DNA from: Candidatus Omnitrophota bacterium
GTDB taxonomy: Bacteria > Omnitrophota > Gorgyraeia > 2-01-FULL-45-10
Direction: 5' to 3'
Assembly: GCA_041650935.1 (NCBI GenBank)
Contig: JBAZKH010000001.1
Coordinates: 219,337 to 283,336 of the forward strand
Length of the DNA: 64,000 bases
The notes under the pieces were generated by a model. It made no database searches. It was not told the origin of the DNA and saw nothing but the letters and a program-made list of their open reading frames with translations. Every line of letters starts with the position of its first letter. The first letter of the stretch is position 1. The position numbers were made by a program, and so were the translations under genes. Positions 1 through 64,000 of this stretch are shown one piece after another.

Positions 1-440
1 CGAAAAGAAGACAGCCTGCCAGGGTGATAGTCGATACCCATCTTAAAACCCCGCCGAAAGCCAGGATCTTTTCCATGACGGATATTTCACCCGTTTACAT
101 AGCGACGACGAAACGCTCCGCCGGAAGAAAGGACGTCCTGACGGTCAGGGCCGATGCCGGCAAGGTCGATCTTAAGGACCTGTTGAGTAGGCTGGGGGAG
201 ATGGGTATCATGCATGTCCTGGTAGAGGGCGGCGGCGAGCTTGTTTCGAGCCTTGTCGAAAAGAGGCTCGTCGATGAGTTTCTTTTTTTCATCGCCCCGA
301 AGATAATAGGCGGCAGGCACGCGGTAACGCCGGTAGAGGGGGCGGGGATAAAAAAGATGAGCGAGGCGCTTATCTTGAAACGGTTTACACGGATACGGAA
401 ATTCAAGAGAGATATCTTGATAGAAGCAGAGGCGGGATAA
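1..440 (+). CDS. ribD: riboflavin biosynthesis protein RibD, C-terminal reductase domain (5' partial, runs off window start)
   Basis: Translation ...HVLVEGGGELVSSLVEKRLVDEFLFFIAPKIIGG matches the RibD reductase (RibD_C) domain, sits immediately upstream of riboflavin synthase, and has no start within the window. Confidence 0.7.
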   Translation, partial: KRRQPARVIVDTHLKTPPKARIFSMTDISPVYIATTKRSAGRKDVLTVRADAGKVDLKDLLSRLGEMGIMHVLVEGGGELVSSLVEKRLVDEFLFFIAPKIIGGRHAVTPVEGAGIKKMSEALILKRFTRIRKFKRDILIEAEAG

Positions 441-467
441 TGGCCTGCTTCAGAAGGGCGTAGCAGA

Positions 468-1106
468 ATGTTCACGGGACTTGTAAAAGAGTTGGGAGTT
501 GTGCGTAGTTTTACAAGGTCGGGCGGCGTGCGCAGGCTGGAAGTTTCTTCGGAAATAATTTCGCGGGACGCCGTGACGGGAGATAGTATATCGGTTAACG
601 GGTCCTGCCTGACACTCGTCGAAAAAGAGCGGGAACTTTTAAGATTCGATGTAATGGAAGAGACCGTCCGCAGGACAGCCCTCGCGGCAATAGCTAAGGG
701 TGAGAGCGTGAACCTGGAAGATTCGGTAAAGGCGGGCGGTCCGCTTGGCGGACATTTCGTCCTGGGTCACGTAGATTGCGCGGGCGTAATAAAACGGATA
801 GAAAGAGCAGGGGGAGAATTTATCATAGAAGTGGGATTTCCGCCGGAATTCAGCCATCTGGTGGTCGAAAAGGGATCCGTTGCGCTCGATGGCATAAGCC
901 TGACGGTTGGAGAGGCCGGGGATGGCGGTTTCAAGGTCTATATAATACCACATACCATGAAGATGACGAACCTGTCGAAAAGGCGCGCCCGGGATAAGGT
1001 AAACATAGAATTCGACATCGTCGGTAAATACTTGAGCCGGTTCCGGGAACTGGATAAGCGCCGCGGCGGCGTCACCGAACAATTCCTCAAACAAATGGGG
1101 TTTTAG
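468..1106 (+). CDS. ribE: riboflavin synthase (alpha subunit)
   Basis: N-terminus MFTGLVKELG..., two lumazine-binding repeats, ~212 aa, ATG start. Confidence 0.85.
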   Translation: MFTGLVKELGVVRSFTRSGGVRRLEVSSEIISRDAVTGDSISVNGSCLTLVEKERELLRFDVMEETVRRTALAAIAKGESVNLEDSVKAGGPLGGHFVLGHVDCAGVIKRIERAGGEFIIEVGFPPEFSHLVVEKGSVALDGISLTVGEAGDGGFKVYIIPHTMKMTNLSKRRARDKVNIEFDIVGKYLSRFRELDKRRGGVTEQFLKQMGF

Positions 1107-1180
1107 TAAATTTTTCGTACGAAAGGGCGATTGCCGGTAGCTGTCCTGCAGGACTACGTAAAAATTTCACGGGTGAAAGA

Positions 1181-1212
1181 TTTGACGGGGGTGTGCTTTC
1201 GTGATATATTTT
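1181..1212 (+). promoter_or_regulatory. candidate sigma-70 promoter (TTGACG-17-TATATT) for the downstream small secreted protein
   Basis: tttgacgggggtgtgctttcgtgatatatt followed by AGGAGG RBS; by eye. Confidence 0.3.
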
Positions 1213-1231
1213 ATCCAACAGGAGGATGAGG

Positions 1232-1570
1232 ATGACAAAGAGAGTCGCTCTGATCGGATTGGTAATATTTTTATTTGCGGTTGCGTTTACGACTCAGGGG
1301 TATTGCGATGACCCGATAAAGAAGCTGGGCCGCGGGTTGTGTAATATGGGCACCTGTATTTGCGAAGTGCCCTTGCATGTTTCCAGGGTAAACGAGACAG
1401 ATGGTCCTATGGCAAGTCTCACGTGGGGCATTCTGAAAGGTACAGGGATGACCGTTGTCAGGCTGGCTGCGGGCGCGTACGAGGTATTGACGTTTCCTTT
1501 TCCTATACCTAAGGATTATGTGCCCATAATGCGGGATCCTGAATTTTTCTTCGAAGAGCAAAATTGGTAG
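1232..1570 (+). CDS. small secreted hypothetical protein (signal peptide, Cys-rich)
   Basis: MTKRVALIGLVIFLFAVAFT signal-like N-terminus. The second ATG, spaced from the AGGAGG RBS, is preferred over the track start at 1226. No confident family assignment. Confidence 0.5.
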   Translation: MTKRVALIGLVIFLFAVAFTTQGYCDDPIKKLGRGLCNMGTCICEVPLHVSRVNETDGPMASLTWGILKGTGMTVVRLAAGAYEVLTFPFPIPKDYVPIMRDPEFFFEEQNW

Positions 1571-1596
1571 AAGCCGGATATTGGCGGATTATTGAG

Positions 1597-1632
1597 GCCC
1601 CGGGAACAAAAATCCCGGGGCTTTTTATTTTC
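1597..1632 (+). terminator. rho-independent terminator
   Basis: gccccggga-acaaaaa-tcccggggc stem-loop followed by tttttattttc. Confidence 0.8.
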
Positions 1633-1838
1633 GATAAAAATCAGGATAGAATCCTGCGTTTGCCGAAGGATTTTGTGTTTGCTCATAATTTCGTAATATG
1701 ATAATATAGTGAGGCTAAATATATAATGATACATTCGGGACCAAAAGGTCGTGGGTTCCCCAGCCTTGAGCTATCCTCCGGGCGGGAAAATCCCGATGTA
1801 GTAGAAATTTTTTAGGTTGCAACAATGTTCAAATTCTT

Positions 1839-1915
1839 CGGGGCGTAGCGCAGCTGGCTAGCGCGCTTGGTTCGGGACCAAGAGGTCAGCGGTTCAAATC
1901 CGCTCGCCCCGACCA
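1839..1915 (+). tRNA. tRNA-Pro (anticodon CGG)
   Basis: 77-nt cloverleaf: acceptor CGGGGCG/CGCCCCG, D-arm GCGC..GCGC, anticodon stem CTTGG/CCAAG with loop TTCGGGA (anticodon CGG at 1873-1875), T-arm AGCGG-TTCAAAT-CCGCT, discriminator A and encoded CCA. Confidence 0.9.
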
Positions 1916-1972
1916 TTCTGCTTCGCCGTTCTCGGGTTAAACCGAGGTACGGCTTCGCAGGAATGTGTTCTT

Positions 1973-2263
1973 ATGCCCAAGAAAACTCTTACCAATAAAC
2001 ATCTCCATCTATACTATTCCGGATCGGTCCAGGGTGTGGGTTTCAGATATATGGCCGAGAGGACAGCGGACTCTTTGAAATTGACCGGGTGGGTGCGAAA
2101 TATATCCGACGGCCGGGTAGAGATAGTTTGCGAAGGCCCTGACGCGGACCTGCAAACATTTATCCGCAAGATGGACGAGATGTTTAAGGGCTATATCCGC
2201 GACGTCGATATGGAATGGAATGGGTTTACCGGCGAATTCAGCGGTTTTGATGTAAGGTTCTGA
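1973..2263 (+). CDS. acyP: acylphosphatase
   Basis: 96 aa with the VQGVGFR acylphosphatase signature. Confidence 0.85.
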   Translation: MPKKTLTNKHLHLYYSGSVQGVGFRYMAERTADSLKLTGWVRNISDGRVEIVCEGPDADLQTFIRKMDEMFKGYIRDVDMEWNGFTGEFSGFDVRF

Positions 2264-2265
2264 CT

Positions 2266-2994
2266 ATGCGATACGGCCTGATATCGGATATACACGCTAA
2301 TCTCGAGGCGCTTGATGCTGTTTTGGCCTCAGCTGCCAAAGAGCGTCTCGATGCGTACATGTGTATCGGCGATATAGTCGGCTACGGCGCAAATCCCAAA
2401 GAGTGCGTAGAGATAATAAAAGCGCTTAAACCTAAAGCGGTGATAGCCGGAAATCACGATTGGGGTACGCTGGGGCTATTGGACCTGGAGTATTTCAATG
2501 AGGAGGCGCGCTGCGCTATAGCCTGGACCAGAGGCGTGATCGGCCAGCCGGAAACCGATTATTTGAAGAGTTTTGAGCTGACTTGGTCCGATGATAATAT
2601 TACCCTGGTGCACGGCTCTCTGGACGGGCCCCAGGAATTTCATTACATCTTCGAGGCAAAAGATGCCGGCAATACTTTTCATATTTCCAGGACAGCGTTG
2701 TGTGTTGTCGGGCATTCGCACATCGCCGGTATCTTCTATCACGATGGGCAGGTTTCCGGCCGGGTCGAAGGTGCGTCGGTGCGTATAGAAGACGGAAAAA
2801 AGTACGTTGTTAATATCGGCAGTGTCGGCCAGCCGCGCGACGGTGACCCGCGCTCATCCTATGCGGTATATAATGCGGATGAAGGTGTTGTGGAGATCAA
2901 ACGGGTCGCCTATAATATCGAAAAGGCTCAGCAGAAAATTTTGTCCGCAGGCTTGCCGGAATGGCTCGCCGCGAGACTTGCCAAGGGACGCTAA
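2266..2994 (+). CDS. metallophosphoesterase (calcineurin-like, YfcE-like)
   Basis: LISDIHAN...GDIVGYG...GNHD motifs of the metallophosphatase fold. Confidence 0.8.
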   Translation: MRYGLISDIHANLEALDAVLASAAKERLDAYMCIGDIVGYGANPKECVEIIKALKPKAVIAGNHDWGTLGLLDLEYFNEEARCAIAWTRGVIGQPETDYLKSFELTWSDDNITLVHGSLDGPQEFHYIFEAKDAGNTFHISRTALCVVGHSHIAGIFYHDGQVSGRVEGASVRIEDGKKYVVNIGSVGQPRDGDPRSSYAVYNADEGVVEIKRVAYNIEKAQQKILSAGLPEWLAARLAKGR

Positions 2995-5013
<2,019 letters not shown>

Positions 5014-5099
5014 TTTGTTAAAGCGGGATCCAAATTCGAATTTTGAATTTGCTTGGAATTTCGACGTTCAGATCTCGGATTTGATAAGAGGGGAATCCT

Positions 5100-5642
5100 A
5101 TGGAAAGACGGTTTCATGTGTTGCTTGCGGTTGTTCTAGTCTTAAGCCTTACCGGATGCGATGCGGTCCAGCGAAAATTCACGCGCAAAAAAAAGGTGGT
5201 CAAGGCGCCGCGCATCTACCAGATCAAAAAATATCCGGTCAGACCTCCTGCGGAACTTTATAAGAAACATTACTCATACTGGCAGTCATGGCAGGCGGAG
5301 CTTATACAGGTCTTCGGGCAAAACAGCAAGAAAGATAAGAGATGCGTTGAGGAGGCTATCGGACAGCTTAAAGATATGCGGAATATCCTCATACCGTCGA
5401 AAGCGGAGGAGCTGGAGCGCCATATAGGGAGGATGGAGGAGGCGCGTAATGTCATATTGAGGAGCCAGCTTACCTTTGCTAACAGAGATAGTCTGAGAAT
5501 GACATTCGAGCGGGAGGAGCGTGTTATCAGGAGGGAGTTCGCGTACGATAAAGTTAAGGATTCTCTCAGGAAGACAATGGAAGAAGAGGAGCCTCCAAAA
5601 TTGACTATGGCGGAAGGGGCCGGCATTGAATCCCAGAAATGA
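5100..5642 (+). CDS. hypothetical lipoprotein
   Basis: Signal peptide with lipobox LSLTGC; charged helical remainder; no family recognised. Confidence 0.55.
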   Translation: MERRFHVLLAVVLVLSLTGCDAVQRKFTRKKKVVKAPRIYQIKKYPVRPPAELYKKHYSYWQSWQAELIQVFGQNSKKDKRCVEEAIGQLKDMRNILIPSKAEELERHIGRMEEARNVILRSQLTFANRDSLRMTFEREERVIRREFAYDKVKDSLRKTMEEEEPPKLTMAEGAGIESQK

Positions 5643-6258
5643 TCCCGATATTTTATTAAAGACCTTTATCGTGGGGCCGCTTGCCGTAAATAGCTACCTG
5701 TTGGCCGATAAATCCACAAAAGACGCCTGCCTGATAGACCCGGGCGCGGACCACGGGCGGATAAAAGCATATATAGCCAAGAGCGGTTTCAGCCTGAAGT
5801 TCATAATCAATACACACGGACATGGCGATCACATCGGTTCTAACGGGAATTTCAACGTCCCTATCTATATCCACAGGCTTGACAAAGATTTTTTGACGGA
5901 TCCCGGCAAGAACATGTCGCGCGTTTTCTTCTTCTGCATAAGATCTCCCGAGGCTTCAAGGCTGCTTGAGGACGGCGACCGGATCGATCTCGGGAAGATC
6001 CGGTTGATCGTTATGCATACTCCGGGCCACACGCCGGGGTCGATCTCTTTAAGCGCCGGCGGGATCGTCTTTACCGGCGATACGTTATTCAATATGAGCG
6101 TGGGCAGGACTGATTTCGATTATGGCGACGAGCGGGCGCTATTCGATTCGATAAAAAATAGGCTCTTTACGCTTCCCGACGATACCGTTATCTATCCCGG
6201 CCACGGCGATCCGTCGACGATAGGCGAGGAGAAGAGGTCGAACCCATTTCTGAACTGA
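5626..6258 (+). CDS. MBL-fold metallo-hydrolase
   Basis: HGHGDH zinc-binding motif (INTHGHGDHIG), ~210 aa, glyoxalase-II-like. Confidence 0.85.
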   Translation: MNPRNDPDILLKTFIVGPLAVNSYLLADKSTKDACLIDPGADHGRIKAYIAKSGFSLKFIINTHGHGDHIGSNGNFNVPIYIHRLDKDFLTDPGKNMSRVFFFCIRSPEASRLLEDGDRIDLGKIRLIVMHTPGHTPGSISLSAGGIVFTGDTLFNMSVGRTDFDYGDERALFDSIKNRLFTLPDDTVIYPGHGDPSTIGEEKRSNPFLN

Positions 6259-6289
6259 TAAAAAGAATCTTACCCGGCAGGATAGGTAT

Positions 6290-7177
6290 ATGGAGCATTT
6301 GATCGAAGAGTTTCTGAATTATCTTACGGTCGAAAAGGGCCTTAGCAAGAATACGATAGCGGCCTATGGGGCAGACCTTCGCCGTTTTGCCGGCCGTATG
6401 AGTGCCGTAGGGATAAAAGATATCGGCAGGATAAGGCGGCAGGACGTGATGAGCTACCTTCTTTATCTTAAAGATAAAGGGATAGGCAGTAATTCGATAT
6501 CGCGCGCTCTGGTAGCCATAAAGATGTTCTACAGGTTCCTTGTGCAGGAGCACCTTGCGAAAGAGGATGTCTCGGGCGTGATAGAGTCCCCGAGACTTAT
6601 AAGGGGCCTGCCGGATGTCCTTAATATCGATGAAGTCGATAAACTGCTCGGCATGCCGGACTTAAAAGACAATGTGGGGATACGGGACAGGGCTGTGCTC
6701 GAACTTATGTATGCCTCGGGAATGAGGGTTTCGGAGATAGTCGATATCCCTAAAGAAGGCGTTAATCTCGATGTGGGTTTTGTAAAGTGCAGGGGCAAGG
6801 GCGACAAAGAGCGGATCGTACCCATAGGCAGGAAGGCTAAAGAGGCTATAGCGCGATATCTGGAGAAGGTCAGGCCTGCGATGCTTAAAGGTAAAGAGGA
6901 CCCGCACCTCTTCATTTCGCGGCTCGGCAGGAAGATATCGCGCCAGTCTTTCTGGAAGATGATAAAACGGTACACGAAACTCGCGCGGATAAAGAAAGAG
7001 ATTACGCCGCATACCCTCAGGCACAGTTTTGCGACGCACCTTCTGGAGAAGGGCGCGGATTTGAGGGTCGTGCAGGAGATGCTGGGCCATTCCGATATCG
7101 CGACGACGCAGATCTATACGCACGTCGATAAGACGCGGTTAAAATTAATACACAAACAATTCCATCCGCGGGCGTAA
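6290..7177 (+). CDS. xerD: tyrosine recombinase XerD (XerC/XerD family)
   Basis: Catalytic region HTLRHSFATHLLEKGADLRVVQEMLGHSDIATTQIYTHV and a C-terminal ...HPRA, as in E. coli XerD. Confidence 0.85.
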   Translation: MEHLIEEFLNYLTVEKGLSKNTIAAYGADLRRFAGRMSAVGIKDIGRIRRQDVMSYLLYLKDKGIGSNSISRALVAIKMFYRFLVQEHLAKEDVSGVIESPRLIRGLPDVLNIDEVDKLLGMPDLKDNVGIRDRAVLELMYASGMRVSEIVDIPKEGVNLDVGFVKCRGKGDKERIVPIGRKAKEAIARYLEKVRPAMLKGKEDPHLFISRLGRKISRQSFWKMIKRYTKLARIKKEITPHTLRHSFATHLLEKGADLRVVQEMLGHSDIATTQIYTHVDKTRLKLIHKQFHPRA

Positions 7178-7220
7178 GACGATTCTGCCGTCAGTTTGCA
7201 ATATCCCGAGGCCTATGGCC

Positions 7221-7475
7221 GAGGGGAAAATTTTTCGATGCAACATAGGAATGTGTTGTGTCAATGTGGCTCGCTTAGGACGCGAAATTTTCAGCCATGT
7301 GAAAATTTCGCTCGGTAAAATTTCTCGTACGCTGCCTCGAAATTTTAACGCCTTAGCTCACCACATCGCCACATCACATTCTCGCATATCGGAAAATTTA
7401 ACTGAAGAAACAGTAAACGCCGCTTTAACGCGGCCACAAAAAGTTCCCGCCATCTGAGGAACGAAAAATTTCACC
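7221..7475. repeat. MITE-like palindromic element, copy L (~255 bp; terminal inverted repeats gaggggaaaatttttcga / cgaaaaatttcacc)
   Basis: Internally self-complementary, e.g. ggaatgtgttgtgtcaatgtgg vs ccacatcgccacatcacattc and gcgaaattttcagccatgtgaaaatttcgc. Copy R is its reverse complement over ~170 nt. Carries periodic A4T3-5 tracts. Confidence 0.7.
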
Positions 7476-7507
7476 GATTGTTTACATCAAGGCGGAGTAA
7501 AAATACA

Positions 7508-8254
7508 ATGATGACTGATAACCAAAAACGAGAATTAACGGAAGAATACATTCTAGCCGCCTCTGATGTAAGAAAGTTAATTTCAGAAACAGCAACGTTC
7601 TGTCAGTCATTAAAACACGCTAAAGCTATCGATCATTGCAGGCATGGACTAACGAGAAGAATGTTTTTATTAACAAGATGCTTAGAGCAGTTCCTTAATA
7701 TTTCTCCTCCGCAAAGAACTGAGCATTTGAAAATGGAGGAGAAGTATGATTTAGATATATTTTTACATGCTTTTCTTATGAATATAAGTGGTGGAATTAA
7801 TAATTTGGCTTGGATTTTGTTTTATGAGAAGGGCGTGTGTGAAAAAGAAGATGAAAAGAGGTTTAAAAGAAATATAAATTTGTTTAATAAAGAATTTCAA
7901 CGATATTCGAACGAAACAATTATAAAAAAATGCGATGACTATAAAGATTGGCACAAGAATTTGACAAATTTTCGAGATCCGATAGCTCATCGTATTCCGC
8001 CTTATATTATCCCTTCCATAATGAATGATGCTGAAACAGAAAAACATCGAAAGTTATGGAATGACTTTTTCAAGACCAAAGATTTAGACAAGAGAAACAT
8101 TATTTTGAACGATATGGATAAAATAGGTGTTTATGAACCAACATATACACATTCTTATGTGGAAAAAAGTGATATAATATTTTTCCATCCGCGGAATATT
8201 TCAGATATCAAAATATTTAAAGATATCGTTGAAACAGTAATAAATAATTTTTAA
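7508..8254 (+). CDS. AT-rich hypothetical protein; possible HEPN/abortive-infection-like (Rx4H motif)
   Basis: ~248 aa. Much lower GC than its neighbours. Contains FRDPIAHR (R-x4-H, a HEPN-type motif). RBS GGAG precedes the ATG at 7508; the track start at 7478 is TTG. Tightly bracketed by the two MITE-like copies. Confidence 0.6.
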   Translation: MMTDNQKRELTEEYILAASDVRKLISETATFCQSLKHAKAIDHCRHGLTRRMFLLTRCLEQFLNISPPQRTEHLKMEEKYDLDIFLHAFLMNISGGINNLAWILFYEKGVCEKEDEKRFKRNINLFNKEFQRYSNETIIKKCDDYKDWHKNLTNFRDPIAHRIPPYIIPSIMNDAETEKHRKLWNDFFKTKDLDKRNIILNDMDKIGVYEPTYTHSYVEKSDIIFFHPRNISDIKIFKDIVETVINNF

Positions 8255-8292
8255 ATACCACCTTGGATTTTAGCGGGCATTAGTACTAGTTT

Positions 8293-8525
8293 GAGGGGGA
8301 AAATTTTTCGAGTCTAGTAGTAAGAATGTGATGTGGCGATCGTAGTTGGAAACCGAGGCGTTTGTGCCGAGCAGGGCCTTAAAAGTTCGAGGCAGCGTAC
8401 GAGAACTTTTACGGAGCGAATTTTTTGCATGGTCAAAAAATTCGCGTCCCGCGAGGTACAACGCCGATGGTTTCCGCGAACTACTCGACACAGCACATTC
8501 TTATGGTTTAGCGAAAAATTTTCTG
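8293..8525. repeat. MITE-like palindromic element, copy R (inverted relative to copy L)
   Basis: Starts gagggggaaaatttttcga and ends cgaaaaattttc. Shares agaatgtgatgtggcgat, cgaggcagcgtacgagaa and gcgaattttttgcatggtcaaaaaattcgc with the reverse complement of copy L. Confidence 0.7.
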
Positions 8526-8535
8526 AAGAGAGCCT

Positions 8536-11148
8536 ATGGACTTAATCACAACACACATTAACGCCGATTTTGACGCCCTGGGATCGCTCGTGGCGGCGAA
8601 GAAGCTCTACCCAGACTCGCGTCTGCTCTTGCCCGGCTCACAGGAGGAGGCCGTGCGCGAGTTCCTCGCGCTCGCCAAGGAGCTCGTTGCCGTCGAAAGC
8701 GAACGGGAGTGCCGGCTCGACGATGTCGACAGGCTCATCCTCGTCGATACGCGCCATGCCTCGCGCATCGGCATCGCCGCGGAGCTCGTCGATAAAGATG
8801 CGGAGGTTCACATATACGACCATCACCCTAGGATGAAGGGCGATATAGTGGCCGACAAAGATGTCTATGAGGAAGTCGGCGCCACAGTCACGATCCTTGC
8901 CGATATAATCAGAAAGAAGAAGATAAAATTATCGTATCTCGAGGCCACCATAATGCTCCTCGGGATTTACGAGGAGACGGGCTCGCTTACCTACCGGGCG
9001 ACGACGCGGCTCGATGTGGACATGGTGAGCTTTCTCCTGTCGCAGGGCGCGAACCTGCCGGCGGTATCGAGCTACCTTAACAGGGAGGTGAGCCAGGAGG
9101 CTCTCCCGCTCCTTACCAGGCTCATTAATTCGACCGAAAGAGTCTCCATAAAAGGCGTTTCCGTATCTATTATCGAAATAGACAGCGAAAGTTACGTGAG
9201 CGATTTCGGGGAGCTCCTCCACAAGCTTATGGATATCGAAAACATCAATGTTCTCTTCGTGTTGATAAGATCGCCGAAGGGCAGGATAGATGTCATAGGA
9301 AGGAGCAGGATACCCGGCGTAGATGTCAATAAGGTATTGGGCCATTTCGGCGGCGGCGGCCATCCGGGCGCCGCCAGCGCGAAGATCCGCGGCAAGGATA
9401 GCGCGTCGATAAGGCGCAAGCTTGTTGATCTCCTGAAGTCCGGCATCAAAGTTGCGGTGTATGCGGAAGACATGATGTCGAAAGACGTCCGGGGCTTGAG
9501 CGTAAACAAAACGATAGACGCAGCAAGGCGGCTCTTCGACAGGCGCCGGATCGACGGCATGCCGGTCGTCAAAGGCGGCAGGATAGTGGGGATAATAACT
9601 TCCGACGGTATAAACAAGGCTATAAAACGCGGTTTTGGGCACTCGAGGCTAAAAGGATATATGTCGCGGCGGATTACTGTCGTCAAGCCGAAGACGCCCC
9701 TGCACCTGATACAGAAGATGATCCTCGAAGAAAATATAGGCGTCCTTCCGGTTGTAAAAGAGAAAAAGGTGTTGGGCATCATACGCCGGACCGATATCTT
9801 AAAGAGTATTCACCGGGGGCTCTTCCTGCGGCCGCATCATGCCGTAAAGAGAGTGACCTTGAATCTTTCGAAGAAGATGGAACTCCTGCTGCCGAAGAAT
9901 ATTATGCGCCTTTTGCGGCATATCGGCAATGCCGCCAAGGCAAAAGGCCATACCTCTTTTATTGTCGGAGGACTGGTCCGCGATCTCATCCTGGGCGCGA
10001 AGAATCTCGACCTGGATATAGTCGTGGAAGGGAAGGCCATCGAACTTGGCAGGGAATTGGCGAAAGAGCTGGGCGCAACGCTTGTCGAACATAGAAGGTT
10101 CGGGACCTGTTCGATAATTACCGGAGAGCGGTTGAAGATAGATCTGGCTGCCGCAAGGAGGGAAGTTTATGAAAGACCGGCGGCGCTGCCTACGGTTGAA
10201 TTCAGTTCATTGAAAGACGATCTTATAAGGAGGGACTTTACCATAAACGCCATGGCGGTCAGCCTGAATAAGGAGAGTTTTGGACAGCTGATAGATTTCT
10301 TCGGAGGAGAGCGCGACCTTGCCAGGGGGGTTATAAAGGTGATGCACGACGAAAGCTTCATCGATGATCCGACGCGCATATTCAGGGCGGTGCGGTTCGA
10401 GCAGAGATTCGGTTTTGCGATAGACGGCCACACGGAGGACCTCATAAAATTTGCTATCAAAAAAGAGATGTTCAAGAAAGTCGAGCCGCAGAGGATACGC
10501 GACGAGGTGGTCCTGATCCTGAAAGAGGAGGACCCGTATAAGGCCATCAGGCGCATGGCCGAGCTAGACGAGCTCAGGTTCCTCCACTCGAAGATAAAAT
10601 TCGATAAGTCCGCCGCGCGGCTGTACGGTGCGGTGAGCATGATTTGTGATTGGTTCGAAGGCTCGACATTCAAAAAACGCGCCGCCGAAAGGTGGCTCAT
10701 CTATCTTATGGCGTTATTCGACCGTTTGAGTTATAATGATGTCTCCTCGATCTGCGGTAAATTCGTATTCAGGCGGTCAGAAAAGATAAGGTTGTTGTCG
10801 GCCAAAGAGAGCGCCGATAAGGTCGTGAGGGTTCTCGGCGCTAAACGGGCTCTGCCGCCCAGCCGTATATTCAAACTTCTGGAACCTCTTTCATTCGAGG
10901 CGATACTATTTATAATGGCAAAAACCGAATCCGGGAAGGTGAGGGGCCGGATCGAAGACTTCTTCCGCAAGTTTAACGGCGCAAGAGTGGCGATAAAGGG
11001 CGAGGACATCAAGAAGATGGGTTTAAAGCCGTGCCCGCAGTATAAAACCATTCTCGATAAAGTTTTGCTGGCCAAACTGGACGGCAAAGTCGGTACACGC
11101 GCACGAGAGCTTGCCTATGCCGCGCGGCTGGTAAAGAAGGTAATGTAA
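8536..11148 (+). CDS. multidomain DHH/DHHA1 phosphoesterase - CBS pair - tRNA nucleotidyltransferase/poly(A) polymerase (CCA-adding enzyme family)
   Basis: N-terminal DHH (DFDALGS, DHH-like motifs, GGGGH of DHHA1), two CBS-like segments, then the NTase head GGLVRDLILGAKNLDLDIVVEG and an RNA-binding tail; 870 aa. Confidence 0.8.
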   Translation: MDLITTHINADFDALGSLVAAKKLYPDSRLLLPGSQEEAVREFLALAKELVAVESERECRLDDVDRLILVDTRHASRIGIAAELVDKDAEVHIYDHHPRMKGDIVADKDVYEEVGATVTILADIIRKKKIKLSYLEATIMLLGIYEETGSLTYRATTRLDVDMVSFLLSQGANLPAVSSYLNREVSQEALPLLTRLINSTERVSIKGVSVSIIEIDSESYVSDFGELLHKLMDIENINVLFVLIRSPKGRIDVIGRSRIPGVDVNKVLGHFGGGGHPGAASAKIRGKDSASIRRKLVDLLKSGIKVAVYAEDMMSKDVRGLSVNKTIDAARRLFDRRRIDGMPVVKGGRIVGIITSDGINKAIKRGFGHSRLKGYMSRRITVVKPKTPLHLIQKMILEENIGVLPVVKEKKVLGIIRRTDILKSIHRGLFLRPHHAVKRVTLNLSKKMELLLPKNIMRLLRHIGNAAKAKGHTSFIVGGLVRDLILGAKNLDLDIVVEGKAIELGRELAKELGATLVEHRRFGTCSIITGERLKIDLAAARREVYERPAALPTVEFSSLKDDLIRRDFTINAMAVSLNKESFGQLIDFFGGERDLARGVIKVMHDESFIDDPTRIFRAVRFEQRFGFAIDGHTEDLIKFAIKKEMFKKVEPQRIRDEVVLILKEEDPYKAIRRMAELDELRFLHSKIKFDKSAARLYGAVSMICDWFEGSTFKKRAAERWLIYLMALFDRLSYNDVSSICGKFVFRRSEKIRLLSAKESADKVVRVLGAKRALPPSRIFKLLEPLSFEAILFIMAKTESGKVRGRIEDFFRKFNGARVAIKGEDIKKMGLKPCPQYKTILDKVLLAKLDGKVGTRARELAYAARLVKKVM

Positions 11149-11214
11149 GCGCATAGTGAATAGCGGAGTGGCGATACTATACGCTATTTGTTACACGTTG
11201 CTAGAGAGGATAAT

Positions 11215-11592
11215 ATGTCATCACAGAGGTCCGAGAGGGTTCAGGAAGCGTTACGGCAGGAGATATCCAGGATCGTCCAGGGCGAGATGAAGGATCCGCG
11301 GCTCGGTTTCATAACTATTACTAAAGTCGAGTTGACGAAAGACCTGAGGTATTCCAGGGTATACTTCAGCGTTCTGGGTGAGGAGAAAGATAAGAAATTG
11401 GCGCTTAAAGGGTTGAATAACGCCAAAGGCTATATAAAGGGCCTGCTCTCGGACAGGATAAAGTTAAGGTTTATGCCCGAAGTGGCATTTGTCATAGACG
11501 AGTCGCTGGAGCACACCAAGCATATATATGACATCCTCGATAAGATAAAAAAGGAGCGAAAAGATGAAACAGGTAATAGAGGCGATAAATAG
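11215..11592 (+). CDS. rbfA: ribosome-binding factor A
   Basis: RVQEALRQEISRIVQ...DPRLGFITITKVELTKDLRYSRVYFSV is an RbfA signature. The ATG at 11215 with a GAGAGGA RBS is preferred over the track start at 11188. Confidence 0.85.
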   Translation: MSSQRSERVQEALRQEISRIVQGEMKDPRLGFITITKVELTKDLRYSRVYFSVLGEEKDKKLALKGLNNAKGYIKGLLSDRIKLRFMPEVAFVIDESLEHTKHIYDILDKIKKERKDETGNRGDK

Positions 11593-12523
11593 GTACGACA
11601 AATTCCTGATTACCGCCCACGTTAATCTCGAAGGCGATTCTTTAGGAAGCCAGCTTGGCATGAAGGCGCTTCTCGATAGCCTTGGCAAGAAATCGATCAT
11701 AGTCGACAACGATCCCGTGCCGGATCATTATAAATTTTTACCGAAGGCCGACGAGGTATCGAGCGACCTGGCCCTTACGCGGGATTTTGACGCGGCGGTT
11801 ATCCTTGACTGCCCGACCATGAAGAGGATAGGCAAGGTGCGTGACCTTATTACGAAGGATAAATTTATCATAAATGTCGACCACCACATCTCCAATGAAA
11901 AATTCGGCGGTGTCAACTGGGTCGACCCCAACGCCAGTTCGGCCGGGGAGATGGTCTATAAGATATATAAAGAGATGGGGATAAAATTGACCAAAGAGAC
12001 CGCGCTCGTCCTGTATATCGCCATACTTACCGATACGGGCTCGTTCAATTATGACAACACCTCGAGCGTTACTCACGAGATAGCGGGAGAACTGCTCGGC
12101 TACGGCATCGATCCTGCGCGCGTCTCCGAAAGCGTCTATGAAAGGCGCTCCGTTGCGGACATAAAATTATTGAGCCGTGTCCTATCCACGATCAGGGTGA
12201 ATAAGACGGGCGACGTGGCATATCTGGAGATAACTAAGAAAATGCTCAAGGAGACCGGCGCCGATCTCGTCAAATCGGAAGGTTTCGTCAACTACGCGCG
12301 ATCGATCGATAAAGCGAGAGTTGCGGTGATATTCAAAGAGGATGCAGGCGACAAAGTGAACGTGAGTTTCCGGTCCAAAGGCGATGTGGACGTTAATAAA
12401 ATAGCGTCGTTCTTCAACGGCGGCGGCCACGTAAAGGCCTCCGGATGCATCGTCGAGGGGAGCCTGCCCGACGTTGAGAAAAAAGTCCTTGATAGGATCG
12501 AAGAGGCCTTGCGCGGGAAGTAA
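11564..12523 (+). CDS. nrnA: DHH-family bifunctional oligoribonuclease / pAp phosphatase NrnA
   Basis: DHH motifs (ITAHVNLEGDSLGS, DHH) and DHHA1 GGGH; its position in the rbfA-truB block is typical. Confidence 0.8.
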   Translation: MKQVIEAINRYDKFLITAHVNLEGDSLGSQLGMKALLDSLGKKSIIVDNDPVPDHYKFLPKADEVSSDLALTRDFDAAVILDCPTMKRIGKVRDLITKDKFIINVDHHISNEKFGGVNWVDPNASSAGEMVYKIYKEMGIKLTKETALVLYIAILTDTGSFNYDNTSSVTHEIAGELLGYGIDPARVSESVYERRSVADIKLLSRVLSTIRVNKTGDVAYLEITKKMLKETGADLVKSEGFVNYARSIDKARVAVIFKEDAGDKVNVSFRSKGDVDVNKIASFFNGGGHVKASGCIVEGSLPDVEKKVLDRIEEALRGK

Positions 12524-12555
12524 ATTTCGCTTATTTCCGCCGGATAGCCGCGCTG

Positions 12556-12590
12556 TTTCCACCCCGGGGTGGAAATGTGATGTGGCGAAC
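12556..12590. repeat. 20-nt perfect palindrome tttccaccccggggtggaaa plus adjacent box tgtgatgtggcgaac (degenerate relative of the MITE-like element)
   Basis: The palindrome core ttccaccccggggtggaa recurs in-frame at 49395 and 50727. gtgatgtggcga recurs in both MITE copies. Downstream cgaaaaaatccgaac (12619) resembles the MITE terminal repeat. Confidence 0.55.
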
Positions 12591-12636
12591 CACAGAGACA
12601 CATCGCATTAGACCGAATAACGAAAAAATCCGAACT

Positions 12637-13308
12637 ATGGATGGAGTATTAATAGTAAATAAGCCGCAGGGGATGACGAGCCACGACGTCGTCGATCTTA
12701 TCCGGCGGCGTTTCCGCATTAAGAAAGTCGGCCATGCCGGCACGCTCGACCCGATGGCAACAGGGGTCCTGGTCATCCTTCTGGGCAGCTATACGAAATT
12801 ATCTAACCAGTTCATGTCCGAGGAGAAAGATTATGAGGGCTCGCTCGTCCTTGGCGCGTCATCCGATACATGTGACGCGTGGGGCAAAGTAACACCCTCC
12901 GGCAAGGTTGTGGATTTTACCGCGGACGAAATAAGGACCGCATTCGAAAAATATCTGGGCCCTACGGAACAGACCCCTCCGCATTACTCGGCCGTCAAAG
13001 TAGAGGGACGCAAACTTTATGAACTCGCCAGGAAAGGCTTAAAGGTGGAGGTTCCACCCCGGAAAATAATAATAAAGAGCATGGAAGTGCTCAGAGTGGA
13101 TCTCCCGGAAGTTTCTTTCAGGCTTACGTGCTCGAAGGGGACTTATGTGCGCCAACTTTGCGACGACATCGGCAAAGACCTTGACTGCGGGGCTTATATG
13201 AGCCGTCTTGTCAGGACGAGATCGGGGCAATTCACGATAGATAAGTCGTTACCGCTGGAAGAACTGAGAAAGATGAATGCGGCCGGCCTGGAGAAGATAG
13301 TCAATTGA
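12637..13308 (+). CDS. truB: tRNA pseudouridine(55) synthase
   Basis: [19 protein letters not shown]...[14 protein letters not shown] is the TruB catalytic motif. The track ORF starts at 12577 but the extension covers a repeat element, so the ATG at 12637 is preferred. Confidence 0.9.
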
Positions 13309-14255
13309 AGATTATACATGGTTTGCGATATTTGAAGCGGCAGCCAAAAGGCTCTGTCATAACGATAGGGGTCTTCGACGGAGTTCATACGGGGCATAAA
13401 AAGATAATAAAAGAAGCCGCGGCCGCCGCGGATAAGGCGCGCCTGGCGAACGTTGTCATAACTTTTGATCCCCATCCGGCCCGGGTTTTAAGGCTGTCCG
13501 ATAATGCTCCCAGTCTCATATCTTTACGGCACCGCGCGCGGCTCATCGCGGCGCTCGGCGCGGCGGTCCTGGTCGTAATAAAATTTACTAGAGCATTTGC
13601 GAGGACGTCCCCGGAAAGTTTTGTGAAGAATGTGCTGGTGGATAAATTGAGGGTTAGAGAGATCCGCATGGGCGGAGATTTTCATTTCGGCCGTGACGCT
13701 GATGCCGGCGCTGGAATTTTGCGGAAGTTTTCAAAGCCATACAACTATAAGGTTACTGTCATAAAACCGGTAAAGCGCGGCGGCCGCGTTGTAAGCTCAA
13801 GCCTGATCCGTAGATTCATAACGGATGGCAAACTCTCCGGAGCGGCAAAACTTCTCGGAAGGCCCGTTTCGGTACTTGGCACGATAGTTAAGGGTTCCGG
13901 CCTCGCAAAAGGGCTGGGTTACCCGACTGCCAATATCAATCCGCATCATGAGGTGATCCCGCCCCGCGGAGTCTATGCTGTAATAGCGCGTATTGGCGGG
14001 AAAAAAATACGGGGCGCCCTCAATATAGGCTTCAGGCCGACATTCTACAGCTCGCGTGACAAGGAACCCACCATCGAGGTTCACTTATTCGATTTTAAAG
14101 GCAATCTATATGGTAAGGATATAGAAGTATATTTTATCAAAAAGATAAGGGATGAGGTGAGATTCAAATCCGCGGCAGCATTGACGGCCCAGATAAGGAA
14201 AGATATGCGCGCGGTACAAAATGCTTTACAAAGTATGGGAAGTGTGTTAATATGA
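13305..14255 (+). CDS. ribF: bifunctional riboflavin kinase / FAD synthetase
   Basis: VITIGVFDGVHTGH (FAD synthetase) plus C-terminal riboflavin kinase; 4-nt overlap with truB; likely a TTG start. Confidence 0.9.
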   Translation: MKIIHGLRYLKRQPKGSVITIGVFDGVHTGHKKIIKEAAAAADKARLANVVITFDPHPARVLRLSDNAPSLISLRHRARLIAALGAAVLVVIKFTRAFARTSPESFVKNVLVDKLRVREIRMGGDFHFGRDADAGAGILRKFSKPYNYKVTVIKPVKRGGRVVSSSLIRRFITDGKLSGAAKLLGRPVSVLGTIVKGSGLAKGLGYPTANINPHHEVIPPRGVYAVIARIGGKKIRGALNIGFRPTFYSSRDKEPTIEVHLFDFKGNLYGKDIEVYFIKKIRDEVRFKSAAALTAQIRKDMRAVQNALQSMGSVLI

Positions 14256-14277
14256 TCAAAAAGCGAGGTAATATAAG

Positions 14278-14547
14278 ATGACATTAGTAAAAGAGAAGAA
14301 GAAAGAGTTGATAGAGAAATTTAAAGAGCACGAGAAAGACACCGGCTCGCCGAGTGTGCAGATAGCGCTTCTTACGGAGCGGATAAATTCGCTTTCGGAG
14401 CATTTCAAGTCCCACAAGCGCGATCACCACTCAAGACGCGGCCTGCTCAGGATGGTAAGTGTCCGGAGAAGGCTTCTGGAGTACCTTAAGAAAAGCGACG
14501 AAAAAGAATATCACACTCTTATAAAGCGGCTTGACCTCAGGAAATAG
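14278..14547 (+). CDS. rpsO: 30S ribosomal protein S15
   Basis: 89 aa; [35 protein letters not shown] is the S15 signature. Confidence 0.95.
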
Positions 14548-14594
14548 AGTCCCCCCGGCAGTTCCCGCGGGGCGGATAACAGACAAAGGATAAA

Positions 14595-16745
14595 ATGACT
14601 AAAAAATTCGAAACAAAATTAGGCGAAAATGTTTTAATTATAGAAACCGGCAGGATGGCAAAACAGGCGGATGGCGCGGTGACGGTACAACTGGGCGGGA
14701 CGATCGTACTTGTAACGGCAGTCTGTTCGGGCGAACCGAGGGAAGGTATCGACTTTTTTCCGCTGACGTGCGAGTACCAGGAGAAGACGTACGCGGCCGG
14801 AAAAATTCCCGGCGGGTTCTTTAAGAGAGAAGGCAGGCCCTCCGAAAAAGAGATATTATCGGCCCGTTTGATGGACAGGCCTATAAGGCCGCTATTCCCG
14901 AAAGGATTTATATACGAGACCCAGATAGTCGCCATGGTAATTTCGAGCGATGGTGAGAACGATTCCGATGTGCTCGCAATGATAGGCGCGTCGACGGCGC
15001 TCTCCATCTCCGACATCCCGTTCGCCGGCCCGATAGGCACGATACGGGTAGGCAGGATCGACGGCAAGTTCGTCATAAATCCGACATTTCAACAGCTCGA
15101 ATCGAGCGACCTCGATCTCGTCGTTGTCGGGACGCGTTCGTCCGTAGTCATGGTCGAGTCCGGTTCGAACGAGCTTAGCGAAGATGTCATAGCGGAAGCT
15201 ATTAAAGCGGGTCATAAAGAGCTCCAGAAGGTAATCGACATCCAGGAAGAGATGATAAAGGCTGTCGGTAAGTCAAAGAGGCAGGTGGAATTTTACACTA
15301 TAGACGAAGAGCTGATCAAAAAAGTGAGGGACCTGTCGGTTGCGCGGCTCGATGAGATAAACAGGATGAGCACTAAGGAACAGCGCGAAGAGGCGATGAG
15401 CATACTCTCGAAAGGTCTGGTCGAAAAACTCGTGACGGAAGAGTCCGAATATTCCTTATCCGACGTCAAGAGCGCCTTGAACGAAGTCGAAGAGGAAGAG
15501 ATCAGGAAATTTATCGTAAAGAACAGGAAGAGAGTCGACGGCAGGGCATTTGACGAGATACGGAAGATTTCCTGCGAGACCGGGATCCTGCCGAGGACGC
15601 ACGGCTCCGGGCTGTTTACCCGGGGGCAGACACAATCGCTTTCGGTTACGACACTGGGCACCAGCCAGGACGAGCAGACAATAGATGCGCTCGAGGGCGA
15701 GACGCAAAAGAGCTTTATGCTCCACTATAATTTCCCGCCGTTCTCGGTGGGCGAGGCAAGGCCGATGAGAGGGCCCGGAAGACGCGAAATAGGGCACGGT
15801 GCGCTTGCGGAACGGGCGCTTAAGGCGGTCATGCCGTCGAAGGACAAATTCCCATACACCGTCAGGGTGGTTTCCGATATATTGGAGTCGAACGGTTCGT
15901 CCAGCATGGCGACGGTATGCGCCAGTTCGCTTTCGCTGATGGATGCGGGCGTCCCCATAAAAGAGCCGGTCAGCGGTATAGCGATCGGACTTGTAAAAGA
16001 GGGGAAAGAGGAGATACTGCTGATAGATATAGGCGGCGTCGAGGATCATTACGGGGACATGGATTTCAAGGTCGCCGGCACAAAGAACGGTATCACCGCT
16101 CTTCAGATGGATCTGAAGATACAGGGTGTCAGCCACGAGCTTATCAAAAAGGCGCTCGATGCCGGCAAGGCGGCCCGCGCGTTCATAATGGATAAGATGG
16201 TGAACACCATCTCCAGGCCGAAAGAGGCTATATCGGAATTTGCGCCGCATATCACGAGCTTCAAGATACCACAGTCGAAGATCGGCGAAGTTATAGGCCC
16301 CGGCGGAAAGAATATAAAGAAGATAATCCAGGAGTTCAGCGTTACCGTCGATATCGATGATGACGGTATTGTCCAGGTTGCTTCTACGGACGGCATGGCC
16401 ATAGAGAAAGCGGTCGCGGTGATAAGAGGGATGGTCGAAGAGCCGGAAATCGGCAGGATATATAAGGGTAAGGTCAAAAGGATAATGAATTTCGGCGCGT
16501 TCTGCGAGATACTTCCGGGCAAGGAAGGCCTGGTCCATGTCTCGGAGCTCGCAAATAAATTCGTAAAGACCGTAGAAGAAGTAGTCAAGATCGGCGACGA
16601 GATAACGGTTAAGGTCATAGAGATAGACGATCAGGGCAGGGTCAATCTCTCGAAGAGACAGGCGGACCCGGATTGGACCCCGGAAATGGCGGAGAAGGCG
16701 GAACGTGAAAAGCGGGACCGCCCGCCGCGCCGTAAGAGAGAATAG
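14595..16745 (+). CDS. pnp: polyribonucleotide nucleotidyltransferase (PNPase)
   Basis: 716 aa; two RNase PH domains, KH and S1 (GKVKRIMNFGAFCEILPGKEGLVHVSEL). Confidence 0.95.
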   Translation: MTKKFETKLGENVLIIETGRMAKQADGAVTVQLGGTIVLVTAVCSGEPREGIDFFPLTCEYQEKTYAAGKIPGGFFKREGRPSEKEILSARLMDRPIRPLFPKGFIYETQIVAMVISSDGENDSDVLAMIGASTALSISDIPFAGPIGTIRVGRIDGKFVINPTFQQLESSDLDLVVVGTRSSVVMVESGSNELSEDVIAEAIKAGHKELQKVIDIQEEMIKAVGKSKRQVEFYTIDEELIKKVRDLSVARLDEINRMSTKEQREEAMSILSKGLVEKLVTEESEYSLSDVKSALNEVEEEEIRKFIVKNRKRVDGRAFDEIRKISCETGILPRTHGSGLFTRGQTQSLSVTTLGTSQDEQTIDALEGETQKSFMLHYNFPPFSVGEARPMRGPGRREIGHGALAERALKAVMPSKDKFPYTVRVVSDILESNGSSSMATVCASSLSLMDAGVPIKEPVSGIAIGLVKEGKEEILLIDIGGVEDHYGDMDFKVAGTKNGITALQMDLKIQGVSHELIKKALDAGKAARAFIMDKMVNTISRPKEAISEFAPHITSFKIPQSKIGEVIGPGGKNIKKIIQEFSVTVDIDDDGIVQVASTDGMAIEKAVAVIRGMVEEPEIGRIYKGKVKRIMNFGAFCEILPGKEGLVHVSELANKFVKTVEEVVKIGDEITVKVIEIDDQGRVNLSKRQADPDWTPEMAEKAEREKRDRPPRRKRE

Positions 16746-16813
16746 CTGTTATAATTAAAATTTGGAAATTGATTTGTCATTTGAATTTAGACATTGAGCA
16801 TTTCGGCTAAACG

Positions 16814-17263
16814 TTGAAAACAGTCAAGGTAGGCCTTAAAAGAAAAGATGGTTGCGAGGATCTCCCTCTTCCGCGGTATGCTACACCCGGTGCGAGCGGC
16901 ATGGATCTATGCGCCGATGTAGAAGGAGAAATCGTAATACTGCCAGGCGAGATCAAGCTCATATCGTCTGGCATTTATTTAAGCATACCGCATGGATATG
17001 AAGCCGAGATAAGGCCGAGGAGCGGGTTGGCGCTGAAACACGGCGTGAGCCTGGTCAATACGCCCGGTACCATAGATTCCGATTATAGGGGGCTTCTCAG
17101 CCTCATAATGATCAATCACGGCAAGGCCCCTTTTACGATACGGCGCGGCGACAGGGTCGCGCAGATGGTGATAAAAGAGGTTACAAAGGCCGAGATCGAA
17201 ATAAGAGATTCCCTGGATGAAACTGTAAGGTCCGCCGGAGGTTTCGGCCATACAGGCCGGTGA
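16814..17263 (+). CDS. dut: dUTP diphosphatase
   Basis: LPLPRYATPGASGMDL and GTIDSDYRG dUTPase motifs; TTG start inferred from alignment to the canonical N-terminus. Confidence 0.85.
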   Translation: MKTVKVGLKRKDGCEDLPLPRYATPGASGMDLCADVEGEIVILPGEIKLISSGIYLSIPHGYEAEIRPRSGLALKHGVSLVNTPGTIDSDYRGLLSLIMINHGKAPFTIRRGDRVAQMVIKEVTKAEIEIRDSLDETVRSAGGFGHTGR

Positions 17264-17320
17264 AACTATAAATACGAGATTCGTATTTCGAATTTACCGC
17301 ATTGCGAGCGACTATTAATT

Positions 17321-19558
17321 ATGGATAAGACCAGGTGGAACGAGATCCAGGCAATATTACTCTTCGCTGTAGCCATCCTTATCTTTACCAGCCTGATCAC
17401 ATTCAGCTTTCAGGATTTGTCCGCGTTTACATCTAATCCAAACGTCCCGGTCAGGAATTTCGCCGGACTCTTCGGTGTATACATAGGCGCGGCCCTCTTC
17501 TTTCTTATGGGGCTGAGCTCGTACGTCATACCGCTTCTTGTTGTCAGCTGGGCTGTCGCCAGGCTCTATGGGATAACTCCGCAGAAGATTCTTTTCAAGC
17601 TCTTCGGGACACTCTTTCTTATACTTGCTTCCAGCTCGATATTTTCACTGATCGGGCGGGGCGATAATTCATTCAGGTTTTCGCTGGGCGGGATCGCCGG
17701 CCTGATATTTTCCGATTTTCTTGTAAAGTACCTGGGCAGGGGCGGCGCCATCCTTGTAATAGTCGTCCTATTCCTCCTCTCCGTATTACTGGCGACCGAA
17801 TTCCTGCTGCTGCCTTTCCTTGTCAATCTATTCTCAAGGATAAGAGGCAAAGGGCGGAACCTTGCCGGGATAGATCTTTTACCCGGCACAGCGTCTGCCG
17901 CAAGGTCAAGGGGCAAGGCCGCTGTTAACCTAACGGTCAAAAAGCCGGTTATGAAACTTCCTGTGGTGGAGGATAAGACAGCTGTGCGTGCCCCCGAAAA
18001 ACCCAGAGAGCGTGAACCGATAAAGATAGTATCGGCTGAGGAAAATAGGAAGGAGACCCCCAGCCGTTCGGCGAGCATCCGCGCCTCAGGTTCGGGGCAA
18101 ACGCCGGTCCAGGAGGTATTGAAGACGGATCCGAGCCGCTCGGGCGTATTTAATCTCCCTGGGATTGACCTGCTCGATACGCCGCCGCCAATAGAGACAA
18201 GGCGCATCAAGGACGATCTCGAAGGGAACGCGCGCATCCTCGAAGAGACGCTTATGGATTTCGATATCGAAGCGAAGGTCGTCGAGATAAATAAGGGCCC
18301 GGTTATAACGCGATATGAAATGGAGCCGGCGCCGGGGGTAAAGATACACAGGATAACGTCTTTAAGCGACAACATAGCGCTGGCGATGAAGGCCCAGTCC
18401 GTGAGAATCGTCGCTCCGGTGCCGGGTAAGGGCACGATCGGTTTCGAAGTCCCGAATTCCTCGAGCTCATTGGTATATTTGAAAGACGTCCTCGATTCGA
18501 AGGAGCACAGGGAGTCGAAATCGAAATTAAAACTCGCTCTCGGCAAAGATATCGCCGGTGCGTCCGTGATCGCGGATCTCGCGACGATGCCGCATCTTTT
18601 GATAGCGGGCGCCACGGGCTCAGGCAAGACGGTCTGCGTAAATACTATAATCACGACTCTCCTCTATAATTTGACTCCGGAAGAGGTCAAATTTATTATG
18701 ATAGATCCAAAAAGGGTCGAGCTTGCGGTATTTAACGATCTGCCGCATCTATTGTCACCGGTCGTGACGGATGCGAAGAAGGTGGCGAGCACGCTCGATT
18801 GGGTCGTCAGCGAGATGGATTCGCGGTATGAACTCTTCGCGAAGTCCGGAGTGAGGAATATCGATCTTTACAATGAAAAATTCGGGAAAGAGCCCAATAG
18901 CAAGCTTCCTTATATAGTTATAATCATAGATGAGCTGGCCGATCTTATGATGGTGGCGCAGGCGGATGTTGAGGGCGCCATAACGAGGCTAGCCCAGCTT
19001 TCGCGCGCCGTCGGTATTCATATTATAATAGCCACCCAGCGCCCGTCCGTTGACGTAATTACCGGCGTCATCAAGGCCAATTTCCCGGCGAGGATATCTT
19101 TCAAGGTCGCTTCCAAGGTCGATTCCCGAACGGTGCTCGATATAAACGGCGCGGACAAACTTCTCGGACGAGGGGACATGCTCTTCGTGGAGCCGGGCGC
19201 ATCGAAGCCGGTGAGAGCGCAGTGCAGCCTTATAAGCGATAAAGAGATCGAGAGGATAACGGGTTTCATAAAGGCGCAGCGCGGGCCGGAATATGTCAGC
19301 GGTATCCTGGATGTCCAGAAGAAGACCAGTTTCAAGAAGTTCGAAAAGGACGAGGTCTACGAAGAGGCGGTGAAGCTTATACTCGAATCCCGCCAGGCTT
19401 CCGTTTCCGTCCTTCAGCGGCGCCTCGGGCTCGGTTACACCAGGGCCGCGCGTCTCATAGATATGATGGAAGATGAGGGGCTCGTAGGGCCTTATCAGGG
19501 CTCCAAGCCAAGGGATATACTTGTATCCGTAGAGGAATACCAGACGAAGAATGGCTAA
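17321..19558 (+). CDS. ftsK: DNA translocase FtsK
   Basis: N-terminal TM helices, linker, then the FtsK/SpoIIIE motor with Walker A GATGSGKT and a C-terminal gamma wHTH. Confidence 0.95.
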   Translation: MDKTRWNEIQAILLFAVAILIFTSLITFSFQDLSAFTSNPNVPVRNFAGLFGVYIGAALFFLMGLSSYVIPLLVVSWAVARLYGITPQKILFKLFGTLFLILASSSIFSLIGRGDNSFRFSLGGIAGLIFSDFLVKYLGRGGAILVIVVLFLLSVLLATEFLLLPFLVNLFSRIRGKGRNLAGIDLLPGTASAARSRGKAAVNLTVKKPVMKLPVVEDKTAVRAPEKPREREPIKIVSAEENRKETPSRSASIRASGSGQTPVQEVLKTDPSRSGVFNLPGIDLLDTPPPIETRRIKDDLEGNARILEETLMDFDIEAKVVEINKGPVITRYEMEPAPGVKIHRITSLSDNIALAMKAQSVRIVAPVPGKGTIGFEVPNSSSSLVYLKDVLDSKEHRESKSKLKLALGKDIAGASVIADLATMPHLLIAGATGSGKTVCVNTIITTLLYNLTPEEVKFIMIDPKRVELAVFNDLPHLLSPVVTDAKKVASTLDWVVSEMDSRYELFAKSGVRNIDLYNEKFGKEPNSKLPYIVIIIDELADLMMVAQADVEGAITRLAQLSRAVGIHIIIATQRPSVDVITGVIKANFPARISFKVASKVDSRTVLDINGADKLLGRGDMLFVEPGASKPVRAQCSLISDKEIERITGFIKAQRGPEYVSGILDVQKKTSFKKFEKDEVYEEAVKLILESRQASVSVLQRRLGLGYTRAARLIDMMEDEGLVGPYQGSKPRDILVSVEEYQTKNG

Positions 19559-20342
19559 CGTCCAGGGAAACGATAAGAAGATCACGATCGCCGATATAGG
19601 GGAGCGGCTGCGCCAGGCCAGGGAGAAGCGGGGCCTGACCCTCGAGCAGGTGCAGAAGCAGACGCATATACATTCGACCGTCCTGACGGCGCTGGAAGAC
19701 GGCCGGTGCGATGATATCCTGACACCCAATTACGTAAAGAGCTTCCTAAAAGAATATGCCGGTTATCTCGGGTTCGACCACGAAGCGCTCGTCGGAGAGT
19801 ACCTGACCATCCACCCCGAGCTGAAGGGTAAGAATATAAATTTTAATATGGGCAAGATACCCGGCGGGCCGTATCCGAATCTTGGCAGGATCGTACGGAT
19901 AGGACGGTCGGTAATAATATTTTTCCTTGCGATATCCCTGGTAATATTCGTGAGCGTCAAGACCGCCGCGTTTTTAAAAAATTCGAAAGCCGTGAAAAAA
20001 GCGCCCATCTCCAAGTACGCCAAGGCTGCTCCCCGGGAGAACCCTGCCGCTCCCAGGGCCGCTTCTCAAAAAAAACCGTTTACGAAGAACGTCCCGTTCA
20101 CCATGACATTGAAGGTCAGGAACCCCGTTATGGTCCAGCTTAAGAAAGACGGTGTCATTATATTCAAACGCGTCCTGCCTAAAGGCATGGAAGAGGCCTT
20201 CGCGGCCAATAACACCATAAATATGTTTGTCGGCCGGGCGGAGGCAATCGAAATAGCGGTAAACGGCAAATCTCTCGGCTCCCCGGGCAGGGGTGTCATG
20301 AGAAATATAGAAGTTACATCAAACGGCGTAAAGGTCAGGTAA
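19551..20342 (+). CDS. rodZ: RodZ-like cytoskeleton protein (N-terminal HTH, TM, C-terminal DUF4115-like)
   Basis: IGERLRQAREKRGLTLEQVQKQTHIHSTVLTALE XRE-type HTH, a single TM segment and a conserved C-terminal beta-domain. Confidence 0.6.
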   Translation: MANVQGNDKKITIADIGERLRQAREKRGLTLEQVQKQTHIHSTVLTALEDGRCDDILTPNYVKSFLKEYAGYLGFDHEALVGEYLTIHPELKGKNINFNMGKIPGGPYPNLGRIVRIGRSVIIFFLAISLVIFVSVKTAAFLKNSKAVKKAPISKYAKAAPRENPAAPRAASQKKPFTKNVPFTMTLKVRNPVMVQLKKDGVIIFKRVLPKGMEEAFAANNTINMFVGRAEAIEIAVNGKSLGSPGRGVMRNIEVTSNGVKVR

Positions 20343-20380
20343 GATGCGCTATCCTGTAACGGCCTTGCCGGTCCAATCTT

Positions 20381-21718
20381 ATGTCTAAAGTCAGCATAAT
20401 CTCTCTCGGTTGCCCGCGAAATCAGCTCGATTCGGAAATCATGGCAGGAGCCATCAAGAAGGGCGGTTTCCGGATATGCGGCGATTTGCGCGATGCGGAT
20501 ATATGCGTCATAAATACGTGCGCGTTCATACAGTCGGCCAGGGAAGAGTCTATCGAAAGGATCCTGGAGGCTGCCCGGCTTAAAAAAGAGGGCAGATTAA
20601 AGCAGCTCGTAATATGCGGATGCCTTCCGCAGCTATATAAGGCAAAACTGGCGGACGAGCTTCGCGAAGCGGATCTTATTATCGGAACGAGCGATTTCCC
20701 TGGATTACCCGGCCTCCTGAAAAGAGGCATGCGCCGCAGGCGGATCGTAGTCTCTGCCGTCCCGGATTACCTTTATGACGAAAGATCTCCGAGGCTTACC
20801 TTTACACCCCCGCATTACGCTTATGTAAAGATCGCCGAAGGCTGCAGTAATTTCTGCAGCTATTGCATAATATCGCGCCTCCGGGGGGCGTTCAGGAGCC
20901 GTTCAATAAAGTCGGTGGTCGAAGAGGTCAGGCGGCTGTCGGGTGACGGCAAGCTTAAAGAGATCATCCTGATAGGCCAGGATACGACGCTATTCGGCAT
21001 CGATAGATACGGCAAGGCCGTTTTCGGCGAACTTTTGCGCCGGATATGCGCGCTTAAGAATAGCGTCGAATGGATCAGGATATTGTATACTCACCCGGCC
21101 CATTACAATGATGAGCTTATCTCGGTTATCCGGGACGAACCGCGGATATGCAAGTATCTCGACCTGCCGATACAACATATCTCCGATAATATCCTTAAGC
21201 GGATGAACCGCCGTGTTACGCATAGAGAGATTACGGCCCTGATAGGAAAGCTTAGGAAAAATATCCCGGGACTTGCCCTGAGGACATCGGTGATCGCAGG
21301 GTTCCCGGGAGAGACGGATAAAGATTTTCGCGAGCTCGTCGCTTTTATGCGTGATGTAAAATTCGAGCGTCTAGGCGCTTTTATATACTCAAAGGAAGAT
21401 AGGACGAAGGCCTCCAGATTGGATGGCCAGGTGCCGGAAGAGGTGAAACAGGAGCGGTTCGATATCATAATGAAGACACAGCAGGCCGTATCGCGCGGTA
21501 TAAACAAGAAGTGGTTAGGCAAAACCATCGATGTATTGATCGACGAAAAAATTCCCGCAGCGAACAACGAATTTATCGGCCGCTCGGAATTTGACGCGCC
21601 GGAGATAGACGGTACGGTCTATCTGTCAGGTGATGATATAAAAATAGGCGGGATTTATAAAGCCGGGATTAAGGATACGCTGGAGTATGATCTCGTCGGA
21701 GAGAAGGTGCGCGGATGA
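20381..21718 (+). CDS. rimO: ribosomal protein S12 methylthiotransferase RimO (radical SAM MTTase)
   Basis: N-terminal MTTase domain (ISLGCPRN), radical SAM CxxxCxxC (CSNFCSYC) and C-terminal TRAM; closest to RimO in length and architecture. Confidence 0.75.
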   Translation: MSKVSIISLGCPRNQLDSEIMAGAIKKGGFRICGDLRDADICVINTCAFIQSAREESIERILEAARLKKEGRLKQLVICGCLPQLYKAKLADELREADLIIGTSDFPGLPGLLKRGMRRRRIVVSAVPDYLYDERSPRLTFTPPHYAYVKIAEGCSNFCSYCIISRLRGAFRSRSIKSVVEEVRRLSGDGKLKEIILIGQDTTLFGIDRYGKAVFGELLRRICALKNSVEWIRILYTHPAHYNDELISVIRDEPRICKYLDLPIQHISDNILKRMNRRVTHREITALIGKLRKNIPGLALRTSVIAGFPGETDKDFRELVAFMRDVKFERLGAFIYSKEDRTKASRLDGQVPEEVKQERFDIIMKTQQAVSRGINKKWLGKTIDVLIDEKIPAANNEFIGRSEFDAPEIDGTVYLSGDDIKIGGIYKAGIKDTLEYDLVGEKVRG

Positions 21719-22305
21719 ACCTTCCGAATAAACTTACGCTTTCGAGAATAGCGCTGACCTTTGTCTTTATGGCGTTTTTGTATACAAACGGCGTGACGGC
21801 GAAGGTCTTCGCGCTGTGCGCGTTCGTGCTTGCGGCGCTGACCGATGCTCTTGACGGATATATTGCCAAAAAAATAAACCAGGTAACGGATTTTGGACGG
21901 CTCATGGATCCGATAGCGGACAAGATACTGGTCCTGGCCGCACTCCTGGCCTTTGTCGAGCGCGGAATCGTACCGGCATGGATGGTTGTCCTGATAATCT
22001 TCAGAGAAGTGGCGGTTACGGGCCTGCGCATACTGGCCCTCACAAAGGGCAGGGTCCTGCAGGCGGACGGGGGAGGCAAACATAAGACCGTTTGGCAGCT
22101 CTCGACAATAATAATAATACTATTCTTTTTCATATTCAAGGAGGGCGGGCACGCTCTCTTTAATTTCTGGAACACAAAGGTCGAAACCATTTACAAAGAC
22201 GGCATATTCGTTATAATGTTGATAGCGGTTGTTTTGACCTTGTCCAGCGGGATAGCTTATCTTGTAAAAAATAGGGAGGTCTATTCCAATGAAGAGACGG
22301 ATTAA
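21715..22305 (+). CDS. pgsA: CDP-diacylglycerol--glycerol-3-phosphate 3-phosphatidyltransferase
   Basis: CDP-alcohol phosphatidyltransferase motif DALDGYIAKK...GRLMDPIADK. Confidence 0.85.
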   Translation: MNLPNKLTLSRIALTFVFMAFLYTNGVTAKVFALCAFVLAALTDALDGYIAKKINQVTDFGRLMDPIADKILVLAALLAFVERGIVPAWMVVLIIFREVAVTGLRILALTKGRVLQADGGGKHKTVWQLSTIIIILFFFIFKEGGHALFNFWNTKVETIYKDGIFVIMLIAVVLTLSSGIAYLVKNREVYSNEETD

Positions 22306-22741
22306 ATTTATCACAAGCTTCTTTTACCTGGGACATTCCCGCTTCATGCCGGGGACGATGGGCTCTCTGGGCGGATTGGTTATCTATTTCCTCGTGAGGA
22401 ATAACGAACTGCTCTATGGTTTTTCCATACTCTTCCTATTCGTGCTGGGCATAATGTTTTCCGGCGAAGCGGAGAAGATCTACAAAAGAAAAGATGCAAA
22501 GATGATAGTGATAGACGAAGCATGCGGAATGCTTCTTAGCCTTTTCTTCGTGCCCATGAGCCCATATTCCGTGATCCTCGGGTTCTTTATCTTCCGTCTC
22601 CTCGATATCCTGAAGCCGCCGCCTGCCAGAAGGATGGAGCGGTTGACGGGATCTCTCGGTGTGATGTTCGACGATATCGTAGCGGCGATATATACAAATC
22701 TTTTCTTACAGGTACTATTCAGGCTCCTGGTCAAGGTTTAA
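22289..22741 (+). CDS. pgpA: phosphatidylglycerophosphatase A
   Basis: PgpA family: GHSRFMPGTMGSLGG...VIDEACGML. Confidence 0.8.
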   Translation: MKRRIKFITSFFYLGHSRFMPGTMGSLGGLVIYFLVRNNELLYGFSILFLFVLGIMFSGEAEKIYKRKDAKMIVIDEACGMLLSLFFVPMSPYSVILGFFIFRLLDILKPPPARRMERLTGSLGVMFDDIVAAIYTNLFLQVLFRLLVKV

Positions 22742-22758
22742 CAAAATTATCTTTCCTC

Positions 22759-22787
22759 TTGCAAATTTGATAAATTGCGTGTATAAT
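22759..22787 (+). promoter_or_regulatory. near-consensus sigma-70 promoter (TTGCAA-17-TATAAT)
   Basis: -35 at 22759-22764, -10 at 22782-22787, followed by an AGGAGG RBS (22803-22808) 12 nt before the ATG. Confidence 0.6.
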
Positions 22788-22820
22788 ATTTGATATACAA
22801 GTAGGAGGTTCGAGCGATAT

Positions 22821-23006
22821 ATGAAGAAACTAAAACGGTGTGATGGATTCTTGGGATGCAGGACGAGTAAGGCGATAGAAGAGAAGATAAAGGCCCTCTG
22901 CACGGAGAATAATAGAGAGGTGAGCGAAGTCATCAATTATATGTGCAGGATATTTATCGAGGATTTCAGCGGGATACGAACTAAGTTCTTTAAGCGCGAA
23001 GAATAA
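22821..23006 (+). CDS. small hypothetical protein (61 aa; possible ribbon-helix-helix-like regulator)
   Basis: Consensus promoter and strong RBS. Predicted beta-strand followed by two helices (KAIEEKIKALCTENN / REVSEVINYMCRIF). Immediately upstream of the giant ORF. Confidence 0.45.
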   Translation: MKKLKRCDGFLGCRTSKAIEEKIKALCTENNREVSEVINYMCRIFIEDFSGIRTKFFKREE

Positions 23007-23036
23007 TTAAAATATAAAAAAGTTAGTTATGTTTCC

Positions 23037-23065
23037 TTGACTCACCCTAGCTAATATGATACTAT
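23037..23065 (+). promoter_or_regulatory. candidate promoter (TTGACT-17-TACTAT) for the giant-ORF leader
   Basis: By eye, upstream of the leader hairpins. Confidence 0.3.
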
Positions 23066-23143
23066 TACAGTACATATTTTCTAGGATCCCCGTTTGAGTT
23101 TAACTCGGGGGAGTCGAGGGTCTTAAGAAGAGAAACCATGCTT

Positions 23144-23167
23144 TTGCCGGGTGAATTCACCCGGCAA
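23144..23167 (+). promoter_or_regulatory. 24-nt perfect palindrome ttgccgggtgaattcacccggcaa in the giant-ORF leader (copy 1)
   Basis: Nearly identical to the palindrome that immediately follows the giant ORF stop codon (52192-52220). Confidence 0.6.
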
Positions 23168-23184
23168 GATGTAAGGTTTTTATA

Positions 23185-23233
23185 GACCAGATAGCCTAGA
23201 ATTGACGCTTGGCAATCTGGTCTTTTTCTTTTT
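23185..23233 (+). terminator. intrinsic-terminator-like hairpin (agaccagat...atctggtct + T-run) between the small ORF and the giant ORF
   Basis: 9-bp stem with a 21-nt loop followed by tttttcttttt; it lies in the 5' leader, so it could be a terminator or an attenuator. Confidence 0.55.
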
Positions 23234-23261
23234 GTGTGTTAAGAGAACAAAATAGATAGGA

Positions 23262-26200
23262 ATGATGAAAGCCGAAGAAGTCTTGCCAAAATTGAGCCAT
23301 CACAGGTTACCTTTTGCGGTCAGGATAATTGCGTCGATCCTGGTCGTCACTTTCCTTGCCCAGGATATCGTCTGGGCCCATCCGGATCCATTCGTAGATC
23401 AATCCGCGCAGAATAACACGCTTGCTCCCAGCACATTCTTTAAGCTGAAAGATTCAAAAGATAGAGGCGGCGCGCTCTTCGTCGAGTATCTTATAGAAAG
23501 GCATCCTAAATTTCATTCAAATATATCTCTAATAGCGATACAACATATACTTGAAGATAAGGATATACTCGCCTGGTTTGATGAAAATAAGATCACATGC
23601 AAGCCGGATTATGCTAACGGCGGCCAGTTGGGTGCGATAAGCATAAATATTCCGACAGGATACACGTTTCGTTATTATGATCCTGATTTTGACCGGGAAA
23701 ATTCATTTACTTGCGATCCGCAGAGCGTAATAGATTCAAAAGAGCTCAATCCTCGCCTGCATAAGCAGATCATAAGAGCGGGAGACAAGACAGCGACGCC
23801 GACAGCACAGGCGCAGCCAGAAGGACCCCCAGCCACATTGGCTACTCCCCTGACCCGCGAAAAGGCGATAACTCATTATACGGATAAGATGGGAGGATAC
23901 ACATGGGACAATCTCGGCGCAAAGGCGCAGGAGTCCCTGATTGCTAAATACTCTGCTTTAAGAGAGATATTTCATGTATTCGATCCGGTATGGTTCTTAA
24001 GGCAGCATATCAACAGGAGTTGGAAGGAAGAACTTGCGCATAGCTTAGGCATAATAGCCATATGGGCGGGCATGGCGCTCTCTTTTGTCATAATGACTAT
24101 CTTAACTTCCTCGTTCCTCGATATAGCCTATATTAATGCCGTACCTTACGCTTACCCCATAGCGGTTCCGATAGCGCTTCTTGCCGACTGGCTGATCCAT
24201 AGGGCCTGCGATATGCTGGTCATCAACTATAGCGTCGCGCTTTCACGAGGCCCAGACCAGTACGATTTCACCAACATAGTCGATGCGGAGACGCTCTCCA
24301 ATTTTGTCGATAAACTTCAGGAGAGCCAGACGTATGACTACGGAGAGTATGACAGCAGATTCCTACGGCCGCTATTCGAGCTTTTATTCACGAAACTCAG
24401 ACAGGATTTTTCAGGTTCGGAATATTTTATAGCGGAATGCAGAAAAGTGCTTGCCGAAAAAGACTCGTATGAGTTAAGGCGCATGATGAGCGGAGCATTT
24501 TTAAAATCTTTCGAAAAAATTACACAGAAACCCGGCACTGAAAAAGCCTCGGTCGGGTTCTACGGGATGCTCTTTTATTATCTTACGCGCCGCCCGCGCC
24601 CGTACTTTGGGCATCTATACCGCACCTTCATTATTACAAGGCCGGAAGCGCAGCTGGCATTCGGAAAACGCGGCAGGTCGTATTATAGCCGCGGGGAGAG
24701 CGCGGCCAGTTATTACCGTAAGGGGTTTCTGTACGGGCAGTATGAGAATCCGTATTTTACCTCTTCCATACATATGTATGAAACTACATCCCGCGCCGAC
24801 AGGCGGAATACCAAAAATGCGCTGAAGATCCAAAAAGCTTTAGCGATATGGCAGGCGGAGGCAAACCGGCGTGACGATTGGCGCATGCGCCGGCGTATAA
24901 ATAATTTCATAAATAGAACAACCGTCCTCGAGATCGATGTCAAGACAAGCTTGTTTTTCTCGGATCCGGAAAATAACGTAGTGCGTCTTATCCATGCGGA
25001 AGGACGGCGATGCGCGCTGAACCTGCCCGCGCCTTACCTCGCCAGGCTCAGACTTGACAGCGAAAATGACGATGATATGAGAGAACTTGCTACCTACCTG
25101 AATTTCGGGCAGGAGCTTATCGACATATCCGGCAGGGTGATAAAGATGGAAGCCGGCAGTGAAATGGATCGGGAAGCCCGGACCATTGCTACCGTCTCTT
25201 TCCTGAATAATACGAAAGATCATTTTGTAAGTACCGATCGTTTACGCAGGAACCTGGCTGCCTTCATGGAAGAAGATACCATGTCTATCTACACGGACCT
25301 GGCCCGCGAACGGTTTGACAGGGAAAAGGAAGCAGAGTCCTCTTTAAAGGCGGGCATAAAGGGCGGGGAGAGGGAGCAGTTTGCTCGCGCAAGAGACATC
25401 TATAGCCGGTTGATGTACCGCTATGATGGCGCGGGTATGTACTCGAAAGCGCAGGAGTCCTGTGACCATATGTTTTCCGCCACAGAAGGGGCGATACTTC
25501 ATGACAGGGGTGTTCTTACCTGCCCGTATTCCATAGAGAATTTATTTACAGCGCTTCGTTTTGGGCGCCGTGATGAGTTCTTGTCGGGCTTGAGGACCGT
25601 AACTACGGGAAGAGGACTGCCGCGTTATATCGAAAGAAGGGAGGTGGAGATCTTTAAGACCATGCTTTCGCCTTCGAACGAAAAGCGCAATTCATTCCAG
25701 GATGATGTGCTGGAGACCCTATCCGCGCAGGCTGAGGCTATGGATATCGAGAAAACCGGCTCGTTTATGGAGTCTGCCAAGTCTATCCTACATAATTATT
25801 TTGGAAAGAAGATAGATGATAGATTCGGCGATCTGGAGCCGTATGAAATAGAGTACCCTGATTTGTACTATAGCGCGGAAAAACCCGTCATATCTATCAT
25901 TAGCGGCGGACATTACATATCGGGCGAAGAAGTAACAAGAAACGCCGGCATTATAATAGACGCGGTGAGGAGGAGAGTGCCGGCTTCAAGCGGCAGGGAT
26001 TATCTTTCCGGCGGAGGGATAAGGGAAATTATAAATTCTGTCTCCGGGAGATTGGATGCCCACAGGTCCGGATTTTTGCCGAAAGAAAGGGAACTTTTGC
26101 AAACCGCGCTCAAGAGCCTCCGGGTCCTCAATATAACAGAACTGAATTCAATAACGCTTCATAGCGAAAAATCTCCGGCATGCCCCGACTTATGGATGTT

Positions 26201-29200
26201 TGGACTTAATACAAGCCTGCCTTATCATACAAAAGCCGATTTGGATGAATTGCCGGCCGCGCTCAATAGGGATATCCGGGAAGAATTTCCGAATACGCTC
26301 CTTCTATCCTCCGACATACTAGATAGTATCGAGAATGATAAAGCGCTTTTACATGAATATATCTTATGCGTACTTCTTTTATCGCATGTCGACCAGGCGA
26401 CATCCAGATATTTACGCGCGGCCCTATTTCCAGAGAACCAGCGGGACGTAAAAGCACAGGTTTTGAGGCGGGGTGAAAAGTTTCAGACATTGAACAATGT
26501 GCGCATGCTGGAGCAAATTTTCGGAAATCGCATCGCTTCCGAAGAACCGTCTTCCGATGGGCCCATTCTTACTACTCCAAAGACCCGCGAAAAGGCCATA
26601 GCTTATTACACGCGTAAGATGGGCGAAAGGGAATGGAACAGGCTAACCAGTGTGGACCAGGAGCTCTCGATCGGCAAGTATGCCGCACGAAGGGAGATAT
26701 TCCATCTATTCAATCCTATATGGTTTTTTAGACAGCATCCGAATACGTCATGGAAAGAAGAATTGATCCGCGGGTTGGGCATTATAGCTATATGGGCAGG
26801 CATGACGCTATCTTTTGTCATCGTGACTGCCATAACTTCCTTACTCCTCGATATATCGTATAGCAGTGCCGTACCTTACGCGTATCCCATAGCAGTTCCA
26901 ATAGCGCTTCTTGTTAACTGGCTGATCCACAGGACTTACAATATTCTTGCCGTAAAACATAAATTCGCGATGCTCGCTGCGGGAGACGGGTCCGAATCCG
27001 ACAAGCTACCAAGCGCTACCGACGCGGAGAGAAAGAAGGCTCTTGATGCCAGGCTGGCCGCCGCGTTGCGCAAACTCTTCTTCAAAGATAGCCGGGCTAT
27101 GACGGCTCTGGAAGCAGGACTTCCTCATTTCAGCAAAAAAGAGCGGGGGAGAGATACGGCTATATCTCTCTTAGGTATTATCGCCGCCGGCTGGTCTGCC
27201 GAAGCGAAGGATCTCATATTAAAGTGGACGGGGATGGAGGAAGGCGGGCTCGTCCCTAACGTTATCCGCCATGATAATAATCCGCAGGACGATGCGCTAT
27301 ATGCCGCGCCTCCGCCTACATCGGACGCCGCATTGTGGCTCGTTGAGGCCGTCCATAAATATATCGAAAAGTCCGGCGACAGGGCGATGCTCGATTGCGT
27401 AGTCGACAATAAAGGTAAGAAGGTTATCGACGTCCTGCGTAATATTTATAATCGATATTCGACGCCGGGTGGCAGTGATAGTGTGGTCTGTAGTGATCCG
27501 GCTACAGGTTTTGTGTGGGTCCGCAAGAAGACCACCTGGATGGATACGGATAGTACCGAACGGCAGGGATATCCTGTCGAGATCCAGGCGTTATGGTATA
27601 ACGCCCTGAACAAGATGTGCTCCCTCGACAAATCCGTCGCGGCGGAATATAAGAGTCTGGCGGATAAGGTGAAATCGAATTTCCATGAATATTTCTGGAA
27701 TAGCGCGGAAAGTACTGTGTTCGATATTCTGGGCGCGGACGGTTTTGAAACGGCAGCAGAGTCTAAGGACAGAAACAGGCGCGATCCGGCAGTGAGATGT
27801 AACCAGATATTTACGGTATACTTCGGGCTGGCCGAAGGTGCGGACGCAAAGCGGATACTTGAATCGACGAAGAGGCGGCTGCTTGTGCCGGGCGGGCTCA
27901 AGACGCTGGCGGCTCCGGAAAGGATCTATGTGCAGGATACCAGGGACGATGGCGCAAGGGCGAAAGATGAGGCCGAGGGCAGGGTTATAGGCTGGCCGCA
28001 TGCCGTATATTACAAATATTACGATAGCAATAAGTCGGCGGATGACAGGAATAAGGCCTACCATAACGGGACGGCGTGGCCGTGGCTCTACCCGTTCTAC
28101 TGGGCGGCGGCCGTAAAGTGCGGGTCCGAGGCGAAGGATACCTCGGTAGATACTATGGTCAAGGAGTATCTAGAATTGATGAGCGACCCGTGGACCGGAG
28201 GAAACGCTTCGTCTGGAGGAAGCTTGCCGGAACTCCTGGACGCGGAAGCTTCACCCGCGCCGGATGGCAGGACGAAACACTATCCAAAAGGCTGCGGAGA
28301 GCAAGCGTGGAGCATAGCGTGCGCCATCTGGGGGCTTGACGAGCTTTCACCCGCGCCGGTTCAGCCGGGCCGGTTTACTAACGGGGACAATCCTAAGACA
28401 AAGAGGAGCGGGATACGTTATTGCCGTTTCAAATCCGATAAGATAGGCATATCACCAATAGATGCGCTAATGGGTATATCTCAGACAGCCGTATTGACGC
28501 CTGAGACCCGGAAAGATTTTTCGGATATTGTCAGAAAAGTTAAAGCCGGTATTAATGACAGAGAGGCAAACGGCCCTATCGATGAGGATGCATCGGATTT
28601 CCTAGATGAATTAATAGAGGAAGGCAGGGTTCGTGCTGCGCAAATGGACTTCGAAGCTATCTATCTGGACGATATCCTCTATATAGATGAAGGTCTTCTC
28701 GCGGATGATAAAGAGGATGAGCTGGTCAAGTGTCTGCGTGAAGCGGTCAGGACCTCTGCCAGGTCCGGCAAACTTATTATCGAGGTCGATGCCCATGGCC
28801 TGGCTAATGCTTTCGGGACGACGATCGATAATATCCCCGATATTATTATGGACGGAGGCCTGGGAGATATCCCGGCGAAGATTATCCGGAGTAGCGATAA
28901 AGCCCCCGGTGTCCTTCACCTTAACCCCGGATATTTGCATTGTGACCACAGGTTGATAAAGGATATATGGGACTGGTTTGCGTTTGAATTAGGCGCGGAT
29001 ACCGTCTGGTTGAAGGGTGTTTGGGAGGAGAGTATGCTATCCCGGGCCATGGCGAAAGAGTGGCATAGGCTTGATGTGGCGGCGGGCAGGGATAGTCCCC
29101 ATGCCAAGAGAGAGAATGGAAGCAGGTATGATGTCTATAACTACATGGTCGATAAAAGGCTTATCGGATCCGGTAATGGAGCCGCCAATACCAATGAGGC

Positions 29201-32200
29201 GATGAGGAATTTTGTAAAGAGCTGTATTAAACCTAAAGGGCTTAATATAATGCTCGATTTTGTAACAAACCAGATAGCAGCCGACGCTCCGTGTATATTC
29301 AATGATAACACTAAGAACCTTGTCTGGTCGTGGGATAGCGACGCAGAGTTTTATGCGCATATGCGCAGGTTGGGCCGCGCGGATTGGAGCGACAAGCGGC
29401 TTGAAGAAACATTTCTGATTGGCGCCGAGGTGCGGGGATATCGCGAATATTCCCGTGTGGCCAAAGGCATGCTCTCCGGGACAGGCGGAATAAGAGCGAT
29501 GGATGAAGACGAACTGCAGATATGGATAAATAAGGGAACGCTTCCTCCCAGGTTTACTTCTTACAGGATTGTACGGCATCTCGAGAATGGTTCGCTTACC
29601 ACAGCTTTGATCAATTATTCGGAAGAGGTCAATCGCCGTTACATGGGCGGCATCGTAAATATGATGGCTGATATGACGCTTGAAGGCGGGATACGCGGTG
29701 ATATAGTCCATCGCGCATACTGGAATAAATATTTCGACGATCATCTCGCGCCGCTTGGTATGTCAAGAGAGGAAGCCGGCAAAAAGATGCCGGGTGAGAT
29801 CATGGATGAGCTTATGGCGGACTTACGCAGAGAACATCCCGGCACTCGATTCCTGGGTGAGGTGCACGATTCGCCCGGCAAGGACGGCAATATTAAGTTC
29901 TTTGCCCGGATGGGCGAACGGCAGGGGATCAATGCCACTGCCTATTACAAAGATTATTCCGATGAGGTGCTTTCAAGAGGCGCTGCACAAAATGTGAGGG
30001 CATATCTATTCGGAGTGAATGATGAAGAGCAGAGAGGCCGGACGACGATGTTTACGAACCACGACGAGGCGACCGGACTCGAGGCGCTCGGCTCCATAGA
30101 GCGCGTGCGGGCGGCGGCAGGAATGTGCGCCATGCATGGAGGCCCTGTGCTTATACCTCTTACCGAGATCCTGCCGGAGCGACGACCAGACGAGCTATGG
30201 CCTTCCGATCGCGGCCACCCGGCGCACAAGAACTGGCGAGACTCGGCAGTCCATATACCACAGTATGATTTTACCCGTCTCGATGTACCTTTAGCCGGCC
30301 AGTGTCATTTCTTCGGCCGCCCCGGGTTTACCAAGGCCCGGAGGCATTGGGTTAATGCGGAATGTGTGCGGAAATTCCAGGAAGATATTGCCGTTGCGCT
30401 GGAAAACGATGAAGGTATTCACGCAATCGTGAAGCCGGCATATATAGATTCCCTGGAGAATAGCGGCCTTGTGGCGATGATCCGCCGCTCCAGGAAAGAA
30501 GATCTTCTTACGATATGCAACGATTCGGACGTTTCTACCGAGATAATGATCTGTCTCGACCGCGTATTCGGCGCAAACAGTACAGAACCTCCAATCGAAG
30601 GGGAACTCGGTAAAGTGCTCTATTCGGAAGGCACGAAAGTCTATTCGGGACCCAGGACACTTATAGTGGAGTTACCGGCATACGGGTACAGCAACTTCTC
30701 TTTCCGCAAAACGGAAGCTTCCAGGAAAAAGGAAGAGGCCGTAAAAGCGCTTGTGGAAGAGGTGCATAAAAGGGCGCGGGCGGAAGAGAAAACATGGGCC
30801 GGTAATTTCTATCAGCATTACCGTGACCGTCTGGGTGAACGTGAATTCGGGGTCGTCTTTGAAGATGCTCTTGAGAGGCTTCTTTTTTCCGGCGAGGATA
30901 TTGAGCGCCGGGGAGCGGCATGGATAATATCGCATGACGAATTTTTGGGTCCGGTTGCGTTAAAGCAGGACTGGGACCGGATGAAGCTCGAAGAGCTCTT
31001 CAGGCCGCTGGAAGACCGCGCCGTCTTACCGTTTGTTCTTGCGCATGAAACGAAAGGACTCTGGGCCATCACCAAATTCCTGGAAGAGGTTCCGTCCAGA
31101 AAAGAGCACTGGATCGTGGCCCAGCTTCTTGCCGCGGCGATGTCGGTTACGGATATGCAGTTGCGTACCGAGATAATGAAAGAGGTATTCTCCTCGATGC
31201 CCGTCACTTTGCCGTCGATATCCGGCGAAGGGCGCCTGCTTATGCCGTCGGGCACGGAAGAGACATTGATGCAGCAGCATTATAAGCAGACGTCTTTAGT
31301 AAGCGTCAAGAAACTTACGGATATGATCGGCCCGGAACTTGCAGCGAAGATATACCTCAAGAGATACGGCAACCATAATAACGATGAGCCTGCTTATGAG
31401 ATCGCCGGCGAAGAGACGAACCTGACCTTAAAAGACGCTGCTTCGAAAAATGGTTGGATAGCGGCGAATACGTCCTGGAGCCAGGCTAATGGCAATACAT
31501 TGGCACGGCAGCAATTGGTCAAGCTTAAAGCGGAATCCCGGGAGGCGATGGATGCGTTTGCGCTTACCGTAGGCGGTGAAGCATATCTGCTCTTTTTCGG
31601 CGATGGGCATAAAGGCAAGATCCTGCCGGAGAGCTTCGAATTCTTACCCGAGCCCGATCCTGCGCACAATTCCCCCGGGCTATACATCCTATTCGACGCC
31701 TGGAAGAAGGACTCGTACGGCGTTGTTACGAAATCCGGGCTTATATCGGACGGCCTGCCCGTAGATATACCCGCCGGCGGACAGATGATCCTGATGCTTG
31801 CTCCCCCGGAAAAGGAGCGGCCCGAGATACTGCAGGTGTCGGTCGAATTTTTAGGCGGTATGGACAAGCTTGGAGACAATCTGAAGCAGTTACTCGACGA
31901 TATTTACGCGGCGCCCGGCGGCATTATATGGTTTGTCGGCGCGCATCCGAAAGGCGAAATAGGCAAGCTTCTGAATGACGGACCGAATCTGTCGGGTATA
32001 TATGCCCGCGATATCGAGCATGGCGGCAGGAACTATCGTGTGGCTACGCATGGTCCGGTAAAGAGCGTGACGAGCGGCGATACGGCATCGGCATTCTGTG
32101 TTACGGACCTGAAAGATCCCGTGGTTATCGGAAAGATGAAGACGGTTCTCGATGCGCTCGGTAGACGCAGGCCCATAACCGTATTCGATTTAACAGGGCA

Positions 32201-35200
32201 TCTTAGTATCGACAGTCCCGTCATCCTTGAACATCCCGACTGGTGTAGACCTTTTACCGGGGTTCTTCAGGAGTGGCGGCAAGGCGGTATTCCGGAAAAC
32301 TTAAAGGAAGAAGACATACTGTCTATGCCGGGGATCTGGGGATGGGGTTTCCTGCTTTCGGTGCCTTTGGCAGATCCGAAAAAACCTTTGGTGGAAGACC
32401 CTATTGTCCGGAAATTGACAGAGCGGGGTTTTGTCTTTGGGCGGGATCCTCTGGATAAAGACAGGATAAGAGTGCTTGTTTGTCATCATACCAGCGATTT
32501 TGGGCCGATGCCGGATATTGCCAGCCTGGACCTCAATCATCCGGAAGTGCGCCAGTATTATCTGGATACGTTCCGGGCATGGCTGGAGGCCGGCGGCAAT
32601 GGATTCCGAATCGACCTTGCCTATCATTTCCCGTCTGAACTTTTGGGCCTCTTCAAAAAGAGATTCCCGAAGCTTACATGTATTACCGAATATTACAATG
32701 TATTCGGCCAAATGATCGATGTCCATCATCGCACAGGTATAGACGGTTTCTACGACCATGAAGAGTTATGGAAGAAGGTCCGCGATTCATTTTCAATGGC
32801 AGATTCATCAGAGCCTCTCCAGGCGTGGCTATTCGATTTCCAGAAATATCTGGCCTCTGGCGTTTTCGTACATTATCTATCCAATCATGATGAGGATACA
32901 GCCCTGAACATATTTGGCGGAGACAGGAGAAAATATCTTGCCGCTCTTGCGTTCATCGCATTCCTACCGGGGTATCTGATGATAAACTTTCCGGATGCCC
33001 TGGGATTGATGTGGCGCGGATATACTGATGCCGCCGGAAAGACGAAGTATGACATATTAAGAGAATTGCCGTTTGCGAAATTTATGAGATTAGCGCGCCG
33101 GGCCAATCAGGGCCTTGACGGTGAGACTTATGAAGGGCTGCCGTATGATGTTTCGCTATTGGGAAATGTAAATAATATAGTAGCAAGTAGATCTGCCGAT
33201 ATATTCCGCAAAGGGATCGGTTTTGTGGTCCCGAGAAGAGAAGATGGCATTGCATGGTACAAGCGTACCTATCACGGCAAGACGGCCATCGTAATGATAA
33301 ATTACTCCCCCCTTCCTAAGCAAGTCGATCTAAAAAGATATATAACAGAACCCGGCATAAATGTCGGCACCGCCCATTTCCTGCCGTTCGAGAGCCGTAT
33401 CTATTTTATAGAGGACGGCCGTCTCTCCACCCCGCGGGGAATAGTCAATTTTAACGAATTTTATAGAAAGGCGCTGGAGGAATTTTACGGCGACGTGAGT
33501 GACGGTGCGTGGGCGGAGCGGTTCTGTGTTATGTGCCGTAATGAGTTCCAGGGCCGGTCCGATAGGGATTTCAGGGCTGTCTTCAGGGATATTAAATCCG
33601 CTTTAAGGTTTATGTTCCGCTATGGCCCGGATAATGTTAAGTCCGCTGCCGACTGGATGGTGAAGGATCACGAGAAGGGACTGTGGGAACAGTTTAAGTA
33701 TGCCATAGAAGCCGATTTTTACGCAATGGCGGATCAAAGTGATCCGGATTCTCCCCAGGCCAGGCGTATTTTACGGGGGCTGCTCGAAGATACAGCTACG
33801 TTCCCAGGGTTGAGGGATACAGCATTCGGATATGTTAATAATGCACTTGGTGAAGCGTTCAATAGCGGGGACGTTATGCGGATGCGCAATATCTTTTACG
33901 TAGAGGCGGGCCTTCTCCGGCAGGAAGACGAGCTGTCGTGGGCCGGCAAATTTATCGAGAAACATAAAAACTCGTGGGCCGGCAAATTCGACGGTACGCA
34001 CAAGATCGATTGGCGTTCGGACGGGTTACTGCTTGCTTTCCGCGACGTGGTACTTGCGTGGAACCGGTCCGAGGGCCCCATGCATGACGCGGCGCAATGG
34101 ATACTATATAATTTACAGTCTGATTTTTCCGCGCCTTTCCTAGGCTATTACCGCCTGACGATAGCCGATATAAACAGCCGTCTTGAGCGCGGAGAAAGAT
34201 CGACGCTCGGTGACATGAAAGATCTTCTCTCTGAGGTTGCGGAGATACCCGGTTTAGCGGCACAGATCGGTAATGATGCTATAGGGGGCATGCATAAAGG
34301 GGTTCCCAATCTAACCAATGAAGACTCATTGGCCGGCCTGCTTGGCATGGAAGCTTCTTTGTTGCAACAAATGCATGGATCGGGCTGGGCGAAGATATTT
34401 ACGGAAAACTACAAAGATAAATGGCAAGGTCCTTCAGGGCGGGAGCAGAACAGGGTGTTTCTTGCGGCTTTCCGCAACGTAGCGCTTGATTGGAACTCCA
34501 GCAATGACGAGTCCACCAGTTTTGCCGCCAAATGGATGCTCTATAATCCCGATTCTCCGTATTCGGCCGAATTTTCAAGACCTTATGTGGAAGAGCTCGA
34601 TGAGATAGGGCGGGCATTTAAAAAGCCGGGCTCGCCGGCTTTTGATGCGCTGGCGGCATTCCTTGCCCGTGCCGATAAGATATCGGGCTTAAGAGAGCAT
34701 CTTACCGGCAAGGCTATCGAGACGGTGCGCGGTGCGGCAGAGTCATGCTCGGGAGATCGGCTTAAGAGCCTTCTCCGTCTCGAGGCGAACTTCCTGAAGG
34801 AGTTGCGCCGCGAAGGATGGGCGCGCGAATTCATCGAAAGCCATCGCAAACAGTGGAAAGACCATGACTTTACGGATGTAATTCTCGAATGGAACCGCAG
34901 CGAAGACGTTCCAACCTTTGCGGCGGCCCAATGGATGCTATTTGGTCCGGATTCTAATTTTTCATCGGTATTTTTCGATAAGTATAAAAGCGATATCAAT
35001 GACATGCTGGAGAGCGTAAAGAAGACGCCATCGGAGCATGGTCCAGAGGTTTCCCGTACCCTGGAGTTGCTGCTTCATGATGCGCGATATATACGGGGGC
35101 TTAACAAGCGCCTCCTCGAAGAGATGACTCAAAGGATAAATATTGGACATGCGCCCGAGGATATTGTCTTCTATTGTGAGATAGCCGCCGAACTGGCCCG

Positions 35201-38200
35201 TGCTCAAGCCGACCCGCAACTCGCTGCCAGGATATTTAAATTGGTGCAGGATGCCCGTTCACACCCTCCGCAGCCCGAGCTATCCGCTTTCCTTATGACG
35301 TATAACCTGTTTATATTAACCGTATCGTTCGTCACCTGGTTGACGGGGGAGATGCTGGGCACAAATAATCTGATAGGTTTGTATGGAATGTCAGGATATC
35401 TATTTGCCGTCTTCCTGCCGTTTGCCGCATCTATTCTTGTCCATGAATTCGCGGACTATTTCGCCACATGGATCAAGACAGGAGAACGCCCCTACTTACC
35501 AAGATTCAAAGGATTATCATTACAGGTCACGCCGTCTTTCGAAGGCCAGGAGATCGTAAACATCGGCCCGTACGCCAGCGCCGCATTAACATTCATCGCC
35601 TTACCTATATTATACCTTGCAGGAGTAAGTCCGCTCTTCCTGGCCATTACAGCCGCCTACTCATTCGTCCACACTATATTCAGCGATAACTTCCTGTTCC
35701 TGAAGGCGGCCGCCAAAAAGCTTGGAATGCTACAAGCAACATATTGGTGGAACGAAAAAAAACACGGCGGGATCCTATGCTCGCTATTCTCCGGTAAAAG
35801 GAAGGATGACCAGGGCATAGGCGATCTTAAGTGGCTGGATATGTTTATAGATTTTGCCGACAAACAGGGTGCAGATATGATTTTCCTGCTTCCTACAACC
35901 CAGATAAATCCGGGTGGGATCCCCGGCCTTTCAACGCCTTATGGCAGTATAAGTACATTTGCGCAAAGCGCCATCATGTACCTTCCTCTTGACGAATATC
36001 TGGACAAAGCAAAGCTTGGCGAATATATCGATTCGTTTGTCGCGGGCGACGAAGCGAAGAGGCAAAAATTATTGGAAGCCCTGCGGTCGCGGAAGATCGA
36101 CTACCCGTTCATCTATGCGTTTAAGAAACATTGCTGGTGGCAGGTATTCAAAGACCGCTATCCGGGAATGAGCGTCGACGAGAACACCGAGTTCGATTCG
36201 TACGTGCGGCAAAACAGGGATTGGATTGAAGATTACTCGCTATTCCATGCTCTTTTTGCCAAATTTGATAAGGCGTGGTGGGATTGGGACGATAAATACA
36301 AAAATCGGGACGAGAAAGCGCTGGATGAGGCCAGAGAAACATGCAAAGAAGAGATATCGTTCTACAAGTATATGCAGTGGCTTTACGATAAGCGATGGAA
36401 AGAAGTAAGAGTGCATGCCCGCGAAAAGGGTAAACGTATAATAGGTGATATGCCGCTTTATCCCGAACCAAATAGCGCCGATGTTTGGGCGTATCAGGAC
36501 TTGTTTATCGGATCGAAACGCGCCGGCGCGCCCCCAGAACCAGGCATTTCAGATTTAGGACAGAAATGGCAATTCTGGCCGTATAACTGGAAGTATAAAA
36601 GTAAGGAGGTGCTGGGATTCCTTGAAAAACGTATACGGCATATGGCGCAACTCTATGATGGTATCCGTATAGATCACGTTTTAGGGCTTCTTCAGGAGTG
36701 GAATGTGGACAAAAGTGACGAAGTAAAACCCACCGAAGGTGAGTGGGTTCCGGAAGATAATAAGGTAGCTATAAAATTCGGCAGAAAAAATCTCCGCCGG
36801 TTAGCAAAGGTAGCCGCCCGGACAAATACGCTGCTTATAGGAGAAGATATAGGCGGCAGAGATAAGTCTATCATAAAAATGATGGACGATGTTTGTGAAA
36901 GGCTGCCCAACTTCTATCTTTTCCATATGATAGGCTGGTTGGAAGATAAGAGGCAGGATAAAAAGCATCTATGGACGTTTGACGCCGGCCACGATCAGCC
37001 GTGCCGCTTTGCTTTCCGTTGGGAAGAAATGAAAAGCGTTAATAATGAGATAGATATGAGAGGGGTGAGGCATTTCTTAGCCTCTCATGGCGAGACCATC
37101 GCCGATTCCGATACTCCGGAAGATGTGGAGAAGAAGGTGTCGAGGGCCTTGAGGCGGATGCCGTTCTACTCGTTTACATTGCAGGCATTGCTGAAAGCGC
37201 CGAAAGAAGCCAGGATAAATTCGCCGGGCACGCAGAATTTTGAGAACTGGTCATGGAGATCGCAGGATATCGAAGATCTTCTGGAGATGGAAGACCTTGG
37301 CTATTACTACAGGGAGGAACCGCTGGCTGTCGCGGAGGAAAAGAATAACCGCGGGGTCGGTACGCCGTTTGCCGGGGACGCCGCGTTTTCGAATGACAAT
37401 GTATCGGTCAGTTCGCTCATTGCCGGTCTTGGGCTGAAGCCGGGAGCGAGCCAGGACGATATCGACGGAGTGATTATAGAAGCCGTCAATGACCCGGCCG
37501 GTAACGACACATTATTGCAGATATTAGGTTTTAATAAAACACAAAGAGAGGCCCTGGCTCAGGCCTTAATGCCCTCGCCTAAAGTGAGAAGCCTTTTCGA
37601 AAAAGAGAGAAATTTTGCGGGGATTGAGTATATAGTCAGAGTCCCGGGCATTAAAGAGGCAAGGATAGAGAGTGCCCGCGAGAAGGTAATGCTGGGTATC
37701 CAATGCTGGCATGATTACGGGCACAAATTTGCAAAGTTTGTGGCACTCGCTTACAATATCAAAAAGGGCGACAAGGAAGATGAAGTGCGCGGAAAGATAG
37801 AAAAGATCATGGGGGAATACGCACCAATTTTAAGGGACAGGGAATTCCTGGAAAAGATGTCTGACTATTTTGAGCATTATCCGCCGGTTATGCTATCGCT
37901 TGTTTACGTTTTGTGGGCCCAGATACGCGCCGGCCCGGAAGAGGAGATCAAGCCCTTAACAGAAGCCCTTCTTAAAGTTTCACGGATTAATATTGGCACG
38001 CCGTTAGAATATATCCCATATTATAAATTAATTGCTGTAAAGTATCTAGCCCTCTTAGGCGTAGATAATACCCACTCCATAATAGTTCCGCTTGCCCAGC
38101 ATCCTCAGGAGGATGATTTCTTTAGGACCGCTTTTCAGACACTTGTATTTATAGCTGCATCTAACAGGCTGAGAAGCCTCTTTGACTTTGTAGGTCCCAA

Positions 38201-41200
38201 GGCAGATCCTAAAGCGGCCAGGCTTGCCGTAAGGATTGTGGTTGCGGCACACCCGGCCGATAGCGTCTACGCAAAGTTCCTTGATCTTGCGGCGCAATAC
38301 CCTGATGCTGAAGTCCGGCGCATGGCCGAAGAGGCTAAAGAGAAGGCGTTTCCTTCTTCCGCTGCTCCGTGGGAAATCGATGATCAGGCTAACCGGGCAG
38401 CCGATCCTAATGACGGCTTGACTCCGACTGATATGTGGGGCGAAGAAGATCTTTCGGGAAAAGCTCCCCAAAAAGAGGATGGCGAGATATACCAGCAAGT
38501 TCAATTGATGCTGCAGGTTGCGCCTCCGGTTCTCGTTGAAGTAACCAATATAAAAGTTTGGAAGCGATTGTTGCAGGAATTAGGACACAAAGGTGAAGCG
38601 TACTTTCTGGGCGAGACAGATGATATGCCGCTCAAGACAACCGCCGCATGGGCAAATAAAATCTATCCTGAGCATACCTCGGAGGATGTTCAGCATATAT
38701 ATGAAGATGCCACGCGCATACCGCTTGCAAACATGTTTAAGATGTTTGTGTTCGGCGATTTTCCCGCCGTAAAGTTTCATGAGAGGCTGCACGCTGCCAT
38801 GTCCTTAAGAGCGCTAAAGGAAGGCACTTTATATAGAAAAGAAGACGATTCAGTCTTTAATGGTACGGAAAGAAATGATGCCAAAGCGCTGAAGGCTCTA
38901 TCGGGTAAGTATGACGATGCGAGGGAAGCCTTCAGGGGGCTGGAAAGCGCTTTAAGTAATTATCCTGGCGGGGAATTATCCCAGGAATTATTCGCGTGGC
39001 TGGGTACAATTGATCGTTATCCGGATTTTATAGGGAAACCTTCTTTCCCTGAAGGCTCGGAGGAGGCCGAATATTTAAAGCATTACTTTGATCCAAAAAA
39101 GAGAAGCACGGCCGTAATGCTTGAGCCCACACGGCAATTTATTGCGGTCGCCCGGAGACATCCTGAGATCGTGGAATTTCTGCGCCAATATTATGGAAGG
39201 CTCCAAAAATTCACCCAGGAGACTGCGCCATTTCTCGGTTTTACAAGCGGCCAGATAGCGGCGGCGTTTGGAGGGTATGCGCCTCGAAACGGCGGCGGAG
39301 GAGCGGGGATGGTCTTGGGTTGGGCGCCGTTAAAAAAACGGCACGGATGGTTGCCGACAAGCTGGATGTTGTTTCTGCCGATCTTTGGCCTTTATGTTGT
39401 GGATTGGAATCGCGGTATCAATAGGCCGGAACCGCCGGAAATACCTGTTTTTGAAAATGGCCACGCTGGTGGTGAACTCTTTTGTTTAAGCAAAAAGAGG
39501 GCTATGATACCGGTAGCGGGTGCTGTCAAGGTAAAACGGGACGGAGAATATATCGTATTTTATCATGAGAATGAGGCGGATGTCCTTTATACAAAAGATG
39601 GGGAAGAGGCGCGTATTAAAGTAATAAGTGAAGATCAAAATTCCGGAATCGCGATTATCGAGGAGAATAACAATATCTGCGGGTTCAACGGTGAAAATGT
39701 GGCTTATGCAACGCGTGCCGTTTTGAATAGAGAGGTAGAGTTCTTTAGAGAAAGGAGGCTCCGGCATTACGCTGCCGCGCCCTTGACGGCAAAAAAGAAA
39801 GAACCTATCGATGATCCTGTATCCCTGAACCGGAGGGTGACGGAAGATGTTAGCCACAATCTAAAGCGCCTGACCCGCGACGGCCTGGTCTTTATGGATA
39901 TTTGCGCCGGGCTTTTTAAATTGATAAAAAAACGCCCACCGTCAAATTATGCGGAACTTTCCAGATGGGTGGATTCAAAGGACCATTCAAATACGCCTTT
40001 CCCCGCAAGGGAAGATTTGGATTACGATCTTGACGCTTTAATGGAAGGCCATTCTTCGTTCAGCCTGATCCGGCAAAGATTGAATTTTCCGGCGGTCGAT
40101 ATTAGTGAATACAACTGGCTCAGGCAGGGATGGGCTGTGCTCTGTCCGGAATTGATAACTTTGCTGAAAGAATACGGAAATGACCGGCAAAAGGGCTACG
40201 CGGCAATGTGGGATCACCTGAATGAACTTTCATCCGCCGCTAAAATTGTAATGGTTGGCAATGCGCTGGAAGAAGAGGTGAGAATACGCCGTGAATTGTC
40301 TGAAGGTGAACGTTTGGAACTTGTCAAAATCAAGTTATTGTCGAAGCTTGCCGTCGAGCATCCGGGTGTCCTTATAGGAATAGTCAGGCAGTTATACGGA
40401 TTGCGGTATTACCATGAGCTAGGCATTATAGAGGATATGTACGCGAGGATTGAATGCGATATTCCGCTTGAGATAAAAGATATAGTTATCGATGCTTCGC
40501 AAAAGATAGACATAGCGAAAAAACTACATCGCATATATGGGCTGCCTTTAGAAGAGGGCCTTTATTGCGTGACGGACGAAGAGATAAATGGCCGCCTGAA
40601 AGAGAAATTTCTAACTGCCGAAAATAGCAACCGCCTGTCGTTTGAGAAACTCAAGAATCTTATAATGGTACTGGATAATTTTGTCAATGCACCGCCCTAC
40701 TCTAAAAGCGCTAAAGTAAGTGCGAAAAAAGATCTCAGGTTCAATGATTATGAACGAGCCTCAAATATCGTGCATCGGTTAAGAGCGATAGACGAGCATA
40801 GGTTTGCCGTTACCTTGCAGAGGTTAGAAAGGGTGGTGAGCAGGTGGGAAGAACGCGTTGATCGCCAAGGCGCTTATTCGCAAGCCGGTTTGGTAAAATT
40901 GCTATGGACTTTCTGGCATTCGACAAATATCGGTGAGGAGATGGCCAGATATACAACCGATATGATAGGCAAGCCGCCTGTCTTTACCGACCTTAAGTAC
41001 AACATTATCTTCGGAATAGAGGACGATGTCAGCGCGGGCCCAAAGAAGTCGAAGGCGAAACCGGGGAGGCCAAGAGGCTCATATAAGAAAAAAGCCGGCA
41101 AAGACAGCATAGAGCCCGGCATGCTTGACGCGGTTCTCGCCGTAGGCAGGTGGTGGTATAACAAGGTAAAGAAGCTGGGTCTGGACGAAGAAGATCTGCG

Positions 41201-44200
41201 CGACAGGACCGCCCTTAACATAGCGCCGTGGCTCGAAGAGACGGTTAAAGGTATAATCTTCGCGGGCATATACGCATTGCTTTGCTGTTACAACCCCGCA
41301 CATCCGTTATTGAATATCGCTATGTTTACGGTAATGGACATAGGAGTCGGCATAGTATTTACGCTCCTTCATCTGGACAGTGCCAGGGCTCCGCCTCAGA
41401 CCCCGAGAGATATTCTTATCGCTCCCGCGTTGATAAGCCTTTTCGACGCCATTATGTTCCCATTGGCCGTCATTGTTACTACGCTGACCGTATCAAATTC
41501 TATCCTTATAGTCATAGCCATAATGATGATCGCGATTCCCCAGGTCACCATATTCCATTATGAGATAAACAGAAGAGTCTACGAATTGCGCAAAGAAGGC
41601 GCGAATTTAGGGTACGCCATGCTGGGCGGCGATAAGCCGTCCGCCGCGGCGGGTGAGGCGGTAAGCGATCCGTCAGGATCGGCAAATATTACCCGGCGCA
41701 TAGCAGATATCCTTTCCGACGGCCGTCCTAGGGCGCGTGAAAAGTTGGTACGCATGTTTAAAGGTAGTATACCGTCGGATCAGGTAATGGATGCAATAGA
41801 TAAGATGATAGAGTTGCGCGATATTACAGAAGACGGAAGCGTCCTGAGAAGCGAGTCGTCCTTAGTGTCTCCAGAAGAATTGCTTATTAGAGACGCGGTA
41901 AGATTCATGGCAGATGCAGGGTATCCCATCAGTCCGAAAAGAAATGAGTATTTAAGCGCGGAAGATGAACGGAGGCTTGTTGAGGATGGGAGTGAAAAGT
42001 CCAAGCATATCCTTCTCTTGTCTCAACTATTATGGATCAAGAGCCACGCCGAATATCTTCACCGGAGAAATCGCGGCATTCCGGTTATTGATTTTATGCA
42101 TGCGGGGATAAAAGCGGTTAACGATGTTTTGAATGAAGAAGATGCCGCGACGCGGTTCGACCCGTCTAAGAGCCGGCTAAGCACCTACGTAAAACGCCCT
42201 ATTACGTGGAAGATGGCCAAGCTGGTTGAAAAAAAATCTCCCTTGAGATTACAAAGCATTAGCCATGACAAGGAACTTGCGTATAGAGACGCGGGACCTA
42301 TGCCTCAGGCGTCCCGGGCCCAAAAAGATGAAATCAGGAAACTCCTTCTCTATGTAGACGAACGGGAAAGCGAGATAATCCAGCTATTTTTTGGGCTGAA
42401 CGGAGTTTCGTTATCCCCGGAGGAGATCAGTGTCTTGTACAAAGGCCGCCTATTGCCGGATTCGATTCAAAATAGCGTATCGAATATCTTGAAAAAGCTG
42501 GGCTTGCCGAAAGACGGAGGACAGGGCTGTGTCGCGCCGCTTAGCCCGTCTCAGAGAGAGCACCTTTTCTCGCTTAAAACGATCCGCATGGTGGAAGATT
42601 TTATGAATAATCCGCAGAGGGCCGATAGGCTAGCGCCGCGCGACCGTGAAGTCATCCGGCTGATGTACGGGTTGGAAGGCCGGCAAACGCTCTCTTCAAG
42701 AAGCACGGCCGGTCTTTTAGGCATAGCCCATAGCCGGGTCGACCAATTGCGCGATAGGGCAATGTCGAAAATCAGGAAAGAGTATGAATCGACATGGGAA
42801 GAGGCTAGCCGCATGGCCGGCGGCATTACGGAAGAGGAGATGTGCCTGGCCCATGAAGAGGCGATCAGGAAACTGCAGTTCGACGATGATTTTACTCCAA
42901 ACGGCAACCTTCCCACCGTATACGAATTTGCTTTAGAACTTCCGCATAGAGCAGAGAACCTTAGCGTAAAAATGGTTAAGCGTTTGATCGATATTTATAA
43001 TTTAAGGCATCCGGCAGCTCCTCTGGAGTTTCGCGGATATTCGACGCCGGGCACCCTCGGGGAACCGGAGCCGCTGCCGGTGACGGACGGTCTGCGTGAA
43101 AGCGCCGGCTATTCAATGGAAGCTTTGGTGAATGGGGAGGTTTTGACGCCCCGGGCCAATTTCGTTTCGTTGATAGCCAGGCAGAAGGCTCTTGCATATA
43201 GCATAGAACAAGGCGACCTGCCGCGCGTGAAGAGCCAGGTTACTCAGGCTATTACCAGGCTGAGTATGCGCGCGCGAAACTTACAGGCCGGGAAAGTAGC
43301 GAGAAAACTTGTAGGATCACCCGCCGTAAAACTTGCGAATAACAAAAATTTATTAGGCAATGCGGTAGGTTATCTGCAGAAGTTGGTAGAAGCAGGCATG
43401 GTCTTTTCCAGCGAGCCTGCCGGTACAGATATTCCCGCCTGTGCCTTAGGCAGTGCGGCGCTTGTCCTGGAGGAGCGTTTGCTTCAAGGGGATGCGCTGA
43501 TCTTCGATTTAATGCTTGCCAAAGAAGGATATACGCTATATGCGAACTCTGTAGGCAGTAAGCGCGATGCTTTTGACAAAGAAGCGCGTGGCATGATGGC
43601 AGCGTTTGCGGTCTATTGCACTTTCAGTGGTGATGAGAGAAAACATTTAGAAAGCATATATGTTCTTAAAGATGGAACCGGTAAAAAGAAACTCGGCTTC
43701 CTGCCGCTTTTAAAAAATATATATGACAAGGCCGTGATCAATGAAGCATTCGACATCGAGGGGCCGATCAAGGAGTACGTTAAAGGTGCCTACCCCGGTA
43801 TCGAAAACGAAGAGAGTTTTAAATTGACCAGGGAGGATTTATCTGTAGGCAGCCAAAATGACCTATTACCCGCCTATGATCCCGAATTTTTAAAATCTAC
43901 CAGGAGGCATCCGTGCAATATTACCGAACTTCCGGACGGTTTTAATTATAGCCGCATTGTAAGTGTTGGAACAAAGAGTGTGGTTGTGAAGGTCTATAAG
44001 CCAAAGGCTGGGTCGACCGATTACGATCTTCTAAGTATAAAATATTACAATGATTTTCAAGGAGAGGGAACTATAACACTAACGGCAAAAACCGGTGGTG
44101 AATATACTTTAGGTGGAGAAGGCGGACTGCCGTGTTATGATGCGGCAGGCATGATCGCACACCTTAACGGAACCCGAGTTGCCTTAAGGGCTATTTTAGA

Positions 44201-47200
44201 TCCCGCGCAGAATAAAGAGATTGTGGCGTTATTGGATGGATTGAGCTTTTTAGCGAAACCGGTAGAAATAACCAGTAAAATTTCAAATAGAGAGAATAGA
44301 ACTATATATGTACAATTTGTAACTAAGGAACAAGTTGAAATAGCTAGAAGGCAATCGGCTCGCAAAACAACTCAAGCGAGAGAATTTGTTCCAGTGGAAC
44401 AAATGTTAGATACCGGCATTCTCATCGTCCCCGGGGAAAACTTAGAGGATAAGGATCGTATAGGCGAAAAAGCGGAAGGACTTAAGAAAGCTTTCAATGG
44501 TATGGGATTTGAGAATGTAAGCATCGGGTCTCTCGATGCCGCGGCAAACTATGCCCATGTTGTGATATTTGTAGAGCCGGATGAGGAGACTTATGGCGCG
44601 TGGAATAGTACTTTTGAAACCGCGTCAAGGATGTATCCCGGGACTGAGATCTTTAAGTGGTCGACTAAAAGCGGAGGATTGTACCGGTGCTTTAAAGGTT
44701 GGGACGGGGAGCGCATTAAGGGGCACTGGACGGTTCCTGTGGCAGCGCAATATATCGCTCATAGCATAGAGTACGATTTTAAGTTCTACGTCGGCGACCG
44801 GTTTCGCTTTGCGTTCCCTCCGGAAGTGATCGACCTTCCAGCGGCAAAAAAATCTGGATACGATAATCCGGAGAGGACGGATCGGGCAGGATTAAAAGAA
44901 AAGATGGACAAACTCCTGAGAGCGGCCGAAACATATGTCGAGAAATCGAGCGCTTACGAAAAAGAGATCGTGGACCGCAGTGAACTCGCGTTCAATTCAC
45001 GGCCCGCGTATGAATTTGCAGACCGGGTGCCGCGCCTGATATTTGAAAACTTAAAGAGTGCGGGAGCTGAAGAAGCTCGCGGATTGAGTCTGCGGGAAGA
45101 CGATGAGATAAAGATACAATTTGGAGATGATGGCGAAATTTGGAATGCCGTTGTAGCAGAAGTGGACGAAGGCAGGGTCGTGTGCACTGTGCCGCAGGGC
45201 CTGGACCTGAAACAAGACCTTGGAAAGACCGGAAGAATAAAGAAGAGATATAACGATGTCCCGGCAAAGGTGCAATTAGAATTTTTGCAGTATGCCATGG
45301 AACCTGATAGCGGGCATGAGAGCCGTAAACCTCTCGTGGACATAGCGCTGGGCCTTCAGCCTAATCGAACTACAGATGGCAAAGATATTACCCGTAATGC
45401 AATTCTTTTCAACGATAAAGTCGGCAATAATGAAAATCAGCTCCAGATGGTATCGCAGGCGCTGAACGGCCGCTCCATAGAACTCGGCTGGGGGCCGCCG
45501 GGCACCGGCAAGACTCAGGCAGCGGCCGCCGAGGTAATATACCAGAATTGGTGCATGGGGAAGACCCAGCTCATAGCGGCGCAGACAAATAAGGCCGTGG
45601 ATAACCTTCTCCTTAAAGCGAAAGAGATGGGGATAAAAGTTTACAGGGTAGGTAATCATCCCGGAGTCATCGATCCGAAACTGCGCGAGAACTGGATATA
45701 CGCGGACAGGCCAAGAGAACCCCGCGAAGAAGATTTCAAGACGAACCAGGAGTATATTTCAGCCAGGCGCAAATATAAGGATGATTATGATGCATGGCGC
45801 ATGGCATTAGTGAATGAGATCGTATCCGGCAGGGCCATAGTTGGCGGCACGTGCATGGGTATTGCTATGGACAGGTTCATAAATAAGGAGCTGTTGGGCC
45901 ATTATCTGGAGGATTTCCGGTACTTTAAGTTCGACAGGTGCATTATCGAAGAGGCGAGCGTGGCATCCTTCGCGGAGCTATTGCTGGTTTTAGGCAAGGC
46001 CAAAGAGAAGGCTTTTATAATAGGCGATCACCATCAATTGGGATTATCTCCAATGCAACCGGAGCTTGTAGAGAGATTGAAAGCGGCCTCGCTGGGAAAA
46101 GATGAGATCGATGCGATGCAAACGAGCCTGTTTGAGTTTTTGCTCAACCAGGACCATTTTACCCTGACGATGCTTGAGGACTGTTACCGCCTGACCCCAC
46201 TGCAGGTTAAGTTGACCAATTTCTTCTATGATGGAAAACTGAAGGCGATGAGAGAGGTCTCTCCGGAACGAAATCGCGCATCCTTGGTTGTAATAGATAC
46301 TAAGAATGTGCCTCACAGCGATGAACAGATAGGCACGTCCTGGATCAATGGATACGAGGCCGACCTTGCGCTTGGAGTGATAGAGCGCCTGGGTAAGGCG
46401 GCGGATATGGATGTAGCGCACTTAGGACTGATAACGCCTTATAACGCTCAAATTACATATCTCAGAAATGAATTGAGGAAAGATATGCTGCGGAATTGGC
46501 CGGGCCGTGAAGCGTATGAGCGGATCTCGAGGGTCATGGGCAATGTAGGTACGGTATGGCCGTTCCAGGGGCGCGAGAAGCCGGTGATAGTAATTTCTCC
46601 GGTTTGCAGCAACTCGAGCGGCAGGACCGGATTTATGTCGTGGAAGATGTGGAACGTGATGACTTCCAGGGCGCAGGAATCTCTGATAGTAATTCTGGAT
46701 TCCGACACATTCCTGGCATCCCGCCAGGAAAAAGTACCGGAGTTTACAAGGCATATGCTCAAGCTTGCGAAAGAAGAGGGGACTTATATAGAGCTTACGC
46801 CCGGTAAGCCTAAACCCAACCTGTCAGGAATAGTTACTGTTTTAAAACAAACTTTAGCCGGTGAGTATAAAGGAAGACTCCCGCTATTTCCAGGAAGGTC
46901 TTCCGGAGGCACGCAAGGCCGGCCTGCTCCCGCCGCGCCGGCGGAGGGATCGGGCGAGGATAAAGAGAAAGGCCAGATCGCGCGCGGGGATCCTAAGGCG
47001 CTGGTCGATGCGTTATTGGCGCAGCCGATCAAGCCGATGAGGGGCTCAATAGATAAGCAATGGATATCGGAATCGCTGAAAAGAAGAGTGGGCCGTTCCC
47101 GGTTATCTTTACGTGAGAAGGCAATTATGCGCGCCAGGATAGATGATGTGCTGAAGAATAACCGCTTAGCCGAATTCGACGCGATAGTATTGAAAGACCA

Positions 47201-50200
47201 GGCCGATAGCAAACTTATCAAAGGATGGCTGCTGGGATTTAATACCCTGCCCAGGGCTCCCGATGCCGCAGGTGATGAACATTTAACCGCCCTCCAGAAA
47301 CGCCTCTCAATGCAGGGGAAACTATCCAATACTATAGGTCTCGCAACCCAGGCCCTCGATTATATCGGATGCGATGAGTCTCTCCTCCAGGAGTATCTAT
47401 TCCATGAATTTTTCTGCCCATATTTGGGTCATGAGCGGACAAGGATCACGCAAGAAGAGATATTCAAAGAAAATTATCCGCAAGGCTCTTCCACTGCCAT
47501 TGGGCTCGATACCCGCCCGGGCCACAAAGACGGCGAACTGTCGGCGGTATTGCAATTGGTTATAAGCGCTATGCATGATGGAGTGCCGGGGTCCCGGCCC
47601 GGATGGTATAGGAAAAAGAGCGGCCATACATATCTCATGAGGCCGCTATATCCCGAAAAAGCTGTTTCAAGGGCGAAGTTATTGGACCCCGCGGATGTAA
47701 GGATAGACCTGGGGAGCATAAGAAAATATATGGATGAACTTATGCGGAGCGGTAAAAGATTTATTGTCGTGACTTCGCCTCATGTTGTCGAACAGATGAG
47801 GGTTTGGGGATTCCCTTACTATAAGGAATTGCGCAAGAAAAGCATTCTTGTGAAATCCGTGCACTATAAATACATGGACGGGCGGTTGGGGCGTTACGTG
47901 AAAGACGCTCTTAAGATCGAAGACCGCCCGGATGTGATATTGGGGATAGGCATGGGATCCGTATCGGACTGGTCGAAGATCATGGGGCATAAATTTTCCT
48001 GTGATGTTACGTTGATCCCCAGCGCTCTTTCGACGAACGCGCCGTTTTCCGCGAATGTGGCCGTGCGCGATGAGAATAAGGACGGCGGGGAGTTCGGTGT
48101 ATATGGATGGCCTGCGGGCGCCGCGCGCACCGTTTGCGTCGACAGCAGTTTCATCTCCATGAACTGCCGCGGAAACCTGTCCGGAGCGGGGGATCTTATC
48201 AGCTGCTGGACGGCGCTTCTTGACTGGAGGTTTGCCTATGAACACGGCGCTGAGCCGAAGGATCCGGAAAGGGATAAGGTGTTTAAAGAGGCATTGGAGC
48301 ATCTTAACGAGCTAGCCGATACAGCCCCCCGCATCAACGCGAATACTCCCGATGGTATTGAGACGGCCGCGAGGCTTAATGCCAAAGTTTCCAGGCTGAT
48401 GACTAAGTTCGGTTCGGGCAGGCCCAAAGCCGGCAGTGAGCATATACTGTCGGATACTCTTGAAAGGGTGACCAGGCCCAGGAAGATACTTCATGGCGAG
48501 CAGGTGGGCGTATCGACTCTTATAATGATGTATCTCTATAGCAAAATTTACCGGCGAAAAGGCGGGAGATACCCGAAAAATGTTGATGTTAAAGATCTCT
48601 TTAAATTAGTTAAGGCCATGGGGATATCTTTGGACCTGGAAAGGATAGGGCTTACGAAAGATGATCTGGAAGAGGCGCTCATTTCCGCAGAACCCAGGCC
48701 GGGAAGATTTTCCTATTTCGATGTGAATAAAGTTACCCGCGAAGAAGCCCTCGAAGCCGTAAACGCGATCTTCCCGGATAAACCGGCTAGGCCTGCCGCG
48801 GCGGTAAACCCGGCCGCCAAAATTACCCGTCGTTCACTGACCCGGCCAGTGGATGGAGCGGATAACAAGGTTTCCGGGGCCTCTACGGTTGAGGTGACTG
48901 CGGAGGACCTTATGGGTTGGGAGAACGATGTCAGGGACAGGCTGGCGTATCTTAACGACAAGATCGGAGGCTTGGAAGATACGATAGGGATGCGCAAATC
49001 TGATGAGGTGAATCTCTCCCCGTTTAAGCGGGATGAGTATGATTATTACCCGCTTCATACGATAGAAAAACTTATCGATATTAAAGCGAAGTTTGAAGAG
49101 GAGCTCCGATGGGCGCGGAGATTTGAGCAGGTTATTCAGGCCGCCGCGCCGCGATCTTATGACTGGACCGCAGGTCCTGAAGTGACACGCGCGTATCCCG
49201 TATGGGCGCTCGGTAAATTCAATCCAAGATTAAGGAGGGCCTTTATACATTGGGGTATTATAACGGTCGGAGATTTAGTGAACCGGACACCCAAAGATAT
49301 TGTCTCTGCCTGGGATTGCGACAAAGGAATGCTTAAAGAGTTGCAAGCCAGGCTTAGCGAACGCGGCCTTGCGTTAAGAGAGGATCCGGTTAGTTTCCAC
49401 CCCGGGGTGGAAGATTCGAGCAGGGTGCCTCAAAATGGGACGTCTACGGGAATACTTTGGAATAATATCTGTCTTTTGGGTTATAATCCGCCGGAATATC
49501 CGGACGACAAGCCTCTAATTGTTACGGAAAAAGATTCATTGAACGCGGTTCGTGATTTCTTTACACGCGAAAATGGAAAAAATGCCACTTTTATTCTGTA
49601 TGATATTTTTAAAGAAGATATAAATCTCAACTCCATCCGTTCAATAACTGCATCGGGATGTCAGGCCGGATGGTTCTACCAGGTATATCGAGCCGCTATT
49701 GAATTGAATGACGGCAGGAGAGGAGTTGTTATTTTACAACTTCCAGCAAGGTATGGCGACAGAAACGAGCTTATCGCCACAGATTATAATAATTTACAGC
49801 ATCTGTATCGACTCCATCCGGGTATCGTAGTGCGTCCAATTTGTATTTCCGAAAGCCGTACAGGCAGAGACGATGGGACTTCTGCGCTTAATATTATTGC
49901 TGCCGAATGTTTAAGCGAATATATGGAACTCAATCCACGCCAATATTCGCCTTATGCTGTAGTGTCCCCTTATTATGGTTTCGAGCTTAATGCTTTCAGG
50001 CGAAGAGAGCCTGCCGCGCAATATCAGCTTGACGCCGATCGTCAGAATTCAGAAAACGTATTGAAAGGACTTGTAAAGAATATGGTTATTCTGGCGGACA
50101 TAAATCTCGAGACAGAAGCGGTAAGCTTTGTAAGTCAGATAGACATTGGCGCCGGTGATTTTATGGTAAGGCCGCGTGTTGACGGACAATTTGACGCTAA

Positions 50201-52184
50201 ACTCATTACCGCAAGACATATTGAGCGCAATGCCAGGCCGGAGGATTTTATGGAGTATCTTCTCCGCGGGCGTCTTTTCTTTAAGGCCAAACCATCTGGA
50301 TTTCAGGCAAAGCCAATTTTGGATGGCTTCGCACAAGGTTTAGCGGAGAGGTTCGGAGAAAAAGAAGGCGAAAGATATTACAGAAAATGGGTGAGATTGC
50401 TTATGAGAGAAACGGAAAGCAGGCTTGAGACATTGCAATCTTTATATTCTGCGCTTCAAGATGAACAAGGGCCGATATCAATACCGCCGATATTCGAAGC
50501 GTGGCTTAGAAAATATTCCGAAGAAGAGCTTTGTGAAACACGATTATATCCAAGGCAAAAAAGAGTTGTATTGGGATATTTGGATCACGGAAAGGATCGT
50601 GATAAGTTTCGTGAATTCATCAAAGAGGAAATAGGCGAGATACAAAACGTTACAGACGCTCTTTGGGAAACGATAGATCATGACTTTAGCCAGACCATCA
50701 GCCAACAAAATAAAATTACCTATAGTTTCCACCCCGGGGTGGAAGATTTAGGCGAGGGACAGGAGAAAACAGAACCGTCCCCAAGGCTGGCAGCATTTAT
50801 AATAGACGCAGTGACAGGCCGGCAAGTTGAAGCTGTGATAAGAGAGACTGAACCTGGCCACATTGTTGTAGAGGTGGATGGAGAAAAAGAAGGGCATCTT
50901 ACTTATACTATAGGTACATTCAAAGGGCAGAGCATGTTGTATATCAGAGATATTAATGTGGAACCGCGTAATCGGTTTAGCGCTAAACCGGAAAGAAGAT
51001 ATAAAGGCGTCGGGTTGAGGCTTATGCAAGCGGTTGCCGCGATCAGTTTAGAGTCTAATATAGCTAAAGGCGCGCTTCGTCTATCTTCAAGGAGAAATAA
51101 TAAAGATGCTCAAGCATTCTATGAGACTCTTGAGTATTTACGTTTCGCCAACAGGCGCGGGCTTTGGCGCTCTAAGTCCGAGCCTGGGGATGTTATGATC
51201 CAGTGGAACCTCAGGTCTCATGACGCCCGAACGTTCATCAATAACATCGAATCACTGATTAAGCGCGGTCATTTTAAGAATGGGGGCGGTCCGGAAAGAA
51301 CCGTCCTGAACCACTCCCCAGCACCCGAGGTACAAAGTGCAAGTGGTGCTGGATCGGGTTCAGGACAGTCCCCAGCCGCCAGCTTTACTGTGTCGGATGA
51401 GTCAGGGAAGATAGCGTCCGGCGTTCAAGCGCCGGTGCCGCAACCGGTGACTATGACAAATACTATCGCCGCGGAGCATTATATGACTTCGAGAGATGCC
51501 GGCTGGCAGCCTGCGGCTGCAGCGGTAACCGCAATAACGCCCGCGCCCGCAGCGCCTATGGCAATAGAAGGCAACGCGGCCGGCATTGTCGAATTGATAA
51601 ACGAGAGATTCAAAGACGTCAATGTCAAGAGCGGCGCCGGTGTGGTGCTTTCAGAGAACCTGTTCCTGGATAGCGAAGAGGACAGGGAGGAACTGGAGAG
51701 GATAAAGCTCGTCTTCGCCGAGGCAATAAAGAGCGGCGCTATGGCTATACTGAATCTTGAGGAGATACGGACAAGGGCCAAGAGAAGCTCGTCCAAGGAA
51801 AAATTGGCCGTAATACTGGCCAGGGAAGACTATGAGAGCGATAAAGCGCTGTGGGAAGGTAATGGCAAAATGGTCCCGGCGAAAGCGAGCGTCCTGATAT
51901 TGGGTGATAAACTGACAGGCGCGAACTATCTCTATCTGCAGGGCGTGGTCGGCCTGGCGAGGGCGATCATGTCGGGCAACGCTCAGGCGATCGGCTATTA
52001 TTATAAGGTGCTCGCCGGCGTGGATATAGACGACAGCGTTTTGAAACTTCTCGACTCTGCCGAGTGGAACAATATTGCTTTTGCGGTCAAGGCGATATTG
52101 AGTTTCAGAAGTTTGGGCAGGATAGACGACAAAAAATTTACCGCGCATCGGGAGAGGATGGAGACACTGCTTATAGCGGCGTAA
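23262..52184 (+). CDS. giant mosaic membrane-anchored protein (9,640 aa). Contains GDE-like, 2x GH13 and GH77 alpha-glucan enzyme domains; sigma-70 region 2 + 2x region 4; AT-hook; Upf1-like SF1 helicase; Fe-ADH/DHQS-like; RNAP alpha-CTD-like; GNAT
   Basis: A single uninterrupted 28,923-nt reading frame. N-terminal hydrophobic anchor (LPFAVRIIASILVVTFLAQDIVWA). The domain signatures are listed in the separate domain features. Confidence 0.85.
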   Translation: MMKAEEVLPKLSHHRLPFAVRIIASILVVTFLAQDIVWAHPDPFVDQSAQNNTLAPSTFFKLKDSKDRGGALFVEYLIERHPKFHSNISLIAIQHILEDKDILAWFDENKITCKPDYANGGQLGAISINIPTGYTFRYYDPDFDRENSFTCDPQSVIDSKELNPRLHKQIIRAGDKTATPTAQAQPEGPPATLATPLTREKAITHYTDKMGGYTWDNLGAKAQESLIAKYSALREIFHVFDPVWFLRQHINRSWKEELAHSLGIIAIWAGMALSFVIMTILTSSFLDIAYINAVPYAYPIAVPIALLADWLIHRACDMLVINYSVALSRGPDQYDFTNIVDAETLSNFVDKLQESQTYDYGEYDSRFLRPLFELLFTKLRQDFSGSEYFIAECRKVLAEKDSYELRRMMSGAFLKSFEKITQKPGTEKASVGFYGMLFYYLTRRPRPYFGHLYRTFIITRPEAQLAFGKRGRSYYSRGESAASYYRKGFLYGQYENPYFTSSIHMYETTSRADRRNTKNALKIQKALAIWQAEANRRDDWRMRRRINNFINRTTVLEIDVKTSLFFSDPENNVVRLIHAEGRRCALNLPAPYLARLRLDSENDDDMRELATYLNFGQELIDISGRVIKMEAGSEMDREARTIATVSFLNNTKDHFVSTDRLRRNLAAFMEEDTMSIYTDLARERFDREKEAESSLKAGIKGGEREQFARARDIYSRLMYRYDGAGMYSKAQESCDHMFSATEGAILHDRGVLTCPYSIENLFTALRFGRRDEFLSGLRTVTTGRGLPRYIERREVEIFKTMLSPSNEKRNSFQDDVLETLSAQAEAMDIEKTGSFMESAKSILHNYFGKKIDDRFGDLEPYEIEYPDLYYSAEKPVISIISGGHYISGEEVTRNAGIIIDAVRRRVPASSGRDYLSGGGIREIINSVSGRLDAHRSGFLPKERELLQTALKSLRVLNITELNSITLHSEKSPACPDLWMFGLNTSLPYHTKADLDELPAALNRDIREEFPNTLLLSSDILDSIENDKALLHEYILCVLLLSHVDQATSRYLRAALFPENQRDVKAQVLRRGEKFQTLNNVRMLEQIFGNRIASEEPSSDGPILTTPKTREKAIAYYTRKMGEREWNRLTSVDQELSIGKYAARREIFHLFNPIWFFRQHPNTSWKEELIRGLGIIAIWAGMTLSFVIVTAITSLLLDISYSSAVPYAYPIAVPIALLVNWLIHRTYNILAVKHKFAMLAAGDGSESDKLPSATDAERKKALDARLAAALRKLFFKDSRAMTALEAGLPHFSKKERGRDTAISLLGIIAAGWSAEAKDLILKWTGMEEGGLVPNVIRHDNNPQDDALYAAPPPTSDAALWLVEAVHKYIEKSGDRAMLDCVVDNKGKKVIDVLRNIYNRYSTPGGSDSVVCSDPATGFVWVRKKTTWMDTDSTERQGYPVEIQALWYNALNKMCSLDKSVAAEYKSLADKVKSNFHEYFWNSAESTVFDILGADGFETAAESKDRNRRDPAVRCNQIFTVYFGLAEGADAKRILESTKRRLLVPGGLKTLAAPERIYVQDTRDDGARAKDEAEGRVIGWPHAVYYKYYDSNKSADDRNKAYHNGTAWPWLYPFYWAAAVKCGSEAKDTSVDTMVKEYLELMSDPWTGGNASSGGSLPELLDAEASPAPDGRTKHYPKGCGEQAWSIACAIWGLDELSPAPVQPGRFTNGDNPKTKRSGIRYCRFKSDKIGISPIDALMGISQTAVLTPETRKDFSDIVRKVKAGINDREANGPIDEDASDFLDELIEEGRVRAAQMDFEAIYLDDILYIDEGLLADDKEDELVKCLREAVRTSARSGKLIIEVDAHGLANAFGTTIDNIPDIIMDGGLGDIPAKIIRSSDKAPGVLHLNPGYLHCDHRLIKDIWDWFAFELGADTVWLKGVWEESMLSRAMAKEWHRLDVAAGRDSPHAKRENGSRYDVYNYMVDKRLIGSGNGAANTNEAMRNFVKSCIKPKGLNIMLDFVTNQIAADAPCIFNDNTKNLVWSWDSDAEFYAHMRRLGRADWSDKRLEETFLIGAEVRGYREYSRVAKGMLSGTGGIRAMDEDELQIWINKGTLPPRFTSYRIVRHLENGSLTTALINYSEEVNRRYMGGIVNMMADMTLEGGIRGDIVHRAYWNKYFDDHLAPLGMSREEAGKKMPGEIMDELMADLRREHPGTRFLGEVHDSPGKDGNIKFFARMGERQGINATAYYKDYSDEVLSRGAAQNVRAYLFGVNDEEQRGRTTMFTNHDEATGLEALGSIERVRAAAGMCAMHGGPVLIPLTEILPERRPDELWPSDRGHPAHKNWRDSAVHIPQYDFTRLDVPLAGQCHFFGRPGFTKARRHWVNAECVRKFQEDIAVALENDEGIHAIVKPAYIDSLENSGLVAMIRRSRKEDLLTICNDSDVSTEIMICLDRVFGANSTEPPIEGELGKVLYSEGTKVYSGPRTLIVELPAYGYSNFSFRKTEASRKKEEAVKALVEEVHKRARAEEKTWAGNFYQHYRDRLGEREFGVVFEDALERLLFSGEDIERRGAAWIISHDEFLGPVALKQDWDRMKLEELFRPLEDRAVLPFVLAHETKGLWAITKFLEEVPSRKEHWIVAQLLAAAMSVTDMQLRTEIMKEVFSSMPVTLPSISGEGRLLMPSGTEETLMQQHYKQTSLVSVKKLTDMIGPELAAKIYLKRYGNHNNDEPAYEIAGEETNLTLKDAASKNGWIAANTSWSQANGNTLARQQLVKLKAESREAMDAFALTVGGEAYLLFFGDGHKGKILPESFEFLPEPDPAHNSPGLYILFDAWKKDSYGVVTKSGLISDGLPVDIPAGGQMILMLAPPEKERPEILQVSVEFLGGMDKLGDNLKQLLDDIYAAPGGIIWFVGAHPKGEIGKLLNDGPNLSGIYARDIEHGGRNYRVATHGPVKSVTSGDTASAFCVTDLKDPVVIGKMKTVLDALGRRRPITVFDLTGHLSIDSPVILEHPDWCRPFTGVLQEWRQGGIPENLKEEDILSMPGIWGWGFLLSVPLADPKKPLVEDPIVRKLTERGFVFGRDPLDKDRIRVLVCHHTSDFGPMPDIASLDLNHPEVRQYYLDTFRAWLEAGGNGFRIDLAYHFPSELLGLFKKRFPKLTCITEYYNVFGQMIDVHHRTGIDGFYDHEELWKKVRDSFSMADSSEPLQAWLFDFQKYLASGVFVHYLSNHDEDTALNIFGGDRRKYLAALAFIAFLPGYLMINFPDALGLMWRGYTDAAGKTKYDILRELPFAKFMRLARRANQGLDGETYEGLPYDVSLLGNVNNIVASRSADIFRKGIGFVVPRREDGIAWYKRTYHGKTAIVMINYSPLPKQVDLKRYITEPGINVGTAHFLPFESRIYFIEDGRLSTPRGIVNFNEFYRKALEEFYGDVSDGAWAERFCVMCRNEFQGRSDRDFRAVFRDIKSALRFMFRYGPDNVKSAADWMVKDHEKGLWEQFKYAIEADFYAMADQSDPDSPQARRILRGLLEDTATFPGLRDTAFGYVNNALGEAFNSGDVMRMRNIFYVEAGLLRQEDELSWAGKFIEKHKNSWAGKFDGTHKIDWRSDGLLLAFRDVVLAWNRSEGPMHDAAQWILYNLQSDFSAPFLGYYRLTIADINSRLERGERSTLGDMKDLLSEVAEIPGLAAQIGNDAIGGMHKGVPNLTNEDSLAGLLGMEASLLQQMHGSGWAKIFTENYKDKWQGPSGREQNRVFLAAFRNVALDWNSSNDESTSFAAKWMLYNPDSPYSAEFSRPYVEELDEIGRAFKKPGSPAFDALAAFLARADKISGLREHLTGKAIETVRGAAESCSGDRLKSLLRLEANFLKELRREGWAREFIESHRKQWKDHDFTDVILEWNRSEDVPTFAAAQWMLFGPDSNFSSVFFDKYKSDINDMLESVKKTPSEHGPEVSRTLELLLHDARYIRGLNKRLLEEMTQRINIGHAPEDIVFYCEIAAELARAQADPQLAARIFKLVQDARSHPPQPELSAFLMTYNLFILTVSFVTWLTGEMLGTNNLIGLYGMSGYLFAVFLPFAASILVHEFADYFATWIKTGERPYLPRFKGLSLQVTPSFEGQEIVNIGPYASAALTFIALPILYLAGVSPLFLAITAAYSFVHTIFSDNFLFLKAAAKKLGMLQATYWWNEKKHGGILCSLFSGKRKDDQGIGDLKWLDMFIDFADKQGADMIFLLPTTQINPGGIPGLSTPYGSISTFAQSAIMYLPLDEYLDKAKLGEYIDSFVAGDEAKRQKLLEALRSRKIDYPFIYAFKKHCWWQVFKDRYPGMSVDENTEFDSYVRQNRDWIEDYSLFHALFAKFDKAWWDWDDKYKNRDEKALDEARETCKEEISFYKYMQWLYDKRWKEVRVHAREKGKRIIGDMPLYPEPNSADVWAYQDLFIGSKRAGAPPEPGISDLGQKWQFWPYNWKYKSKEVLGFLEKRIRHMAQLYDGIRIDHVLGLLQEWNVDKSDEVKPTEGEWVPEDNKVAIKFGRKNLRRLAKVAARTNTLLIGEDIGGRDKSIIKMMDDVCERLPNFYLFHMIGWLEDKRQDKKHLWTFDAGHDQPCRFAFRWEEMKSVNNEIDMRGVRHFLASHGETIADSDTPEDVEKKVSRALRRMPFYSFTLQALLKAPKEARINSPGTQNFENWSWRSQDIEDLLEMEDLGYYYREEPLAVAEEKNNRGVGTPFAGDAAFSNDNVSVSSLIAGLGLKPGASQDDIDGVIIEAVNDPAGNDTLLQILGFNKTQREALAQALMPSPKVRSLFEKERNFAGIEYIVRVPGIKEARIESAREKVMLGIQCWHDYGHKFAKFVALAYNIKKGDKEDEVRGKIEKIMGEYAPILRDREFLEKMSDYFEHYPPVMLSLVYVLWAQIRAGPEEEIKPLTEALLKVSRINIGTPLEYIPYYKLIAVKYLALLGVDNTHSIIVPLAQHPQEDDFFRTAFQTLVFIAASNRLRSLFDFVGPKADPKAARLAVRIVVAAHPADSVYAKFLDLAAQYPDAEVRRMAEEAKEKAFPSSAAPWEIDDQANRAADPNDGLTPTDMWGEEDLSGKAPQKEDGEIYQQVQLMLQVAPPVLVEVTNIKVWKRLLQELGHKGEAYFLGETDDMPLKTTAAWANKIYPEHTSEDVQHIYEDATRIPLANMFKMFVFGDFPAVKFHERLHAAMSLRALKEGTLYRKEDDSVFNGTERNDAKALKALSGKYDDAREAFRGLESALSNYPGGELSQELFAWLGTIDRYPDFIGKPSFPEGSEEAEYLKHYFDPKKRSTAVMLEPTRQFIAVARRHPEIVEFLRQYYGRLQKFTQETAPFLGFTSGQIAAAFGGYAPRNGGGGAGMVLGWAPLKKRHGWLPTSWMLFLPIFGLYVVDWNRGINRPEPPEIPVFENGHAGGELFCLSKKRAMIPVAGAVKVKRDGEYIVFYHENEADVLYTKDGEEARIKVISEDQNSGIAIIEENNNICGFNGENVAYATRAVLNREVEFFRERRLRHYAAAPLTAKKKEPIDDPVSLNRRVTEDVSHNLKRLTRDGLVFMDICAGLFKLIKKRPPSNYAELSRWVDSKDHSNTPFPAREDLDYDLDALMEGHSSFSLIRQRLNFPAVDISEYNWLRQGWAVLCPELITLLKEYGNDRQKGYAAMWDHLNELSSAAKIVMVGNALEEEVRIRRELSEGERLELVKIKLLSKLAVEHPGVLIGIVRQLYGLRYYHELGIIEDMYARIECDIPLEIKDIVIDASQKIDIAKKLHRIYGLPLEEGLYCVTDEEINGRLKEKFLTAENSNRLSFEKLKNLIMVLDNFVNAPPYSKSAKVSAKKDLRFNDYERASNIVHRLRAIDEHRFAVTLQRLERVVSRWEERVDRQGAYSQAGLVKLLWTFWHSTNIGEEMARYTTDMIGKPPVFTDLKYNIIFGIEDDVSAGPKKSKAKPGRPRGSYKKKAGKDSIEPGMLDAVLAVGRWWYNKVKKLGLDEEDLRDRTALNIAPWLEETVKGIIFAGIYALLCCYNPAHPLLNIAMFTVMDIGVGIVFTLLHLDSARAPPQTPRDILIAPALISLFDAIMFPLAVIVTTLTVSNSILIVIAIMMIAIPQVTIFHYEINRRVYELRKEGANLGYAMLGGDKPSAAAGEAVSDPSGSANITRRIADILSDGRPRAREKLVRMFKGSIPSDQVMDAIDKMIELRDITEDGSVLRSESSLVSPEELLIRDAVRFMADAGYPISPKRNEYLSAEDERRLVEDGSEKSKHILLLSQLLWIKSHAEYLHRRNRGIPVIDFMHAGIKAVNDVLNEEDAATRFDPSKSRLSTYVKRPITWKMAKLVEKKSPLRLQSISHDKELAYRDAGPMPQASRAQKDEIRKLLLYVDERESEIIQLFFGLNGVSLSPEEISVLYKGRLLPDSIQNSVSNILKKLGLPKDGGQGCVAPLSPSQREHLFSLKTIRMVEDFMNNPQRADRLAPRDREVIRLMYGLEGRQTLSSRSTAGLLGIAHSRVDQLRDRAMSKIRKEYESTWEEASRMAGGITEEEMCLAHEEAIRKLQFDDDFTPNGNLPTVYEFALELPHRAENLSVKMVKRLIDIYNLRHPAAPLEFRGYSTPGTLGEPEPLPVTDGLRESAGYSMEALVNGEVLTPRANFVSLIARQKALAYSIEQGDLPRVKSQVTQAITRLSMRARNLQAGKVARKLVGSPAVKLANNKNLLGNAVGYLQKLVEAGMVFSSEPAGTDIPACALGSAALVLEERLLQGDALIFDLMLAKEGYTLYANSVGSKRDAFDKEARGMMAAFAVYCTFSGDERKHLESIYVLKDGTGKKKLGFLPLLKNIYDKAVINEAFDIEGPIKEYVKGAYPGIENEESFKLTREDLSVGSQNDLLPAYDPEFLKSTRRHPCNITELPDGFNYSRIVSVGTKSVVVKVYKPKAGSTDYDLLSIKYYNDFQGEGTITLTAKTGGEYTLGGEGGLPCYDAAGMIAHLNGTRVALRAILDPAQNKEIVALLDGLSFLAKPVEITSKISNRENRTIYVQFVTKEQVEIARRQSARKTTQAREFVPVEQMLDTGILIVPGENLEDKDRIGEKAEGLKKAFNGMGFENVSIGSLDAAANYAHVVIFVEPDEETYGAWNSTFETASRMYPGTEIFKWSTKSGGLYRCFKGWDGERIKGHWTVPVAAQYIAHSIEYDFKFYVGDRFRFAFPPEVIDLPAAKKSGYDNPERTDRAGLKEKMDKLLRAAETYVEKSSAYEKEIVDRSELAFNSRPAYEFADRVPRLIFENLKSAGAEEARGLSLREDDEIKIQFGDDGEIWNAVVAEVDEGRVVCTVPQGLDLKQDLGKTGRIKKRYNDVPAKVQLEFLQYAMEPDSGHESRKPLVDIALGLQPNRTTDGKDITRNAILFNDKVGNNENQLQMVSQALNGRSIELGWGPPGTGKTQAAAAEVIYQNWCMGKTQLIAAQTNKAVDNLLLKAKEMGIKVYRVGNHPGVIDPKLRENWIYADRPREPREEDFKTNQEYISARRKYKDDYDAWRMALVNEIVSGRAIVGGTCMGIAMDRFINKELLGHYLEDFRYFKFDRCIIEEASVASFAELLLVLGKAKEKAFIIGDHHQLGLSPMQPELVERLKAASLGKDEIDAMQTSLFEFLLNQDHFTLTMLEDCYRLTPLQVKLTNFFYDGKLKAMREVSPERNRASLVVIDTKNVPHSDEQIGTSWINGYEADLALGVIERLGKAADMDVAHLGLITPYNAQITYLRNELRKDMLRNWPGREAYERISRVMGNVGTVWPFQGREKPVIVISPVCSNSSGRTGFMSWKMWNVMTSRAQESLIVILDSDTFLASRQEKVPEFTRHMLKLAKEEGTYIELTPGKPKPNLSGIVTVLKQTLAGEYKGRLPLFPGRSSGGTQGRPAPAAPAEGSGEDKEKGQIARGDPKALVDALLAQPIKPMRGSIDKQWISESLKRRVGRSRLSLREKAIMRARIDDVLKNNRLAEFDAIVLKDQADSKLIKGWLLGFNTLPRAPDAAGDEHLTALQKRLSMQGKLSNTIGLATQALDYIGCDESLLQEYLFHEFFCPYLGHERTRITQEEIFKENYPQGSSTAIGLDTRPGHKDGELSAVLQLVISAMHDGVPGSRPGWYRKKSGHTYLMRPLYPEKAVSRAKLLDPADVRIDLGSIRKYMDELMRSGKRFIVVTSPHVVEQMRVWGFPYYKELRKKSILVKSVHYKYMDGRLGRYVKDALKIEDRPDVILGIGMGSVSDWSKIMGHKFSCDVTLIPSALSTNAPFSANVAVRDENKDGGEFGVYGWPAGAARTVCVDSSFISMNCRGNLSGAGDLISCWTALLDWRFAYEHGAEPKDPERDKVFKEALEHLNELADTAPRINANTPDGIETAARLNAKVSRLMTKFGSGRPKAGSEHILSDTLERVTRPRKILHGEQVGVSTLIMMYLYSKIYRRKGGRYPKNVDVKDLFKLVKAMGISLDLERIGLTKDDLEEALISAEPRPGRFSYFDVNKVTREEALEAVNAIFPDKPARPAAAVNPAAKITRRSLTRPVDGADNKVSGASTVEVTAEDLMGWENDVRDRLAYLNDKIGGLEDTIGMRKSDEVNLSPFKRDEYDYYPLHTIEKLIDIKAKFEEELRWARRFEQVIQAAAPRSYDWTAGPEVTRAYPVWALGKFNPRLRRAFIHWGIITVGDLVNRTPKDIVSAWDCDKGMLKELQARLSERGLALREDPVSFHPGVEDSSRVPQNGTSTGILWNNICLLGYNPPEYPDDKPLIVTEKDSLNAVRDFFTRENGKNATFILYDIFKEDINLNSIRSITASGCQAGWFYQVYRAAIELNDGRRGVVILQLPARYGDRNELIATDYNNLQHLYRLHPGIVVRPICISESRTGRDDGTSALNIIAAECLSEYMELNPRQYSPYAVVSPYYGFELNAFRRREPAAQYQLDADRQNSENVLKGLVKNMVILADINLETEAVSFVSQIDIGAGDFMVRPRVDGQFDAKLITARHIERNARPEDFMEYLLRGRLFFKAKPSGFQAKPILDGFAQGLAERFGEKEGERYYRKWVRLLMRETESRLETLQSLYSALQDEQGPISIPPIFEAWLRKYSEEELCETRLYPRQKRVVLGYLDHGKDRDKFREFIKEEIGEIQNVTDALWETIDHDFSQTISQQNKITYSFHPGVEDLGEGQEKTEPSPRLAAFIIDAVTGRQVEAVIRETEPGHIVVEVDGEKEGHLTYTIGTFKGQSMLYIRDINVEPRNRFSAKPERRYKGVGLRLMQAVAAISLESNIAKGALRLSSRRNNKDAQAFYETLEYLRFANRRGLWRSKSEPGDVMIQWNLRSHDARTFINNIESLIKRGHFKNGGGPERTVLNHSPAPEVQSASGAGSGSGQSPAASFTVSDESGKIASGVQAPVPQPVTMTNTIAAEHYMTSRDAGWQPAAAAVTAITPAPAAPMAIEGNAAGIVELINERFKDVNVKSGAGVVLSENLFLDSEEDREELERIKLVFAEAIKSGAMAILNLEEIRTRAKRSSSKEKLAVILAREDYESDKALWEGNGKMVPAKASVLILGDKLTGANYLYLQGVVGLARAIMSGNAQAIGYYYKVLAGVDIDDSVLKLLDSAEWNNIAFAVKAILSFRSLGRIDDKKFTAHRERMETLLIAA
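23828..24260 (+). other. giant ORF: duplicated module A, copy 1 (TREKAI..Y..KMG...WKEEL...GIIAIWAGM, with TM helices)
   Basis: ~140-aa module repeated at 26571-26980 with high amino-acid identity and extended nucleotide identity. Confidence 0.7.
26571..26980 (+). other. giant ORF: duplicated module A, copy 2
   Basis: TTPKTREKAIAYYTRKMG...SWKEELIRGLGIIAIWAGMTLSFVIVTAITSLLLDISYSSAVPYAYPIAVPIALLVNWLIHR parallels copy 1. Confidence 0.7.
27230..28340 (+). other. giant ORF: (alpha/alpha)6-barrel glycoside hydrolase domain, glycogen-debranching-enzyme (GDE_C / amylo-alpha-1,6-glucosidase)-like
   Basis: YHNGTAWPW hallmark, upstream GLVPNVIRHD...YPVEIQALWYNAL, downstream GCGEQAWS. Confidence 0.6.
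28900..30720 (+). other. giant ORF: GH13 alpha-amylase-family module 1 (divergent) with C-terminal beta-sandwich domain
   Basis: Region I-like MLDFVTNQ, region II-like GGIRGDIVH, region III FLGEVHD, region IV FTNHDE. A domain-C-like segment follows: LVAMIRRSRKEDLLTICNDSD...TLIVELPAYGYSNFSF. Confidence 0.45.
32250..33420 (+). other. giant ORF: GH13 alpha-amylase-family module 2 with domain C
   Basis: DLNHPEVRQYYLDTFRAWLEAGGNGFRIDLAYH (region II, nucleophile Asp), ITEYYN (region III Glu), YLSNHDE (region IV), LPGYLMINFPDALGL. Domain C: IAWYKRTYHGKTAIVMINYSPLPKQVDL. Confidence 0.7.
33640..35150 (+). repeat. giant ORF: four tandem ~145-aa repeats (W.(E/K)F.E.H...W......D..L.WNRSE....AA.WML..PDS.FS)
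   Basis: Repeat starts at ~33650, 33940, 34378 and 34813, i.e. a period of ~435 nt. Confidence 0.65.
35275..35740 (+). other. giant ORF: internal transmembrane block 1 (about 4-5 predicted helices)
   Basis: LSAFLMTYNLFILTVSFVTWL ... AALTFIALPILYLAGVSPLFLAITAAYSFV. Confidence 0.55.
35763..37100 (+). other. giant ORF: GH77 4-alpha-glucanotransferase (amylomaltase/MalQ-like) domain
   Basis: GIGDL, STPYGS, DMPLYPEPNSADVWAYQDLF, GAPPEPGISDLGQKWQFWPYNW, RIDHVLG, LLIGEDIGG. These match the conserved GH77 blocks in order. Confidence 0.75.
41040..41100 (+). other. giant ORF: AT-hook-like motif (KKSKAKPGRPRGSYKKK)
   Basis: GRP core flanked by basic residues. Confidence 0.45.
41255..41570 (+). other. 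giant ORF: internal transmembrane block 2
   Basis: IIFAGIYALLCCY..., IAMFTVMDIGVGIVFTLL, ILIAPALISLFDAIMFPLAVIVTTLTV, ILIVIAIMMIAIPQV. Confidence 0.55.
42040..42790 (+). other. giant ORF: sigma-70-family-like module (region 2 followed by two region-4-like HTH segments)
   Basis: GIPVIDFMHAGIKAVNDVL...RFDPSKSRLSTYVKRPITWKMAK compares to sigma region 2 (DLIQEGNIGLMKAVEKFDP..FSTYATWWIRQ). SEIIQLFFGLNGVSLSPEEISVLYKG...SIQNSVSNILKKL and REVIRLMYGLEGRQTLSSRSTAGLLGIAHSRVDQLRDRAMSKIRK compare to region 4. Confidence 0.6.
45440..46720 (+). other. giant ORF: SF1 helicase domain, Upf1/DNA2-like (AAA_11/AAA_12)
   Basis: Walker A GPPGTGKT, IEEAS (motif II), IGDHHQLG (III), ITPYNAQ, TVWPFQGREK (V), VMTSRAQESLIVI (VI). 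Confidence 0.75.
47750..48730 (+). other. giant ORF: Fe-dependent alcohol dehydrogenase / glycerol dehydrogenase / dehydroquinate-synthase-like domain
   Basis: RFIVVTSPHV..., ILGIGMGSVSDWSKIM (GGGS-like loop), LIPSALSTNAPFS, HGEQVGVST. Confidence 0.5.
49195..49385 (+). other. giant ORF: RNA polymerase alpha-subunit C-terminal-domain-like helix-hairpin-helix
   Basis: LGKFNPRLRRAFIHWGIITVGDLVNRTPKDIVSAWDCDKGMLKELQARLSERGLAL aligns with alpha-CTD [53 protein letters not shown]. Confidence 0.55.
50790..51175 (+). other. giant ORF: C-terminal GNAT N-acetyltransferase-like domain
   Basis: Motif A RYKGVGLRLMQAV and motif B AQAFYETLEY. Confidence 0.6.
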
Positions 52185-52186
52185 CC

Positions 52187-52225
52187 ATTTTCTTGCCGGG
52201 TGAAAATTTCACCCGGCAAGAAAAT
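52187..52225 (+). terminator. 39-nt perfect palindrome immediately after the giant ORF stop (attttcttgccgggtgaaaatttcacccggcaagaaaat); likely bidirectional terminator
   Basis: Core cttgccgggtga...tcacccggcaag is identical to the leader palindrome at 23144-23167; convergent with thpR on the - strand. Confidence 0.6.
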
Positions 52226-52316
52226 ATTCAAATTTGGTGCCCGGGCAACCGGGATAAGGGAAGCCTTTCCCCCGAGTTAGGCGACCTTTATCCCGACCCG
52301 GGCGCTGTTTTTGTGT

Positions 52317-52895
52317 TTAGCAGGTGAATTTTGTTTCGTAGAGTTTTGTGTAGACCGGACCGGCGGGTGTCAGTTTACTGCGGAATAATATGACAGACTT
52401 TATTATTTCTTGCCCCTTGACCTTGCCGGGAAAGATCTCCTGGCCGGCAACGTCTCTTTCCCGGCAAGATTTCGCTTTCTCTTTCAACGCTTGTTTATTC
52501 TTCGGCGAACGGACGCGGCCGATAGTCAGGTGGGCGGTAAATGCCCTGGTCTCTTCCTGAAATCCCAGTTTTGACAGGCTTAGGTCTATCTTCTTCGCAA
52601 GCTCGGTCGATTCTTTTGCGCCTTTGTCTAAACCCACCCAGATCACCCTCGGGAACATGCCGATATCCTTTAATGAAATTTCGAACGGTTGTGTATCTTT
52701 TGCGATTGTATCGAGCGCCACCTTTACATCCGCGCACAGCTTTTCGTCGATCTCGCCCAGGAATTTTAAAGTGAGATGGATATTGTTCTTCTCGACCCAT
52801 TTGACGTCGGCGCCGGCGTATTTTAAGTGAGATTGGACCTGCGCGAGGGAATCTTTAATCTCTTCGGAGAGTTCGATGGCTATAAAAGTACGCAT
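52317..52895 (-). CDS. thpR: RNA 2',3'-cyclic phosphodiesterase (2H phosphoesterase, LigT/ThpR)
   Basis: Two H-x-T-x motifs (IHLTLKFLGE and AHLTIGRV), ~190 aa. Confidence 0.85.
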   Translation of the reverse strand: MRTFIAIELSEEIKDSLAQVQSHLKYAGADVKWVEKNNIHLTLKFLGEIDEKLCADVKVALDTIAKDTQPFEISLKDIGMFPRVIWVGLDKGAKESTELAKKIDLSLSKLGFQEETRAFTAHLTIGRVRSPKNKQALKEKAKSCRERDVAGQEIFPGKVKGQEIIKSVILFRSKLTPAGPVYTKLYETKFTC

Positions 52896-52912
52896 CTACT
52901 AAACCCTGCACC

Positions 52913-54145
52913 CTATATGTTTCGTCTGACTAAATTTAACACTTCTTGGGTTGTCTGGAATTTGATCTCTTCCCGCGTGCCTTTAAAACGGAATTCTTTA
53001 ATGACCTTCTTCCTGCCGATAGCGATCGCGGCATAGACCAGCCCGACCGGTTTTGCTATCGTCCCGCCGCCGGGGCCGGCAATACCGGTTATGGATACTC
53101 CGATGTCGCTTCCGGCCAAGAGCCTTATCCTGTCGGCCATCTCGAGCGCCACTTCCTGCGAAACCGCCCCGTAATTTTGCAAAGAATCGCCCGGGACACC
53201 GAGAATATTCTCTTTTATTGCATTAGAATAAGCGACGAGCCCCATGACGAAGTATTTCGAGCTTCCGGGGATGTTTGTAATGCGGTTTGCGAGTAGCCCG
53301 CCCGTACAGGATTCGGCAACGGCCAACGTTAGTTTCTTTCTGGTTAAGATCTTACCCAGGACGCTTTCGAGCGTATCGTCGTTATAGCCGAATATAAAGT
53401 CTTTCAGCCTTTCGCGGATCTTCGTCTTTATCCTTAAAATCGCGGCCGCGGCATCTTTTTCATTCCTGGCTTTCGCCATTATCCTTAGTTCCACCTGCCC
53501 GAGCTTCGCGTAAATCCCTACCGTGGTGGGAGGCTTCATCTTGAGGAGGCGCTTAACCGATTTATTCACCTGAGATTCGGCGTCGCCGGCCAGTTTGACC
53601 GTATACGACCTTATGACCCAGGTGCCCTTTGCCCGTTTCTTCAGATATGGGGCGATGCTGTTCTCGAACATGGGCTGGAGTTCTCTCGGAGGACCGGGAA
53701 GACATATAATTATCCTCCCGTTATACTTCGTGATCAGCCCCGGCGCTATACCGACTTTATTACGTACGTGCCGGACGCCTTTCGGGATATATGCCTGGCG
53801 CACGCTGGAGGTCAGAACCTTCAGCTTCCTTGTCCTGAAGTAATTTTCGAGGTCTTTCAGTATCCTGTGGTTAAGGACCATCCGCTTGCGGAGGAGCATC
53901 GATATCGTCTGGCTCGTAATATCGTCGACGGTAGGGCCGAGCCCGCCGGTCATTATCACTATATCGGAGCGTCCCGCGGCGAGCCTGATGGCTTCGAGAA
54001 GCCTTTTGCGGTTATCTCCTATGATAGAAGAGTGGTAGACGTCGATACCCAGCTCGGCGAGCTTCTGGGACAGGAAGGTGGCATTGGTATTAACTACGTG
54101 GCCCAGGAGCAACTCAGTGCCTATGGCTATTATTTCCGCGGTCAT
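52913..54145 (-). CDS. cinA: competence/damage-inducible protein CinA (MoCF-binding N-domain + PncC-type NMN deamidase C-domain)
   Basis: MTAEIIAIGTELLLG...TGGLGPTVDDIT N-domain and a C-terminal CinA domain. Confidence 0.9.
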   Translation of the reverse strand: MTAEIIAIGTELLLGHVVNTNATFLSQKLAELGIDVYHSSIIGDNRKRLLEAIRLAAGRSDIVIMTGGLGPTVDDITSQTISMLLRKRMVLNHRILKDLENYFRTRKLKVLTSSVRQAYIPKGVRHVRNKVGIAPGLITKYNGRIIICLPGPPRELQPMFENSIAPYLKKRAKGTWVIRSYTVKLAGDAESQVNKSVKRLLKMKPPTTVGIYAKLGQVELRIMAKARNEKDAAAAILRIKTKIRERLKDFIFGYNDDTLESVLGKILTRKKLTLAVAESCTGGLLANRITNIPGSSKYFVMGLVAYSNAIKENILGVPGDSLQNYGAVSQEVALEMADRIRLLAGSDIGVSITGIAGPGGGTIAKPVGLVYAAIAIGRKKVIKEFRFKGTREEIKFQTTQEVLNLVRRNI

Positions 54146-54256
54146 AGTACCAAATTATACACTGCGAATCGGCTGCGGAAAAGGAAAAAAATAAAATAAT
54201 TTGCAACAAATAGGCTCGCTTTTGCGTCTTTATAGGTGAGGGATGGGAAAATTGCT

Positions 54257-54285
54257 TTACATAAAGGAGGTGATAAATGTATAAT
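54257..54285 (+). promoter_or_regulatory. candidate recA promoter (TTACAT-15-TGnTATAAT extended -10)
   Basis: By eye; an AAGGGAG RBS lies 7 nt before the recA ATG. Confidence 0.4.
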
Positions 54286-54348
54286 ATAAGCTCAAAAAAC
54301 ACCTAATAGTTATAATATTGATAGTAAACCTAAAAAAGGGAGAAAGCG

Positions 54349-55410
54349 ATGGTAAAGACGAAGGCAAAAGAGCGGGAAGATGTTAAGGTTGAAAGGGATA
54401 CAACCGCAGAGGCGAAGGCAAAGATTCTCGAGCAGAAGACCAAGGCGCTTGACCTGGCGCTTGAACAGATAGAGAAACAGTTTGGTAAGGGCTCGATCAT
54501 GAAGCTCGGCCAGGACTTTAAGTTAGATGTGCCGGCTATTCCCACGGGTTCCGCCGCGGTCGATATAGCGCTTGGCGTAGGCGGTGTACCGCGCGGAAGG
54601 GTCATCGAGATATTCGGCCCGGAATCGAGCGGAAAGACGACACTTACCTTAAGTATAATATCGAATGCCCAGAGGGCGGGCGGACAGGCGGCATTCATCG
54701 ACGCCGAACACGCGTTCGATCCCGGCTATGCCAAGATAATCGGCGTAAATCTCGATAACCTCCTGATGTCTCAGCCGGATACGGGCGAACAGGCCCTCGA
54801 GATCGCGGAGACGCTGGTAAAATCGAACGCTGTCGATATTATCGTAATCGACTCTGTCGCCGCGCTCACTCCGAAAGCGGAGATAGAGGGCGAGATGGGG
54901 CAGTCGCACATGGGATTGCAGGCGAGGCTGATGAGCCACGCCCTGCGCAAACTTTCCGGCGCGATATCCAAGTCGAAGACGTGCGTCATATTCATCAACC
55001 AGATACGCGATAAGATCGGCGTCATGTTCGGTAACCCCGAGACGACGCCGGGCGGCAGAGCGCTTAAATTTTATGCCTCGGTGAGGATAGATTTGCGGCG
55101 CATCGCATCGCTCAAGAAGGATGATGTGGCCGTCGGTAACCGTGTAAGGGCATCGATAGTCAAAAATAAGGTCGCTCCGCCGTTCCGGAAAGCGGAATTC
55201 GACATAATGTTCGACGAGGGTATCTCCAGGGCGGGGAGCGTGCTCGACATGGCCGAGACGTACGGCGTGACGCAGAAGAGCGGCGCGTGGGTGACTTACG
55301 GTGAAGAGAAGATCGGCCAGGGCAAAGAGAATGCGCGGGTATTCTTAAAGGATAACCCGAAGGTTATGGCCAAGATCGAGAAGGAAGTGCTGGAAAAGGC
55401 GCTTAAGTAA
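54349..55410 (+). CDS. recA: recombinase RecA
   Basis: Walker [24 protein letters not shown], 353 aa. Confidence 0.97.
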
Positions 55411-55448
55411 TAAGCTAAAATTCGAAATCCGAATGTCGAAATTAAACT

Positions 55449-55925
55449 TTGGAAAATAGTAAAATCAAAAAGAGGGCTCTAAATAATGCCTATGCGCTCC
55501 TGCGGCAGAGGCCGAGGAGCGAATTCGAGATACGCAGCCGCCTCAAGCTAAAAGGGTATAACGGTGAGGTAGTCGATCTTGTCGTAGAGGATCTGAGACG
55601 TCTCGGTGAGATCGACGACGCGAGATTTGCCAAGCTCTGGGTCGACAACCGTATGCACCTGAACCCGGTCGGCGATGTCATTCTCCGTCATGAGCTGAAG
55701 GCTAAGGGCGTAAACGAGGCGATAATCGAGGCCGCATTGGCAAAGAAGGCCGGTGAGTATGATGAGTACGGCCTGGCGCTTAATATGGCCCGCGAGCAAT
55801 TCGGCCGGTTCAAGAAACTGGATCGTAAGAAGGCATTGAAGCGGGTGTATGATTTTCTGCTCAGGCGCGGATTCAAATTCGAGACGGTGCAAAAGATTGT
55901 GGAAGATGTCGTAGGGGACGTTTAA
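55449..55925 (+). CDS. recX: regulatory protein RecX
   Basis: RecX repeat family immediately after recA; TTG start; stop codon embedded in hairpin ggggacgtttaaacgtcccc. Confidence 0.8.
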   Translation: MENSKIKKRALNNAYALLRQRPRSEFEIRSRLKLKGYNGEVVDLVVEDLRRLGEIDDARFAKLWVDNRMHLNPVGDVILRHELKAKGVNEAIIEAALAKKAGEYDEYGLALNMAREQFGRFKKLDRKKALKRVYDFLLRRGFKFETVQKIVEDVVGDV

Positions 55926-55950
55926 ACGTCCCCTACGATGTGGATAACTT
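55915..55950. repeat. 36-nt intergenic unit: perfect-palindrome hairpin ggggacgtttaaacgtcccc + tacgatgtggataactt (contains the TGTGGATAA 9-mer, the reverse complement of the DnaA box TTATCCACA)
   Basis: A near-identical copy lies at 58513-58550 after alaS; a variant lies at 62726-62765. Confidence 0.7.
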
Positions 55951-55951
55951 T

Positions 55952-58513
55952 ATGCGAACGGATGAAATACGACAATCATTCCTGGAGTTTTTCAAATCGA
56001 AGGGCCACGCTATAGTGCCGAGCGATTCGCTCGTGCCTAGGGACGACCCGACGCTTCTCTTTACCGGCGCCGGTATGAACCAGTTCAAGGAGAAGTTTCT
56101 CGGCCGCAACGTTACTTATCGCAGGGCGGCGTCGAGCCAGAAATGCCTGCGGACGGGCGATCTCGATAATGTCGGCAGGACGAGCGGCCATCATACTTTC
56201 TTCGAGATGCTCGGTAACTTCTCTTTCGGCGATTACTTCAAGAAAGAGGCGATCGGCTGGGCGTGGGAATATTTTACGCGGGTCCTGCGGATCGATCCGG
56301 ATAGATTATGGGCCTCTGTCTACAAAGATGATAAAGAGGCGTATGGCATCTGGAGGGATACGATAAAGATCGCCGAAAACAGGATTATGAAGTTCGGGGA
56401 GAAGGATAATTTCTGGCCGTCCGAAGCTCCGACAAAGGGCCCCAACGGGCCGTGCGGGCCATGTTCAGAGATATTTTACGATTACGGCAAGGATGTCGGC
56501 TGTGGTAAGGCGGGGTGTACCCCAGCCTGCGATTGCGGCAGGTTCGTTGAAGTGTGGAACATGGTATTTACGCAGTTCGATAGGCAGTCCGACGGTACAT
56601 TGAAGCCGCTCCCGGCTAAGAATATCGATACCGGCATGGGGCTCGAGCGCCTCGCTTCGGTGATGCAGGGTGTTAAGACTAATTTCGAGATAGATATATT
56701 CGCGGCGCTGGCGAGTGAGATAGAAAAGATAGCGGGTCACCAGTTACCAGTTGCCAGTCACCAGTCTAAGGTAAATGCCATTGCCGACCATATCCGCGCG
56801 GTGACGTTCTGTATAGCCGACGGTGTAATGCCGTCGAATGAGGAACGCGGATATGTCGTAAGGAAGCTGATCCGCCGGGCGATGCTGCATGGCCGCGACA
56901 TCGGGATCGAAAAACCCGCGTTCTATAAACTCGTCGGTGTCGTAGCCGATGTCATGAAAGGGCAGTACCCGGAGATGAAGCCGCGGCACGAGGAGATAGC
57001 GCAGATAGTAAAGCGGGAGGAAGAGCTCTTTTTGAACGTGGTGGCCACGCAGCTTCCCAGGGTCGAGGAGGCGTTTGCCCAGGTTTCGGGCAGGGGCAAG
57101 ATCGATAAGGCGGATGTGGCAGCGCTTGCGTTCAATTTTTACGATACGTACGGGATGCCATACGACCTGCTGGAAGATATTGCCGAAAAACTTAAATTGA
57201 TAATAGATAAAGATGCCTTCGAAGGATTGCTGGAGAAACAGCGCGAGCAGTCCCGCTCCAGGACGAAGATAAAAGGCGAGATATTCTCCGAGACGTTTGC
57301 TAAAAGAGTCGAGGCGCTGGGACTTAAAACGGAATTTTTAGGATATGAGAAGGCGCACGCCGAGGCCAAGGTCGTCGCGGTGCTCGAAGGCGGCGAAGTG
57401 ATACTCGACAGGACGCCGTTCTACGGCGAGTCGGGCGGGCAGGCCGGCGACTGGGGTCGTATCGAGACGCCGTCGGGTGCCATGGAGGTCGAGGATGCGA
57501 AGAAGATTGCCTATACGATAGTCCATATCGGCAAGGTTCTTCGCGGCAAGATCGTGAAGGGCGAAACGGCAAAAGTTTCGATAGATGAAGGTGTCCGTAA
57601 AAAAGTAGCGGCCAATCATACAGCGACGCATCTTTTACAGGCTGCGTTAAGAAAAGTTTTAGGCGAGCACGTCCATCAGACGGGTTCATTAGTAGACAGC
57701 GGGCACTTAAGGTTCGATTTTACCCACATGAAGAAGATGGAAGAGCGTGAGGTCGCGCGCGTCGAGGAGCTTGTCAATGAGTGGATAAAAGCCGGCCACG
57801 CCGTTTCGAAGAAGATAGAGAATCTCGAATCTGCCAGGGGCGAAGGTGCGATGGCATTATTCGGCGAGAAATATGAGGAAAAGGTGCGCGTCGTAACCGT
57901 AAAAGATATCTCGAAGGAGCTTTGCGGCGGCACGCACGTCGACAATACGCGGGATATAGGGATATTTAAGATTACAAGCGAAAGCTCGATCGCCTCCGGG
58001 GTGCGCAGGATAGAAGCGTTTACCGGCGCCGGCGCGGATAAGTGGATGGAAAGACAGCGTGAAATCCAAAATTCAAAAATAAAAGCCGAAAAAGAGAAAG
58101 CGGAAGAACGGAAGATGATGACGGCGCGTCTTGAAGAAGCCTCTGCCGGTATCGATGGGATACTGGCCGGGGCAAAAGCCGCCGGCGGCGCGAAGATTAT
58201 AGTAAAGAGACTCGAGGGTATGAATATCGAGAGCCTCCGGGTTTTGGCGGACAGGATAAAAACTAAAGAAGGTTCGGCGGTTATTATTCTTGCTACAACA
58301 GGTGACGATAAGGTATCTTTCATAGTCTCGGTTAGCGAGGGCTTGTCCAAAAAAGGTTTAAGCGCCGGTGCGCTTGCTAAAGAGCTTGCTGTGTTGATAG
58401 GCGGCTCGGGCGGCGGTAAGCCGCTCTTTGCGCAGGGCGGCGGTAAGGATGCTGCCGGCCTTGAGAAAGCGCTGGAGCAGATAAGAGACAGTATCGCGAA
58501 TAAGCAAACGTAG
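55952..58513 (+). CDS. alaS: alanine--tRNA ligase
   Basis: Class II aaRS motifs (FEMLGNFSFGDYFK), editing domain HxxxH/CxxxH (HTATHLL...CGGTHV) and C-terminal DHHA1-like; ATG at 55952 preferred over the GTG at 55940. Confidence 0.95.
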   Translation: MRTDEIRQSFLEFFKSKGHAIVPSDSLVPRDDPTLLFTGAGMNQFKEKFLGRNVTYRRAASSQKCLRTGDLDNVGRTSGHHTFFEMLGNFSFGDYFKKEAIGWAWEYFTRVLRIDPDRLWASVYKDDKEAYGIWRDTIKIAENRIMKFGEKDNFWPSEAPTKGPNGPCGPCSEIFYDYGKDVGCGKAGCTPACDCGRFVEVWNMVFTQFDRQSDGTLKPLPAKNIDTGMGLERLASVMQGVKTNFEIDIFAALASEIEKIAGHQLPVASHQSKVNAIADHIRAVTFCIADGVMPSNEERGYVVRKLIRRAMLHGRDIGIEKPAFYKLVGVVADVMKGQYPEMKPRHEEIAQIVKREEELFLNVVATQLPRVEEAFAQVSGRGKIDKADVAALAFNFYDTYGMPYDLLEDIAEKLKLIIDKDAFEGLLEKQREQSRSRTKIKGEIFSETFAKRVEALGLKTEFLGYEKAHAEAKVVAVLEGGEVILDRTPFYGESGGQAGDWGRIETPSGAMEVEDAKKIAYTIVHIGKVLRGKIVKGETAKVSIDEGVRKKVAANHTATHLLQAALRKVLGEHVHQTGSLVDSGHLRFDFTHMKKMEEREVARVEELVNEWIKAGHAVSKKIENLESARGEGAMALFGEKYEEKVRVVTVKDISKELCGGTHVDNTRDIGIFKITSESSIASGVRRIEAFTGAGADKWMERQREIQNSKIKAEKEKAEERKMMTARLEEASAGIDGILAGAKAAGGAKIIVKRLEGMNIESLRVLADRIKTKEGSAVIILATTGDDKVSFIVSVSEGLSKKGLSAGALAKELAVLIGGSGGGKPLFAQGGGKDAAGLEKALEQIRDSIANKQT

Positions 58514-58550
58514 GGGACGTTTAAACATCCCCTGCGTTGTGGATAACTTC
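58513..58550. repeat. second copy of the hairpin + TGTGGATAACTT unit (ggggacgtttaaacatcccc-tgcgttgtggataactt)
   Basis: Direct repeat of 55915-55950 with 3 mismatches; overlaps the alaS stop codon and precedes the hisD RBS. Confidence 0.7.
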
Positions 58551-58563
58551 AGGGAGATATGAC

Positions 58564-59784
58564 ATGAAATTAGTCAAGGTTGGAAGCAAGAGTTTTAACA
58601 AACTTTGCGAACGTAATTCCGGCCGCAATAAACGCGTTACGGAGAGCGTGCGCAAGATCCTCGAGAACGTAAAAGTCAGCGGTGACGAGGCGCTCATAAA
58701 TTATACGAAGAAGTTCGACAATGTAAAACTCTCCGCCAAAGACCTTAGAGTGTCGGCATGCGAAACCTCCGGCGCTTATCAGGACATAAAGCCGGAATTT
58801 GTCTCGACGCTTAAGGTTGTCCTGGAGAACGTCCAGAAATTTTACAAAAAACAACTTAAGAAATCCTGGAAGATAAAAGATGCTGACGGCGTGCTTTTGG
58901 GTGAGCAGATAACACCGCTCGAGCGTGTCGGTGTCTATGTGCCGAGCGGGACGGTGCCATTAGTCTCCAGCGTCTACATGACCGTGATACCGGCGAAGAT
59001 GGCGGGGGTGAAGAAGATAGTGCTTATGACGCCGCCGAACGAGTACAAGTCCGTAGATCCGCATATCCTTGTAGTCGCCGATCTTCTCAAAGTTGACGAG
59101 ATCTATAAGGTGGGCGGCGCCCAGGCGATAGGGGCGCTTGCCTTCGGTACCCGAAGCGTGCCTAAGGTCGATAAGATAGTCGGGCCGGGCAATGCCTACG
59201 TTACCGAGGCGAAGAGGCAGGTCTTCGGTTACTGCGATATCGATATGCTTGCGGGTCCGACGGAGGTTGTGATAATCGCGAACCAGCAGTCGAATATAAA
59301 TTTCATTAAGGCGGATCTCGAGGCCCAGGCCGAGCATTTTATGGGGCTCTCGATACTTATAACAAATTCAAAGCGGCTGGCGCGTATACTCAAGAAGGAG
59401 AATATCCGCGGTTATGTGATCTTGGTCAAAAATATGGACGAGGCGGCCGATGTTGCTAACAGCCTGGCGGCGGAGCACCTGCAGATATTGATCAATAATC
59501 CCAAGAAGGTCGCCAAGAGGATATCCAATGCCGGCGCGATATTCTTAGGGCCGTACACGCCGGTCGCTGTCGGCGATTATGTCGCGGGCCCCAGCCACGT
59601 ATTACCGACGGGTGGAAGCGCGCGCTTCTTCTCGGGCCTCGGCGTATCCGATTTCTACAAGAGTTCGCATATAATTTCGTATACAAGGAAAGCGCTCGAG
59701 AAGGTGCGCGAACCTTTGGAGAAGGTGGCGGGGATAGAGAGGCTTACCAAGCACTTAGACTCAGTGAAGGTAAGGTTTGAATAA
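58564..59784 (+). CDS. hisD: histidinol dehydrogenase
   Basis: GPGNAYVTEAKRQVFG, CDIDMLAGPTEV, HD Zn-binding motifs; ATG with an AGGGAG RBS preferred over the TTG at 58537. Confidence 0.9.
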   Translation: MKLVKVGSKSFNKLCERNSGRNKRVTESVRKILENVKVSGDEALINYTKKFDNVKLSAKDLRVSACETSGAYQDIKPEFVSTLKVVLENVQKFYKKQLKKSWKIKDADGVLLGEQITPLERVGVYVPSGTVPLVSSVYMTVIPAKMAGVKKIVLMTPPNEYKSVDPHILVVADLLKVDEIYKVGGAQAIGALAFGTRSVPKVDKIVGPGNAYVTEAKRQVFGYCDIDMLAGPTEVVIIANQQSNINFIKADLEAQAEHFMGLSILITNSKRLARILKKENIRGYVILVKNMDEAADVANSLAAEHLQILINNPKKVAKRISNAGAIFLGPYTPVAVGDYVAGPSHVLPTGGSARFFSGLGVSDFYKSSHIISYTRKALEKVREPLEKVAGIERLTKHLDSVKVRFE

Positions 59785-59888
59785 ATTCGAAATACGAATA
59801 TCTAAATTCTAAACAAATACGAATTTTGATTAGAATTTGTTTAGGATTTCGGATTTAGAATTTCGAAATTACATCGGGAGAATACGAT
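59785..59888. promoter_or_regulatory. 104-nt AT-rich imperfect palindromic spacer between hisD and hisB, bounded by AAATTCGAAAT / AATTTCGAAATT
   Basis: The left half (aaattcgaaatacgaatatctaaattctaaacaaat) is roughly reverse-complementary to the right half (atttgtttaggatttcggatttagaatttcgaaatt). Confidence 0.45.
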
Positions 59889-60494
59889 ATGGCTAAGAAG
59901 ATGCGCGGCGCTAATATCAAGCGTAAGACAACAGAAACCGATATCTCCGGCAAGCTCGTTATCGACGGCGCCGGCAAGACTGCTATAGATACCGGGATAG
60001 GCTTTCTCAACCACATGCTGACGTTATTTGCTTTTCACGGGTTATTTGACCTGACGCTGAAGGCGAAAGGCGATCTGAAGGTCGATATGCACCACACGAA
60101 TGAGGATGTGGCGATATGCCTTGGCAAGGCTTTTAAGGCGGCTCTCGGTGACTGCAAGGGGATTAAGCGCTACGGGTCCAGGGAGGTGCCGATGGACCTT
60201 GCCGCGGCAAAAGTCATGATCGATATCGGCGGGAGATACGCCTTTGTCTGGAAGGTGCCGCCATATTCGGGCACATCTGCCGCCGAAGGTTACGCGATAG
60301 ATGACGGCAAGGATTTTCTCGATACGTTCGCCAAGAACGCCAATATAAATCTCCATGCGGAGGTCTATTCGGGCCGGGATACCCACCATGTGCTCGAGGC
60401 TATATTCAAGGCGCTCGGGATCGCGCTCGACGAAGCGACGCAGATAGATGCGCGCCGCAAAGGAGTACCGTCGACGAAGGGGACTATTGACTGA
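59889..60494 (+). CDS. hisB: imidazoleglycerol-phosphate dehydratase
   Basis: IGPD motifs D.HHxxE (DMHHTNEDVAI) and HH..E. Confidence 0.92.
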   Translation: MAKKMRGANIKRKTTETDISGKLVIDGAGKTAIDTGIGFLNHMLTLFAFHGLFDLTLKAKGDLKVDMHHTNEDVAICLGKAFKAALGDCKGIKRYGSREVPMDLAAAKVMIDIGGRYAFVWKVPPYSGTSAAEGYAIDDGKDFLDTFAKNANINLHAEVYSGRDTHHVLEAIFKALGIALDEATQIDARRKGVPSTKGTID

Positions 60495-60597
60495 GATAGA
60501 GTTTAGGTCGTAGCTCGTAGCTCATAGGTCATAGGAAATAATTTTCTATAACCTGCCGCCTAAGAGCTATGAGCTAAGCGGTGAGTTTGAGGGCGAT

Positions 60598-61251
60598 ATG
60601 ATTGCAGTCATCGACTACGGTATGGGAAACTTGCGCAGTGTCCAGAAGGCGCTGGAGATCTCCGGGGCGCGGACGGTTATTACCTCGTCGCCGCGGGAGA
60701 TCAAAAGATGCGCTAAGATCGTATTCCCCGGCGTCGGCGCATTCGGCGAATCGATGAAGGAGCTTAAGCGGCGCGGGCTCGTCGGGCCGATAAAGGACGC
60801 GATAGGCGCGAGCAAGCCGTTTCTCGGGTTATGTTTGGGGCTGCAGCTCTTATTCGAGAAGAGCCAGGAGTCGCCGGGCGTCAAGGGGCTCTGCGTATTC
60901 GAAGGTGAATCCAAACGATTTTGCTTCATGCGCAACACTCTCAAAGTGCCCCATATGGGCTGGAATAATATCAAAGTTACCCCTGCCCATGAGACAAACG
61001 GCGGGGCAGAGATGTCGCCGGGCTGCCGGTCCGGCGGGATATTGAAAGGTATTCCTAAAGATGCATACATGTATTTTGTCCATTCGTATTACGTTGTGCC
61101 GGAGGACAAGAGCATGATACTTACGACGACAGGTTACGGCATCAATTTCGTATCCGGAATTTGTAAAGATAATGTCTACGGATTCCAGTTCCATCCCGAA
61201 AAGAGCCAGGACCTGGGATTAAGGATACTTAAAAATTTCGTGAGGTTATAA
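60598..61251 (+). CDS. hisH: imidazole glycerol phosphate synthase, glutamine amidotransferase subunit
   Basis: Class I GATase: GLCLGLQ catalytic Cys and FHPEKS. Confidence 0.92.
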   Translation: MIAVIDYGMGNLRSVQKALEISGARTVITSSPREIKRCAKIVFPGVGAFGESMKELKRRGLVGPIKDAIGASKPFLGLCLGLQLLFEKSQESPGVKGLCVFEGESKRFCFMRNTLKVPHMGWNNIKVTPAHETNGGAEMSPGCRSGGILKGIPKDAYMYFVHSYYVVPEDKSMILTTTGYGINFVSGICKDNVYGFQFHPEKSQDLGLRILKNFVRL

Positions 61252-61982
61252 TGCTGGTCATTCCCGCTATAGATATCAGGGGCGGCAAGGTCGTCAGGCT
61301 TACCCAGGGCATGGCTGATAAAGAGACGGTATATTCCGAAGCTCCGGTCGAGATCGCCGAGATATGGTCGTCGCTCGGCGCCGGCATGATACATATAGTC
61401 GACCTCGACGGCGCGTTGCAGGGCGAGCTGAAGAACCTGAAAGTGGTAAGCCGGATCGTACAGGCTGTGGAGAGCGAAGTCGAGCTCGGCGGCGGTATAC
61501 GTGATATCGAAACGATAGAGCGGGTGCTCGATGCGGGCGTGCAGCGGGTGTGCATAGGCACAAAAGCGCTCGATACCAAATTCCTGGCGGCTATCTCAAA
61601 GAGTGACTTCAGGCGGACCGTTGTTGTGGCAATCGATGCAAAAGAAGGCTTTGTCCACACCAAGGGCTGGGTCAACAAGACCGACGTCAAAGCCGTGGAC
61701 CTTGTTAAGGAAGTCGCCGACTTCGGTATTGCCACGGTAAATTATACGGATATTTCGAAGGATGGCATGCTCGAAGGGCCGAATCTGCGCAGCTTAAAAG
61801 AGCTGCTGGCTACAGCGCATGTAGATGTAGTGGCGGCAGGCGGTATTACAACTATCGACGATGTAAAGCGGCTGAAGGCGCTGGAGCGGGACGGTTTGAA
61901 AGGTATGATTATAGGTAAAGCTTTATACGAGGGTAAGATCGATCTGGAAGAGGCTATGAAGATATGCTTACAAAAAGAATAA
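61251..61982 (+). CDS. hisA: ProFAR isomerase (1-(5-phosphoribosyl)-5-[(5-phosphoribosylamino)methylideneamino]imidazole-4-carboxamide isomerase)
   Basis: [17 protein letters not shown]; (beta/alpha)8 HisA family. Confidence 0.92.
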
Positions 61983-62719
61983 TCCCGTGCCTCGACATAA
62001 AAGACGGCAGAGTCGTCAAAGGCGTTAATTTCGTAAATCTTCGCGATGCCGGCGGCGCCGTCGAGAACGCCAGGTTCTACGATAAAGCCGGCGCCGACGA
62101 GCTCGTCTTCCTGGATATAACGGCAAGCTGCGAAAAAAGAAAGACGACGCTTGGACTTGCCAGAGAGGTTGCCGAAAGCGTCTTTCTCCCGTTCACCGTC
62201 GGCGGCGGTATCCGGACGATAAATGATATCAGGGACCTTCTTAGCGCGGGCTGTGACAAGGTCTCCATAAATACCGCGGCGGTTAAGGATCCGCAGTTTG
62301 TAAAAAAAGCGGCAACCAGGTTTGGCAGCCAGTGCATAGTCGTTGCGATAGACGCAAGACGCGCAACGCGCAAATGGGAAGTCTACATTAACGGCGGCCG
62401 GACGCCGACAGGGCTCGATGCGGTCGGGTGGGCGAAAACGGTTGAGCGTCTGGGCGCGGGTGAGATACTTTTGACGAGCATGGACTATGACGGGACGAAA
62501 GCGGGTTACGATATCCCGCTGACCAGGCGGATAAGCGCGCAGGTGGGTATCCCGGTGATCGCTTCCGGCGGCGCCGGGTCGCTCGAGCATCTCTGCGAGG
62601 CGCTGACGAAAGGTAAGGCCGACGCGGTCCTCGCCGCGTCGATATTCCATTTCAGGGAACATACGGTGCGTGAAGCTAAAGAGTATTTAAGCAAGCGGAG
62701 AGTGAGTGTCAGGCTGTAG
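61964..62719 (+). CDS. hisF: imidazole glycerol phosphate synthase, cyclase subunit
   Basis: [25 protein letters not shown] motifs. Confidence 0.95.
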
Positions 62720-62725
62720 AAGACA

Positions 62726-62765
62726 GTACTTCACGCTTAAGGGTGAAGTACGTTGTGGATAACTT
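62726..62765. repeat. variant hairpin (gtacttcac-gcttaagg-gtgaagtac) + gttgtggataactt box, third copy of the TGTGGATAACTT unit
   Basis: Same 14-nt box as at 55937-55950 and 58537-58550, positioned just before the hisI RBS. Confidence 0.6.
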
Positions 62766-62778
62766 TGTAAGGAGCGCT

Positions 62779-63171
62779 ATGAACAAACTTTTGGGATCAA
62801 TAAAATTCGACGATAAAGGGTTGATACCGGCCATTATACAGGACGAAAGATCTAAGGCGGTGCTTACGCTTTGCTACATGAACAAGGACGCGTTTCTTAA
62901 GACGCTCGCAGAAGGTAAAATTTACGTCTTCCGCCGTTCCAAAGGGCGGCTCATGCTCAAAGGCGAGACGAGCGGATGCGTTCAGACGGTGAAGTCGCTC
63001 TGTGTCGACTGCGAGGGGAATTCGCTCCTCTTCGGCGTCGACCAGGAGCGCGCAGCCTGCCACGAGGGGTACTTCACCTGTTATTTCAGGCGGCTGAAGA
63101 AGGACGGGAGTTTTGAGGTTATCGGGGAACGCATATTCGACCCTAAAAAGGTCTATCCCGCCCAGACGTAA
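62779..63171 (+). CDS. hisI: phosphoribosyl-AMP cyclohydrolase
   Basis: 131 aa; GETSGCVQ...CDCEG...CH (Zn/Cys motif of HisI); ATG with an AAGGAG RBS preferred over the GTG at 62743. Confidence 0.85.
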   Translation: MNKLLGSIKFDDKGLIPAIIQDERSKAVLTLCYMNKDAFLKTLAEGKIYVFRRSKGRLMLKGETSGCVQTVKSLCVDCEGNSLLFGVDQERAACHEGYFTCYFRRLKKDGSFEVIGERIFDPKKVYPAQT

Positions 63172-63183
63172 AATTGGGGCGGG

Positions 63184-64000
63184 ATGTCGCAAAAGGAATG
63201 GAGCTGTGGCTCCATAAATAAGATGTACTATCCGTCGAAGAAAGAATTCATAGCTCTTGCGCGCAAAGGAAATCTTATACCAGTCTATACTGAGATCATG
63301 GCGGATTTCGAGACGCCGCTCTCCGCTTTTACAAAGATAGACCGCGGTGAGTACTCGTTCCTGCTGGAGTCGGTCGAAGGCGGGGAGAGGATCGCGCGAT
63401 ATTCGTTTTTAGGGAGCAAACCTTCTTTAGTATTCTCGAGCCGCGGCAACAGGGTCACGCTGCGTGCGGGCGGATTAACTAAGAATATGGTAGTGATGGA
63501 TCCCATAGCCGAGCTTAAGAAGCTTTTAAGCGTATATAAGGTCGTGAACGTTGCGGGCCTGCCGCGGTTCTACGGCGGATTCGTGGGATTTTTAGGCTAC
63601 GACATGGTCCGTTTCATGGAGAAGATCCCGGACGAGAACGTCGACGACCTGAAGGTTCCCGATTCGGTATTCATGATGACGGATACGATACTCGTATTCG
63701 ACCACGTCGACCATAAGATAAAAGTCGTATCGAACGCGCATGTAACCAAGGATCCTGCCAGGGCTTACGACGAAGCGATCCGCAAAATCAAAAGAATAGT
63801 AAAGGCGCTGAAGGCGGCTCCCGCCAAGAAGAGACCCGCGCGGCCGCGGGCGGTTGGCGCGTTAAAGATCAAATCCAATTTTTCCAGGCGGGAATTCGAA
63901 AATGCCGTGAGAAAAGCCAAGGAATATATCAGGAAAGGCGATATCGTGCAGGTCGTGCCGTCGCAGAGGTTCGCGGTCTCCGTTACGGCGCATCCGTTCC
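63184..64000 (+). CDS. trpE: anthranilate synthase component I (3' partial, runs off window end)
   Basis: Not in the ORF track because it has no stop in the window. My own translation gives MSQKEWSCGSINKMYYPSKKEFIALARKGNLIPVYTEIMADFETPLSAF...YSFLLESVEGGERIARYSFLGS...GDIVQVVPSQRF, which are typical TrpE N-terminal motifs. Confidence 0.8.
   Translation, partial: MSQKEWSCGSINKMYYPSKKEFIALARKGNLIPVYTEIMADFETPLSAFTKIDRGEYSFLLESVEGGERIARYSFLGSKPSLVFSSRGNRVTLRAGGLTKNMVVMDPIAELKKLLSVYKVVNVAGLPRFYGGFVGFLGYDMVRFMEKIPDENVDDLKVPDSVFMMTDTILVFDHVDHKIKVVSNAHVTKDPARAYDEAIRKIKRIVKALKAAPAKKRPARPRAVGALKIKSNFSRREFENAVRKAKEYIRKGDIVQVVPSQRFAVSVTAHPF

Follow-up and report, generated by a model that had tools for sequence, protein, structure and literature searches.

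The locus analyzed here raises the question why one and the same short DNA palindrome is found twice, in frame and with identical codons, within a giant open reading frame (ORF) for a multi-enzyme protein, and a third time in a non-coding spacer of the same window, i.e. the whole stretch of 64 kb that was analyzed.

Palindrome copies in the window and their protein context

The 18-nt palindrome TTCCACCCCGGGGTGGAA is present in three exact copies in the window, two of them within the giant ORF (Table 1) and one at 12557-12574. In 100 dinucleotide shuffles no match to it was obtained, even when two mismatches were allowed, corresponding to 0 copies expected by chance. The initial annotation had listed these three copies, an identical 25-mer starting at 49392 and 50724 that encodes SFHPGVED in frame both times, and a non-coding location of the third copy between nrnA and truB. 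All of this was confirmed, and the identity between the two ORF copies was found to extend to 26 nt. Both are read in frame 0 of the ORF, with SFHPGVED at residues 8711 and 9155, 444 codons apart. The third copy is located between the stop codon of the DHH/DHHA1 (nrnA-like) gene at 12523 and the ATG of truB at 12637. Two of the three copies are therefore inside an ORF, and the third is in the classic position of a REP, just 3' of a gene.

In size and shape the unit corresponds to REPs, which are G+C-rich, stem-loop-forming palindromes of ~20-40 nt: it is a perfect palindrome of 18-20 nt and gives an 8-bp stem in the local RNA fold. The local RNA hairpin predicted for copy 1 has an energy of -23.2 kcal/mol (z = -2.7), that for copy 2 one of -16 kcal/mol. 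The copies in the window are singlets and not the inverted doublets of a REPIN (two inverted REPs with a short spacer), and the perfect palindrome is without orientation. Their flanks are TAGT/GATT and CTGT/ATGT. A stop codon is absent from all frames of the palindrome.

Degenerate copies with up to four mismatches were not found elsewhere in the giant ORF. Two further HPGV peptides, at residues 5700 and 7466, were rejected as REP copies, since they use other codons and are inside folded domains. That the two copies derive from a repeat within the protein was likewise rejected, since apart from the 8-mer the only exact-peptide repeat is an N-terminal duplication unrelated to it; self-BLASTP of the giant protein returned the self-match alone and was uninformative. 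No Rfam family matched any palindrome copy or the nearby MITE-like elements, and only a tRNA-Pro scored.

The giant ORF encodes GDE_C, alpha-amylase, GH77, sigma70_r4, SF1 helicase, Fe-ADH and GNAT domains. The module bracketed by the two palindrome copies shows a weak match to a protein-kinase-like fold. A word-index homologue search with residues 8601-9300 gave no matches; relatives of the module were found by exhaustive HMMER search. They include stand-alone proteins of 340-440 aa as well as parts of other giant proteins, and the homology covers query residues 31-443 of 452, with both palindrome copies outside. In the predicted structure, copy 1 lies in a linker with pLDDT<50 (model residues 13-38) and copy 2 at the place where the folded module passes into a low-confidence stretch (model residues 470-494). 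In the surroundings of sequences closely related to the flanking modules, no REP copies were detected.

As a separate observation, homologues of the conserved C-terminal region of the giant protein form the ends of 354- and 689-aa proteins in relatives, with the same downstream synteny. This shows modular accretion, but no REP is present there.

Table 1. Features of the window that are relevant for the palindrome copies
Feature	Position	Strand	Remarks
Candidate REP copy 1 in giant ORF	49391..49416	.	palindrome 49395-49412; encodes (V)SFHPGVED
Candidate REP copy 2 in giant ORF	50723..50748	.	palindrome 50727-50744; encodes (Y)SFHPGVED
Candidate intergenic REP copy	12556..12575	.	20-nt perfect palindrome, spacer between nrnA-like gene and truB
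Giant multi-enzyme ORF	23262..52184	+	9,640 aa
Module bracketed by the two copies	49446..50722	+	folded domain, ~425 aa
Low-GC3 block	49428..51147	+	change-point analysis; GC3 0.38 vs 0.58 outside
GNAT acetyltransferase domain	50838..51131	+	Pfam PF00583, E 8.5e-5; just 3' of copy 2
Small inverted repeat	12575..12610	+	AATGTGATGTGGCGA ... ACACATCGCATT; abuts the intergenic copy

The palindrome flanks RAYT-type genes in other genomes

The 18-mer is strongly enriched in Omnitrophota and Beckwithbacteria, with 33 genome loci and more than 100 metagenome stretches. Among the genome loci, at least 10 belong to three Beckwithbacteria MAGs, and four Omnitrophota MAGs contain 5 copies. In one Beckwithbacteria MAG at least 6 exact copies were counted, groups of 3-5 units are found within 2 kb, and at four CPR loci (L013 and L048 among them) tandem units are 20-30 nt apart. 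The 18-mer is absent from viral contigs.

Exact pairs of the 18-mer flank genes for proteins of ~220 aa, with one copy from a few to ~25 nt upstream and the other ~5-10 nt downstream. Such genes were found in Omnitrophota (L010/L039), in L126, and in CPR (L017 with its copies L070, L081, L113 and L116, as well as L064, where the downstream copy has one mismatch). Thus, the palindrome is present on both sides of RAYT-type genes in four divergent lineages. In the window no RAYT gene was detected (tblastn E > 0.6). The two transposases tested (L010 and L017) match Pfam Y1_Tnp with E 1e-9 and the NCBIfam model 'REP-associated tyrosine transposase' (REP_Tyr_transpos) with E 2.7e-17 and 63 bits, which is below the equivalog cut-off of 80, whereas with the IS200 model no more than E 9e-4 was reached. 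The sole PDB sequence match of the L010 protein is 4ER8, E. coli TnpA-REP, with the HUH (HIHLV) and RYVHLNP motifs aligned. Both are thus Y1 HUH enzymes nearer to RAYTs than to IS200. The RAYTs of L010, L126 and L017/L064 are only 35-42% identical to each other, yet the palindrome is common to all of them. The same CPR genomes also encode a second RAYT family, and its flanking palindrome is a different one.

Most palindrome copies are located away from any RAYT gene. Among low-GC loci, ~60 distinct ones carry the palindrome as compared to ~5 with the gene, so that the repeat is not essentially restricted to the gene ends as in IS200/IS605 elements. In low-GC contigs, ~32 copies are coding and 29 are intergenic or at a gene or contig edge, as judged by an ORF-length heuristic; about half are thus inside ORFs and the distribution is not predominantly extragenic near gene 3' ends. 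The coding copies in these contigs use all three frames (13:11:8). Outside the window the flanks are AAYA/TRTT in CPR and AAAAAG/CTTTTT in L010, and neither end of the palindrome carries GTAG or CGTC, the tags that mark the REP superfamilies in PMC3733652.

Presence and absence of the unit could be observed in two comparisons. A relative (69% nucleotide identity) carries the REP at the ribF 3' end, where the window lacks ~29 nt, and an extra 18-nt palindromic unit in L013 as compared to L048 constitutes a clean in-frame 6-codon indel. In CPR IMPDH a native loop is taken up by the palindrome while the length stays the same (FHPGVE vs TYPEIT/DYPDLP), so that not every copy is a simple insertion.

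Origin and role of the copies in the giant ORF

A syntenic, partly homologous giant ORF is present in the Omnitrophota MAG contig JBAYMS010000014.1. It contains three palindrome copies in the same frame and with similar flanks, located around gene-sized modules. The ORF copies of the window and those of the orthologue share AGT before and RAT..G.GC after the palindrome; the intergenic copies lack these flanks. The protein context of the two window copies is therefore not wholly unrelated, as had been stated on the basis of the window sequence. The three same-frame copies in the orthologue suggest that the ORF copies are not necessarily two fresh insertions. Judging from the sequences, they look like an old linker-resident subfamily (AGT-REP-RAT) that was spread by duplication or recombination. 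The single frame and the shared flanking codons of all five copies fit descent from one linker, but also some constraint at the peptide level. The earlier proposal of a mobile REP-like unit that tolerates in-frame coding was thus right as to the kind of element, given the flanking of RAYT genes, the presence/absence variation and the share of low-GC copies in ORFs, whereas its being inserted twice is not supported by the shared flanks and the copies of the orthologue.

We therefore consider it probable, with a probability of about 0.75, that the palindrome represents a REP, namely the DNA hairpin belonging to a Y1 transposase family of the RAYT type, and that two copies are tolerated in linkers of the giant ORF as a related subfamily. 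The 18-nt palindrome would be the cognate hairpin of a REP-associated HUH/Y1 tyrosine transposase family in Omnitrophota and CPR Beckwithbacteria, with a RAYT presumably encoded in the source genome as well. E. coli TnpA-REP and the IS200/IS605 enzymes bind their hairpin in single-stranded DNA and cut beside it. By analogy, the RAYT would bind the hairpin in single-stranded DNA and cut beside it, by which copies would be dispersed and maintained. Two of these would have become embedded in frame in disordered linkers on either side of the gene-sized kinase-like module, and would be related to each other and to the three in the orthologous ORF. They could persist there because the palindrome can be read without a stop codon in each frame and its translation (FHPGVE) would be harmless in a flexible linker. 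In-frame intragenic REPs have been documented in Opitutus terrae and Rickettsia conorii (PMC3733652). The ORF copies are presumably without function for the host, and a secondary peptide or RNA role may exist. Points against the REP assignment are the lack of a RAYT in the window and of a GTAG/CGTC tag, the single frame and shared flanking codons in the giant ORFs, the peptide-level junction motifs of relatives (GARLA, SSSPV) and the IMPDH copy without length change.

Among the alternatives, it is unlikely that the same-phase REPs are junctions which move gene-sized modules into or between giant ORFs, analogous to exon shuffling, by RAYT action or hairpin recombination, with the kinase-like block (plus GNAT) as a recent import. 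The REP-bounded segments are indeed gene-sized in both orthologous ORFs: the one in the window has 444 aa, those of the orthologue have 386 aa (Methyltransf_28) and 606 aa. This layout mirrors the REP-gene-REP arrangement around RAYT genes. The kinase-like module has the lowest GC (0.428) and GC3 (0.379) among all 1.3-kb intervals of the giant ORF, and the left edge of the low-GC3 block coincides with copy 1 (change-point within 12-36 nt). Furthermore, these modules are found elsewhere in other protein contexts that lack the REP, and the identity of the copies ends at 26 nt, as at recombination joints. However, the right edge of the block is the end of the GNAT domain, ~400 nt past copy 2, GC3 steps are absent at the copies of the orthologue, the window has no RAYT, no empty-site or excised-segment variant was seen, and only two of the module junctions of the ORF carry the palindrome while most do not.

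A role of the hairpin in the giant mRNA, be it ribosome pausing at module boundaries, an exonuclease block or a processing site, similar to E. coli REPs stabilizing upstream mRNA, appears quite unlikely. In the sense strand, 8 bp pair into a stable stem closed by a 4-nt loop, the three changes in the orthologue copy at nt 6295 are G.U-compatible or in the loop on this strand, and a function as RNA has been argued for many REPs in published surveys. Translating ribosomes unwind such stems, however, and a C to G change in another orthologous copy breaks the stem. The z-scores are modest (-1.6 and -2.7), and neither ORF copy is followed by a T-run, a start codon or a Shine-Dalgarno sequence.

That SFHPGVED is itself functional, as a linker signal or polyprotein protease site, with the DNA palindrome being incidental, is very unlikely. 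All five giant-ORF copies are read in a single frame, preceded by S/N and followed by D/N/T, one orthologous copy carries two synonymous changes, and it has been proposed that giant proteins are cleaved (bioRxiv 10.1101/2023.11.21.568195). In relatives, junction motifs are kept at the peptide level (GARLA 11 times, SSSPV 9 times); these and ERVAQG are not DNA palindromes, as their codons vary. A linker or processing motif of this type should show amino-acid conservation with freely varying codons, whereas the two copies of the giant ORF agree at all 26 nt. Under selection for the peptide alone, the use of the same non-preferred codons at 8 codon positions would have P = 4.5e-5, which argues strongly against the conserved peptide that the initial annotation had offered as a second possibility. 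In addition, the 18-mer lies in non-coding DNA at 12557 and beside RAYT genes, is read in all three frames in CPR genes, is present at just 2 junctions of a 9,640-aa protein, and has non-synonymous changes (P to A, E to G) in orthologous copies. The palindrome is probably kept at the level of DNA (or of an RNA hairpin), not as a peptide motif.

Highly improbable is a word over-represented by a genome-wide drive, similar to DNA uptake sequences or HIP1 and linked to a methyltransferase or uptake receptor, that would arise by point changes in place. In IMPDH the 18-mer replaces the native loop at unchanged length, coding copies are frequent in all frames, and CCCGGG is several-fold over-represented in the CPR loci, but this would leave unexplained why four divergent RAYT genes are closely bracketed by paired copies, why the second RAYT family has a palindrome of its own and why clean 18-nt and ~29-nt indels occur. 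A chance repeat or an assembly artefact has a negligible probability: the window probably stems from a metagenome assembly, but the shuffles contained no match, the frame is open across both junctions and the same arrangement is found in the independently assembled orthologous contig.

Comparison with known repeat systems

With the REP/REPIN-RAYT systems (E. coli TnpA-REP, PDB 4ER8; Pseudomonas REPINs; PMC3116915, PMC5581495) the palindrome shares the short G+C-rich hairpin, apparently dispersed in many copies, the location of one repeat on both sides of a Y1/HUH transposase gene whose product, in the two cases tested, matches RAYT models better than IS200, and the separate palindrome of another RAYT family. 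Unusual traits are the perfect 18-20-nt palindrome without GTAG/CGTC tag, the singlets in the window instead of inverted doublets, the intragenic location of about half of the copies in low-GC contigs, and the identity of the 18-nt core across two phyla and RAYTs of only 35-42% identity. The intragenic REPs of Opitutus terrae and the Rickettsia palindromic elements (PMC3733652) are similarly read through in frame in seemingly functional genes, sometimes twice per ORF. RPE-1 of Rickettsia has 100-150 bp and no known transposase (PMC3733652), whereas the unit described here has 18-26 nt, is found where modules of the giant multi-enzyme ORF meet and is associated with a RAYT.

IS200/IS605 elements also consist of a Y1 HUH transposase flanked by hairpins, and the REP-gene-REP unit here measures ~720 bp. 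In our case the hairpin is far more often found without the gene, both ends carry the same palindrome, and the IS200 model gives E 9e-4 vs 3e-17. HIP1 of cyanobacteria and DNA uptake sequences comprise 8-12 nt, lack a link to a flanking transposase gene and show no unit-sized indels. Shared with them is the over-representation of a specific word in coding and non-coding DNA, with some coding copies keeping the length (IMPDH). Correia elements and MITEs are likewise small non-autonomous repeats that can be co-transcribed or read through, but MITEs have terminal inverted repeats, a 70-300-bp body and target-site duplications, whereas the unit here is the hairpin alone.

Overall, the palindrome appears to be a selfish repeat of a known kind, found in new hosts and in an unusual place. 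A REP-RAYT system is hereby identified in two little-studied ultra-small bacterial groups, Omnitrophota and CPR Beckwithbacteria, for which none of the consulted papers mentions such a system. The palindrome also provides a concrete sequence marker for the joints between modules in the giant multi-enzyme genes of Omnitrophota, and may bear on how these are assembled and processed. If the REP joints are points of recombination or transposition, the growth of giant genes should be testable with population metagenomes, and module shuffling, if true, would explain how giant Omnitrophota ORFs accrete modules; if they are not, the palindrome would be another selfish hairpin tolerated in protein linkers.

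The intergenic copy has further small repeats as neighbors. The box TGTGATGTGGCGA, reported in the initial annotation to be shared between the surroundings of this copy and MITE-like elements, was indeed found exact at 12576-12588, 8327-8339 and 7366-7378 (minus strand). The adjoining small inverted repeat contains a 15-nt box common to the MITE-like elements at 7221-7475 and 8293-8525. The 870-aa ORF at 8536-11148 beside these elements encodes a DHH-CBS-PolyA_pol protein, which corrects its earlier description.

A palindromic repeat and its associated transposase genes

The 18-nt perfect palindrome TTCCACCCCGGGGTGGAA was found at exactly the three places in the window where the initial annotation had located it, and none of 100 dinucleotide-preserving shuffles of the window contained a match, even with up to two mismatches allowed. 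The palindrome contains no stop codon in any frame and is thus widely tolerated in coding DNA. In a scan of one genome per species, 33 loci carried the 18-mer, whereas chance alone would give about 9 occurrences of such a word in 596 Gb. The excess is found in Candidatus Beckwithbacteria of the CPR group (three MAGs with at least 10 loci between them) and in Candidatus Omnitrophota (5 copies in 4 MAGs). A metagenome scan yielded at least 101 further stretches with the 18-mer, mostly of the same CPR-like type.

Pairs of the 18-mer about 700 bp apart bracket a gene of about 220 codons, one copy preceding the gene start by a few to about 25 nt and the other following the stop by about 5-10 nt. 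The proteins of the loci L010 and L017, the two tested, match Pfam Y1_Tnp (E 1e-9) and the NCBIfam model "REP-associated tyrosine transposase" (RAYT; E 2.7e-17), the latter far better than the IS200 model (E 9e-4). The sole PDB sequence match of the L010 protein is 4ER8, E. coli TnpA-REP, with the HUH and catalytic-Tyr motif (RYVHLNP) aligned. Pairwise identity between the L010, L126 and L017/L064 proteins is only 35-42%, while the 18-mer is identical in all. A Y1 transposase gene bracketed by a genome-dispersed repeat is the defining REP-RAYT layout (PMC3116915, PMC5581495). In the 64-kb window itself no RAYT gene was found. The palindrome is best classed as a repetitive palindrome (REP) whose RAYT family is new for Omnitrophota and CPR. 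In contrast to described REP families, it lacks a GTAG/CGTC tag and does not lie mainly outside genes, and its copies in the window stand singly instead of as REPIN doublets. By an ORF-length heuristic, about 32 copies at de-duplicated low-GC loci lie within ORFs and 29 are intergenic or at an edge. The initial annotation had asked whether genic copies are always in-frame and in one orientation; those at the low-GC loci use all three frames (FHPGVE 13, xPPRGGx 11, xSTPGWx 8).

The same CPR genomes also contain a second RAYT-like family, bracketed by a different palindrome, CCTGCAGGGTCCAACCCTGCAGG or CCTACAAGG..CCTTGTAGG, and thus two REP-RAYT pairs coexist in one small CPR genome. The members of this second family on the CPR contigs L045, L060 and L070/L081 are 28-34% identical to the first family and carry their own palindrome, CCTGCAGGGTCCAACCCTGCAGG or CCTACAAGGTTGGACCTTGTAGG, on both sides.

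Palindrome copies, repeats and related features (window positions unless a locus or the orthologue is named)
Feature	Position	Details
Giant ORF	23262-52184 (+)	9,640 codons
REP copy 1, giant ORF	49391-49416	18-mer from 49395, 25-mer from 49392; peptide at residue 8711
REP copy 2, giant ORF	50723-50748	18-mer from 50727, 25-mer from 50724; peptide at residue 9155
Third REP copy	12556-12575	20-nt perfect palindrome, 18-mer from 12557; 113-nt spacer between DHH/DHHA1 (nrnA-like) gene and truB
Orthologue copy	nt 6295	TTTCACCCTGGGGTGGGA; three changes against the 18-mer
Orthologue copy	nt 7453	exact 18-mer
Orthologue copy	nt 9271	TTCCACGCCGGGGTGGAA; one change against the 18-mer
REP-bracketed genes	L010/L039 (Omnitrophota); L126; L017 and its copies; L064	L064 downstream copy with one mismatch
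Low-GC3 block	49428-51147	two-breakpoint fit
GARL motif	P0002; P0035 (L138 3001-7122)	11 copies in P0002 (0.2 expected), 3 in P0035
SSPV motif	P0036 (L139 3001-8922 and 989-3016)	9 copies (0.03 expected)
ERVAQG motif	P0001 (L137 2001-13040)	3 copies
N-terminal duplication	23842-24227; 26572-26957	74-75% nt identity, 910 codons apart
C-terminal relatives	L135 547-1611; L136 655-2724	354 and 689 aa
REP units, Sua5/YrdC-TsaE junction	L013 6206; L048 4447
REP units, TsaD loops	L048 2322; L048 2636
XerC/D-type recombinase gene	6290-7177
MITE-like elements	7221-7475; 8293-8525	long arms inverted relative to each other (75 nt, 85%; 37 nt, 84%)
Orphan ORF	7478-8254	258 aa, AT-rich; no Pfam match
TTGCCGGGTGAA..TTCACCCGGCAA family	23144-23167; 52187-52225	24-nt perfect; 19-nt arms
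Hairpin	52238-52312	about 70 nt, with T-run
CGTAGGGGACGTTTAAACGTCCCCTACG family	55909-55950; 58509-58549; 62725-62765	28-30-nt palindrome, then (A/G)TTGTGGATAACTT

Copies and modules in the giant ORF

The identity between the two giant-ORF copies, initially described as a 25-mer and exact as such at both sites, extends over 26 nt and ends there. Both copies lie in frame 0 and encode SFHPGVED, 444 codons apart. If the peptide alone were selected, the chance of the second copy using the same eight codons would be 4.5e-5, and several of these codons are non-preferred (AGT 11%, GGG 19%, CCC 22%, CAC 24%). Thus, the unit under constraint is the nucleic acid.

The contig JBAYMS010000014.1 of a Candidatus Omnitrophota MAG is syntenic with the window, with flanking DNA 65-87% identical, and the organism of the window is therefore a relative of this MAG. 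Its orthologous giant ORF, read as 10.1 kb merged from L021 and L061, contains three palindrome copies, all in the FHPGVE frame, separated by 386 aa (a Methyltransf_28 module) and then 606 aa. One copy is exact, one carries three changes, of which two are synonymous, and one replaces Pro by Ala. The REP core is changed at 4 of 54 positions in the orthologue and at none in the window ORF copies, whereas the flanks have diverged. All five ORF copies have common flanks, ART before and RMT-KMG-RGC-xAK-GKG after, which the intergenic copies lack. The five thus derive as paralogous pieces from one kind of linker, about 12 codons long, and their protein context is not wholly unrelated, contrary to the initial description. 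Of the proposed double in-frame insertion, the in-frame copies stand. The comparison speaks against an 18-20-nt unit having been freshly inserted twice in separate events, with P ~2e-4 for the six extra flank bases to agree by chance. It speaks for a putative old linker-resident subfamily, which would have spread by duplication or recombination and then been kept or homogenised at the DNA level.

A role of the palindromes as mRNA hairpins is possible but unlikely: on the sense strand, each change in the orthologue copy at nt 6295 either allows a G.U pair or falls in the loop, but neither window ORF copy is followed by a terminator, start codon or Shine-Dalgarno signal.

As delimited by homology, the stretch between the two copies shows itself to be a discrete module: in an exhaustive profile search, matches begin at query residue 31-43 and end at 442-443 of 452. 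The module recurs at differing positions in other giant proteins (including ones of 3,679, 6,037, 2,827 and 6,836 aa) and also occurs on its own, in proteins of 340-440 aa. In all 6 homologues inspected (P0001-P0003, P0005-P0007), SFHPGVED was absent from the module edges. In an AlphaFold model of aa 8690-9200 (mean pLDDT 75.5), residues ~40-465 form a confident domain, with both SFHPGVED motifs inside or bordering stretches of pLDDT <50 (model residues 13-38 and 470-494). The fold weakly resembles protein and small-molecule kinases (E 2e-4, TM 0.3-0.4). With a GC of 0.428 and a GC3 of 0.379, the module is the lowest of any 1.3-kb segment in the 29-kb ORF (GC3 mean 0.535, sd 0.051). The low-GC3 block starts within 12-36 nt of REP copy 1 and extends on the right as far as the GNAT domain does, some 400 nt past REP copy 2; no GC3 step of this kind was found in the orthologous giant ORF. 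Close relatives of the flanking modules sit in other proteins without any REP, and thus modules move between contexts. The low-GC3 block at REP copy 1 and this mobility keep alive, without establishing it, the idea that REP joints take part in module gain, which we consider improbable.

A function of SFHPGVED as a peptide is disfavoured by the DNA-level identity of the copies and by the existence of non-coding copies and copies in other frames. In its favour, junction motifs of related proteins vary in their codons and are thus kept at the peptide level, as candidate processing or linker signals. These motifs, GARL, SSPV and ERVAQG, are lineage-specific and, where inspected, lie between modules of other Omnitrophota multi-module proteins.

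With GDE_C, alpha-amylase, GH77, sigma-70 region 4, SF1 helicase, Fe-ADH and GNAT domains, the giant ORF falls into the "multi-enzyme" class that has been reported among the very long proteins of Omnitrophota (bioRxiv 10.64898/2026.06.07.730766). In related contigs with the same downstream synteny, two proteins of ordinary length have as their C-terminus the final ~200 residues of its product, and thus the ORF appears to have grown by module addition upstream of a conserved C-terminal domain. The N-terminal internal duplication encodes hydrophobic, membrane-like segments (LGIIAIWAGM, AVPYAYPIAVPIALL).

Presence or absence of the unit, and coding copies elsewhere

Window 13102-14815 has a 69% identical counterpart in the 1.7-kb contig L043, in which the palindrome sits at the ribF 3' end, immediately before conserved rpsO promoter-like hexamers; about 29 nt are missing from the window at this place. 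L013 and L048 differ, in a CPR gene for a Sua5-TsaE fusion, by one palindromic unit, TAAACACCCCGGGGTGGT, which only L013 has in addition; the indel is clean, comprises 18 nt or six codons and falls where the two domains join. The RAYT-gene flanks, these unit-sized indels and the coding copies in all frames bear out in kind the initial reading of a mobile REP-like palindrome. On these contigs, as many as five CACCCCGGGGTG cores lie in a stretch of 2.2 kb. Two REP units fall in loops of the CPR TsaD, which appears to be about 6 residues longer there than E. coli TsaD, as judged against the unaligned E. coli sequence.

The exact 18-mer also occurs in CPR genes for IMP dehydrogenase: two divergent groups of orthologues (L035/L040/L058/L075/L092 and L097/L112) carry it in a conserved loop, and FHPGVE of the CPR enzyme aligns gap-free to TYPEIT/DYPDLP of solved IMPDHs. 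With no change in length, simple insertion would not explain these copies. A DUS- or HIP1-like drive maintaining the palindrome would account for them, but is very unlikely, as it leaves the RAYT flanks and unit-sized indels unexplained. REPs within coding DNA have been reported before, in Opitutus terrae and as Rickettsia palindromic elements (PMC3733652). In-frame REPs are thus a known phenomenon, and the interest here is in the module-junction position in a giant gene and the conservation of the core across phyla.

Other repeats in the window

The third REP copy adjoins a 15-nt box, AATGTGATGTGGCGA, common to both MITE-like elements, as initially described. These elements bracket the orphan ORF directly downstream of the recombinase gene, a layout that would suit an invertible or integrated cassette. 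The TTGCCGGGTGAA..TTCACCCGGCAA palindromes stand on either side of the giant ORF, with about 95 nt between the first and the ORF start and 3 nt between the stop and the second. Between the giant ORF and a convergent ligT-like gene, the conserved hairpin, for which Rfam gave no match, is 81-87% identical in L061 and L135, compared with about 65-68% for the flanking genes, and is a candidate small RNA or conserved terminator. Members of the CGTAGGGGACGTTTAAACGTCCCCTACG family occupy the short gaps that follow recX, alaS and a histidine-biosynthesis gene of the His_biosynth family; the repeat includes GTAG/CTAC and may represent a GTAG-type REP of the classical kind.
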